Below are positions 1 to 28,908 of a stretch of DNA of 28,908 bases, piece after piece. The notes beneath the pieces were generated by a model. It did no database searches. It worked only from the letters and a program-made list of their open reading frames with translations, and had not been told where the DNA came from. The DNA is taken from the NCBI GenBank assembly GCA_005191425.1, contig SUPR01000040.1, positions 1 to 28,908 of the forward strand, written 5' to 3'. A program made the position numbers and the translations under genes. Origin of the DNA: Candidatus Helarchaeota ASGARD archaeon Hel_GB_B. GTDB lineage: Archaea > Asgardarchaeota > Lokiarchaeia > Helarchaeales > HEL-GB-B. Positions within the stretch are counted from its first letter, which is position 1; each line of letters opens with the position of its first letter.

Positions 1-288
1 TTTTAAATCAATAGTCCCATTTTTAAAGAATTTAGTAATAGTATTACTAATCGATGGGATTAAATTTTTGAAAAAAGTGCTGGTATGTGCATAGAAAGTC
101 CTTTGGCAACTTTTACAGGTATTTTTTTGAGGATTGCCACGCACAGATGTATCATGCCCATCTCGCTTAATGTTATGCAAGTCACATTCATTAGGGGAGT
201 CTAGGCGTAAAGTCGGGATCTTTGGGAATATTATAACAATATTTAACTTATATTCTAAGTTATAATAATATTTTAATTCATAGTGCAT
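1..288 (-). mobile_element. IS-like transposase N-terminus (IS1/IS1595-type zinc ribbon), runs off the left edge, possibly degenerate
   Basis: Not in the track. My translation from ATG at 288: MHYELKYYYNLEYKLNIVIIFPKIPTLRLDSPNECDLHNIKRDGHDTSVRGNPQKNTCKSCQRTFYAHTSTFFKNLIPSISNTITKFFKNGTIDLK, with no stop before base 1. The pattern xPxxC-IxRxG-PQxxxCxxCxRxF matches IS transposase N-terminal zinc ribbons, but the first expected Cys is Ser. Confidence 0.6.
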
Positions 289-495
289 TTTCGAGTTCGC
301 CACATACTATTTTTAGATAATAAAAAGTAGTTAAATATACAAAAATCTTTTCAAATTTCGTCAGAAAAATAGCTAAATAAAATCATTTATATATCTTTGT
401 CGGGAAAAGGTTTTTGTAAAAACTCATCTTTTCTCCAAAATAAAAATAAACGAACAACGAATTTTTACCAAAATTTATGTCCAATGGGTTTATTC

Positions 496-522
496 ATTTT
501 CCTATGCTAATAATAGGAAAAT
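496..522. repeat. Perfect 10-bp inverted repeat with 7-nt loop (ATTTTCCTAT-gctaata-ATAGGAAAAT)
   Basis: Read directly: 496-505 is the reverse complement of 513-522. Function unknown (terminator or IS-end relic). Confidence 0.6.
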
Positions 523-837
523 AAATTTTATTTTGATTCTATACGAACAGATATTGGCGTAACCCCAGACGCCTCTATCCCTTCCATTTTATTAAAAGAT
601 TTCGGGACTGTTTTTCTTATTATGTTGAAAGGGGGAAGTAAGAAAAAAATGTTAATAAGGTGGATGGGACTTGTATTAAAAGTAATAGAGAATTGCGGTG
701 GAAAAATAACGGAAAAATATTAAAATGAAAAGTGTTTAATTTTTAAAGCATAGGATTTTGTAAAAAGTCTGTCCAATCAAAATCTTTTATTTACATAGTA
801 AAAAAGAATATAATAAAAATAAAAAATTGTAGATTAC

Positions 838-1362
838 CTAAAATTCGATATCTTCTTCTTCAGTTTCTCCAATTAATTCTATCAAATCGCGCCATTCATC
901 ACCTAATCCAGCGACTTCAAGTATATCTTCGACCCTATCTTTAGCTTCTGGAAAGCCGAGGTCTTCAGTAATATTTTCAATTCTTTCTTTTGTAATTCCT
1001 AATTTCTCAAGCGCTTCAATAAGTTTTTCTCTTTTGTCTGGAATATCGAGTTTCTGAATTAAATCTCTTATTCTATCAAATTGTTCTGTTATTCCTAATA
1101 TTTTGTTAATATTTTTAATTTTTTCTACTCTTTTACTAAATTCGACTTCTTGCATAACTTGTTTGATTTTGTCGTCAATGTCTTTTAGCCCTAAAGCCTC
1201 TTTCAAGCCCTCTAGCCTTTCAGTTAAACTTTTTTTCTCGCCTTCTTCTCCTTCACCACCGGTAAGGATACTACTGATTGATTTTAAAGGTTTTAATAAA
1301 AAGCCTAATAAGCCTTCATCTTCATCTTTTTCTACGTCATCTGGCAAATTCAGATCACCCAT
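838..1362 (-). CDS. Acidic alpha-helical repeat protein of unknown function (174 aa)
   Basis: ATG preceded by GAGG. E/K/L/D-rich, with about seven 14-16-aa units often ending LG[LIF] and an N-terminal amphipathic segment GLLGFLLKPLKSISSILTGG. Confidence 0.85.
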   Translation of the reverse strand: MGDLNLPDDVEKDEDEGLLGFLLKPLKSISSILTGGEGEEGEKKSLTERLEGLKEALGLKDIDDKIKQVMQEVEFSKRVEKIKNINKILGITEQFDRIRDLIQKLDIPDKREKLIEALEKLGITKERIENITEDLGFPEAKDRVEDILEVAGLGDEWRDLIELIGETEEEDIEF

Positions 1363-1874
1363 ATTTATGCCTCATAATTATTTTTTATTAATTTGATTAA
1401 TACATTTATTTAATTTGATTTTTTAATAATTTTTTTATTTACAATTTAAAGATCAAATGATCAGTAAATTAATAATTATTATTAAAATTTTATATATTTA
1501 ACTTATTATGATATTTAAAATATAATTGATTTTAACTGGAAGATAATCTTAAAATATAAATTTAACGCACTTTTAATAATAATAAGAAATATAAAAGATC
1601 AATAATAAAATTAATACAATATTTTTTAAGAGATAATTTAATTTTAACATGGTTTTTATTAATTTCATCGAAAAATTTTGTTTTATCAAACTATTTTTTT
1701 ATAAATAATTTTTATATGGAATTTCTAATTGTTTTTGTTGATAATTATAACTTTTTTTCCCTTAATTCTTTATGAAATCATTTGCTAATAAGATTTCATT
1801 GGTAATATTTTCAAAATAATACAACAAATTATATTAAAAAGTATGTTATAAAATTTAAAAAAGAGAAAAATGTT

Positions 1875-2984
1875 TTAAGAAATTAGGGAAGCATTATGTT
1901 TTATTACTTCTTCTGCTTCTTTCATTATTCGTTCTATAACTTCTTTACATGTTGGAAGATCATGGATTAATGCAACTGTTTGACCAACAAGTACAGCTCC
2001 ATTTTCTGTATCACCTTTATAGATAAGGTCATATGCCTTCATATCTTCAATAAATTTATCACTTCCTTGGTCAATTGATCCGCCCATAGATTTTTCATAC
2101 TGAATTCTTTCTTCACGGCTCATTCTTAATGGATGTGATAATGCATATTTATTTTTGAATAATCTTATTGGGCCGAAAGCTCCATCACACATCATAGTAC
2201 TTCTGTCGTCCATACCTAATATTTTATCTTTATAAGTCTGTGCAAAATCACCATCAGAAGTAGCTATAAATCGGCTTCCCATCTGAATTCCATCAGCACC
2301 AAGTGCAAGAGCTGCTGCAAGAGAACGACCAGTGACCATCCCACCCCCTGCTATAATCAAACTATCAGGATATTTCTCGCGGACTTCAGGGACTAATATG
2401 CTTGTAACTACTTGCTCGTAGCTTTGGTGTCCGCCACCTTCATAACCAACAGCAACAACTCCATCACAACCAGACTTAAATGTGTGGTCTACTAATGATA
2501 ATGCAGGAGAAACATGTAGATGTACCAAGTCTGGAGCTTTTCTTTTAATAAGTTTATCTGGTGGTCCTGGGTCGCCAGCTGAAGTAACTATTAATTTAAT
2601 TAGCTCTTTTAATCGTGGATCTTTTTCTCGCTCTTTTATTACTGCCCTAATTAGAGATGGCCAGTCCACTTGGATACGAGCTACTCGGATATTACAACCT
2701 AATACAGCGCCATCTACTGCATGTTCGGCAATATAATGTAAGTCATGAATTATTTTTTCTTTAGAAGATAGAACTCTTGCATTTGGTTTGTCAGAAATTA
2801 GGTGTGTTTCTGGGTCGACTGGTGAAAGAATGCCCCAATGGCTTGTTAAGCCAATTCCACCAGCATTAGCGACTTGTACCGCTGTTTTATAAGTGGAAAA
2901 TGGCCCCATACCTGCTAACATTATAGGGTATTTACAACCGAAAATTTCAGTCATTCGAGTCTTTATTACCAATTTTTTTTTCAC
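1875..2984 (-). CDS. FMN-dependent nitronate monooxygenase / enoyl reductase II (FabK-like) family protein
   Basis: Family motifs KTRMTEIFGCKYPIMLAGM, GYEGGGH, IAGGGMVTGRSLAAALALGADGIQMGSRF and GQTVALIHDLP. The track's GTG (2984) lies inside the AGGTG RBS, so the true start is probably TTG at 2972. Confidence 0.9.
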   Translation of the reverse strand: MKKKLVIKTRMTEIFGCKYPIMLAGMGPFSTYKTAVQVANAGGIGLTSHWGILSPVDPETHLISDKPNARVLSSKEKIIHDLHYIAEHAVDGAVLGCNIRVARIQVDWPSLIRAVIKEREKDPRLKELIKLIVTSAGDPGPPDKLIKRKAPDLVHLHVSPALSLVDHTFKSGCDGVVAVGYEGGGHQSYEQVVTSILVPEVREKYPDSLIIAGGGMVTGRSLAAALALGADGIQMGSRFIATSDGDFAQTYKDKILGMDDRSTMMCDGAFGPIRLFKNKYALSHPLRMSREERIQYEKSMGGSIDQGSDKFIEDMKAYDLIYKGDTENGAVLVGQTVALIHDLPTCKEVIERIMKEAEEVIKHNASLIS

Positions 2985-3766
2985 CTATCAATAGATTTTT
3001 TTCATATGATTTACTATAAGAGGTCATTATTTCTTGAATTTATTTATTATTCTTAAATAAATTGAAATAATCATAAGTTTCCTCTTATGTAATTTAACAT
3101 TCTAAAGGTAATCAAAAAATATATAAAAATTTTACCATTAACAACGGCATAAATCATTAAAAATAGAACAGAAACACTAATCTTATTTAAAATTTGACAT
3201 AATAAAGAGTAAATCGTTTTTAAAATTGTATAAATAAATGAAAATCTAAATCGAACAATAAATTGGATTGAAATCATTTAATCTATTGATTTTAAATATT
3301 TCAGAAGTATCCAAGCAAATCAATTTGAATTATCATTAATTTAAAAGAATTTATCCATTAAAATTGATTATTAATTTTTTAAGATATTATATATGAATAA
3401 AATTTGAGAAAATAACACAGAATCAATTAAATTTAATGAAATTTAATTATATTTCTTAAAATTTTGCTGTTTCCAATTAAATTTTGAATTTATTCTATTA
3501 TAAAAATATTAAATTTCCATAAATAGTTTAGCATTATTTGAAATAAAAGGTCTATGATATTGAGATAACTCAGTATAATTGAAACATAATTATTTTTTTA
3601 AAAAATTAATTTGAATTTATTTGGTCATTATTTTATTGGAATTATTCTTAATTTAGAAATAAATATTACAAAAAAACAGACGGAAATTTCGATAAAAATT
3701 AAAAATATATAAATAGTATGTTGATATTAATTTATTTGAGAAAAAAATTAATGGATGTTTTAAAAA

Positions 3767-3925
3767 ATGTCGACAATTTCAGATAGGATATTAGTTCATG
3801 AATTAAAGTCCTATTGTAAAAAGTTAGACTTAGATAATTACATATTAAATTATTTTTATTGTAAAAAAAGAAGATATCATGTTAATCCTAAAAGTTTCTG
3901 TAAATTTTGTCCCTATTATGAATAA
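3767..3925 (+). CDS. Small Cys-rich protein, 52 aa (putative metal-binding); not in the ORF track
   Basis: My translation: MSTISDRILVHELKSYCKKLDLDNYILNYFYCKKRRYHVNPKSFCKFCPYYE*. It has four Cys ending in CxxCPYY, a GGATG RBS-like motif 9 nt upstream, and no overlap with other genes. Confidence 0.65.
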   Translation: MSTISDRILVHELKSYCKKLDLDNYILNYFYCKKRRYHVNPKSFCKFCPYYE

Positions 3926-4020
3926 AAGCCTTTAAAAATATAAAAACAGTCTTTCTTACTCTATTTTTTCTTAAAAAAATTAGAAATTATGGGAGATTTG
4001 ATTTTAACATAATTTTTATA

Positions 4021-4875
4021 TTATTTTTTAGATTTAATCTTTTCCCAGATATAACCATGTACATCAAATAATATAAAGATTGCAATAGGAGTTATTATTG
4101 AACAGAAGATTAGGATATCTAAGTCAGTAGGTATATGCCCAAAAAGGACTTCTAAATTGATTACAAAATTTTGCATCCAGGGCCACATACCAGGTAAAGG
4201 TTGGCCATTTATGAAGAAATAAAAGAAATCTTCTAAGGTGCTGGTTTGTAATAGCATTGCTGAAACAAAAATATTCCATGATTGACATTTAGTACCACCG
4301 CCAAATTTCCAACTTATAGCGAGTATGAGGTAAAGAAATGGCATTAAAAGCCCCCAAAATGATAAATAATATATTGTTGAAGTTGTTGGAATACCTGCCC
4401 ATAAATCGTTAATAGCAGAATTCACTAAATAAATTAACGGGACCAGAATTAAAGCGTCTGAAATTAAAATAATTAAAAACCGGGTTTTAAGATTTTTAGG
4501 CTGAATTATAAATGCCGATAATAGTCCCATTAAGATTATTTGGAGATAGAATATAAATCCAGGCGAAATTTCTAAAATGACATAAAAAATAATTGGAATT
4601 CCATTTGCAATGATAAATAAGATAATAGATATATAAAACCACATTTTATCGGATTTACCTTTTTCCTGAATGATGTTTCCTGCAAAGTAAATAAAAAAAA
4701 TGGACAGAGATATACCTATGATCAATAAACTTGCTAGCCATAAAAACCTTATAAAAATACCTACTGTAGTGTGTTCTGCAGACCAATCAAACTCAGCGGT
4801 TATTATGATAATACCAATAAAAATCCCAAGTATTACTAATTTTTTTACCCAGAGATTTAAACTTTTTATAGACAT
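4021..4875 (-). CDS. Multi-pass membrane protein of unknown function (about 7-8 hydrophobic segments)
   Basis: 284-aa ORF of alternating long hydrophobic stretches, with a distinctive C-terminal motif STLEDFFYFFINGQPLPGMWPW. Confidence 0.85.
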   Translation of the reverse strand: MSIKSLNLWVKKLVILGIFIGIIIITAEFDWSAEHTTVGIFIRFLWLASLLIIGISLSIFFIYFAGNIIQEKGKSDKMWFYISIILFIIANGIPIIFYVILEISPGFIFYLQIILMGLLSAFIIQPKNLKTRFLIILISDALILVPLIYLVNSAINDLWAGIPTTSTIYYLSFWGLLMPFLYLILAISWKFGGGTKCQSWNIFVSAMLLQTSTLEDFFYFFINGQPLPGMWPWMQNFVINLEVLFGHIPTDLDILIFCSIITPIAIFILFDVHGYIWEKIKSKK

Positions 4876-5397
4876 TTCAATTAAGTATTTATTTTGTTTA
4901 TTAAAAATAAAAATATTGTACCAAAGAAATAATTGTGAAACATTTTAATCTTGAAAACTAAATTAGGACTAACGATTAATTGCCAGTAAAATTAGTATCT
5001 AATTAAAGAACATGCCCGAATTTTAATAAAAAATATAGGACAAAATTTTTTCTGGATAAGTATTTATTTTTTATTGATGATTTATTAAAAAATATGGATT
5101 AATCAAATTGAATAAGATTTAGAAATTAAATTAATAATAAATTAATCAGACTAAAAAAGTTTATTTAAAATAATTTTAAAATTGATTTAAAATATTAATT
5201 GATTTTTATGCATTTTATAAATTATGGACTGATTTTACGGTCATATTGAATAATTATGACGCAATTTTGTAAATTAGCAATTAAAATAAAATTCAAGCAA
5301 TAAGTTATTGATAATATTTTATTGATATTTAATATTTTTCCATTAAATTTAAATTTCGTGGTTTAATATCAATTATAGATGATACAAAAAAACTGAG

Positions 5398-5949
5398 GTG
5401 ACCAAAATATCAGTAGATGATGATTTTTACAAAAAATTGATGAAAATGATATCGGATTTAATGACACCGGAAGGGCAGAAAAAAATTGTGGACTTTATAA
5501 ATAGTAATCCCGATTTTTTTAAAGGGGCATCGTTTGTAAACTTTAATCCTGCTGATTTAGAAAGATTTTTTAATTTTTTAAATAATAACCCAAATATAAA
5601 ATTAAACATAAGTACTTCCAGTAATACCAATTTTCCGATTCCAGGAATATTTCAAAAAGAAGTAAATAATAGCTCAAATGTAGTCCAGAAGGACGAGAAT
5701 GAGGATATTAATCCTGAATGTTTCTGGGTTGAGGATGAATACCATATAGTTTTTAATTATCCGGACGATGTTCTAAAATTTAAGACAGCAGTCCATAAAA
5801 AAGATAAAAGTAATATAATTTTGAGAATTATAAATTCAGAAGGCAAAATTATAAAAAGAGTGAAATTACCAGCAATAATTGAATATAAAAGACATAATGC
5901 TAAATATAGAAATGGAATTTATGAAATAATTTATAAAAAAGCCAATTAA
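5398..5949 (+). CDS. Divergent small heat-shock protein (Hsp20/alpha-crystallin-like C-terminal domain)
   Basis: The C-terminus KRVKLPAIIEYKRHNAKYRNGIYEIIYKK resembles the archaeal Hsp20 signature (xLPxxV...AxYxNGxLEI). The start is uncertain because the GTG lies inside the GAGGTG RBS. Confidence 0.65.
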   Translation: MTKISVDDDFYKKLMKMISDLMTPEGQKKIVDFINSNPDFFKGASFVNFNPADLERFFNFLNNNPNIKLNISTSSNTNFPIPGIFQKEVNNSSNVVQKDENEDINPECFWVEDEYHIVFNYPDDVLKFKTAVHKKDKSNIILRIINSEGKIIKRVKLPAIIEYKRHNAKYRNGIYEIIYKKAN

Positions 5950-6051
5950 ATCATATTTTAATTAGATTAAATAATTAATAACAAAATTACGCATTAAAAA
6001 TTAAAAAATATATCAGAATTTTTTTAACTTTTTTATCTAAAGGATTAAATC

Positions 6052-6384
6052 TTATTTCTTTGCTACCACCTCCTCTAAATCCAAATAGGAATTATTTATA
6101 ATTTCATTAAAAAGTTTTATATCGAAATCAGGACGTAATATAAATAATTTTCCATATTTAATGTGATTTACAAAAACAATGTTTGCTTGTTCTAGTAATT
6201 TTAAATGGTGTTTAATATTTCTATAGGACATTTTAAGTTTGGTAGACAATTGGTTAGTATTATATGGTCTTTCAAGAAGCAAATTAACTATTTTAATTCT
6301 TGTAATACCTCCGCTACGTCCAAATAGCCACCAATATTGACTTGTAGTTCCTAAATCATTATGATTTTCGGCTAATTTATTCAT
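6052..6384 (-). CDS. ArsR-like winged helix-turn-helix transcriptional regulator
   Basis: WWLFGRSGGITRIKIVNLLLERPYNTNQLSTKLKMSYRNIKHHLKLL...YGKLF matches the archaeal ArsR-like wHTH pattern. GAGGA RBS 6 nt upstream. Confidence 0.85.
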   Translation of the reverse strand: MNKLAENHNDLGTTSQYWWLFGRSGGITRIKIVNLLLERPYNTNQLSTKLKMSYRNIKHHLKLLEQANIVFVNHIKYGKLFILRPDFDIKLFNEIINNSYLDLEEVVAKK

Positions 6385-6665
6385 GTGAGTTCCTTCTTTT
6401 TTTCTATTTCAAGGTTTTTTAAGATAATTTTAATTTTTTAAAAATTTTATAAGATATAAATTTGAATTATATTTCTAAAAATAAATACCCTTAATAAAAT
6501 AAAATTAATTTTGGAAATTTTCCCGAATTTTTTTTTAAAATTAATAAAAGAAATATTTTACATTATTAAAAGAATTATTACTAAATTGTTATGAATATTT
6601 GAACATGAGCAAAAAAATAATTTTATTCCCCTATGAGGAGAAAAAAATGATGAGTAATCAAAAAT

Positions 6666-7739
6666 TTATAATTTCAATTTTTCTTTTACCTTGTCGGAGA
6701 TTTCTTTAATAATGTCATTAGAATAATCTTCGATTCTACCTTCATCAGTAAAAGTAGAGATTTTTGGATCTAAAGGTATTTTTCCCAGAAAATTTAGGTT
6801 GTATAGTTCAGCTACTTTGGCCCCTTGGGGTGGTCCGTAAAGTTCAATTTCTTTATTACAATATGGGCATACAAGATGGCTCATATTTTCCACAAGCCCG
6901 AATATTGGGACGTTCATGATTTTAGCCATATTAATTCCTTTTTCTACGATCATTGCAGCAAGATCTTGTGGTGTAGACACAAAAATTATACCATCAACTG
7001 GATACGATTGATATATAGTTAAATGAGTGTCTGAAGTTCCGGGTGGGAGGTCTAAGACTAAAATATCAAGAGGACCCCAATCTACTCGTTCGTAGAATTC
7101 TTGTAGAATTTTGTTAATGAGCGGTCCACGCCAAAGGACAGGGTTGGTTTCTTCAGGTAATAATAAGTTCATAGAAATAATTTTAATTCCATTTTTACTT
7201 TGGACAGGAATAATTTTATCGGCAATAACAATAGGCCGCTCTCTGAGGCCAAAAAATTTAGCTATTGAAGATCCAGTGATATCTGCATCAAGGATTCCAA
7301 CGCTCATACCACTTCTTCTTAAATATGAAGCTAGAATTGAGGAAACAAAAGATTTACCTACACCGCCTTTTCCAGAGGTAACAACGATAATATTTTTAAG
7401 TTGTTGTTTACCGAATTTTGGTATCATACTAGCAGAAATCTTTTTTTCTTCTTCAGGAGTTAGTTTTTTCATAAATTCATTGTGCTCTTGTGGTGTCATT
7501 TTAACAAAGTTCACTTCTACATCGTCCAAATTTAATTTATCTTTAAGATAAAGAATTGTGTGTGCTTTGATATCTTCATTGGACTGGTAATCAAGAGCAA
7601 GTGTTTTAAAAGTAATTTTTATCTTTTTATCGTCAATTATTTCTAAATTTTTAACTAAATCTAAATCTGCTAGACTTTTATTAAGTCCTGGAAACATTAC
7701 ATTTTTTAATGTAGTAATTACTTCAGTTTTATTTACCAT
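6666..7739 (-). CDS. mrp: Mrp/NBP35 (ApbC) Fe-S cluster carrier ATPase with N-terminal DUF59-like domain
   Basis: Deviant Walker A SGKGGVGKS, LDADITGSS, LWRGP, DLPPGTSD, VSTPQ and ENMSHLVCPYC. The N-terminal LKNVMFPGLNKSLADLDLV is typical of DUF59. Confidence 0.93.
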   Translation of the reverse strand: MVNKTEVITTLKNVMFPGLNKSLADLDLVKNLEIIDDKKIKITFKTLALDYQSNEDIKAHTILYLKDKLNLDDVEVNFVKMTPQEHNEFMKKLTPEEEKKISASMIPKFGKQQLKNIIVVTSGKGGVGKSFVSSILASYLRRSGMSVGILDADITGSSIAKFFGLRERPIVIADKIIPVQSKNGIKIISMNLLLPEETNPVLWRGPLINKILQEFYERVDWGPLDILVLDLPPGTSDTHLTIYQSYPVDGIIFVSTPQDLAAMIVEKGINMAKIMNVPIFGLVENMSHLVCPYCNKEIELYGPPQGAKVAELYNLNFLGKIPLDPKISTFTDEGRIEDYSNDIIKEISDKVKEKLKL

Positions 7740-7918
7740 AACTGTTCACATCTAGTCAAAATTAATAATTCCATTATTATTAATTAAGAAAATTTATCAT
7801 AGTATTTATTATTAGTAGAAAAAAATGCTTATTAAGATTTTTTTGGTAATTCACAAAAATTTGAATTTATTCATATATAAAAGATATTTAGAAAAAAATC
7901 AATTAACAGTGTAATAAA

Positions 7919-9934
7919 ATGATTTATAAGAATTATAGAGATTTAGTTTTCCGGGTGGATGAAGAAATAAAAAAGAGAAAGGACAAAAAAATTAGAAAAA
8001 AAGCTTTAGAAATAATTCGATGCCGTCAAAATGAATTAAAAAAAGAAATGGATATAGAGAAATTAAAAGAGGAATATATTCGAATAAAAAGTTATAGTTT
8101 AAAAAATATGAACAAGTTAAAGGAACAAGCCAAGAAAAGATTAAAAGAAAATGGATGTAAAGTTTACGAAGTTAGAAATTCAAATAAAGTAATATCAATT
8201 ATTAATGAAATATTGAAGGACACAATTTTAGTTAAAAGTAAGACAAATGTGTCTAAAGAGATAAATCTTGTAAAGAAACTTGAAAAACAAGAGATAAATA
8301 TAATAGAAACAGATCTAGGTGATAGACTGATACAATTAGCTAATAAGCCGGCTGCACATCCAATATTACCAAGTTTATCAATTTCAAAAGAAGAGGCATA
8401 TCGATTATTAACAAAAAAAGAGACACCTTTAGATACGGAAATATCTATTGAAAAAACAATTAAAATTGCGCGCGAAGGTCTAAAAGAGCAAATTTTAAAA
8501 GCAAAAGTCGCGTTGACAGGAGCTAATGTTATAACCACAGAAGAGGGGTTTATCGGATTGGTAGAAAATGAGGGAAACCAAAGGTTGATTACAAGTCTAT
8601 CTGAAAAACACATTATATTAACTACTATTGATAAAATAGTCCCAACAGCTCAAGATGCAATAATTATAATGAAAGCTTCATCATATTTTGGATTAGGAGT
8701 TAGAAATGCAGGATATTTTTCATTTATAGCCGGCCCAAGTAGAACTGGGGATATTGAGTCAACAATTTGCTATGGAATGCATGGACCTACTGAGGTACAT
8801 GTTATTTTTGTTGATAATAATCGTAATAAAATATTGAATACAGAATTTAATGAAATTTTAAAATGTTGTTCGTGTGGTGGATGCGTAAATTATTGTCCTA
8901 TATTTGAAGAAATTGGCAGTAATTCATTTGGAAACTTTTTTGCAGGTGGAAGAGGAATTTTATTAGAATTTATGACAAATGGAATTGAAGAGGCTTTTAA
9001 TTGTGGACTAAATTTATGTCTTACATGTAAAGCTTGCACATTATCTTGTCCAGCAGAGATGGAGATTTCTAATTTAATAATTAAAGCACGAGAATTTGCT
9101 GTCAAAAAGAATTTGATAATCCCGAAGCACAATGAAATTCTAAACTCAATTCGCAATTACAATAATCCGTTTAATGAGCCAAGATCAGATCGAATAAATT
9201 GGCTTAAAGGAAATAAAGGTAATCTTAAATTAAATAAGAATAAGGCAAAAACACTCTTATTTATTGGATGTATGAGCTCATATAGAGTACAAAACCAAGC
9301 AATATCTACTTGGAAACTTTTGAAGGAATTAAATATTGCGTTTGAGTATTTAGGAGAAAATGAGCCTTGCTGCGGTGGAATACTTTATAGGTTAGGTTTT
9401 AAAGAAGAGTTTAATAAAATAATGCATAATAATATTAAAATACTTGAGAAATATGACCAAATTATATTATTATGTCCTGGATGTTATTCTACATTTAAAA
9501 ATTTTTATAAAAATAAATTGGAACATGTTAATATCAAGCATATTATAGAAATTTTAAGGGACTATCCATTATTAAATAAGTTCCGAACTAATAAAGTTGT
9601 ATCATATCATGATCCATGTCATTTATCAAGAGAATTATCAATAATAGACCCGCCAAGAATTGTATTAAATCAAATTGCCAATTTTAAAGAATTAAGTGCA
9701 GACCCAAAAATGTCCAAATGTTGCGGAGCTGGAGGGGGTGTATTATCGGCATTCCCCGAATTATCTAAAAGCATAGCATCAGATAGACTCAAGGATATTG
9801 CGAAAATTAAAAATTTAGAATATTTATTGACTACTTGTCCTTTTTGTGAATATAATCTTAATTTAGGTAATCAAATTGAAAAAATTCCAATAAAAATACA
9901 GTCAATTCAAGAATTCATTATTAAAAAGAAGTAA
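7919..9934 (+). CDS. LUD-domain (LutB/LldF-like) Fe-S protein fused to 4Fe-4S and CCG domains; putative lactate/2-hydroxy-acid oxidation subunit
   Basis: LUD motifs ETDLGDRLIQL, LVENEGN and FIAGPSRTGDIE...GMHGP; ferredoxin motifs CCSCGGCVNYCP and CLTCKACTLSCP; CCG motifs FIGC...CCGG, YHDPCHL, CCGAGGG and TCPFC. Confidence 0.9.
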   Translation: MIYKNYRDLVFRVDEEIKKRKDKKIRKKALEIIRCRQNELKKEMDIEKLKEEYIRIKSYSLKNMNKLKEQAKKRLKENGCKVYEVRNSNKVISIINEILKDTILVKSKTNVSKEINLVKKLEKQEINIIETDLGDRLIQLANKPAAHPILPSLSISKEEAYRLLTKKETPLDTEISIEKTIKIAREGLKEQILKAKVALTGANVITTEEGFIGLVENEGNQRLITSLSEKHIILTTIDKIVPTAQDAIIIMKASSYFGLGVRNAGYFSFIAGPSRTGDIESTICYGMHGPTEVHVIFVDNNRNKILNTEFNEILKCCSCGGCVNYCPIFEEIGSNSFGNFFAGGRGILLEFMTNGIEEAFNCGLNLCLTCKACTLSCPAEMEISNLIIKAREFAVKKNLIIPKHNEILNSIRNYNNPFNEPRSDRINWLKGNKGNLKLNKNKAKTLLFIGCMSSYRVQNQAISTWKLLKELNIAFEYLGENEPCCGGILYRLGFKEEFNKIMHNNIKILEKYDQIILLCPGCYSTFKNFYKNKLEHVNIKHIIEILRDYPLLNKFRTNKVVSYHDPCHLSRELSIIDPPRIVLNQIANFKELSADPKMSKCCGAGGGVLSAFPELSKSIASDRLKDIAKIKNLEYLLTTCPFCEYNLNLGNQIEKIPIKIQSIQEFIIKKK

Positions 9935-9957
9935 ATATTTTAAAATAAAGATATTAA

Positions 9958-11697
9958 TCAATCAGTAATAACTTTTTCCTCTTTCAAATAATTTAGTAAT
10001 ATTTGGGATATTTGATTTGTAGATATTTTTTTTGGTTTATCAACATTAACAGTTGCCCAAAGAATGAAATTATTGGTCATATCAACTCTTAATTTTATTC
10101 TAACTTCATTCCCTAACCATTTATCATCATCTTCGTCCCAAGTATATTCTTCAATAATATTGTCGTTTATTATTGATTCTCTTATAATAATATCTTTATT
10201 TTTTAAAAAGTCGTTGAAATTATTCGTAAATGATTTACCTATATTAATTTTTGCTCTTAAATTGTGTTCCGATTTCCATTCTAAATATTTAATTAATTTG
10301 TATAACCCTAGACCAATTGCGAAAAATAGACTTAAACAGATTCCTACCCAAATTAAGATATTATAGCCTGAATCTATCCATGTGGCTAAAGGTTCAAAAG
10401 CATAATCGCCTACAAGAAATGTTAATACATCAAAAGCAATTGCACCCGAAAGAACTATCTCCAGAATATTAATTGCAGTACCAGTTCGTTCAGAAGATCG
10501 TCCCATCTCGTCCATTGAAGCTATACTATCCCGTAGTGATTCATTCATTCTTGTCATTTGTTTTTCAGCTAATGAATTTATCAATCCATTTACTCCAGAT
10601 ATTTCTTCAGTTAAACCTGAAACCACTAATTGAGCATCAGAAATTCTGATTGCCGCTTTATTTACCAAATCATTTAAAGCTAGCTCATTAATTAATTCTT
10701 TAATATCTGGGTCTTTTTTATCTAATAACTCCCATTCTTTGTTCATATTTTCTACTGAACGCTTCATAAAATATAGTAACTCATTCATTAAAACGACAGC
10801 AGCGGAAACTTTTGATAATATTGATTTAGCTCTATTAATTGCATTTGGATCTATGTCCCCTTGCTCTATATAAGTTCGACCGTCTTTAATTTCATCCCAT
10901 AACATAAACATTTTATTAAAATAATTTTTCTGAAATATATCAAGTCCTAAATAAAAAGCAATTATTGAAATTAGTTCATAATATTTTTCGGGTGTTTTTG
11001 AAATAATTAATAACCCTTCAAGTCCATAGAAAAATTTATCATCACTATTCCTCATATCATGAAAATTTGTGGTACTTGAGAGTACTTGATTTAATTCATT
11101 TTCCAAATCTTCACCATCATTAAATGATTTGGCATCTTTATTAGGTTCAATTTCTTTTGCTAAAATAATTGTAAATTTGTTTCTATATTCAGGAGTCCCA
11201 AAATAAACTAAATCTAATAATCGACGTTGATAAGTGCTTAATAAGTTATTAATCATTATAGATGAATCTAAAATTAAATCAGATATAACCCTAGTTAATT
11301 TATCTATAGAAAATTTGTCAGAATTATTATCAATTTCAATTAATTTAGCGCCATATATTACCCGTCCATAAGCATCAACATATGTACTAATTTCTTCTTC
11401 TTGATTTTCAACTGATTCATAAACAATTGATGCACTAAATTGAACATAATCATTTGGGTCATAGTCAATAATTTTAACTTTAGTCAATTTCTCTGCAATA
11501 CTAAATGTAGCTTTTTCAGGTTCTTTATCAATAAAACTGGTCATCAACCCTTCCTTTACATTCCGTTGACAATCTAATTGTTCATTGAATGCGATAATAT
11601 GGTTCGAACCAAATGGAATATATTCCGCAATATAGATCTGTAAATCTTTTAAAAAAATAAAGGAGGTCAATTCATCCTTAATCGTTACCTTCTTCAT
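9958..11697 (-). CDS. Uncharacterised membrane protein with CorA/ZntB-like architecture (large soluble N-domain, long helices, two TM helices, C-terminal soluble domain); no GMN motif
   Basis: 579-aa ORF with AGGTG RBS at 11705-11709. TM-like segments AINILEIVLSGAIAFDVLTFLVG and ILIWVGICLSLFFAIGLGLY follow a long helical stretch. The fold assignment is inference. Confidence 0.8.
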   Translation of the reverse strand: MKKVTIKDELTSFIFLKDLQIYIAEYIPFGSNHIIAFNEQLDCQRNVKEGLMTSFIDKEPEKATFSIAEKLTKVKIIDYDPNDYVQFSASIVYESVENQEEEISTYVDAYGRVIYGAKLIEIDNNSDKFSIDKLTRVISDLILDSSIMINNLLSTYQRRLLDLVYFGTPEYRNKFTIILAKEIEPNKDAKSFNDGEDLENELNQVLSSTTNFHDMRNSDDKFFYGLEGLLIISKTPEKYYELISIIAFYLGLDIFQKNYFNKMFMLWDEIKDGRTYIEQGDIDPNAINRAKSILSKVSAAVVLMNELLYFMKRSVENMNKEWELLDKKDPDIKELINELALNDLVNKAAIRISDAQLVVSGLTEEISGVNGLINSLAEKQMTRMNESLRDSIASMDEMGRSSERTGTAINILEIVLSGAIAFDVLTFLVGDYAFEPLATWIDSGYNILIWVGICLSLFFAIGLGLYKLIKYLEWKSEHNLRAKINIGKSFTNNFNDFLKNKDIIIRESIINDNIIEEYTWDEDDDKWLGNEVRIKLRVDMTNNFILWATVNVDKPKKISTNQISQILLNYLKEEKVITD

Positions 11698-11717
11698 TTA
11701 AATACACCTAAAAATAT

Positions 11718-12263
11718 TTATCCAGTTAACTGGGTCTTAATTATTAATGGAACACATTTATAAGCCACATCCTCAATATCAGTTATTTGAGAATTGATAT
11801 TGACATTACAAGTGCTACATGTAAAATAAATTCCCGATAATAATACTTTTATTTCATAAGTTCTCCCACATTTACATTTTAATTTGCTATCAACAGCTAT
11901 TTTATCATCAGATTTTATTTCTTTTAAATATTTAATTCCATTATTAGTTAAAGAATAAGCATAAATAAATGTATGACTTCTTGTTGCGATTCTAATTTTA
12001 TTTAAAAGACCTAGATCTCGAAGGTCATTTAAATCATCTTCACCTTCCTGACTTACATTTAAAAATCGTCTATTATCCATATACATAATAGATAATGGTG
12101 CATAATCATAATCAAATATTTTATTTATTATTCCATAATAAATTAAAGCCTTCAATGGTAAATCTTTAATCGATAAAACACCATATTGATCACCTATTTT
12201 GGTATATTCGGCAATTAAATAAAGTAATCGCTTCATTTGAGTCGTCATATTTTGATTGCTCAT
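11718..12263 (-). CDS. Uncharacterised winged-helix-like protein with C-terminal CxC...CxxC motif
   Basis: DDLNDLRDLGLLNKI...YSLTNNGIKYL resembles a wHTH recognition helix plus wing. The C-terminal part contains CKC and CSTC. It lies 20 bp upstream of the 579-aa gene on the same strand. Confidence 0.8.
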   Translation of the reverse strand: MSNQNMTTQMKRLLYLIAEYTKIGDQYGVLSIKDLPLKALIYYGIINKIFDYDYAPLSIMYMDNRRFLNVSQEGEDDLNDLRDLGLLNKIRIATRSHTFIYAYSLTNNGIKYLKEIKSDDKIAVDSKLKCKCGRTYEIKVLLSGIYFTCSTCNVNINSQITDIEDVAYKCVPLIIKTQLTG

Positions 12264-12790
12264 TCCTAAATCTCACTCTCGCAAAACTCTTTTATTATGA
12301 AAATAATTTATTTATATCAATCCTTTAAATAGATTATATAAGATTATAATATGATTGGGGATATATTTTACTGAATTAAATTAATTCAAAATAGAATTTG
12401 TTTAAGTTAATTAAATAAATAATCGATTAAAAATAAAAAATTAATTATAATCATAACCAAGTAAATTTTCTAATTGATTGAGTTAAATCGAATAAAATCA
12501 TCCATAAAAGAAAAAAATCGGTATTTATAGAATTGTGGAGGTCGTTATTAATTTCTTTTGCTAATGATCAAAAAGAATAATTTCATATTTTATGAATAAA
12601 TATTATAATACTAATCCTTGTATTTTTATCTCTCTGCTTTTAGACTATAAATGCAGCTTAAAAGCTATTTCGATTTCATGGTTTATTATTTATTTTTCGA
12701 TTTTTCTTATTTTCTTAATTATTACATTTTATGGAAATTAATTGTGTCAAATTAATTAAATAAAAAAATTTACAAATTTTGTTTTAGATT

Positions 12791-13153
12791 TTATATTTCA
12801 TTTTTTTCTTTATCAGGGTCATCAATTGATTCGATAACAATTCTTAAACCCAAAAAGAGGGCACGAACTATTTTTTCTCTGCCGCTCTTTAGTAATCGCC
12901 AAATTGTACCCCTAGAAATTGCCATTTTTTCGCCAGCTTCAATTTGTGTCAAATTTTGACAATCAACTAGACGTAAAGCTTCAAGTTCATCAGGATATAA
13001 CACAATTTGTCCATTTTCTATTAAATTATACTCATTGTCATAAGGTGCAAAATAAGAGGGAACAGGTTTTTTATTAATAATTCTATAAAAATGAGGCCTA
13101 CCAGGGCCCGTCTTCCTTTTTCCACGCCATCTTCGGCCATGAAATCCACACAT
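12791..13153 (-). CDS. DUF134 (UPF0251) family predicted DNA-binding protein
   Basis: GRP...P...F.P...LYPDELEALRLVDCQNLTQIEAGEKMAISRGTIWRLLKSGREKIVRAL is the DUF134 signature. Confidence 0.9.
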   Translation of the reverse strand: MCGFHGRRWRGKRKTGPGRPHFYRIINKKPVPSYFAPYDNEYNLIENGQIVLYPDELEALRLVDCQNLTQIEAGEKMAISRGTIWRLLKSGREKIVRALFLGLRIVIESIDDPDKEKNEI

Positions 13154-13198
13154 TTTAATTACACATTTTTTTTATTTTAATCTATATAAAAATAAAAT

Positions 13199-14104
13199 TT
13201 AATTCATAATAAATTTTTGGATTTTATTAAAGATATCGCGATACGCTTTAACGGCAATAGAATCAGGGGCGTATTCTATAACAGATAGACCTTCAGCTAC
13301 AGCATAAGCAATTGAATTATCAAGTGGTATATTTCCTAGATGAAAAAGATTATTTTGTTCAAGAAATTCAATAATTTTATTTGTGCTTTCGGGGAATAAG
13401 TCAGCTTTATTGATTATTACGCCAATATGTTTAGTAAAATTATATGCCAATTGTAAGACTCTTTTTAGATCGTGGACTGCAGCAGGGTTTGGTTCGGTTA
13501 ATAAAATTATATAATCAGAATCAGTTAGAGATGCAATTACAGGACACCCTACACCAGGTGGGCCATCACTTAATAGGATATCAGGCAAAGTAGACTCTTG
13601 TTTGGCTATATTATTAGCCCACATTTTTGCTTCAGCTACTATTTTTCCGCTATTACCTTCCCCAATTTTTATTTTACCAGTTATTACAGTAAAACCATAT
13701 TTGGAGTGTTGCTTTAATAAATCACCGGTTTTAATGGGTCTGAGTTCTATACAGTTTTCAGGGCAAACGATTTCACAAACTCCGCACCCTTCGCAGAATA
13801 GATCTGAAAAAATTGGATGTTTATTATCTGCATCCCATTTGATTGCGTTAGACGGGCATTTTTCATAACATGTTTTACAACCAATACAACAATCATTGTT
13901 TGATAGAAATGCTTTTTCAGCTGAAAAAATGTCTTTTGTTTCTAGTTCTTCGCATTTTAGTACAATAGCTAAATTAGGAGCATCAACATCACAATCGACT
14001 AATATTATATCTTTACCTGCCTCTTTGAATAAAAGGGCCAGTGTAGCAGTTGTGGTAGTTTTCCCAACTCCACCTTTTCCACTTGCAATTGTAATTTTTT
14101 TCAT
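13199..14104 (-). CDS. MinD-superfamily P-loop ATPase with inserted 2x[4Fe-4S] ferredoxin domain
   Basis: SGKGGVGKTT, DCDVDAPNL, CIGCKTCYEKCP, CEGCGVCEIVCP, DGPPGVGCPV and TEP. Overlaps the upstream paralog by 4 bp (ATGA). Confidence 0.93.
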   Translation of the reverse strand: MKKITIASGKGGVGKTTTTATLALLFKEAGKDIILVDCDVDAPNLAIVLKCEELETKDIFSAEKAFLSNNDCCIGCKTCYEKCPSNAIKWDADNKHPIFSDLFCEGCGVCEIVCPENCIELRPIKTGDLLKQHSKYGFTVITGKIKIGEGNSGKIVAEAKMWANNIAKQESTLPDILLSDGPPGVGCPVIASLTDSDYIILLTEPNPAAVHDLKRVLQLAYNFTKHIGVIINKADLFPESTNKIIEFLEQNNLFHLGNIPLDNSIAYAVAEGLSVIEYAPDSIAVKAYRDIFNKIQKFIMN

Positions 14105-15036
14105 TCTTTTTTTAACTCCCCTTTTAATTTATTGAAAATTTGAATATAAGATTTTGACCCTACTGAATCTGGAAATTCTTCTATTACAGGTACTCCTTTT
14201 GCATATGCAACTTGAATGCTTTTATCTAATGGTATTTGCCCGATTATTGGGACTGAATATTCTTCACTTAATTTTTCAATTAAATCATGTCTATTAGTCA
14301 TATCTGAGCGGTTTAGAATAATATACGATTTAATAGGATAATCAATTACTTTTACAAGTTCTAAAATTCTTTTTAAATCAAACATGCCATAAAGCGTTGG
14401 CTCTGTGACATATAAAACAATTTTTGATCCAAAAAGAGAATAAAATACATCGCAATGTGCTCCAGGTGCTGTATCAATTATGATGCTATCGTAATTATTT
14501 TCTTTAATTTTTTTAAGAGCATATATTTTTTCTTGTTTAACTATTTCAGATGAATTTGGTTCTCCAACTTTTAATCTACCAACTATAATATCTATTCCAT
14601 AATTAGACCCTTCAAGTAATGCTCCAATTTCCTTAAAACCTGAATCGATGGCACCTACAGGGCAAATAATTTGACATGCTGCACAGCCCTCGCAGATTTC
14701 AGGAAATAATAGAGGCTTTTTGTCAGGGATATGTAAAATTGCATGGGGTTTACAAACATCATGACATTTTTTACATGAAATACATTTATCGTTAAATTCT
14801 GGAACAAAGATATTAATTTTCTTAATTTCTTTTAATTCAATGTTCATTAGAATTGAAACATTTGGATTATCAACATCACAATCTATAATTAAAACTTTTT
14901 TTCCTAATTTACTTAACATGTATGCTATATTTACAGCAACAGTTGTTTTTCCAGTGCCACCTTTTCCGCCAGTACACCCAATTATGTCTTTATCTAATTC
15001 AAAAAATTCAAACCAATCTACTCTTTCATCTACCAT
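14101..15036 (-). CDS. MinD-superfamily P-loop ATPase with inserted 2x[4Fe-4S] ferredoxin domain (second paralog)
   Basis: GGKGGTGKTT, DCDVDNPNV, CISCKKCHDVC, CEGCAACQIICP, DTAPGAHC and VTEPT. Confidence 0.93.
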   Translation of the reverse strand: MVDERVDWFEFFELDKDIIGCTGGKGGTGKTTVAVNIAYMLSKLGKKVLIIDCDVDNPNVSILMNIELKEIKKINIFVPEFNDKCISCKKCHDVCKPHAILHIPDKKPLLFPEICEGCAACQIICPVGAIDSGFKEIGALLEGSNYGIDIIVGRLKVGEPNSSEIVKQEKIYALKKIKENNYDSIIIDTAPGAHCDVFYSLFGSKIVLYVTEPTLYGMFDLKRILELVKVIDYPIKSYIILNRSDMTNRHDLIEKLSEEYSVPIIGQIPLDKSIQVAYAKGVPVIEEFPDSVGSKSYIQIFNKLKGELKKE

Positions 15037-15153
15037 AAGTAATACCCATAAAATATATTAAAAAAATATGAATTAAGTTCTTGTACAAATTTTTAGAATT
15101 ATTTATTAAAATTATTTAAATTTTATTATTGATATTTTTTAGAACTACTTTAA

Positions 15154-15645
15154 TTACCATCTTCTACCGCCGCCCATTCCTCTGCCGCCACCCATTCCTC
15201 TGCCGCCACCCATTCCTCTGCCACCGCCCATTCCTCTGCCACCGCCCATTCCTCCGCCCATCCCGTAATGAGAGCTAACCGTAGAAGAACTAACTTGATT
15301 TAATGTACCTGAAAGATATTTTTTAACAGCTTCTTCAACTGTTATTCCCGATAGTCCAGAATAAATCTCAATATTTAGACTATTTAATGCATAAAATGCA
15401 TTAGGACCAACATTACCTGTAAGTATTACATTTGCACCATAATCACCGACTATTTGAGCGGCTTGAATTCCAGCGCCTCCAGAAGCCATTTTGGATGCAT
15501 TATCAACGACTTTTATGTCTGCAATTTTACCATTGACAACTTTAACAAAAGTAAAAAATGCACAACGTCCAAATCTTGGATCAATCATAGCGTTCAATCC
15601 ATTATTATTTTGTGAACTAACCGCTATTATAACATTTTTGGCCAT
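15154..15645 (-). CDS. NifB/NifX (dinitrogenase FeMo-cofactor-binding-like) family protein with Gly/Arg/Met-rich tail
   Basis: IAVSS...IDPRFGRCAFF...GGAGIQAAQ...VILTGNVGPNAFYAL is the family signature. AAGGTG RBS at 15653-15658. Confidence 0.92.
   Translation of the reverse strand: MAKNVIIAVSSQNNNGLNAMIDPRFGRCAFFTFVKVVNGKIADIKVVDNASKMASGGAGIQAAQIVGDYGANVILTGNVGPNAFYALNSLNIEIYSGLSGITVEEAVKKYLSGTLNQVSSSTVSSHYGMGGGMGGGRGMGGGRGMGGGRGMGGGRGMGGGRRW
15166..15255 (-). repeat. Five tandem 18-bp units encoding (R/G)GMGGG
   Basis: Units start at 15166, 15184, 15202, 15220 and 15238; plus-strand consensus gcc(g/a)cc(a/g)cccattcctct. GC-rich against the AT-rich background. Confidence 0.95.
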
Positions 15646-15647
15646 AT

Positions 15648-16097
15648 TTAACCACCTTTCTTTTTATAATTTTTAATTTTTTTCTTAATTTCTTTAATTT
15701 GATTTTTTAATTCTTCAATATCCTCTTTTTTGGATAAATGATCATCTCCACCAATATAAGCTCCGCATTCGCTACAATAATAAGAATTTGGATATAAACT
15801 AGCGCCACAATTATGACAGAACTTAACTTCGCTTTTTTCCTTTTTGTATAATGGTTCAGTAGTATTTTGTTTTGAATTTTTCTGTATTTTTTGAATCTCT
15901 GAAAAATTTACAATTTTATTATCGCTATTTCTTTTATAAAATGCATTAGGGCCATATCCACACCTGCATGGTCCGACATAAGAATATCCTCGAATAGTTC
16001 TTTTAGTATTGTAAGTAAAATTATTAAATCTACTATTAGTCAAATTATTATTACTGTTATTGTTGAAATATCTCCATCTACAATATCTATTTCTCAT
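15648..16097 (-). CDS. DUF5320-like protein with double zinc ribbon and C-terminal coiled coil
   Basis: YVGPCRCGYGPNAFY motif, CHNC...CSEC zinc ribbon, and coiled coil EELKNQIKEIKKKI. Stop is 2 bp from the nifX-like start. Confidence 0.75.
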   Translation of the reverse strand: MRNRYCRWRYFNNNSNNNLTNSRFNNFTYNTKRTIRGYSYVGPCRCGYGPNAFYKRNSDNKIVNFSEIQKIQKNSKQNTTEPLYKKEKSEVKFCHNCGASLYPNSYYCSECGAYIGGDDHLSKKEDIEELKNQIKEIKKKIKNYKKKGG

Positions 16098-16586
16098 TTT
16101 AGATCACACTATCATATATTTTTTACTGGTTAAATATATAGAACGATCATTTAAAAATTTTTGTGCTATAGCTAATTTATCTGTTTAAGATACACTAAAA
16201 AAATTTTTTCGGCTTTTGAACTATTTTTTTAAGTTGATTGAATTTATTGGTGGACGATATATATTATTTTTAGGATTATTTTAATTAATTTAAATTTTTA
16301 GATTATTTAACCATTCATATTACATTTTTTGATTAAATTTTTCCTTAATTTATAATTATTGAATTTTAAATTTTTAAATTATTAAAAAAATTGGGAAAAT
16401 AATGCCTAATTTTTGACTTAAATATAAAAATTTCTAATTTAAAAGTAATTAAAATAATAAAAAAATAAATCAATATGTTAGCAATTTTAAATAAAAAAGG
16501 AATTTTTTAGAGATTGGTATTTGTACATCAATGATTAGGACATTACCTACAAAAGAAAGAAAGAAATTCGCTATAAATGATAAATT

Positions 16587-16754
16587 TTATAGCCAGATCA
16601 ATGTATCAATTAATTCGTTTAGAATTTCAAAAGTTTCCTTTATATGTTGCTTTGGTACGATGTTTTCGACATTATTTACAAATAAATCTACAAATTCAGA
16701 TAATTTAAATCTAAATTTTGCTATTTCCAGGGTTTTTTTAATAATATAAGACAT
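16587..16754 (-). CDS. Small 55-aa helical protein, last gene of the lipid-type operon
   Basis: AGGTG at 16763-16767 sits 8 nt before ATG 16754 and overlaps the activase stop. Protein: MSYIIKKTLEIAKFRFKLSEFVDLFVNNVENIVPKQHIKETFEILNELIDTLIWL. The track start (16778) is probably too long. Confidence 0.6.
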   Translation of the reverse strand: MSYIIKKTLEIAKFRFKLSEFVDLFVNNVENIVPKQHIKETFEILNELIDTLIWL

Positions 16755-16765
16755 TTTCTTATCAC

Positions 16766-17767
16766 CTATAATGTCCATTTACCGCATCTATCGCCCCATC
16801 TGGCTATAATTGTCCCGTCATCTTGTTCTACATATGTAATTTCACATTGATTTGGGCAGTCGGTACAATTAAAAGCTTTTGGAGTGAATTTCATCTCACC
16901 CACATTAAAACCTTTAAATTTAGTTTTAATGTTATTTATCTCAATATATTCCCGAGCTAGCATTGCAGCGCCAATTGCGCCCATAGTGAGGAAATTCTTA
17001 TGTACTATAATTTTTTGTCCTAAATGTTTTTCAAATGCACGTCTGATTCCATCATTTGCAGCGACTCCTCCTTGAAATGTAATTGGGGGCAATAATTTTT
17101 TACCTTTACAAACATTATTTAAATAATTTCTTACCAAACTATTACATAGCCCCCAAATTATATCTTCTTTACTGTGGCCCATTTGTTGTTTATGAATCAT
17201 ATCGCTTTCAGCAAATACAGTACACCTACCAGCGATTACAACATCAGTTTTAGATCGTTTTGCATAATCGCCAAATTCTTCAATTGGAATTCCCAAACGG
17301 TGAGCTTGATGGTCTAAAAAAGACCCAGTTCCAGCTGCACAAATAGAATTCATTGCAAAATCAGTAATAATGCCATTTTCTAATAAAATCACTTTAGAGT
17401 CTTGACCACCAATTTCTAAAATTGTCCTGACACCAGGGACAAAATATGAGGCAGCAACTGCATGAGCAATTATTTCTGTCTTAGCAATATCGCCACCGAC
17501 TAAAGCTTTAGTAAGGTATCGAGCAGATCCAGTAGTTCCAACTGCACGTATTTGGGACTCATAATCTATGAAATCGTTCTGCATTTCTTTAAATCCATCT
17601 TGTACCGATTTGATAGGTGAGCCATGAGACCTGGCCCAAGTGCTATATATTAATTCCATATTGTCATTTATAATAGCAAATTTAGTCGATACACTACCTA
17701 CATCAATACCTAAATATAAATTATCATTTTTATCAATTTCAGCTTCTCTATTTTCTGCCATTACCAT
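16766..17767 (-). CDS. ATP-dependent CoA-enzyme activase (HgdC/BadG-type, BcrAD_BadFG family) with PlsA-type Cys-rich C-terminal extension
   Basis: YLGIDVGSVSTK, GTTGSAR, EIGGQDSK, MNSICAAGTGSFLD, AGRCTVFAESD and FQGGVAAN, plus the tail FNCTDCPNQC...WGDRC. Confidence 0.93.
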   Translation of the reverse strand: MVMAENREAEIDKNDNLYLGIDVGSVSTKFAIINDNMELIYSTWARSHGSPIKSVQDGFKEMQNDFIDYESQIRAVGTTGSARYLTKALVGGDIAKTEIIAHAVAASYFVPGVRTILEIGGQDSKVILLENGIITDFAMNSICAAGTGSFLDHQAHRLGIPIEEFGDYAKRSKTDVVIAGRCTVFAESDMIHKQQMGHSKEDIIWGLCNSLVRNYLNNVCKGKKLLPPITFQGGVAANDGIRRAFEKHLGQKIIVHKNFLTMGAIGAAMLAREYIEINNIKTKFKGFNVGEMKFTPKAFNCTDCPNQCEITYVEQDDGTIIARWGDRCGKWTL

Positions 17768-18875
17768 TGTTTTTTTTCTCCTTTTTATTTTTTAGAAGAT
17801 CAACATAACTTTCTAATCTTGTTATAAGTCCGGCTTCTCCAGAATGCTCATCAAAACCAAAAAATATTGGAGGGATATCAAAATATTTATTGCCGTACCA
17901 TTTTGTCAGAATAGACTTTGCAGTAATTTCTGGCATACATGTGAATGGATATATATGTACAAAGCCATCAAAACCTCTTTGTGCATAATCAATATATTCG
18001 CCCATAACCCAGAATGCTTCGCCACCAATATCCATCTGGAGACCGCCTATATTTTTTTGAGATTTATTTAAATATTCTAAATATTTTCGATGAAAATTAA
18101 CATGAAATTTATGTTTAATCCAATCATATAAACTAAGATTCATATGAACTTCACACCCCAATTCGCCCAATTTTCTTTTTATATCATGATTTACAAAAGG
18201 ATCAAGGGTTACTTGAATCTCACCACTTAAACCGACCTTTAAAATTTCATTATTATCCCGTTTATTAATTTCAATTTTATCAAATTCGTTTTTAATTCTT
18301 TTTCGGAGTTTATTTAATTCGTTAAAAGTATTTGCATCATCAATTAATTGAATACATTTATTGAGAGTGTGTGTAGTATCACCTTTATTGACCTCATAGC
18401 ACCTGATTTTTCCCTCTAATTTTTCCACGGTTTGAATTAATTGAGATTTCATTAGAAATAATCTAGCTGTACGAAAAATTCTAAAATAATTTAATAAAGA
18501 TTTGTCTTCAGATAATGCTTTTAATAATTTAATCCATTTAAAATCAAGTAAATCTCCTTGGGGTAAGTAATACATTTTAAAATCATAGCCTAGATCTCTT
18601 AAAATGCGTTCTTGGACGGCATAATAAAAGCCAAACCGACAAGGGCCACAATCAGTTGCCATAACTAGATTATCTACGCCCTCATCAAGGGCTTCAATAA
18701 AATTCGATAAAGTAACTTTGAAAGGAAAACAGACCCATTCTGGACTATGTTTTAGTCCTGCATCTAATTGTTTTACATTATTAGGATCAGGGAGGTAGAC
18801 TTCAGCACCAACTCCTGTGCATAGAACTTTAAAGGCAGGCCAGCAATTGCCCATATGAGGAAATGTAACCTTCAA
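17748..18875 (-). CDS. 2-hydroxyacyl-CoA dehydratase/reductase-like subunit (COG3581-type; PlsR-like reduction/dehydration domain)
   Basis: PEWVCFPFKVTL, TDCGPCRFGFY, PFTCMPE and FDEHSGEAGLITRLESYVD. TTG start with AGGTG 7 nt upstream; 4-bp overlap with the upstream gene. Confidence 0.88.
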   Translation of the reverse strand: MKVTFPHMGNCWPAFKVLCTGVGAEVYLPDPNNVKQLDAGLKHSPEWVCFPFKVTLSNFIEALDEGVDNLVMATDCGPCRFGFYYAVQERILRDLGYDFKMYYLPQGDLLDFKWIKLLKALSEDKSLLNYFRIFRTARLFLMKSQLIQTVEKLEGKIRCYEVNKGDTTHTLNKCIQLIDDANTFNELNKLRKRIKNEFDKIEINKRDNNEILKVGLSGEIQVTLDPFVNHDIKRKLGELGCEVHMNLSLYDWIKHKFHVNFHRKYLEYLNKSQKNIGGLQMDIGGEAFWVMGEYIDYAQRGFDGFVHIYPFTCMPEITAKSILTKWYGNKYFDIPPIFFGFDEHSGEAGLITRLESYVDLLKNKKEKKNNGNGRK

Positions 18876-19942
18876 AATTCAGCACCTACCTCTTTTTCTG
18901 ATTTATTTATTATTCCAATAGGCATAGTAGGTTTTTTATATATAATTCGGATATTGTTTTTCTTACGAACAATCATATCAACAAAAGCTTCGACTCGAGT
19001 AATTACACCAGCTTGACCGCTATGTTCGTCTAATACAAGCCCGATATAAGGGATTTTCAATTTTTTTGCATCGCGGGCCATGATCTCGTCAATTAACGAG
19101 TCGGGTCCACAACAAAATGAGCAAATAAAAATAATACCATCAATATCTTTTGTTTCAAATAGATAATTAACTGCGGATAATATCTCTTCCTCGTTTCCCC
19201 AATAATTCTCGAGTGTATTTGTAATAACAGTTTGATTCTTAAATATTTCAAGTGGTAAATTTTCAAGAGTTACAACATTGACCTTCATTTTATTAAGTTT
19301 ATTAATTAAGTTCATATTTATAAAAGAATCATGTACATTATAACCATGACCTATTATAGCAATTTTAGCGACATAATCGATTATTTTCTTTTTAGGTTTA
19401 AAATTTCTATTTTTGCTATTTAATACGTTTAAAGCTTTTTTAAAAGAAAGACCATCCACCATTAGTTGTCTGAAATATTTGTAGTCTTTAATAGCTTTTT
19501 CATATGCTTTTTTGATTTGCCAAGTTGATTTATGAAGTACTTTTCCTAACTTATAAGCCGATAAATACATAGGTCTTTTTTGCATATTGACTTCAAATTC
19601 GATTATTGGAGGTAAATTGTCGATGGTACCCCGTACCATATCGGGAAGGCCCAGAAATTTAGGACAAAAATAAGTGCCAATAGTTGTTGAAACATATCGT
19701 GGAACAAATAGATAGTCAATATTTTTTTCCAATAGATTCAATACATGTCCATAGTAAAGTTTTAAAGGTATACAGATTTCATCAATAGCATAGCGTCCAC
19801 CAATATCGATTATTTTGCTATTTGTTCTATCGCTGAGAACAATTTCAACCCCTAATTCTTCCAAAAATGTTTTCCAGAGAGGAAAATATTTATAATATAA
19901 TAAACTTCTTGGAATTCCAATTCTCTTTTTAATTACTATCAC
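18872..19942 (-). CDS. DUF2229-domain acyl-CoA dehydratase/activase-related subunit (COG3580-type)
   Basis: IGIPRSLLYYKYFPLWKTFLEELG, DEICIPLKLYYGH, YFCPKFLGLPD, SFCCGPDSL and LDEHSGQAGVITRVEAFVDM. Confidence 0.9.
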   Translation of the reverse strand: MIVIKKRIGIPRSLLYYKYFPLWKTFLEELGVEIVLSDRTNSKIIDIGGRYAIDEICIPLKLYYGHVLNLLEKNIDYLFVPRYVSTTIGTYFCPKFLGLPDMVRGTIDNLPPIIEFEVNMQKRPMYLSAYKLGKVLHKSTWQIKKAYEKAIKDYKYFRQLMVDGLSFKKALNVLNSKNRNFKPKKKIIDYVAKIAIIGHGYNVHDSFINMNLINKLNKMKVNVVTLENLPLEIFKNQTVITNTLENYWGNEEEILSAVNYLFETKDIDGIIFICSFCCGPDSLIDEIMARDAKKLKIPYIGLVLDEHSGQAGVITRVEAFVDMIVRKKNNIRIIYKKPTMPIGIINKSEKEVGAEF

Positions 19943-19953
19943 CTAAAATTAAT

Positions 19954-21426
19954 TCAGTCTGTGATCAATTTTGGTTTATCTCTAAAATCGTTAGTTAAAA
20001 TATCCTCTACGATTTTCTTGGAAGAATCATAGTAAAATTCTATGATATCATTAATGCGTCCAAGAACAAGGTTTAAGGGGATCAAAGGAATTTTTAAAAT
20101 ATTAGTAACTCTTGGAAATCTGACGGTCTCTATATTTAAGTCTTTAAGAGCTAATTCAATTCCTTCTAATATGGTAGAAGCAAATTCATCTGGAGTCTTA
20201 TTCTGTAGAGAATATTTAATATCGTCAGGGATAATACGATCAAAAATATTCAAAAAAGAATTTTTTAAGCGTATTTTTGATTCTATTGGATATGAATTCA
20301 TGTAGAGAAATGTAAACAATGAATAGTTTAATTGAAATGATGTCTTTAATATTTTGTTTTCGGCAATTTTTTTCAATAAATTGTTAGACCTTTCATTTAC
20401 AAAATGAATGATTATTAATCCAAGGCATTTAAGTAGGTCATTTTCTCGTCTATTGCTAAAAATCTCTAATTCTTCTTTTAGTTCGATTTCTCCATCGGTA
20501 TAAAGGTTAATCACGTCACGAAGTAGAGCTCCAATGAAACCAAGAGGGTCACGGACTATTTTTTTAACTTGATGTGATTCTAGTTTTTTGGGGAATGCTT
20601 TTTTCAGGAGTGAAATCCAATCGAAATCTACATGGACTATTTTTTTAATCCTTTCTTCTATTTTTAAGTAAATTTCATAATCTTTTTCAATGTTAGCATG
20701 AATTTCAGGTAGATTAAATACAGCAGATAAATCGGTAATATGATTACAAATTATATTGGGTCTTTCTGCGTTTAAAATTTCAGTAGAGATAAGGCCATTT
20801 GCTATTGCAATAGTATTAACATTAGCTTGCTTTGCAGCTAAAATATCAGTAAGTAGATCTCCAACGTAAATTACCTCTTTTGGGTCGTATTTTAGATCTC
20901 TAATTGCTTTTAAAATTGCTTCGGGACTTTTTGGTTTATCAATTTCGTCATTAGTTATGACAGATTTGAAATATATATCTAATTTAAATCTTTTTAGCAT
21001 TTCAATTATTTCGTCTTTTTTCTCACTAGTTAATAATGCAAGGTCAAATTTCTCGGCCAACATTGCAATTATTTGATCTGCACCACTAAAAAGTTGAGAA
21101 ACATTATTGTAACGTTTATAATTTATGTATAATTTTAGGATTAACTTTAGTTTGTCAATATAATGAAGCCCATCCATAAATTCAATTCCGTCTGATAAAG
21201 TATATGCATTTAATATAATATTTGGCATATCAGAAGAATCAATTCCCTCAATAATACTCAGTGCTTGTTCAACAGCATCATCAAGAGGATAGTTAATGTT
21301 ATATTCAGTCAGTACATCTTTAATTGCAGCTTTAATTGCAGCTGTATTATTATATAAAGTTCCATTCCAATCAAATACTATAGCTTTAGTATTTTCTAAT
21401 TTCATATTTTTTGCTAAAATTGCCAT
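19954..21426 (-). CDS. HAD-superfamily phosphatase (N-terminal ~235 aa) fused to an uncharacterised helical C-terminal domain
   Basis: Motif I VFDWNGTL (DxN variant), motif II LLTS, motif III KPKSP, motif IV YVGDLLTDILAA. AAGGTG RBS at 21435-21440. Confidence 0.88.
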   Translation of the reverse strand: MAILAKNMKLENTKAIVFDWNGTLYNNTAAIKAAIKDVLTEYNINYPLDDAVEQALSIIEGIDSSDMPNIILNAYTLSDGIEFMDGLHYIDKLKLILKLYINYKRYNNVSQLFSGADQIIAMLAEKFDLALLTSEKKDEIIEMLKRFKLDIYFKSVITNDEIDKPKSPEAILKAIRDLKYDPKEVIYVGDLLTDILAAKQANVNTIAIANGLISTEILNAERPNIICNHITDLSAVFNLPEIHANIEKDYEIYLKIEERIKKIVHVDFDWISLLKKAFPKKLESHQVKKIVRDPLGFIGALLRDVINLYTDGEIELKEELEIFSNRRENDLLKCLGLIIIHFVNERSNNLLKKIAENKILKTSFQLNYSLFTFLYMNSYPIESKIRLKNSFLNIFDRIIPDDIKYSLQNKTPDEFASTILEGIELALKDLNIETVRFPRVTNILKIPLIPLNLVLGRINDIIEFYYDSSKKIVEDILTNDFRDKPKLITD

Positions 21427-21478
21427 TTTATATTCACCTTAATTGTTTTTTCAAATATATTTATTTAAATTAATTACA

Positions 21479-22861
21479 TTATGAATTATCATCAATATTA
21501 TTATTGTAGAATATAGCTAATTTGCTTCCTTTATCACAAACATAGATCTGCGCGTTAGGGTCATTTTTAACCCAATTATCAATTACCTTTTGTGGGTCAT
21601 TTATAGAAATTAAATGGATTTGTTCCACGATTTCAGAATTTAGGCTTGATTTAATCCAGATTTTAACTTTTTTTAATAATTTTGCAAATTTAAATGCTTT
21701 ATGACTGTAAAGTACATATTTATTTTCAATTGTCTTTAATACTTTATCAAGAGGCTCAGATAATGCATTATAAAAAAATTCTTTTGCTTTTTCATTAGGG
21801 GCAATTCCATTTCCAACTCCGCAATTGGCTAGGAATAAAATTTCACCCCCATCTTTAACAGCATTTTTAGTTAATTCAAGAGCCCTTTGAGAATCATATA
21901 AACTTCCATCGAATGGATATCCACCAGCTGAGACAATTAAATAATCAGCTTTTTTATTAATAGTAAAAGCTGCTATTTCATCTACTTTTTTTAGCCCATT
22001 ACTGGTAACTATATCGAAATCACCAGCTTCAGCCCAAAAAATTGCATTTTTTAAAGTTATCATATTTAATGTATAAGTCTCGGCATTTTTCGTAATTAAT
22101 CGCATGGCTTCTAACATGTCTTCGGCTACAGGTTGACTCTTCCTTGACGGGTCAGGGTGCAATGGATGCCTTAAGAAAGTAGATTTGTCTTTTAATGCTA
22201 ATGAATGATTTTGTTCTACAGTATCGTATGCACAAATTCCTGGGAGAAAGTTTTTAATTGGGTTACTATATCCTGCAAAATAATGAGTTTTTAGATCAGA
22301 AATTGTAAAATAAACATCACAACCATGCGCTTTTTTATTGATAATTACATCAGTACCAAATGAAGTTTTCCCTAGGTTAATAAATTCGTGGTTAAAGCAA
22401 TCATGGATAATGATTTCATAATTTTCAATTCCATTATTATGAATAGAAGATTTTAAAGCCTCGGCAATTTCTTTATTTTCTTCAGTATAGGGGTTGTGAG
22501 AACCAGTAGTGATTATGAAACATAACTTTTTTGCTGGTTTTAGATATGGCATGGTAACTTTAACAACTATTTTTTGAGAAGAAGCTCTTGTACCGTCTTC
22601 TATCAAAATGCAGACTTTTTTATTATCGACCACATCGTCCAATTTTTTACCAATTGGATTTTCAAGTGCATTTATTAAAGCTCCTTCTATATCAGTATTA
22701 ATTTTATTTTTGCTTATTGGAGTAAAAAAACCTAGAAAATTTCTTTTTGGAATATTTAAATCTATTTTATCCTTACCATAACCAACTTCACAAGATATCA
22801 TATTCATTTTCTGCTGAATACTTTTATTACTATTATTAATTTCAGTCATTATTATTAACAT
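21479..22861 (-). CDS. larA: LarA-family nickel-pincer-dependent alpha-hydroxy-acid racemase/epimerase
   Basis: EDGTR, TGSH, LGKTSFGTDVIINK, THYFAGYSNPIK, EQNH, SAGGYPFD and HKAFK match the LarA motif order. The substrate cannot be inferred, and the start may be a downstream Met (e.g. 22849). Confidence 0.85.
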   Translation of the reverse strand: MLIIMTEINNSNKSIQQKMNMISCEVGYGKDKIDLNIPKRNFLGFFTPISKNKINTDIEGALINALENPIGKKLDDVVDNKKVCILIEDGTRASSQKIVVKVTMPYLKPAKKLCFIITTGSHNPYTEENKEIAEALKSSIHNNGIENYEIIIHDCFNHEFINLGKTSFGTDVIINKKAHGCDVYFTISDLKTHYFAGYSNPIKNFLPGICAYDTVEQNHSLALKDKSTFLRHPLHPDPSRKSQPVAEDMLEAMRLITKNAETYTLNMITLKNAIFWAEAGDFDIVTSNGLKKVDEIAAFTINKKADYLIVSAGGYPFDGSLYDSQRALELTKNAVKDGGEILFLANCGVGNGIAPNEKAKEFFYNALSEPLDKVLKTIENKYVLYSHKAFKFAKLLKKVKIWIKSSLNSEIVEQIHLISINDPQKVIDNWVKNDPNAQIYVCDKGSKLAIFYNNNIDDNS

Positions 22862-25492
22862 CTATAAATATCTATCAGTATAAGTTTTTGCTTTCAGTTC
22901 TTTGAGTTGTGAATAAATTTCCTCGGCTAATTTGTATCTGGCATCTCTTTTCATTCTTTTAATTGGAATTGGTCTTCCTATTTCAACATTAATTTGGACT
23001 GGTGGAAAAGGAGTTTCTGTACCACCAATATGCATCGGAATTATAACAGTAGGTTTTCCTTCAATTGCTAATTTTACAATTCCTGCAATAGTACGGACAA
23101 TTTTTTCGGGATTTTTTGTCTGTATAAAAGCGCCGACCATTTTTTTATTTTTGAGCTTCTGTTTCAATTCTAATAATGGTTCAAAATCTTCCTGAGACTC
23201 AGTTTTTCTAAAAAAACCTAATGACTTCAAAATGGTCGAAACAATGGGTGTTTTATAAGTCTTAGCATCAATCATAAAATGTACTTGCTCTGGAACTATA
23301 CAATTTCCAATTACAAAATCCAAATTACTTGTACTAACCCCTAAAAATATTATGCCAGTCTGTTTATCCGAGGGAATATTTTCCTTACCATATATTCGGA
23401 AATCATATATGTTATTTACTAGTAATTCACAGGTATTTTTGGCAATTTTATAGAAAAATTTATCAAATGTTTGAGTTATGTCATACTTTTCTCCTATAGA
23501 CCTAATTCGGTTCAAAAATTTGTCGATTGGACTTAACTTAACAAATTCTTTCTTTTCTATTTTATTAATACTTGTAATACCCAATTTATTAGTTAAATTG
23601 TTAATGACATTTTCAAAAGGTAATTTATAATCACTATCTTGTAGTTGTCTGGCTGGTAATCTTATTAATTGACCAAATAACTTTATTATCTTGTCAATTG
23701 GCGATTCTACATCACTCAATAATTCAGGATCTGTCTGATTTAAATCTTCTTCATGTAATTCTTTTATCTTTCTCATTAAATCTTTTGTTAACCCCTTTAA
23801 TAAATCACGAGTTAAAATAGCATCATAATACTCATCATAATAAATAGGCTCACCAATATTAAGTTGTAATTGAAATCCTTTAGGAGGTATCATTACTTTT
23901 AAAATACCTTTCTGCATAGCATCATAAGAACCATTAATAGCCATTGGAATAATTGGCATACGGGTTTCAATTGCCATCCTAATAACGCCTGTTTTACCCT
24001 CATTTATATCGATATCTTTAAATGTTGTTTGTTGTGGAAAAATAACAACTCTCCTTCCTTTCAAAACAAGTGCCTTGGCAATTTCTAATGCATGAGTATC
24101 GTGAGCACCTCTTGCAACTGGAAATCCCCCTGCAGAAAGTGTCCAGCTTGAAATTATAGACAATTCTGCAAGTTCTTTTTTCATCATGAACCAAGTTTTT
24201 GTAGTAATATCATGTAATTTTCCTGGAATCAAATAACCCCAATAATCAATCATTGGTTTTGGAACCAATTTTAACCCATAGAAAAAAATATCAAAAAACG
24301 ATTCATGATTAGAAGCTATAATTGCTCCTTTAAATTGGTCTAAATTCTCTTTACCTTTTACTTTAAAATCAAAAGTTAATGGATTTACTAAGAAATTAGC
24401 ACTTAACCTAATAAAAAAATGACTAAAAGCATCCAAATAGTCTCCTATAACAGGAATTCTCGATGTATATTTGACATATTTTCTGTACAACATATCAAAA
24501 GGATTTTTTGGCTTTTTTTCTAAGGTTTCAAATTTATTAACGACAATTTCATTTATTGGTTTTTTTAACGATTCATTAAACCGTTTTTCTTTAATTTCGT
24601 GGATTTTACGCCTGCTATTCTCTTTTAATTGTTCGATTCTGGCCATTAAATCGCCAATTAAGCGGCGTAAATCTTCGTAACTTAATTCTTTATCATAATA
24701 ATCCTCATAATAAATAGGTTCTCCCATACTACAATACCAAATACCCTTTTTACTCGGAATAAAACTTCCACCAGTTAATTCATATAGTCCACTATGCCCA
24801 ATTGGGACTATTGGAACTTTATTTTCTATAGCAAGTCTAATAACGCCTGATTTTGCCTTCTGTTGTTTTTCAATATTGCGTGTCCCTTCAGGATATATTA
24901 AGATATTAGAACCTCTTTTTAAGAATGTCGACCCGATTTCCATAGACCGTCTCGCTTTACTACTAATCTCCCGTTCGACAGGAAATGCAGTTGAGCTAAA
25001 AATAGTCCCAAGTAATGGATAATTAAATAATTGGTATTTAGCATAAAAAATAGGGACATTCTTTTTATTTACTATACCTTTAAAATTATATCTTTTTAGA
25101 AAAACAAATGGATAATTTAAATCTCGTAATTCACAACATGCTCTTGCTAAATATAGGTGTTCTGCTTCCGTTTCATGATTAGCCGCAAAAATTACTGGTT
25201 TCGTTTTAAATATATTTTCTCTCCCTTCATATATCGTTTCTACCTTTCTATCAAATATTTTCAATATAGTCTCAAGAATCGAAAGAGATATAAAATCGAT
25301 TGCGGTATCAAATACAGGAATTTTACTTTCATAAGCTTTACGTTTAATCCATCGAATAGCTTTATCGACTATATTATTTGAAATACCCTCAATTTGTTCT
25401 AATTCGTCTAAAATTATATTGGAATTATGTTTATAATTAATATCACCGTCATCTGCAAAAAATTCTTCAATTGCGGTCAACTTTTTAAACAC
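22862..25492 (-). CDS. plsC: Glycerolipid (PlsC/LPLAT-family) acyltransferase with three tandem acyltransferase domains, 876 aa
   Basis: Three repeats of the fold. D1: FAANHETEAE / FPVER / IYPEGTR / SGVIRLA / PIVPIG. D2: IASNHESFFD / FPVAR / IFPQQT / TGVIRMA / PIIPMA. D3: GVSTSNLD / GFFRK / AFIQT / AGIVKLA / IIPMHI. Start is GTG 25492 or TTG 25480. Confidence 0.9.
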   Translation of the reverse strand: MFKKLTAIEEFFADDGDINYKHNSNIILDELEQIEGISNNIVDKAIRWIKRKAYESKIPVFDTAIDFISLSILETILKIFDRKVETIYEGRENIFKTKPVIFAANHETEAEHLYLARACCELRDLNYPFVFLKRYNFKGIVNKKNVPIFYAKYQLFNYPLLGTIFSSTAFPVEREISSKARRSMEIGSTFLKRGSNILIYPEGTRNIEKQQKAKSGVIRLAIENKVPIVPIGHSGLYELTGGSFIPSKKGIWYCSMGEPIYYEDYYDKELSYEDLRRLIGDLMARIEQLKENSRRKIHEIKEKRFNESLKKPINEIVVNKFETLEKKPKNPFDMLYRKYVKYTSRIPVIGDYLDAFSHFFIRLSANFLVNPLTFDFKVKGKENLDQFKGAIIASNHESFFDIFFYGLKLVPKPMIDYWGYLIPGKLHDITTKTWFMMKKELAELSIISSWTLSAGGFPVARGAHDTHALEIAKALVLKGRRVVIFPQQTTFKDIDINEGKTGVIRMAIETRMPIIPMAINGSYDAMQKGILKVMIPPKGFQLQLNIGEPIYYDEYYDAILTRDLLKGLTKDLMRKIKELHEEDLNQTDPELLSDVESPIDKIIKLFGQLIRLPARQLQDSDYKLPFENVINNLTNKLGITSINKIEKKEFVKLSPIDKFLNRIRSIGEKYDITQTFDKFFYKIAKNTCELLVNNIYDFRIYGKENIPSDKQTGIIFLGVSTSNLDFVIGNCIVPEQVHFMIDAKTYKTPIVSTILKSLGFFRKTESQEDFEPLLELKQKLKNKKMVGAFIQTKNPEKIVRTIAGIVKLAIEGKPTVIIPMHIGGTETPFPPVQINVEIGRPIPIKRMKRDARYKLAEEIYSQLKELKAKTYTDRYL

Positions 25493-25520
25493 CTAATTTT
25501 TTAAACACCTAATTTTTTAA
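25482..25520. repeat. 16-bp tandem duplication (about 2.4 copies of AAACACCTAATTTTTT) covering the RBS/start of the acyltransferase gene
   Basis: Read directly: 25487-25502 is identical to 25503-25518, and both copies carry AGGTG on the minus strand. Confidence 0.9.
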
Positions 25521-25559
25521 TTTTAAATATATTATGGACATGAATAATCTCAAATTATT

Positions 25560-25645
25560 AGCAAATTTGCAATTTTTTGATTATTTTTTGAAATTTAGAC
25601 TTAATTTATCCACTGAAATTTAAATCTTTCCTTTGCAAATATGCA
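25560..25645. promoter_or_regulatory. Candidate operator pair: AGCAAATTTGCA (25560-25571) and TGCAAATATGCA (25634-25645)
   Basis: Two near-palindromic (T/A)GCA-N4-TGCA sites, 10/12 identical and 74 bp apart, in the GC-poor region between the operon and a divergent regulator. Function is inferred only. Confidence 0.35.
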
Positions 25646-26297
25646 CATTTTGATTTCTTAAATATTTTATTTTTTTATAATATTTGTAAATTTTCTTAAA
25701 ATAATTTTCACAAAAATAAGCAGTATCTCAAACTTTAATGGTAATTTAATGTTTTTTTTCTTATTCTCAATAACGACTAAATAAAAAATAAATAAGATAA
25801 ACATCAAATCTGAATAATTACTAATTTTCAGGACTTATTAATCTTTTTTAGTATCAATTTGGTTTAATGTATTTGTATTTTTCTCAACTGATAGAAAATA
25901 TATGAGATATTATTTACATAAAAAGAATTAATTTTTAATATTGATTGTAATGTTTTGTTCTTTTTGGATAATAATTATTTATTAATTATAGGATTTCTTT
26001 AATTTGGAGCAAAATCTTACGAATAAGAAAAAATTTCAAGCAATTTTATAAGAATAATTAATTTTAATTTGTAATAAACATTTTAAATCATTTATCATCA
26101 ATATAGAAAAAAAATATTCATAAATACTTATTTCCAAAAGTTTATTCTTTTAATTTTTTTTTCTATATAGTTAGAAATAATATCATTTTATCTGAAACGA
26201 TTTTTTGACATATTATTTATTTTTTAAAAATAAAATTTAAATTATTTTAAGGTGCTCTAAATTTTAAAAAATAAATTCATTTAATCCATAAAGAATT

Positions 26298-26978
26298 GTG
26301 AGTTATTTGTCAAAAAAATCAGAAACAGAATTTAAAATTTTAAATGTATTAGAAGAAGAAGATTTAGGATTAACAATATCAGAAATTGCAGAGAGGATAG
26401 GAGTAAATAGGAATACAACTGCAAAATATTTAGAATCAATGGCTGAGAGAGACTTGATTTATAAAATAGAGAAGGGGCCCACTTCAAAATTATTCTATCC
26501 TATCCGTGTCCATAAGAAATTTTCAGATAGAGCAGATTATATGGTGAAATTTTATCAATTATTACATGAGGCATTATTTTTTAATTGGATGAAGAATGTT
26601 AAAAAAGCAAAAGAAATTGGCTACGAAATGGCAAAAGAAGCTACTAAAATTTATAAAAAACAATTTGAGAGAGTTGATATGACTTTCGAAAATATTACTA
26701 GATTAGCTGCTCTTGCTGTAGAAATAACATACCCAACTCCTAATGTACAAGCCAAAGTATATCTAACAGATGATAAAAATAGCTTTTTTTTGGAAATTAA
26801 AAATTGTATTTGTGATGGAAAAGTAAAGTATAGGTCAATTTGTGAAATTCAAATTGGTCTCCTTAAAGGAATAATTGATGAGTTTATAAAACCCGAAAGC
26901 GTCCAAGTTGAAGAAGTAGAATGTCGTTGTGATGGCTATAATTCTTGTAAATATAAAATTACAAGAGAAATTAAATAA
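26298..26978 (+). CDS. HTH + V4R (4-vinyl reductase) domain transcriptional regulator
   Basis: HTH GLTISEIAERIGVNRNTTAKYLESM; V4R-type LEIKNCIC...CEIQIGLLKGII...VEEVECRCDGYNSCKY. Confidence 0.9.
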   Translation: MSYLSKKSETEFKILNVLEEEDLGLTISEIAERIGVNRNTTAKYLESMAERDLIYKIEKGPTSKLFYPIRVHKKFSDRADYMVKFYQLLHEALFFNWMKNVKKAKEIGYEMAKEATKIYKKQFERVDMTFENITRLAALAVEITYPTPNVQAKVYLTDDKNSFFLEIKNCICDGKVKYRSICEIQIGLLKGIIDEFIKPESVQVEEVECRCDGYNSCKYKITREIK

Positions 26979-27888
26979 TGTCTTCTTTTAATTTAAAATT
27001 TATATGGGTTTTCATTTTCAATTCTTCTAACGGATAAAGTTTTAATCTAGTTGTAATATATCCACCAAGTCCGCCAATGAAATATAGAAGAAATGATGTT
27101 GCAGGAATAAATATCAATAATAAACAGATTATGAAAAAGATTCCCGAAATATCAAATAGATATATTGGATATGTAATATAGAATATTGTCTCACCAATAA
27201 TAAGAATTCCATATTGAATAAAAGCAGTAATTCTACCATTTCTTTTACTACCAGATATTAATCCTCCTATTAAAATACCAGGAGAAATAGAAACAAAAAT
27301 CATCATTTGAAGTATAAAGCACAAAAATCCAAATGCTTGGATGTCTGCTAATAATGTACCAGTTCCAATTATTGCGAGCATATTTTTAAACATTTGTAAG
27401 GATGGATTTAAAATAAAAAATGTTAGAAAAAAAGAAATAATACTCCCAACAAAAACAGATAAAAAATTCTTCCAATGATCACGGGAACTAATATATTTTT
27501 TACATAAATCATCTATAAAATATTTAAAATCTTTTGCCTTATCAGTCCTGCTAAAGTCTAAATTTTTTAAGGCAAGTTCTTTTTCAAATAAGACTAAAAA
27601 ATTTTCGAGAATTTCGTTCATAACTTTTTCTAATAATTTTACATTATCACGGACATCAACAATAGCAGCAATAGTTAATCCAGACTTATCTTTATAAAAA
27701 ATGATTCGATCACCACCAACTCGAATATTATTAAGACCTTTTCCAATTACAGCTTCAGAAAACGAGACATTTGCTGTTATAAAACCAGTTACTAATTGAT
27801 CTTGAATATCATCTCTCTTTTTTTCTAATGGAGCATAAGTATATAAGTTTGCACTAGATTCAGCGATAATGTATAATTTTTTTATCAT
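26971..27888 (-). CDS. Longin-like domain protein with about four C-terminal transmembrane helices
   Basis: N-terminal LYII...NLY...DQLVTGFITANVSFSEAV...NNIRVG...IIF...IAAIVDVRDNVKLLEKVMNEILENF follows the longin pattern common in Asgard proteins, followed by hydrophobic segments. Overlaps the convergent regulator by 8 bp. Confidence 0.75.
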   Translation of the reverse strand: MIKKLYIIAESSANLYTYAPLEKKRDDIQDQLVTGFITANVSFSEAVIGKGLNNIRVGGDRIIFYKDKSGLTIAAIVDVRDNVKLLEKVMNEILENFLVLFEKELALKNLDFSRTDKAKDFKYFIDDLCKKYISSRDHWKNFLSVFVGSIISFFLTFFILNPSLQMFKNMLAIIGTGTLLADIQAFGFLCFILQMMIFVSISPGILIGGLISGSKRNGRITAFIQYGILIIGETIFYITYPIYLFDISGIFFIICLLLIFIPATSFLLYFIGGLGGYITTRLKLYPLEELKMKTHINFKLKEDII

Positions 27889-28520
27889 TAAATTACCCGT
27901 ATCTATTTTTTATTTAGTAATAAGGACTAGCTAATAACTGAAGTTCGATACATCAAAATTGTATAGGAAATTCTATTTATAAATTTGACATATATTTTTT
28001 TATTATAAGAAAAATTATATATAAATATAGGAATAAAGCGATATTTGCATTGATCTTTCAAATCAATTATCAATTTATCATTCTTTTTATTATCATAGAA
28101 TGAGATATTATAATATTTTTCAATCAATAATAAATTCATATATAAATCAATAGTAGAAACTATAAAATTTCATTAACATTTTAATTTATAATTAAATAAA
28201 CAAAAAACTTAAACCATACCTTCACTGTTATTTACATTTTTTTTAATTCCATTTAAAATATTATAGATTTTATCTATCTTTTCATTTGTTTTTATAATTA
28301 TTTTGTTTGATTTACTTACAAAAGCTATCTAGTCGAACAAGCTTATTCTATACACTCTTTTTCGCTTGATAAAAATATTATTTGCTAAATTAACCGTTCC
28401 TACGAAAAATACAAGCAATAACGAAACCTTTTGAAAAATAAAAATAACTATCGTAATATTAATTTCAAAATAAAAAGAATATAATAAGAAAAAAAAGTTT
28501 GAAATTTTCTATTCGTAATG

Positions 28521-28908
28521 TTATTCCCATTTTATTAGATTTTTGAACCAATTTGGCATTACAAATGTAATATACATAAGAATTACATAAATAACGAACC
28601 CAAGTCGAACAATTATTGTTATAAAACCAACAATACCAGTCAATTCAAAAATGTAAGAAATAGCGACAATAATATTTCCTATACTCATAATTGCAGCTCT
28701 TTTTGATTTAGGAAGGTCATATTTTCTGACAGAAATTGCATAATAAATAAAAATAATAATTGGCAATAAAATTACTGGAAGGAGAAATGGCAAAATAATT
28801 AATGTTAATGTATTAGAATATATGATCTCACCTGAAGGATCAATATTAGGTTGATTAATTAAAATTATCCCGGCTAAAACACCCATAATTATTGCAATAA
28901 CAATACTT
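28521..28908 (-). CDS. Multi-pass membrane protein, 5'-truncated by the window edge
   Basis: The frame of the 28521..28886 ORF stays open to base 28908 (SIVIAII before the Met). Several TM-like segments and the motif KSKRAAIMSIG. Confidence 0.8.
   Translation of the reverse strand, partial: SIVIAIIMGVLAGIILINQPNIDPSGEIIYSNTLTLIILPFLLPVILLPIIIFIYYAISVRKYDLPKSKRAAIMSIGNIIVAISYIFELTGIVGFITIIVRLGFVIYVILMYITFVMPNWFKNLIKWE

Follow-up and report, generated by a model that had tools for sequence, protein, structure and literature searches.

A conserved acyltransferase-reductase operon of Helarchaeales as a candidate for ester-to-ether lipid chemistry in Asgard archaea

The operon described here belongs to a Helarchaeales archaeon (Lokiarchaeia, Asgard) and joins a triple-domain acyltransferase to a three-subunit reductase. 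It may tentatively be read, with a probability of about 0.4, as two coupled activities, the synthesis of an acyl ester and the subsequent reduction of this ester to an ether. The ester-to-ether chemistry, with an ether or vinyl ether as the product, is proposed by analogy. Conserved and testable, the operon stands as a candidate case of non-isoprenoid lipid chemistry among relatives of eukaryotes.

The window, that is, the whole analysed stretch of 28,908 nucleotides, carries seven co-directional genes between positions 16587 and 25492, all on the minus strand according to the ORF listing. In gene order, followed by the neighbouring regulator, these are:

22862-25492, minus strand: A1, triple PlsC/LPLAT-type acyltransferase, 876 aa (Pfam PF01553, TIGR00530)
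21479-22861, minus strand: A2, LarA-family nickel-pincer (NPN) racemase/epimerase paralogue, 460 aa (Lar_N, LarA_C)
19954-21426, minus strand: A3, HAD-IA hydrolase domain with a helical C-terminal region, 490 aa (HAD_2)
18872-19942, minus strand: A4, 'Red1' subunit, DUF2229 with an HGD-D tail, 356 aa (PF09989)
17748-18875, minus strand: A5, 'Red2' subunit, PlsR counterpart, 375 aa (hhalign)
16766-17767, minus strand: A6, single HgdC/BcrAD-type ATPase activase, 333 aa (PF01869, TIGR00241)
16587-16754, minus strand: A7, conserved 55-aa protein (orthologue conservation)
26298-26978, plus strand: HTH-V4R regulator, divergent from the operon (HTH_IclR, HTH_24 and V4R matches)

The gaps are 0 nt between A1 and A2, 52 nt between A2 and A3, 11 nt between A3 and A4 and 11 nt between A6 and the 55-aa version of A7, while A4 and A5 overlap by 4 nt and A5 and A6 by 20 nt. 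Spacing and domain content (ORF listing, Pfam, NCBIfam) confirm the seven genes of the preliminary description. Its view of the contig as Asgard also held, as the genome with the identical gene order (G004) is 'Ca. Helarchaeota Hel_GB_A'. The identical order was found again in the related Helarchaeales genomes checked, and the core HAD-PlsC-A4...A5-A6 repeats across Lokiarchaeia; the arrangement is therefore not due to chance.

A4 and A5 constitute a heterodimeric iron-sulfur catalytic core, and A6 is the ATP-driven activase injecting electrons, as established by sequence, profile and fold. A4 matches the Pfam model PF09989 (DUF2229) over positions 1-217 of 218 (E 1e-54), and its C-terminus matches the last 77 model positions of HGD-D (PF06050). 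Split and fused forms alike keep its residues Cys57, Cys93, Cys278, Asp305 and His307 without exception, and the three cysteines fit three ligands of a putative [4Fe-4S] cluster. The A4 model (pLDDT 91.8) resembles HadC, HgdB, BcrC and DCCP at a TM of about 0.55 (0.50-0.57; Foldseek E 1e-9 to 1e-10). A5 has a weak N-terminal DUF2229 match in Pfam (E 5e-9) and the conserved cysteines Cys49, Cys76, Cys79 and Cys313. It aligns over its full length, cysteines included, with the C-terminal region of fused BBDH proteins (hhalign 96.9%, E 2e-10), for which A4 reaches just 17%; A4 and A5 align with each other at 99.6%. At the sequence level, A5 is a distant A4 paralogue and the counterpart of PlsR. 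A6 matches PF01869 (BcrAD_BadFG, E 3e-49) and TIGR00241 (E 2e-60), and has Cys143 and Cys182 as the bridging-cluster cysteines; its C-terminus bears a further conserved tail, CxxCxxxC...C (Cys301, 304, 308 and 328). This Cys4 tail is common to bacterial split activases and the second activase domain (Act2) of fused BBDH proteins. The predicted A4-A5 heterodimer scored an ipSAE of 0.78 against 0.00 for the best control. Of 80 solved complexes, 58 attained the mark applied, as did 2 of 110 mismatched pairs; the score may partly be due to likeness to the solved HadBC/Bcr pairs. At least 97% of contacts agreed between prediction runs, partner pLDDT was at least 86, and the conserved cysteines sit in the predicted interface.

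PlsA/PlsR is the anaerobic plasmalogen synthase of Clostridium perfringens, with single-gene forms in facultative anaerobes, and Ger is the glycerol ester reductase of Thermotoga maritima and Desulfatibacillum alkenivorans. These bacterial enzymes convert ester lipids into ether lipids (alkenyl or alkyl). A6, A4 and A5 match, module by module, the Act, Red1 and Red2 (PlsR) parts of PlsA/PlsR/Ger, and the trio is, to judge from its sequences, a split, single-activase relative of them. Both have a BcrAD_BadFG activase with the Cys4 tail, a DUF2229 'reduction' unit with the HGD-D tail and a PlsR-like unit; neither the cluster-ligand cysteines nor the D..H pair varies between split and fused forms. 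Like PlsA/PlsR/Ger, the trio is probably oxygen-sensitive and ATP-dependent. The DUF2229 and HGD-D-tail unit of A4 also occurs in Asgard B-B-D-H proteins of 1389-1454 aa, such as P0284 of P. syntrophicum, the only fused protein found in that organism, which has been listed with a Ger homologue (Sahonero-Canavesi et al. 2022).

Unlike PlsA/PlsR/Ger, the trio consists of three separate genes in the order Red1-Red2-Act, has one activase domain in place of the tandem pair and is linked to an acyltransferase gene of its own. A4 is 24-27% identical to the Red1 unit of the fused proteins (BLASTP) and lies outside their clan. A Red1 tree, from which PlsA/PlsR of C. perfringens and Ger of T. maritima were absent as named sequences, sets the fused Ger-type proteins apart as one clan (SH-aLRT 100, branch 2.5); the window's A4 groups with the split forms, in a different clan of Asgard sequences. 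Five sites near the cluster cysteines differ: K61, R82, K95, H199 and E306 in split forms are Q, H, I/V, R and A in fused ones, and this residue set could point to a different, more anionic substrate. Given the separate clan and these systematic differences, a placement of A4 inside the fused Ger-type clade had to be abandoned; the broader placement of the trio on the DUF2229 (PlsA/PlsR/Ger) branch and not with HgdAB/LcdAB/Bcr was borne out by Pfam, PDB search and hhalign.

The 2-hydroxyacyl-CoA dehydratases (HgdAB/HgdC, HadBC/HadI, FldBC, LcdAB), the benzoyl-CoA reductases (BcrBC, BzdNO) and DCCP share the catalytic-subunit fold with A4 and, like the trio, rely on an ATP-driven activase that supplies the heterodimeric iron-sulfur core with an electron. 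The trio differs from them by its low sequence identity (11-18%), by the Cys4 tail of A6 and by having no adjacent CoA-transferase gene. An assignment of A4/A5/A6 as a 2-hydroxyacyl-CoA dehydratase was rejected by sequence: the trio is DUF2229-type, PF06050 covers only the last 77 positions, and A4 matched HadC/HgdB among PDB sequences at E 0.12.

A1 contains PF01553 in three stretches (E 3e-45 in Pfam) and scores 137.7 bits against TIGR00530 in NCBIfam; its sole match among PDB sequences is 5KYM, the structure of T. maritima PlsC. Like the bacterial 1-acyl-sn-glycerol-3-phosphate acyltransferase PlsC, it belongs to these families and possesses HX4D (domain 2) and PEGTR (domain 1). Unlike it, A1 comprises three domains in one soluble-looking chain, over which the motifs are split: by sequence and alignment, domain 1 has H-x4-E with an intact PEGTR, domain 2 has the canonical H-x4-D with a degenerate motif III (FPQQTT), and no catalytic His was found in domain 3. 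No strongly hydrophobic, transmembrane-like segment was found in the A1 sequence. A1 is thus recognisable from its motifs and family matches as a soluble multi-domain O-acyltransferase of the PlsC type. The triple-domain form was seen only in Helarchaeota-type archaea; the Lokiarchaeales acyltransferase has two domains, both keeping HX4D and PEGT. The three A1 domains are the only PF01553 matches of the whole genome, in which neither PlsY nor, at the family cut-off, a GpsA-type NAD_Gly3P_dh_N match was found. The same genome has at least 13 acyl-CoA-synthetase-type genes, which could supply acyl donors.

A4 is present in 40 of 41 Lokiarchaeia genomes. At 28 named Asgard loci, representing species-level genomes of at least five families, A4 is immediately preceded by a multi-domain PF01553 gene, upstream of which the HAD gene usually stands, and the PlsC-A4 adjacency outlasts rearrangement of the other genes. 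Cultured P. syntrophicum likewise has PF01553 genes beside its trio, and so does a Woesearchaeote. Conservation of the acyltransferase beside the reductase subunits in archaeal relatives, as postulated in the preliminary description, is thereby supported. By contrast, no PlsC was found within 7 kb of any of the roughly 47 bacterial trios, which fits a substrate that bacteria already possess and archaea must make. In one Asgard family (f8), each genome has one or two stand-alone trios with no adjacent PlsC, and a search of five such genomes, each about 88% complete, gave no PF01553 match. Ether cleavage of MK-D1 co-culture lipids was reported to yield phytane and biphytanes only (Imachi et al. 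2020); P. syntrophicum carries the PlsC-trio cluster, yet its published lipid analysis reported isoprenoid chains only.

A2 matches Lar_N (E 9e-37) and LarA_C (E 8e-10) in Pfam and aligns to the malate racemase Mar2 (6d6z, E 2e-37), retaining His122, His193, Lys203, His219 and D89-x-T91-R92. It shares both domains and the His/His/Lys/His and DxTR residues with LarA/Mar2. Unlike the curated LarA homologue groups, it scores under every NCBIfam equivalog cut-off (best 248 bits against 500), and unlike lactate racemase LarA and Mar2 it was found only inside the operon. A LarC gene is present in the source genome. Three genomes (G000, G001 and G005) were the only ones found with an orthologue of at least 60% identity, and in each it lies between PlsC and HAD; most cluster copies, including all those of Lokiarchaeales, have no LarA, which makes it an accessory insertion and not part of the operon core. 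In A3, a HAD-IA domain (aa 1-240; HAD_2 at residues 16-208 of 490, E 8e-26 in Pfam) precedes a Helarchaeales-specific helical region (aa 245-490); for these C-terminal ~250 aa, Pfam and a further family search gave no match. The best NCBIfam matches, PpaX and phosphoglycolate phosphatase, are all under cut-off. Motif I reads FDWNGT, with Asn at the catalytic Asp+2 position (DxN in place of DxD); G002 also has Asn, and most orthologues, including that of a same-genus genome, have DxDGT. The dephosphorylation step of the preliminary description is weakened by this Asn and by the small-substrate IA type of the HAD domain. Overall, that description stands for the Asgard host, the DUF2229 branch and the acyltransferase linkage, and is weakened or not supported for the Ger clade, LarA and dephosphorylation, as well as by the stand-alone f8 trios and the isoprenoid-only lipids of P. 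syntrophicum.

In the proposed mechanism, A1 would join an acyl group from acyl-CoA as an O-acyl ester to a glycerol or glycerol-phosphate backbone, and the A4/A5 core activated by A6 would convert the ester by reduction into an ether of the alkenyl or alkyl type, the primary position being the probable site. O-acyl glycerol esters are not otherwise known from archaeal membranes. As lineage-specific accessories, A2 (LarA paralogue), A3 (HAD protein) and A7 (55 aa) would trim or epimerise a small hydroxylated or phosphorylated precursor. The matching modules, the A4-A5 pairing, the PlsC linkage, the 40/41 conservation, the position of A1 as the sole PF01553 gene, the canonical Lokiarchaeales motifs and the acyl-CoA-synthetase-type genes count for this mechanism. 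Against it count the f8 trios with no PlsC beside them, in genomes where no PF01553 match was seen, the isoprenoid-only lipids reported for MK-D1, the searches that found neither PlsY nor a GpsA-type match at the cut-off, the degenerate A1 motifs (HX4E, FPQQTT, no His), the small-substrate HAD with DxN, and the position of A4 outside the fused clan together with its five differing residues.

The order of the steps might instead be reversed, which we regard as rather unlikely: A4/A5/A6 would act on a soluble substrate derived from an acyl-CoA or hydroxyacid (e.g., dehydrating or reducing a hydroxyacyl thioester), A1 would transfer the modified acyl group to an acceptor, and the LarA paralogue would supply the right 2-hydroxyacid enantiomer. 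This order agrees with the A4 fold, whose closest matches are beta subunits from the 2-hydroxyacyl-CoA dehydratases and the benzoyl-CoA reductases, with Lys/Arg beside the cluster cysteines of split forms, where fused lipid-type enzymes are neutral or hydrophobic, and with trios in archaea whose genomes gave no PF01553 match. The dedicated LarA paralogue, catalytically intact and within the operon in three genomes, points the same way, although most cluster copies do without it. Gene surroundings are likewise divided: the P. syntrophicum fused homologue lies among thiolase, acyl-CoA dehydrogenase, MaoC and CoA-transferase genes, and the window holds a LUD-CCG (lactate-utilisation-type) gene at 7919-9934, but no CoA-transferase or acyl-CoA ligase gene was found in the operon, and the DUF2229 type, the short PF06050 match and the E of 0.12 speak against a dehydratase-like role.

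PlsC/LPLAT enzymes commonly re-acylate lyso-lipids, and the operon could in this manner remodel or detoxify foreign bacterial or eukaryotic ester lipids from the sediment or syntrophic partners, re-acylating lyso-lipids and turning esters into ethers while not building the bulk membrane of its host. A complete de novo pathway of the bacterial type is missing, since PlsY, a cut-off GpsA-type match and another PF01553 gene were not found; a ligand-sensing regulator is kept beside the Helarchaeales operon, and the bulk lipids reported for MK-D1 have only isoprenoid chains. Near-universality in Lokiarchaeia suggests a core and not an opportunistic role, and the conserved cluster has no transporter or lipase gene; such remodelling appears improbable. 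Still less probable is a general low-potential, DCCP-like reductase for an unrelated small molecule, placed beside the acyltransferase through co-regulation and not a common pathway. DCCP structures are indeed among the best fold matches, and bacterial trios stand in unrelated contexts (after spoVA; beside rpsB-tsf). However, the adjacency persists across the 28 Asgard genomes and the Woesearchaeote despite rearrangements, the genes are tightly spaced or overlapping, and the acyltransferase of the source genome occurs only in the operon.

The last ORF (16587-16778) encodes 63 aa from its first ATG, then overlapping A6 by 13 nt, or 55 aa from an internal ATG at 16754. The shorter version is preferable because residue 9 is where the alignment with orthologues begins, and one orthologue is itself 55 aa long, in accord with the length first given for this protein. 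A7 has no Pfam or NCBIfam match and was found only in Helarchaeales operon copies, its orthologues (40-80% identity) directly following A6 in six loci. The HTH-V4R regulator is another conserved neighbour in Helarchaeales, with orthologues of 60-78% identity divergently upstream of PlsC in G001, G002, G004 and G005.

The preliminary description had placed seven co-directional genes on the minus strand at 16587-25492. Seven open reading frames were indeed found there, with gaps of 0, 52 and 11 nt and then overlaps of 4 and 20 nt. The final 11-nt gap holds if the last gene starts at an internal ATG, and orthologues favour this 55-aa version. The domain content in Pfam and NCBIfam was likewise as described.

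Genes of the operon (window positions 16587-25492, minus strand), A1 to A7
A1: PlsC-type acyltransferase, 876 aa, three PF01553 domains in a single chain
A2: LarA-family protein
A3: HAD-IA domain followed by a 250-aa C-terminal half with no family match
A4: Red1 subunit, full-length DUF2229 with a short HGD-D tail
A5: Red2 (PlsR-like) subunit, DUF2229-like paralogue with a weaker match
A6: BcrAD/BadFG activase
A7: small protein with no family match

The genome containing the window is 3.5 Mb long and about 94% complete. Its nearest named protein homologues all belong to Helarchaeota, the same-class relatives are labelled 'Promethearchaeota', and the same-order relatives include Helarchaeota Hel_GB_A and Helarchaeota Meg19_1012_Bin_504; these labels and homologues place the contig in Asgard, within the Helarchaeales of Lokiarchaeia, as had been supposed. 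In the Helarchaeales form of the operon the HAD protein is extended at its C terminus, a gene for a 55-aa protein follows the activase, and an HTH-V4R regulator is encoded divergently; the LarA insertion is seen in three genomes only. A search of sequencing runs also found the operon DNA in hydrothermal-vent and marine-sediment metagenomes; the matches listed were DNA metagenomes, with no RNA runs among them. Rfam and tRNA scans of the whole window gave no matches.

Within the ATP-dependent radical-enzyme superfamily, the trio A4/A5/A6 belongs to the DUF2229 (PlsA/PlsR/Ger) branch, as a split form with a single activase; it is not an HgdAB-type dehydratase. A4 matches PF09989 (DUF2229) over positions 1-217 of 218 (E 1e-54). 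The model of 2-hydroxyacyl-CoA dehydratases and benzoyl-CoA reductases, PF06050 (HGD-D), has no full-length match in A4 and is hit at positions 266-342 of 342 only, the last 77 (E 6e-7). Solved dehydratases gave no significant sequence match to A4 (E 0.02-0.12; HadC in PDB, E 0.12). In its predicted structure (pLDDT 91.8), A4 folds like the double-cubane protein and like the beta subunits of both benzoyl-CoA reductases and 2-hydroxyacyl-CoA dehydratases, with a TM score of about 0.55 at 11-18% identity. Foldseek matches include 3o3n_B (E 8e-10, TM 0.56), DCCP 6eno and BzdO 8s02_B and, in Swiss-Prot, FldC, HadC, HgdB and BcrC, so that a three-dimensional fold common to A4 and these enzymes is predicted.

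Asgard archaea also have fused proteins of 1389-1454 aa, in which two activase domains are followed by DUF2229, the HGD-D tail and a further 430 aa; the unit corresponding to A4 lies at residues about 650-950. This is the architecture of Ger according to Sahonero-Canavesi et al. 2022, where P. syntrophicum is listed among the holders of a Ger homologue. A single fused protein (P0284) was found in the P. syntrophicum genome, and among the relatives listed for one Asgard fused protein, the best 120 belong to Asgard archaea or uncultured bacteria. A4 is 24-27% identical to the DUF2229 unit of the fused proteins. The A5 family aligns with their C-terminal 400-480 aa, the PlsR-equivalent region (hhalign 96.9%, E 1.9e-10), over 339 columns and the full A5 length with three Cys positions in register; for A4 against this region hhalign gave 17% only. 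A6 aligns with the second activase domain, including the C-terminal CxxCxxxC...C tail, which is also found on bacterial split activases. Unlike PlsA/PlsR/Ger, with two tandem BcrAD_BadFG domains in the reductase chain, the window has one such domain, on the separate gene A6. Cys57, Cys93, Cys278, Asp305 and His307 of A4 are invariant in all split and fused sequences examined.

The predicted A4-A5 pair had an ipSAE of 0.78 against 0.00 for the best control, the mark for this score being passed by 58 of 80 solved complexes and 2 of 110 mismatched pairs. The runs agreed in at least 97% of contacts with a partner pLDDT of at least 86, and the predicted interface holds conserved cysteines of both chains. 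Part of the score may stem from likeness to solved pairs, since these exist in the superfamily.

The split branch is widespread in anaerobic Bacillota. In a search of all representative proteins, 519 clusters (50% identity) matched A4 at E <=1e-30; the best 150 of the 519 are stand-alone proteins of ~330 aa or Red1-Red2 fusions of ~730 aa, and no 1400-aa protein is among them. The preliminary description had expected the reductase subunits to branch with PlsA and Ger. This held for the DUF2229 branch as a whole but not for the position within it: in the maximum-likelihood Red1 tree, constructed without named, characterised PlsA, PlsR and Ger sequences, A4 falls in a separate Asgard clan (SH-aLRT 100) among the split forms and outside the fused proteins, which form a single clan on a long branch (SH-aLRT 100). 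Five positions adjoining the cluster cysteines part the two forms cleanly.

Residues separating split from fused forms (A4 numbering)
Position 61: K in split forms, Q in fused
Position 82: R in split forms, H in fused
Position 95: K in split forms, I/V in fused
Position 199: H in split forms, R in fused
Position 306: E in split forms, A in fused

Given the separate clan and this signature, the window enzyme and the fused Ger-type enzymes are not orthologous, and their substrates may differ.

Outside Helarchaeales, the proteins closest to A4 (59-60% identity) come from two MAGs labelled 'bacterium' (L059, L060), whose contigs bear bacterial-looking genes, including one for an outer-membrane Alginate_exp protein. 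These loci have no acyltransferase, and a B12-binding radical-SAM gene adjoins; a transfer between domains may be involved. Lokiarchaeales clusters contain additional paralogous reductase sets. In one such cluster (L023; G022:C38, 74000-93999) three reductase sets occur in 15 kb: the first has A4, the second a 977-aa activase-activase-DUF2229 protein followed by a 469-aa protein without assignment, and the third an 837-aa FAD_binding_4-DUF2229 fusion, with A6 and a pair of A5 paralogues after it.

The association of the trio with an acyltransferase was followed through 18 loci from 41 Lokiarchaeia genomes and 80 named loci from species-representative genomes. Of the 41 Lokiarchaeia genomes, 40 contain A4. 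The acyltransferase had been claimed as a partner of the reductase, and its place is in fact conserved: at 28 Asgard loci the gene immediately upstream of A4 encodes a PF01553 protein of two or three domains, usually with a HAD gene before it. In Asgard-labelled loci without PF01553, the contig is cut inside the HAD gene or A4 stands alone without other parts of the cluster. A woesearchaeote has the order PF01553-A4-A6-A5, and a Bathyarchaeota-labelled locus has no PF01553 gene in the 2.5 kb upstream of A4. No PF01553 gene occurs within 7 kb of the A4-A5-A6 genes at ~47 bacterial loci (Bacillota, Actinomycetota, Deltaproteobacteria, Sumerlaeota). In MK-D1, the cultured P. syntrophicum, a PF01553 gene (E 1e-28) lies directly upstream of A4-A5-A6, and a second trio is found elsewhere.

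The three domains of A1 are the sole PF01553 matches in the window's genome. Domain 1 has HETEAE (HX4E) and PEGTR, domain 2 has HESFFD (HX4D) and FPQQTT, and domain 3 lacks the His; thus, no one domain combines both canonical motifs, HX4D and (F/Y)PEGTR. The Lokiarchaeales acyltransferase is a two-domain protein with HX4D and PEGT intact in both, whereas the Helarchaeales form has HX4E in domain 1, FPQQTT in domain 2 and the additional, His-less third domain. The triple-domain protein was found in Helarchaeota-type archaea only.

The best supported reading, with a probability of roughly 40%, is the conversion of a lipid ester into an ether. A1 would build an O-acyl ester otherwise missing from archaeal cells, and the A4/A5 core, activated by A6, would reduce this ester toward an ether, in the manner of PlsA/PlsR and Ger, whose substrates are bacterial phospholipids. 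This reading is supported by the fact that the archaeal trio usually brings its own acyltransferase while the bacterial trio, in cells already holding acyl esters, stands alone; it is weakened by the phylogenetic and active-site differences from the fused forms. Several further observations count against it. Asgard family f8 has trios without adjacent PlsC and gave no PF01553 match in five genomes, each ~88% complete. In the window's genome PlsY was not found and there was no GpsA-type match at the family cut-off. The HAD domain of A3 is of the small-substrate IA type with Asn at the Asp+2 position. Lipid analysis of MK-D1 detected isoprenoid chains only, after ether cleavage (Imachi et al.). 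Finally, the 1419-aa fused Ger-type homologue of MK-D1 (L042; CP042905.2, 3828900-3845159) is flanked by genes for a thiolase, an acyl-CoA dehydrogenase, a MaoC dehydratase and two CoA-transferase subunits, a context of acyl-CoA (beta-oxidation-type) metabolism and not of lipid synthesis.

The order of the steps might also be reversed, the radical enzyme tailoring an acyl-CoA or hydroxyacid and A1 then transferring the product; this is somewhat doubtful. Scavenging or remodelling of foreign lipids by the cluster is improbable, and it is more improbable still that the trio performs unrelated chemistry. The gene neighbourhoods of bacterial and family f8 trios gave no clue to the substrate. A very improbable extension of the ester-to-ether reading makes the operon an autonomous Asgard pathway for non-isoprenoid ether lipids, in which the operon-specific Helarchaeales LarA would invert the C2 hydroxyl of glycerol phosphate or a lyso-lipid. 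Working through a keto intermediate at C2 (DHAP for glycerol phosphate), LarA would interconvert G3P- and G1P-type backbones, and the ether lipids then made by the cluster from fatty acids would have either stereochemistry and cover both sides of the 'lipid divide'.

His122, His193, Lys203 and His219 of A2 align with His108, His171, Lys181 and His197 of Mar2 (6d6z), which we take, after L. plantarum LarA, to be the catalytic His pair, the NPN-tethering Lys and the Ni-ligand His. A2 keeps the DxTR motif, and LarC is present in the window's genome; A2 is below every curated LarA subgroup cut-off. Its orthologues occur in three genomes only, solely inside the operon, which rules out LarA as a core member; the paralogue is accessory. 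It could act on a 2-hydroxyacid or, speculatively, on a glycerol backbone at its C2 hydroxyl. Another genome (G038) has a LarA paralogue 3.7 kb from a fused protein, among sugar-acid genes. The window also encodes, at 7919-9934 (+), a 671-aa LutB/LutA-like fusion of LUD, a 4Fe-4S dicluster and two CCG domains, adjoined by a Mrp/NBP35 Fe-S carrier gene at 6666-7739; the fusion may, together with the LarA genes, have to do with hydroxyacid metabolism.

In A3, motif I (residues 19-23) reads D-W-N-G-T in the context FDWNGT and departs from the canonical HAD DxDx(T/V). The Asp+2 residue of this motif is the general acid/base. Most orthologues, including that of the same-genus genome, have FDWDGT or FDFDGT; the Asn recurs in one more genome (G002), and so the residue was replaced at least twice within the order. 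The C-terminal half of A3 matched nothing in Pfam, NCBIfam or an Atlas feature search, and its single-sequence fold had a pLDDT of 37.

A role of the cluster as a replacement for GGGP synthase was considered and rejected as a general explanation, since the distributions of GGGPS and A4 are not complementary: Lokiarchaeales family f4 has both (27/28 each). Helarchaeales families f2 and f3 have GGGPS. No above-cut-off match to PF01884 (GGGP synthase) was obtained in the window's genome or the same-genus genome (G001), both about 93% complete, and it is likewise missing in the MK-D1-like family f5. Imachi et al. reported its absence in MK-D1.

Earlier publications have described PlsC homologues from Lokiarchaeota and, separately, fused Ger homologues from Asgard archaea. 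A full-text literature search (DUF2229, Asgard plasmalogen, Asgard glycerol ester reductase) returned no paper on the split trio or its coupling to an acyltransferase. What emerges here, across Lokiarchaeia, is the physical coupling of a dedicated acyltransferase with a split PlsA/PlsR-like reductase. Ester lipids of the bacterial type are found in eukaryotes, whereas the archaeal forebears of eukaryotes are supposed to have had isoprenoid ethers, and the cluster bears on the question of how that switch took place. Since P. syntrophicum, which has the cluster, is in culture, the question of whether Asgard archaea produce ester or ether lipids from acyl chains is open to direct test. If the enzyme acts on a soluble substrate, this would define the function of the large split branch of 519 clusters.

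In 10-13 spore-forming Bacillota (L093-L135; for example L096, 2865-10076) the split trio comes immediately after spoVAC/spoVAD/spoVAEB and a GerA-like gene, upstream of a lysA-like decarboxylase gene and downstream of dacF-spoIIAA-spoIIAB-sigF. This spoVA/sigF-type context suggests a forespore role for the Bacillota trio.

Downstream of the operon and co-directional with one another, genes at 12791-15645 (-) encode a DUF134 regulator, two ATPases of the MinD/ParA type that carry 4Fe-4S ferredoxin inserts, and a NifX/NifB-like (Nitro_FeMo-Co) protein; a Zn-ribbon protein gene (15648-16097) separates this set from the operon. The Zn-ribbon and NifX-like genes were not found beside the operon in the other relatives checked; they also lie downstream of it in the same-genus genome. 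At 1875-2984 (-) the window encodes an NMO/FabK-like FMN oxidoreductase (PF03060, E 3e-33), in a stretch with 38% G+C against ~28% for the rest of the window.

Follow-up and report, generated by a model that had tools for sequence, protein, structure and literature searches.

The three adjacent genes analysed here, from an Asgard (Helarchaeales) MAG, probably encode a split, single-activase DUF2229 (PlsA/PlsR/Ger-like) member of the ATP-dependent BCR/HAD radical enzymes, which would act as an ester-to-ether lipid reductase with an alkenyl or alkyl product. Asgard archaea are the closest known relatives of eukaryotes, and the production of non-isoprenoid or non-G1P lipids in them is an open question. 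PlsC, PlsY and "Ger homologs" have been reported in Asgard genomes without pathway context (PMC6431249, PMC13159169, PMC13400652). In our analysis, genes for PlsC-type acyltransferases are linked to the trio both in physical position and in evolution, in Lokiarchaeia as well as in other Asgard-labelled loci. Scattered Asgard homologs are thereby turned into one candidate module, which lends itself to cloning as a whole and suits the anaerobic E. coli assay already in use for Ger and PlsAR.

The window, i. e. the whole stretch of 28,908 nucleotides, is present in hydrothermal-vent and marine-sediment metagenomes (public sequencing runs); no RNA datasets were among the public runs listed as carrying it. 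ORF translation gave three co-directional, coupled genes on the minus strand, S1, S2 and B, at exactly the positions (16766-19942) where an earlier note on this DNA had placed three separate genes (Table 1). The S1 and S2 ORFs overlap by 4 bp, those of S2 and B by 20 bp.

Table 1. Features of the trio and its operon in the window
Feature	Position	Strand	Description
S1	18872..19942	-	356 aa; catalytic subunit; full DUF2229 domain and HGD-D C-terminus
S2	17748..18875	-	375 aa; S1-paralogous catalytic subunit; HadC/BzdO/DCCP-like fold
B (whole)	16766..17767	-	333 aa; single HgdC-type activase with 58-residue four-Cys tail
B core	16943..17767	-	residues 1-275; HgdC/BcrAD-type ATPase; C143 and C182 invariant
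B tail	16766..16942	-	residues 276-333; CxxCxxxC...C module
Small ORF	16587..16778	-	63 aa; conserved; overlaps B stop; candidate fourth component
HAD-type phosphatase	19954..21426	-	N-terminal 240 aa are HAD, followed by a 250-aa C-terminal region
LarA-like nickel-pincer (NPN) racemase/epimerase homolog	21479..22861	-	two genes upstream of the trio
PlsC-type acyltransferase	22862..25492	-	876 aa; three PlsC-type domains

S1 covers positions 1-217 of the 218 of the DUF2229 profile (PF09989, E 1e-54), and it matches HGD-D (PF06050, E 6e-7) at positions 266-342 of 342 alone. In the same Pfam search S2 gave a weak DUF2229 match, N-terminal only (E 4.7e-9), and no match to HGD-D; no NCBIfam model names either subunit. 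Paralogy of the two is shown by BLASTP (E 4e-15) and by hhalign (probability 99.9, E 9.6e-36). The C-terminal and Cys motifs listed in the earlier note could all be read in the translations: CIPLK, CPKF, FCCGPD and DEHSGQAGVITRVEAFVD in S1, and CFPFK, GPCRFG, FTCMPE and DEHSGEAGLITRLESYVD in S2. Three Cys residues are invariant in each subunit, C57, C93 and C278 of S1 in 51/51 homologs and C49, C79 and C313 of S2 in 53/53; S1 also bears the DEHSGxAGxxTR motif. This conservation of the trio's motifs is far beyond chance.

Searching the PDB with the S2 sequence gave nothing meaningful, and its relation to solved enzymes surfaced in the fold search alone. The predicted structure of S2 (mean pLDDT 93.5) had as its top Foldseek matches chains of DCCP (7yyl_D), HadC (3o3m_B) and BzdO (8s02_B), with E 4e-8 to 2e-7 and TM 0.55-0.59; across the chains of 7yyl, 3o3m, 8s02 and 9g87 the E-values ranged from 4e-8 to 4e-4. 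The catalytic subunits have the HgdB/HadC/BzdO fold, S2 by its model and S1 by its HGD-D C-terminus and its paralogy with S2. The ESM Atlas clusters nearest to S2 are DUF2229 proteins of Bacillota of about 365 aa.

S1 and S2 are predicted to form a dimer. The modelled complex reached an ipSAE of 0.74, the best of three controls 0.00; 58 of 80 solved complexes, as against 2 of 110 mismatched pairs, pass the ipSAE mark, counts that hold only roughly here because our own alignments were fed into the S1-S2 prediction. The runs agreed in at least 90% of contacts, with a partner pLDDT of at least 83. The predicted interface comprises residues 55-57, 91-95 and 276-280 of S1 and residues 47-49, 76-80 and 311-315 of S2, and all six invariant Cys sites fall within it. 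Since HAD/BCR complexes have already been solved, the outcome may be due to resemblance to those structures.

B is assigned by BcrAD_BadFG (PF01869, E 3.4e-49) and by TIGR00241 (204.8 bits against a cut-off of 125.4). Its core matches MbdQ (E 1.3e-43) and HgdC (1HUX, E 1.9e-38), and B also matches DCCP-R (E 2.7e-21). C143 and C182, which by homology to HgdC we take to be the cluster-bridging ligands, are invariant in 81/81 sequences. The CxxCxxxC...RC extension that the earlier note had seen beyond the HgdC core is real, because solved activases (243-276 aa) terminate where the B core ends, at residue ~275. This tail, of the pattern C-TD-C-PNQ-C ... R-C, is modelled as a short helix followed by a three-stranded sheet and matches no Pfam family, even at E 10. 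Its four Cys residues (C301, C304, C308 and C328) occur in 18/18 split activases; among fused proteins, 31/32 B2 domains have them, against only 0-1/31 of the B1 domains. By these alignments the four-Cys tail is the hallmark of B2, specific to split activases and the B2 domains of fused proteins. B also has C208, a B1-type residue (15/18 split activases, 30/31 B1 domains, 3/32 B2 domains), and finding it together with a B2-type tail is consistent with a homodimeric activase that has not differentiated, rather than with a product determinant. Most simply read, an HgdC-type activase that occurs singly forms a homodimer, and the BB fusion is a tethered pseudo-dimer.

That the trio has a single activase, as the earlier note had it, is supported by the rest of the genome. 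The three other activases, of 264-270 aa, consist of the core alone. On contig C171, canonical HGD-D genes lie at a distance of 2-4 kb from two of them; the third is on contig C106, which has no HGD-D match. No B1-type partner is found near the trio, which lacks the two-activation-domain (BBD) feature.

B, S1 and S2 align in the order B2-S1-S2 onto 32 fused BB-DUF2229 proteins of 1335-1507 aa, uncharacterised ~1400-aa homologs with the published Ger/PlsA architecture B1-B2-S1-S2. On one of these (P0138), B including its tail matches residues 311-636 (47% identity, E 2e-85), S1 residues 677-986 (35%, E 1e-50) and S2 residues 1015-1402 (25%, E 1e-28). Overall, the identity to fused forms is 33-36% for S1 and 21-29% for S2. 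This in-order mapping sustains the earlier assignment to a split PlsA/PlsR/Ger-like (DUF2229-type) branch: collinear similarity to the fused architecture is directly observed, although the gene order at the locus is permuted (S1-S2-B) and B1 is absent. In the S1 tree the split forms constitute a clade separate from the fused forms, with 100% SH-aLRT and a long branch.

Three separate genes with a single activase are no rarity; many anaerobic bacteria and archaea share this layout, which defines a widespread subfamily consisting of S1, S2 and a B2-type activase with the four-Cys tail. Split S2 loci were gathered by a degenerate PFTCMPE DNA pattern (120 motif loci), which returns only split-type S2 because the aligned motif in the fused P0138 is PFTCMPG. 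In 50 of these 120 loci S2 stood alone. S1 was found in 7/7 genomes of the order. No consistent lipid context surrounds the bacterial S1-S2-B trios; the neighbour is thioredoxin-reductase-like in one locus (L040) and a B12-radical-SAM gene in another (L037). In the searchable literature we found no assayed split member. Transfer from bacteria to Helarchaeales was weighed and is not claimed; in the nearest non-Helarchaeales group, the sole "bacterium"-labelled protein also lies on a metagenome contig with an archaeal-type RNase P p30 gene. A small ORF of ~60 aa with the pattern K-[LF]-S-x2-[FL]-D ... IP ... recurs at the same position in Helarchaeales, in the group of L006 and L037, and in Lokiarchaeia families f2 and f3; the subfamily thus has a small fourth ORF in three archaeal clades.

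The link to lipids comes from the gene neighbourhood. The six-gene operon recurs in one Helarchaeales relative. In Lokiarchaeia family f2, PlsC genes adjoin trio genes in 8/9 loci; three loci have the complete contiguous arrangement HAD-PlsCx2-S1-S2-B-PlsC, and in the remaining ones unrelated genes are inserted or the locus stops early. PlsC-PlsC-S1-S2-B was present in 1 of 2 sampled loci of family f3, and S2-B-PlsC also in three loci labelled Promethearchaeota, Thorarchaeota and Hodarchaeota. The HAD phosphatase, whose C-terminal half matches no Pfam family even at E 10, belongs to the same cluster in Helarchaeales and in family f2. Apart from the PlsC-type domains of the operon, no PF01553 domain was found in the genome. 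GpsA and PlsY were not found there, and glycerol-1-phosphate dehydrogenase (PF13685) gave only weak partial matches, to four Fe-ADH-like genes of ~390 aa.

For the mechanism we follow the published chemistry behind the PlsA/PlsR/Ger reading (PMC8788747, PMC13159169). A homodimer of B would bridge its two chains by one [4Fe-4S] cluster, to which each contributes C143 and C182, and take an electron from a low-potential donor, and ATP hydrolysis would drive this electron into the catalytic part. In its simplest reading the S1-S2 heterodimer would, like HadBC, have in each subunit a [4Fe-4S] cluster ligated by three Cys. The enzyme probably acts on the ester carbonyl of an acyl-glycerolipid made by the operon's own PlsC-type acyltransferases. 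Two one-electron reductions and a dehydration would yield a 1-alkenyl (vinyl) ether, after the published PlsA/PlsR proposal, and its further reduction a 1-alkyl ether. As a conserved B2-type module, the tail of B with its four Cys probably binds a metal and probably docks or wires B to S1.

Several observations count against an ester-to-ether lipid reductase. BBD, reported to be conserved in all alkyl-ether producers, is missing; the split clade stands apart from the fused forms, to which its identity is low; the bacterial trios lack a consistent lipid context; and the cultured Lokiarchaeon is cited in PMC13400652 (after Imachi et al. 2020) as having archaeal lipids only.

Other explanations have to be weighed against the lipid reductase. 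The earlier note had proposed that one activase predicts Ger-like output, i. e. saturated alkyl ethers and not plasmalogens, on the premise that Ger has one activation domain. This prediction does not follow, the premise being the reverse of what is published: T. maritima Ger is BBDHDDH, with two activation domains, and it is BBD that all alkyl-ether producers conserve (Sahonero-Canavesi et al. 2022, PMC13159169). According to PMC13274423, having just one activation domain goes with plasmalogens, accompanied by minor alkyl ethers, so that the published correlation would point the opposite way; the same paper holds that Ger and PlsA are currently indistinguishable by primary sequence. Whether the product is alkenyl or alkyl cannot be read from sequence; as a corrected rule of thumb, the count of activase domains does not predict it in the direction first assumed. 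The trio does have Ger-type fused proteins among its relatives, PMC13159169 reports Ger homologs from Lokiarchaeota and Heimdallarchaeota, and an archaeon might, as we suppose, favour saturated ethers. Yet with C208 and the B2-type tail fitting an undifferentiated activase, a Ger-like output dictated by the single activase is improbable. We consider it similarly improbable that the trio performs another ATP-driven low-potential reduction, of an acyl-phosphate, a wax ester, an isoprenoid lipid or a small molecule as with double-cubane cluster proteins. The DCCP chain as the top structural match of S2, the separate clade, the varied bacterial contexts and the solitary S2 loci would agree with such a role. 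HadBC uses three Cys per subunit for its clusters and a DCCP subunit has six; S1 and S2 have just three invariant Cys each. Moreover, the only relatives with a characterised function, PlsA/PlsR/Ger, share the DUF2229 domain and have glycerolipid esters as their substrates (PMC13159169), and the acyltransferase linkage in Asgard archaea points to acyl-glycerolipids.

More doubtful still is a soluble 2-hydroxyacyl-CoA dehydratase-like enzyme, for which the LarA-like racemase would provide the right enantiomer of a 2-hydroxy acid and to which the acyltransferases would be unrelated. The trio has its fold and activase in common with HadBC/HadI and HgdAB/HgdC. In the LarA-like protein the residues that we take to be the catalytic and cofactor (NPN)-binding set of LarA align as conserved, LarC is encoded in the genome, and a Clostridia locus (L133) has a LarA-like gene beside B/S2/S1. 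Neither subunit has a full-length HGD-D domain, however, the match being confined to the last 77 residues of S1. Canonical full-length HGD-D genes do occur at other places in the genome; there are nine, and five share a contig with two other activases. PDB sequence matches to HadC/DCCP are marginal (E 0.02-0.1), and no CoA-transferase or CoA-ligase was found among the operon or flanking genes scanned. In contrast to the PlsC linkage, which is conserved across the class, the operonic LarA ortholog was found only in a same-genus genome (G206) and a family f30 genome (G204) and not in the other four genomes of the order, and Lokiarchaeia have only 24-31% matches, below ortholog-level identity.

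We would give equally little credence to an extension of the lipid reductase reading, in which the whole operon (the three-domain PlsC-type acyltransferase, LarA-like protein, HAD phosphatase, S1/S2/B and small ORF) is a self-contained Asgard route that builds fatty-acyl glycerolipids and then reduces them to alkenyl or alkyl ethers. Here the LarA-like step would supply the backbone by inverting C2 of glycerol phosphate or a lyso-lipid via a keto intermediate, in a genome that yielded no GpsA or PlsY. If true, such a route would mean that an archaeon makes fatty-chain ether lipids, and it would bear on the lipid divide and eukaryogenesis.

Among known systems, Ger of T. maritima (Tmari_0479, AGL49404) and Desulfatibacillum alkenivorans (SHJ90043) has the same Pfam blocks PF01869, PF09989 and PF06050 as the trio. 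The order B2-S1-S2 and the four-Cys module after B2 were matched through the fused BB-DUF2229 homologs. Ger has all its domains, two activase domains among them, on a single polypeptide (BBDHDDH), whereas the trio consists of three genes in the order S1-S2-B without B1. Ger is active only anaerobically; the window occurs in the vent and sediment metagenomes mentioned above. PlsA/PlsR of Clostridium perfringens (Q8XL48/Q8XL47), likened here by description, is multi-subunit like the trio: S2 is the counterpart of the plsR-like C-terminal portion, and B together with S1 that of the plsA portion, S1 matching its DUF2229 part (bioRxiv 10.64898/2026.06.23.733905). The trio shares the single activase that in Bacillota correlates with plasmalogens (PMC13274423), but its activase gene stands by itself at the end of the trio instead of being fused ahead of S1, its host is an archaeon, and its operon contains acyltransferase, HAD and LarA-like genes.

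HadBC with HadI and HgdAB/HgdC (PDB 3O3M, 4EHT, 1HUX) are paralogous heterodimers, as predicted for S1-S2, with a separate homodimeric ATPase activator and bridging cluster, which we infer likewise for B; the fold match has TM 0.56-0.60. The trio differs from them in its marginal sequence similarity, in DUF2229 in place of most of HGD-D, in the extra four-Cys activase tail and in a lipid acyltransferase context with no CoA-transferase nearby. DCCP:DCCP-R (PDB 7YYL) provides the best Foldseek match of S2 (E 4e-8) and a related activase; unlike DCCP with its six Cys, S1 and S2 have three conserved Cys per subunit, and they would form a heterodimer of paralogs instead of a homodimer.

S1 and S2, the paralogous catalytic-type subunits of the DUF2229 branch, and B, an HgdC-type activase with a four-cysteine tail, are encoded in a tight block (25492-16587, minus strand) in which all genes are co-directional; S1 and S2 overlap by 4 bases, S2 and B by 20 bases. 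The genome is a MAG of 3.54 Mb (93.7% complete, about 28% G+C).

Features of the proposed acyltransferase-reductase block
Feature	Length	Position	Strand
Protein with three PlsC-type acyltransferase domains	876 aa	in 25492-16587	-
LarA-like protein	460 aa	21479-22861	-
HAD phosphatase, C-terminal half without assigned family	490 aa	in 25492-16587	-
S1	356 aa	19942-18872	-
S2	375 aa	18875-17748	-
B	333 aa	17767-16766	-
Small ORF	63 aa	16778-16587	-

All motifs quoted in the earlier note were found in the translations. Conservation was counted over a homolog set drawn from Asgard loci, from further loci of archaea and bacteria, and from 32 fused proteins. The invariant cysteines of S1 are C57 in CxPxK, C93 in CP and C278 in CGPD (51/51), those of S2 C49, C79 in GPCRFG and C313 in FTCMPE (53/53). 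The two subunits are paralogous over their whole length, and the C-terminal motif described as common to them (DEH.G.AG..TR.E) is confirmed, being invariant or almost so in each family. In B, the two cysteines expected for the HgdC-type bridging cluster, C143 and C182, are kept in 81 of 81 sequences. The C-terminal cysteine extension of the activase is real, since solved activases end where the B core ends. This tail matched no Pfam family and is predicted at high confidence to form a short helix and a three-stranded sheet.

The model of S2 (pLDDT 93.5) has the HadC/BzdO/DCCP fold. The predicted S1-S2 complex reached an ipSAE of 0.74, compared with 0.00 for the best of three controls; 58 of 80 solved complexes attain the mark applied, as do 2 of 110 mismatched pairs, and these counts are rough here, own alignments having been used. 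At least 90% of the contacts agreed between runs, partner pLDDT was at least 83, and the predicted interface includes all six invariant-cysteine segments. The prediction supports an S1-S2 heterodimer but does not show it: solved structures of similar complexes exist, and resemblance to them may account for the pass.

The DUF2229 domain is complete in S1 (E 1e-54). Its longer relatives are fusions of S1 with S2 (about 730 aa) and proteins of about 1400 aa with PF01869 (the B domains) and PF09989. Every one of the latter has the order B1, B2 including the cysteine tail, S1, S2, where B1 and B2 are the first and second activase domains and B1 is without counterpart in the window; the gene order S1-S2-B is a permutation of the fused layout. 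Collinear similarity to fused proteins of the PlsA/Ger type, whose lack would have spoken against the earlier reading, is present: B2, S1 and S2 map in order on the fused proteins, and the reading therefore stands on this point. The S1 tree sets the split forms off from the fused ones as a separate clade with good support. Membership in the PlsA/PlsR/Ger family is supported by sequence at the level of architecture and of uncharacterised homologs only.

The product that had been predicted from activase number is another matter. The earlier note took Ger to have a single activation domain and expected a Ger-like alkyl ether rather than a plasmalogen from one activase. The premise is reversed: the Ger of T. 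maritima carries a pair of activation domains, and all alkyl-ether producers share the BBD arrangement (PMC13159169). A single activation domain accompanies plasmalogens in Bacillota, which leaves the prediction unsupported, and Ger and PlsA are not yet separable by sequence (PMC13274423). The four tail cysteines are present in 18/18 split activases, 31/32 B2 domains of fused proteins and 0-1/31 B1 domains. Because the split B joins the B1-type residue C208 with this B2-type tail, its sequence agrees with one activase working as a homodimer, like HgdC; BB fusions would then be a tethered, sub-functionalised pair. Overall, the original observation holds and the family assignment stands at the level of architecture, but the product prediction is without support.

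The three-gene, one-activase layout is a widespread subfamily and no peculiarity of the window. An exhaustive S2 search gave 257 clusters at E<=1e-30, mostly stand-alone proteins of about 360 aa with some S1-S2 fusions. A second search, a scan for the PFTCMPE motif, gave 120 loci (L041-L160), of which 112 contain a true S2 homolog. S1, S2 and a single B of about 320-345 aa occurred together in 39/120 loci, S2 with B in 9/120 and S1 with S2 in 14/120, while 50/120 had a lone S2 with neither S1 nor an activase inside about 4 kb; the labels of these loci are mainly Gastranaerophilales, Melainabacteria or uncultured bacterium. Trios were found in many bacterial and archaeal groups: in Bacillota (Pelotomaculum propionicicum, Desulforamulus aquiferis, Thermincola), Dehalococcoidales, Atribacterota, Syntrophorhabdus, Actinomycetota and one Heimdallarchaeota MAG. 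The split layout is therefore not special to this genome. Of 201 genomes sampled across the phylum, S2 was found in 60, unevenly among families (34/40 and 18/21 in some, 0/43 and 0/19 in others); S1 is in 7/7 genomes of the order. The best S1 homologs are labelled Helarchaeota, Lokiarchaeota or Promethearchaeota, which identifies the host as an Asgard archaeon. Parts of the operon are present in metagenomes that several studies obtained from hydrothermal vents and marine sediment.

The distinctive feature of the trio here is its neighbouring genes. In the motif scan, adjacency to PlsC was confined to Asgard loci (4/120). The six-gene operon and the small ORF recur together in one Helarchaeales relative. 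In the Lokiarchaeia family f2, 8 of 9 loci examined have a two-domain PlsC adjoining S1, a PlsC of one domain close to B, or the two together; the shorter protein aligns with domain three of the fused acyltransferase in the window. Three of the nine contain the complete contiguous series HAD-PlsC(2 domains)-S1-S2-B-PlsC(1 domain). PlsC-PlsC-S1-S2-B occurs in one of two sampled loci of Lokiarchaeia family f3, and S2-B-PlsC in loci labelled Promethearchaeota, Thorarchaeota and Hodarchaeota. The C-terminal 250 or so residues of the HAD protein (19954-20700, minus strand), which had no Pfam match, have no equivalent in the Lokiarchaeia clusters, where the HAD genes encode 254-263 aa. The three PF01553 domains of this operon are the only ones found in the 93.7% complete genome, where PlsY (PF02660) and PcrB-type GGGP synthase (PF01884) had no match and the GpsA N-domain (PF01210) nothing above cut-off; at this completeness they are not found rather than absent. 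A CarS-like gene lies on contig C113 and LarC on contig C133 of the same genome.

The stop codon of B lies within the small ORF. ORFs of 59-77 aa hold the same position after B in the Helarchaeales relative (52% identity, E 8e-16), the L006/L037 group of loci (E 1.6e-8) and Lokiarchaeia f2 and f3, with K-[LF]-S-x2-[FL]-D...IP as the common pattern; in families f6 and f28 none was seen behind B. The small ORF is a candidate for a fourth subunit.

Several neighbouring arrangements were also observed. Downstream of the operon, a block shared with the Helarchaeales relative (13199-16097, minus strand) encodes a 149-aa Cys-rich protein, a 163-aa protein ending in GGGMGGGR repeats and, by Pfam matches of the orthologs in locus L003, two 4Fe-4S-bearing MinD/ParA-type ATPases; these may be helpers in Fe-S maturation or electron transfer. 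In two f2 loci (L022, 10281-15141; L023, 10269-14409) a second paralogous set lies immediately next to the PlsC-linked one and consists of a long S1 (594-837 aa), B and an S2 of 441-444 aa, and L022 has a 977-aa activase-containing protein nearby too. In loci L037 and L038, whose group is the closest neighbour of the Helarchaeales S1 clade, a divergent gene for a 532-aa B12-binding radical SAM protein (6286-7884 in each) adjoins S1-S2-B, reminiscent of Mss and Tes, which are lipid synthases of the radical SAM type. In NCBI the record of this group is labelled 'bacterium'; the same protein is on the JGI metagenome contig L038, which also carries a gene for RNase P p30, an archaeal/eukaryotic marker.

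The LarA-like protein aligns with the malate racemase Mar2 (E 2e-37). In this alignment it keeps the catalytic His pair of LarA as well as the cofactor Lys and the Ni His, and has Asp in place of the substrate-site Gln. The trio could be a soluble 2-hydroxyacyl-CoA dehydratase supplied by this racemase. This is less likely, since the HGD-D domain is vestigial in the trio, nine canonical HGD-D genes lie elsewhere in the genome (five on a contig bearing two other activases), and the cluster is without a CoA-transferase. Moreover, the operonic LarA ortholog is limited to part of the order: at 60% identity or more, orthologs are confined to one genome of the same genus and one of family f30, both with the same spacing to S1 as here. 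Speculatively, the LarA-like enzyme might invert C2 of glycerol-phosphate or a lyso-lipid.

For the preferred reading, reduction of an acyl-glycerolipid, we infer a mechanism from homology and the published PlsA/PlsR scheme (PMC8788747). A reduced B homodimer would, by ATP hydrolysis, inject an electron into the S1/S2 clusters; one-electron reductions and dehydration would convert the ester carbonyl into a vinyl ether, which more reduction could possibly turn into an alkyl ether. For the subfamily as a whole an unrelated reductive chemistry is possible.

The main value of these results lies in a conserved Asgard acyltransferase-reductase module that is directly testable. The DUF2229-type family is already known, and the split S1-S2-B in its Asgard acyltransferase context would be a variant of it, in which S2 corresponds to the plsR-like part and B with S1 the plsA part (bioRxiv 10.64898/2026.06.23.733905).

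What the first reader, a model, noticed from the sequence alone, without database searches (positions are those of the whole stretch)
22862..25492. Triple-domain PlsC-type acyltransferase with complementary catalytic motifs
Seen: three tandem acyltransferase domains separated by helical linkers. D1 has HX4E instead of HX4D but a canonical YPEGTR. D2 has a canonical HX4D but FPQQT instead of FPEGT. D3 has lost the His (SX4D). D1 and D2 still share a 33-bp stretch with 29/33 identity (24692-24724 vs 23822-23854), and their NH motifs are exactly 870 bp apart, which indicates intragenic duplication. Established: PlsC enzymes usually carry a single such domain. Inference: the domains may have specialised for sequential acylation of different positions (di- or triacylglycerol-like products), with D3 non-catalytic.
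Basis: partly seen in the sequence, partly recalled or inferred. Interest (0 to 1): 0.75.

Follow-up and report, generated by a model that had tools for sequence, protein, structure and literature searches.

The report
Fused three-unit PlsC-like acyltransferase, Asgard archaea
An Asgard archaeon encodes one 876-residue protein made of three PlsC-type acyltransferase units (two with catalytic residues, one without the usual histidine), the fused form of a three-part enzyme that its relatives encode as separate genes, always next to an ester-to-ether lipid reductase-like system, which makes the question of bacterial-type lipids in our archaeal relatives directly testable.

Summary
The ORF at 22862-25492 (minus strand, 876 aa) carries three Pfam PF01553 acyltransferase domains. 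The motif deviations are invariant or nearly so in 26 homologues down to 51% identity.

The genome is an Asgard MAG. Homologues are labelled Helarchaeota, Lokiarchaeota or Promethearchaeota.

The triple fusion occurs only in the window's own order (7 of 7 genomes). Most sister lineages of the class sampled encode the same three unit types as 2+1 or 1+1+1 genes. One family (f5) shows an active unit next to a His-to-Gln one. So the protein is a gene fusion of an old three-unit system, not a recent in-gene triplication.

- **Unit 1:** keeps His plus an acid and EGTR.
- **Unit 2:** keeps His/Asp but has lost the EGTR arginine everywhere.
- **Unit 3:** lacks the motif-I His, is as conserved as the others, and has its own invariant His. 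A complex model supports unit 3 binding unit 2 (0.62 against 0.00 in controls).

The genes sit beside a split Ger/PlsA-like reductase, and in most of the loci examined (not family f5) also a HAD hydrolase. The likely role is acyl-glycerolipid synthesis feeding ester-to-ether conversion. The chemistry is untested.

This is a new variant of a known kind. The scan has not found it on other DNA.

The parts
22862..25492 (-). ORF of 876 aa: three PlsC/LPLAT-type units in one chain
   Evidence: About 38 homologues, 26 of them aligned full-length forms of 863-907 aa.
24794..25231 (-). Unit 1 (D1) PF01553 core, aa 88-233. Motif I NHETExEH (HX4E, 25160-25180), motif II FPVERE, motif III YPEGTRN (24878-24895).
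   Evidence: The motifs are invariant in 26 homologues.
24503..24706 (-). Helical linker 1 (aa 263-330), followed by the two-helix element of unit 2
   Evidence: AF2 secondary structure. Lowest conservation class, 0.52.
23936..24367 (-). Unit 2 (D2) PF01553 core, aa 376-519. Motif I SNHESFxD/E (24290-24310), motif II GGFPVxRG, motif III FPQQTT (24026-24040), with no EGTR arginine.
   Evidence: The Arg is also lost in unit 2 of the split forms, which read YPEGTT.
23531..23836 (-). Linker 2 (aa 553-654), partly helical and the least conserved part
23027..23401 (-). Unit 3 (D3) PF01553 core, aa 698-822. It has no motif-I His (xSxxxLD, 23318-23338) and no motif III. Asp725 is retained. Unit-3-specific invariant residues include His738 (23279-23281), K744, R762, K807 and R852.
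   Evidence: Forms a clade with stand-alone His-less proteins at 100% support.
21479..22861 (-). LarA-like gene (Lar_N + LarA_C), directly downstream. A variable accessory: replaced by an Ldh_2 gene in one relative and apparently absent in two genomes of the order.
   Evidence: Absence inferred from gap sizes.
19954..21426 (-). HAD-type hydrolase (aa 1-233) with a 250-aa C-terminal extension of no known family. A HAD gene is found in the clusters examined outside family f5.
18872..19942 (-). DUF2229 + HGD-D protein, the first reductase-like subunit of a split Ger/PlsA-like system
   Evidence: Aligns to residues 679-989 of a fused 1431-aa Asgard Ger-like protein.
17748..18875 (-). Second DUF2229-related protein
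   Evidence: Aligns to residues 1043-1421 of the fused protein.
16766..17767 (-). BcrAD_BadFG ATPase (acyl-CoA dehydratase activase type)
   Evidence: Aligns to both ATPase domains of the fused protein.
26298..26978 (+). Divergently transcribed HTH + V4R regulator, conserved upstream of the acyltransferase gene in relatives

Best explanation
The ORF is a real, conserved protein of an Asgard archaeon. It is the fully fused form of a three-unit PlsC/LPLAT-type acyltransferase assembly found through much of the class.

- **Unit 1:** has a His-acid dyad (HX4E here, HX4D in relatives) and the phosphate-binding EGTR motif. It most likely acylates a phosphorylated glycerol-type acceptor.
- **Unit 2:** keeps the His-Asp dyad but has lost the EGTR arginine in every lineage. 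It most likely acylates a different acceptor, probably not phosphate-anchored, or the second position.
- **Unit 3:** lacks the motif-I histidine and motif III, yet is conserved almost as well as the other two. It most likely acts as a non-catalytic partner docked on unit 2, in scaffolding, lipid binding or substrate hand-over.

The assembly works with the co-encoded split Ger/PlsA-like ATP-dependent reductase (two DUF2229/HGD-D proteins plus one activase) and, in most lineages, a co-encoded HAD hydrolase. Together they would build acyl-ester glycerolipids and convert ester bonds into alkyl or alkenyl ether bonds.

Shown here: the architecture, the motif pattern, the series of fusion states, the synteny and the modelled interface. 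Inferred: the substrates, the order of the steps and the ether-lipid product.
For: **Domains and fold**
- Three PF01553 domains lie above the cut-off.
- The best structural match is T. maritima PlsC 5KYM (probability 1.00, E 6e-5), followed by GPAT and PatA.
- The motif signatures are invariant in 26 homologues of 51-99% identity.
- The D3 core is conserved at 0.63, against 0.71 and 0.67 for D1 and D2 and 0.46-0.52 for the linkers.

**Distribution**
- The full fusion occurs in all 7 genomes of the own order.
- Family f6 (126 of 135 genomes with a match) has a two-unit protein of about 560 aa. Where I looked, it also has a His-less protein of about 235 aa, often on the same contig.
- Example loci: HAD | d1d2 | DUF2229/HGD-D | DUF2229 | activase | S3, and three separate acyltransferase genes in another family.
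- In family f5, an active acyltransferase sits next to a His-to-Gln one, beside the same reductase genes.
- Unit signatures are shared between fused and split forms. D3 plus S3 form a clade at 100% support.

**Linkage to the reductase genes**
- The acyltransferase gene is adjacent to a short DUF2229 gene in many genomes (coordinates; loci).
- The three downstream proteins align collinearly to a fused 1431-aa Asgard Ger-like protein.
- Ger is defined by BcrAD_BadFG + DUF2229 + HGD-D domains and makes 1-alkyl glycerol ethers from esters when expressed in E. coli (PMC13159169).

**Complex model**
- For a split pair (two-unit protein plus S3), the model supports binding but does not show it.
- The score was 0.62 and the best of 3 controls 0.00. 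That mark was reached by 58 of 80 solved complexes and 2 of 110 mismatched pairs.
- The runs agree in at least 69% of contacts, and the partner's pLDDT is at least 77. I used my own alignments, so the calibration counts hold only roughly.

**HX4E precedent**
- The PDB entry for LpxM names E127 as a catalytic residue (5KNK).
Against: - No activity, substrate or product has been measured for any member.
- Published lipid analyses of a cultured Lokiarchaeon reported only archaeal lipids, though the method may have missed ester lipids (as discussed in PMC13400652).
- The own genome shows no PlsY. I did not survey for an acyl carrier protein or for fatty-acid activation.
- The LarA-like or Ldh_2 gene in the cluster points to 2-hydroxyacid chemistry, which the lipid model does not explain.
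- Unit 3 has an invariant His at another position, so it may not be inactive.
- The complex model could reflect general PlsC-PlsC likeness rather than a specific interface. The 5KYM crystal entry has two chains.
- The AF2 model is only of moderate confidence (pTM 0.58).
- HAD is not adjacent in family f5.
Confidence: 0.55

Rival explanations
1. The three domains arose by duplication inside this gene and carry out successive acylations of one glycerol backbone, giving di- or triacylglycerol-like neutral lipids by a Kennedy-like route. The HAD acts as the phosphatidate phosphatase and D3 is inactive.
For: - The units are homologous.
- Unit 1 has phosphate-binding EGTR and unit 2 does not.
- A HAD hydrolase is in the cluster in most of the loci examined.
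- D1 and D2 share an insertion at the same site and the GEPIYY[ED][DE]YYD motif.
- D1 and D2 are sisters in one tree at SH-aLRT 92.
Against: - Only two units have a motif-I His, so three acylations would need a non-canonical unit 3.
- The three unit types exist as separate genes in sister lineages, so the protein is a fusion.
- The model does not explain the constant linkage to the DUF2229/activase genes.
- The HAD resembles small-molecule phosphatases of the HAD_2 type, all below their family cut-offs.
Confidence: 0.2
2. The cluster is not about glycerolipids. The DUF2229/HGD-D pair plus activase is a 2-hydroxyacyl-CoA-dehydratase-like radical enzyme acting on a thioester of a 2-hydroxy acid. 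The LarA-like or Ldh_2 enzyme supplies that acid. The acyltransferase units move the acyl group between CoA and another acceptor.
For: - A LarA-like 2-hydroxyacid racemase homologue (248 bits to malate racemase, below the cut-off) or an Ldh_2 dehydrogenase sits in the same slot of the cluster.
- The activase matches the acyl-CoA dehydratase activase family (TIGR00241, 205 bits).
- There are weak HGD-D matches.
Against: - The LarA-like/Ldh_2 gene is not part of the conserved core. It is absent from the split clusters and, judging by gap size, from two genomes of the own order.
- The strong match is to DUF2229 (186 bits), the domain that marks Ger/PlsA, not to HgdA/B.
- The best structural matches for the acyltransferase units are glycerolipid acyltransferases.
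Confidence: 0.12
3. The units acylate archaeal ether-lipid intermediates such as GGGP, a structural analogue of lyso-PA, or lyso-archaeal lipids. This would give mixed isoprenoid-ether / acyl-ester lipids or remodelled membrane lipids, rather than building diacyl lipids from scratch.
For: - GGGPS is present in 5 of 5 other genomes of the order and 49 of 50 of family f6, so the cluster coexists with the archaeal pathway.
- Chimeric lipids made by PlsC have been proposed for Lokiarchaeota (PMC6737245).
- Bacterial PlsC accepts both glycerol-phosphate stereoforms (PMC13400652).
Against: - There is no direct evidence.
- The model does not explain why two catalytic units and an ester reductase are needed.
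- GGGPS was not found in the window's own genome, nor above the cut-off in its congener. Both are about 93% complete.
Confidence: 0.13

Closest known systems
PlsC of Thermotoga maritima (PDB 5KYM), 1-acyl-sn-glycerol-3-phosphate acyltransferase
   Same: It is the best structural match (Foldseek probability 1.00, E 6e-5). Each unit has a two-helix element ahead of an alpha/beta core. The match to PF01553 and TIGR00530 lies above the cut-offs.
   Different: PlsC has one unit of about 240 aa; this protein has three in one chain. Unit 1 has HX4E, unit 2 lacks EGTR, and unit 3 lacks the His. The score against the E. coli-type PlsC equivalog model is 30 bits against a 501-bit cut-off, so it is not an orthologue.
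Two-unit acyltransferases (about 560 aa) plus stand-alone His-less proteins (about 235 aa) of other Lokiarchaeia-type Asgard archaea (uncharacterised)
   Same: They have the same three unit types, with the same unit-specific signatures and the same neighbours: HAD, two DUF2229 proteins and an activase. D3 and the stand-alone proteins form one clade.
   Different: They are split into two or three genes. Both catalytic units are closer to canonical there (HX4D; EGTR and EGTT). Identity to the window's protein is only 27-34%.
Ger / PlsA-PlsR (glycerol ester reductase; anaerobic plasmalogen synthase)
   Same: The neighbouring genes carry the defining domains (BcrAD_BadFG, DUF2229, HGD-D) and align collinearly to a fused Asgard Ger-like protein. 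Ger homologues in Lokiarchaeota were reported before (PMC13159169).
   Different: Here the system is split into three genes with a single ATPase domain and a different order. It is tied to dedicated acyltransferases, which to my knowledge is not a feature of the bacterial genes. Identity to the fused form is 23-33%.
OlsF, bifunctional ornithine-lipid synthase
   Same: It is one chain with two acyltransferase domains that perform two successive acylations (as described in bioRxiv 10.1101/2022.08.18.504050).
   Different: Its two domains belong to different families and it makes an aminolipid. The match of the window's protein to the OlsF model is negligible (18 bits against a 620-bit cut-off).
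LpxM of Acinetobacter baumannii (PDB 5KN7 / 5KNK)
   Same: It belongs to the same fold superfamily and has a glutamate named as a catalytic residue (E127A entry). This is a precedent for the His-Glu dyad of unit 1.
   Different: It is a lipid A secondary acyltransferase from a different Pfam family and a weak structural match (E 0.01).
Plant sn-2 GPAT4/GPAT6 (acyltransferase with a HAD-like phosphatase domain); from my own knowledge, not checked here
   Same: It couples a PlsC-type acyltransferase with a HAD-type phosphatase, so that acylation of glycerol phosphate is followed by dephosphorylation.
   Different: It is a eukaryotic single acyltransferase unit with a fused phosphatase. It has no pseudo-unit and no reductase partner.

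Membership tests
LPLAT/AGPAT superfamily (Pfam PF01553, PlsC-type acyltransferases) | Profile match above the curated cut-off | tested here: met
   Three matches of 62.5, 63.0 and 38.1 bits against a cut-off of 23. TIGR00530 scores 137.7 bits against 102.95.
LPLAT/AGPAT superfamily (Pfam PF01553, PlsC-type acyltransferases) | Motif I catalytic dyad HX4D | tested here: inconclusive
   Unit 2 has HX4D (D in 22 and E in 4 of 26 homologues). Unit 1 has HX4E, invariant. Unit 3 has no His at this place. So the feature is met in one unit, met in variant form in another, and not met in the third.
LPLAT/AGPAT superfamily (Pfam PF01553, PlsC-type acyltransferases) | Motif III (F/Y)PEGTR, the phosphate/acceptor-binding motif | tested here: inconclusive
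   Unit 1 has YPEGTRN, invariant. Unit 2 has FPQQTT. Unit 3 has no equivalent.
LPLAT/AGPAT superfamily (Pfam PF01553, PlsC-type acyltransferases) | Motif II arginine and motif IV proline-rich strand | tested here: met
   R174, R461 and R762 are invariant. The motif IV strands read VPIVPI, MPIIPM and PTVIIPM.
LPLAT/AGPAT superfamily (Pfam PF01553, PlsC-type acyltransferases) | PlsC fold: alpha/beta core preceded by a two-helix element | tested here: met
   The Foldseek top hits are 5KYM chains A and B, followed by GPAT1, squash GPAT and PatA. The secondary structure of the model agrees. There is no transmembrane helix; the maximum 19-residue hydropathy is 1.5.
LPLAT/AGPAT superfamily (Pfam PF01553, PlsC-type acyltransferases) | Acyl transfer from acyl-CoA/ACP to a lipid acceptor | not testable with these tools
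   This needs an enzyme assay or expression with lipidomics.
PlsC proper (EC 2.3.1.51, E. coli-type equivalog NF011593) | Equivalog-level profile score | tested here: not met
   30 bits against a cut-off of 501. The protein is not filed as PlsC proper.
Ger/PlsA-type ester reductase gene cluster (context of the acyltransferase) | BcrAD_BadFG ATPase + DUF2229 + HGD-D domains | tested here: met
   The neighbouring genes at 16766-19942 carry these domains. They align collinearly to a fused 1431-aa Ger-like protein. The domain definition comes from PMC13159169. The system is split and has one ATPase domain instead of two.
Ger/PlsA-type ester reductase gene cluster (context of the acyltransferase) | Conversion of an sn-1 ester into an alkyl or alkenyl ether | not testable with these tools
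   This needs anaerobic expression and lipid analysis.

The most novel reading that the evidence does not exclude
The acyltransferase units, the split Ger-like reductase and (where present) the HAD form a self-contained pathway, found through much of the Lokiarchaeia-type class. By this pathway Asgard archaea would make fatty-acyl-derived ester lipids and then alkyl or alkenyl ether glycerolipids. These are bacterial- or eukaryote-type chains made in the archaeal relatives of eukaryotes. Unit 3 would be an obligatory pseudo-enzyme subunit, or an enzyme with a relocated histidine. Such organisms could also be an unrecognised source of non-isoprenoid glycerol ethers in marine and hydrothermal sediments.
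Probability: 0.35. Interest if true: 0.85.

Novelty: new variant of a known kind. Interest (0 to 1): 0.62.

Why it matters
Asgard 'PlsC' genes have been counted as single markers in the debate on the lipid divide and on the origin of eukaryotic membranes (PMC6431249, PMC6737245, PMC13400652). Ger homologues were noted separately (PMC13159169).

This work shows three things:
- The acyltransferase is a multi-unit machine with fixed, unit-specific active-site changes.
- One unit is a conserved His-less partner.
- The whole assembly is genetically tied to an ester-to-ether reductase-like system through much of a class, apparently including closed genomes.

That turns a vague 'genetic potential for ester lipids' into a defined operon. 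It can be expressed, mutated and assayed, and it predicts a specific product class.

The series of fusion states (1+1+1, 2+1, 3) is also a clean natural experiment on how pseudo-enzyme subunits become fixed in an assembly.

Tried and rejected
- **Assembly or frameshift artefact:** rejected. The uninterrupted 863-907-aa form recurs in at least 26 independent assemblies and in all 7 genomes of the order.
- **Recent duplication inferred from the 33-nt match:** rejected. The match covers a conserved peptide in an AT-rich genome, and the units are only 27-30% identical.
- **Origin of D1 and D2:** not resolved. D1+D2 sisterhood had support of 92, then 59. The constraints D1+d1 and D2+d2 were not rejected (AU p 0.72 and 0.71). 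A sliding-window identity scan was equivocal. The test for D1+D2+d1 did not finish.
- **Architecture elsewhere:** among 1.84 billion representatives, only 6 proteins reached E 1e-30. Compact two-domain PF01553 proteins of unknown origin exist (P0046, P0082, P0123, P0153) but are not close relatives.
- **Literature:** searches for a multi-domain Asgard PlsC or for tandem PlsC domains found nothing relevant.
- **PlsY (PF02660):** not found in the genome, which is 93.7% complete.
- **C-terminal half of the HAD protein:** no Pfam match and no usable Atlas hit.
- **Sequencing runs:** no RNA holder is listed. DNA holders with at least half of the sampled words are labelled hydrothermal-vent and marine-sediment metagenomes. 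I did not lay the reads.
- **G1PDH:** the Fe-ADH_2 search gave only weak partial matches that cannot be called G1PDH.
Full report
**1. What is there**

The window has about 29% G+C. The ORF at 22862-25492 on the minus strand encodes 876 aa. Pfam PF01553 (Acyltransferase) matches three times, at aa 88-233, 376-519 and 698-822, with 62.5, 63.0 and 38.1 bits against a cut-off of 23. These are the only PF01553 matches in the 3.54-Mb genome, which is 93.7% complete.

The 29/33-nt match and the 870-nt spacing are exact.

The units are clearly homologous. D1 against D2 gives 30% identity over 281 aa (E 1e-27). D2 against D3 gives 27% over 271 aa (E 6e-11). The similarity covers a helical N-terminal element as well as the core, so each repeat is a complete PlsC-like unit.

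An AlphaFold2 model built on 26 homologues (mean pLDDT 74.8, pTM 0.58) shows three alpha/beta cores. Each is preceded by two helices, and long helices join them. Its best PDB match is T. maritima PlsC (5KYM), followed by GPAT1, plant GPAT and PatA. No segment is hydrophobic enough for a transmembrane helix.

**2. Whose gene it is, and how conserved**

The word-indexed search returned about 38 homologues. I aligned 26 essentially full-length ones (863-907 aa, 51-99% identity). Where named, they come from MAGs labelled Helarchaeota, Lokiarchaeota, Hodarchaeota or Promethearchaeota.

Across these 26, the deviations are fixed:
- Unit 1 is always NHETExEH, with FPV/IERE and YPEGTRN.
- Unit 2 is always SNHESFxD/E, with FPxxR and FPQQTT.
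- Unit 3 never has the His, keeps the Asp, and has no motif III.

The cores of D1, D2 and D3 are conserved at 0.71, 0.67 and 0.63 mean pairwise identity. The linkers are at 0.46-0.52. D3 is therefore under purifying selection and is not decaying.

In an exhaustive profile search of 1.84 billion representatives, only six proteins reached E 1e-30. The triple form collapses to one 50% cluster plus a fragment.

**3. The key comparative result**

I searched 400 genomes of the phylum. The 875-aa form is found in all 7 genomes of the window's order and nowhere else.

In the large sister family f6 (126 of 135 genomes with a match), the hits fall into two groups. One is an ORF of about 560 aa that covers units 1-2. 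The other is a separate ORF of about 235 aa that matches unit 3, often on the same contig.

- One such locus reads HAD (261 aa) | two-unit acyltransferase | DUF2229/HGD-D | DUF2229 | BcrAD_BadFG | His-less unit 3 (L015).
- In another family the three units are three genes in the same kind of cluster (L017).
- In a third family, which includes closed genomes, a canonical unit is followed by a unit whose His is replaced by Gln, again next to the DUF2229 genes and the activase.

Motif tables show that the unit types correspond:
- Unit 1 keeps EGTR everywhere.
- Unit 2 has lost the EGTR arginine everywhere (EGTT in split forms, QQTT here).
- Unit 3 lacks the His everywhere.

D3 and the stand-alone proteins form a clade with 100% support.

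Whether D1 and D2 are each other's closest relatives is not resolved. That relation would need a duplication or gene conversion in this order, and a shared insertion site and the GEPIYY motif favour it. The alternative is that they are orthologues of d1 and d2. Trees give D1+D2 support of 92 and then 59. The orthology constraints were not rejected and even scored better.

Either way, the triple protein is a gene fusion of an older multi-unit system. The 33-nt match is a conserved peptide, not a mark of recent duplication.

**4. Unit 3**

Beyond lacking the motif-I His, unit 3 has its own invariant residues across fused and split forms. These include a His 13 residues after the retained Asp (H738 here, 24 of 24 sequences), K744, R762, K807 (Arg in all 48 units of types 1 and 2) and R852.

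For a split pair I ran a complex prediction with controls. The model supports binding but does not show it. The score was 0.62 and the best of 3 controls 0.00. That mark was reached by 58 of 80 solved complexes and 2 of 110 mismatched pairs. The runs agree in at least 69% of contacts, and the partner's pLDDT is at least 77. I used my own alignments, so the calibration counts hold only roughly.

The contacts are between unit 2 of the two-unit protein and the N-terminal helix and edge strands of unit 3. I know of no solved heteromer of this kind, but general likeness between PlsC-type folds could contribute to the score.

The fusion in the window's order gives independent support for physical association, by the Rosetta-stone argument.

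**5. Context and likely function**

Downstream on the same strand lie:
- a LarA-like gene;
- a HAD hydrolase with an unassigned 250-aa extension;
- two DUF2229-type proteins, one with an HGD-D tail;
- a BcrAD_BadFG activase.

An HTH-V4R regulator is transcribed divergently upstream. The arrangement is kept at 75% and at 52% identity. In the latter case an Ldh_2 gene replaces the LarA-like gene.

The very divergent two-unit relatives are also flanked by HAD and DUF2229 genes. Coordinates place a short DUF2229 gene directly after the acyltransferase gene in many genomes.

The window's activase and its two DUF2229 proteins align collinearly to residues 321-639, 679-989 and 1043-1421 of a fused 1431-aa Asgard protein. 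That protein has the domain make-up that defines Ger/PlsA. Ger converts sn-1 esters into alkyl ethers when expressed anaerobically in E. coli, and homologues in Lokiarchaeota were already noted (PMC13159169). PlsA/PlsR make plasmalogens from diacyl lipids (PMC9702350).

The most economical reading is that the acyltransferase units make the ester substrate that the split Ger-like enzyme reduces. On this reading unit 1 handles a phosphorylated acceptor and unit 2 a non-phosphorylated or differently held one. The HAD enzyme may remove the phosphate in between. This assignment of steps is inference. The LarA-like/Ldh_2 gene is a variable accessory whose role I cannot explain.

**6. Comparison with what is known**

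Each unit belongs to the PF01553/LPLAT superfamily and has the PlsC fold. The protein is not an orthologue of E. coli-type PlsC (30 bits against a 501-bit cut-off).

Papers that discuss Asgard PlsC treat it as a single marker. My searches found no description of the multi-unit architecture, of the His-less partner, or of the linkage to Ger-like genes.

Precedents exist for the separate ingredients:
- two acyltransferase domains in one chain, as in OlsF;
- a His-Glu dyad, as in LpxM;
- from my own knowledge, a PlsC-type acyltransferase coupled to a HAD-type phosphatase in plant GPAT4/6.

**7. Verdict**

It needs correction on origin, which is fusion of an old three-unit system, and on pathway, where an ester-to-ether lipid cluster is more likely than triacylglycerol synthesis.

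This is a new variant of a known enzyme kind with real bearing on Asgard lipid biology. The function remains untested. The scan has no record of this feature on other DNA.

Noticed in passing
whole genome G000 and the same-genus genome G126: GGGP synthase (PF01884) was not found in the window's genome. In its congener it appeared only below the cut-off. Both genomes are about 93% complete. It is present in 5 of 5 other genomes of the order and in 49 of 50 of family f6. This could be chance loss in MAGs or a real feature of the genus.
   Followed up: partly
window 21479-22861 (-); L005:5053-6189: The slot between the acyltransferase gene and the HAD gene holds a LarA-like nickel-pincer racemase homologue here. 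In a 52%-identical relative it holds an Ldh_2-family dehydrogenase. Judging by gap size it is empty in two genomes of the order. Both enzymes act on a secondary alcohol next to a carboxylate. A role on the C2 hydroxyl of glycerol phosphate (G1P/G3P interconversion) is conceivable but untested.
   Followed up: partly
window 19957-20709 (-): The HAD protein of this order has a 250-aa C-terminal extension with no Pfam match and no usable Atlas hit. The HAD genes of the split clusters examined encode only 261-272 aa.
   Followed up: partly
L040:3637-9223 and L039:2693-8069 (closed genomes G134, G137): In a sister family, a canonical acyltransferase unit is followed by a unit whose motif-I His is replaced by Gln (NFQSAID / NSQSTLD). 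Next come the DUF2229 pair and the activase, with no HAD adjacent. So an active unit is paired with a degenerate one here as well, with a degenerate unit that lacks the unit-3 signature.
   Followed up: partly
phylum-wide: Fused Ger-like proteins of about 1400 aa are common in other Asgard families. Examples are f13 (30 of 31 genomes) and f18 (12 of 12), which showed no match to the acyltransferase at E 1e-10 or better. The fused and split reductase forms therefore have different partners.
   Followed up: no
window 12791-16097 (-): Downstream of the activase lie a zinc-ribbon protein, a Nitro_FeMo-Co (NifX/NifB-like) domain protein, two NUBPL/ParA-type P-loop ATPases with ferredoxin inserts, and a DUF134 protein. 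A matching set follows the cluster in the 75%-identical relative but not in the 52% one. It may be an Fe-S delivery module for the reductase.
   Followed up: partly
window 25480-25492: The called GTG start gives an N-terminus four residues longer than the consensus start of the homologues, where M aligns with L5. The true start may be a few codons downstream.
   Followed up: no
P0046, P0082, P0123, P0153 (metagenomic proteins, origin unknown): Compact proteins of 440-470 aa with two PF01553 domains exist outside the Asgard family. In P0046, P0082 and P0153 the two domains are each other's closest relatives, which suggests independent tandem duplications.
   Followed up: no
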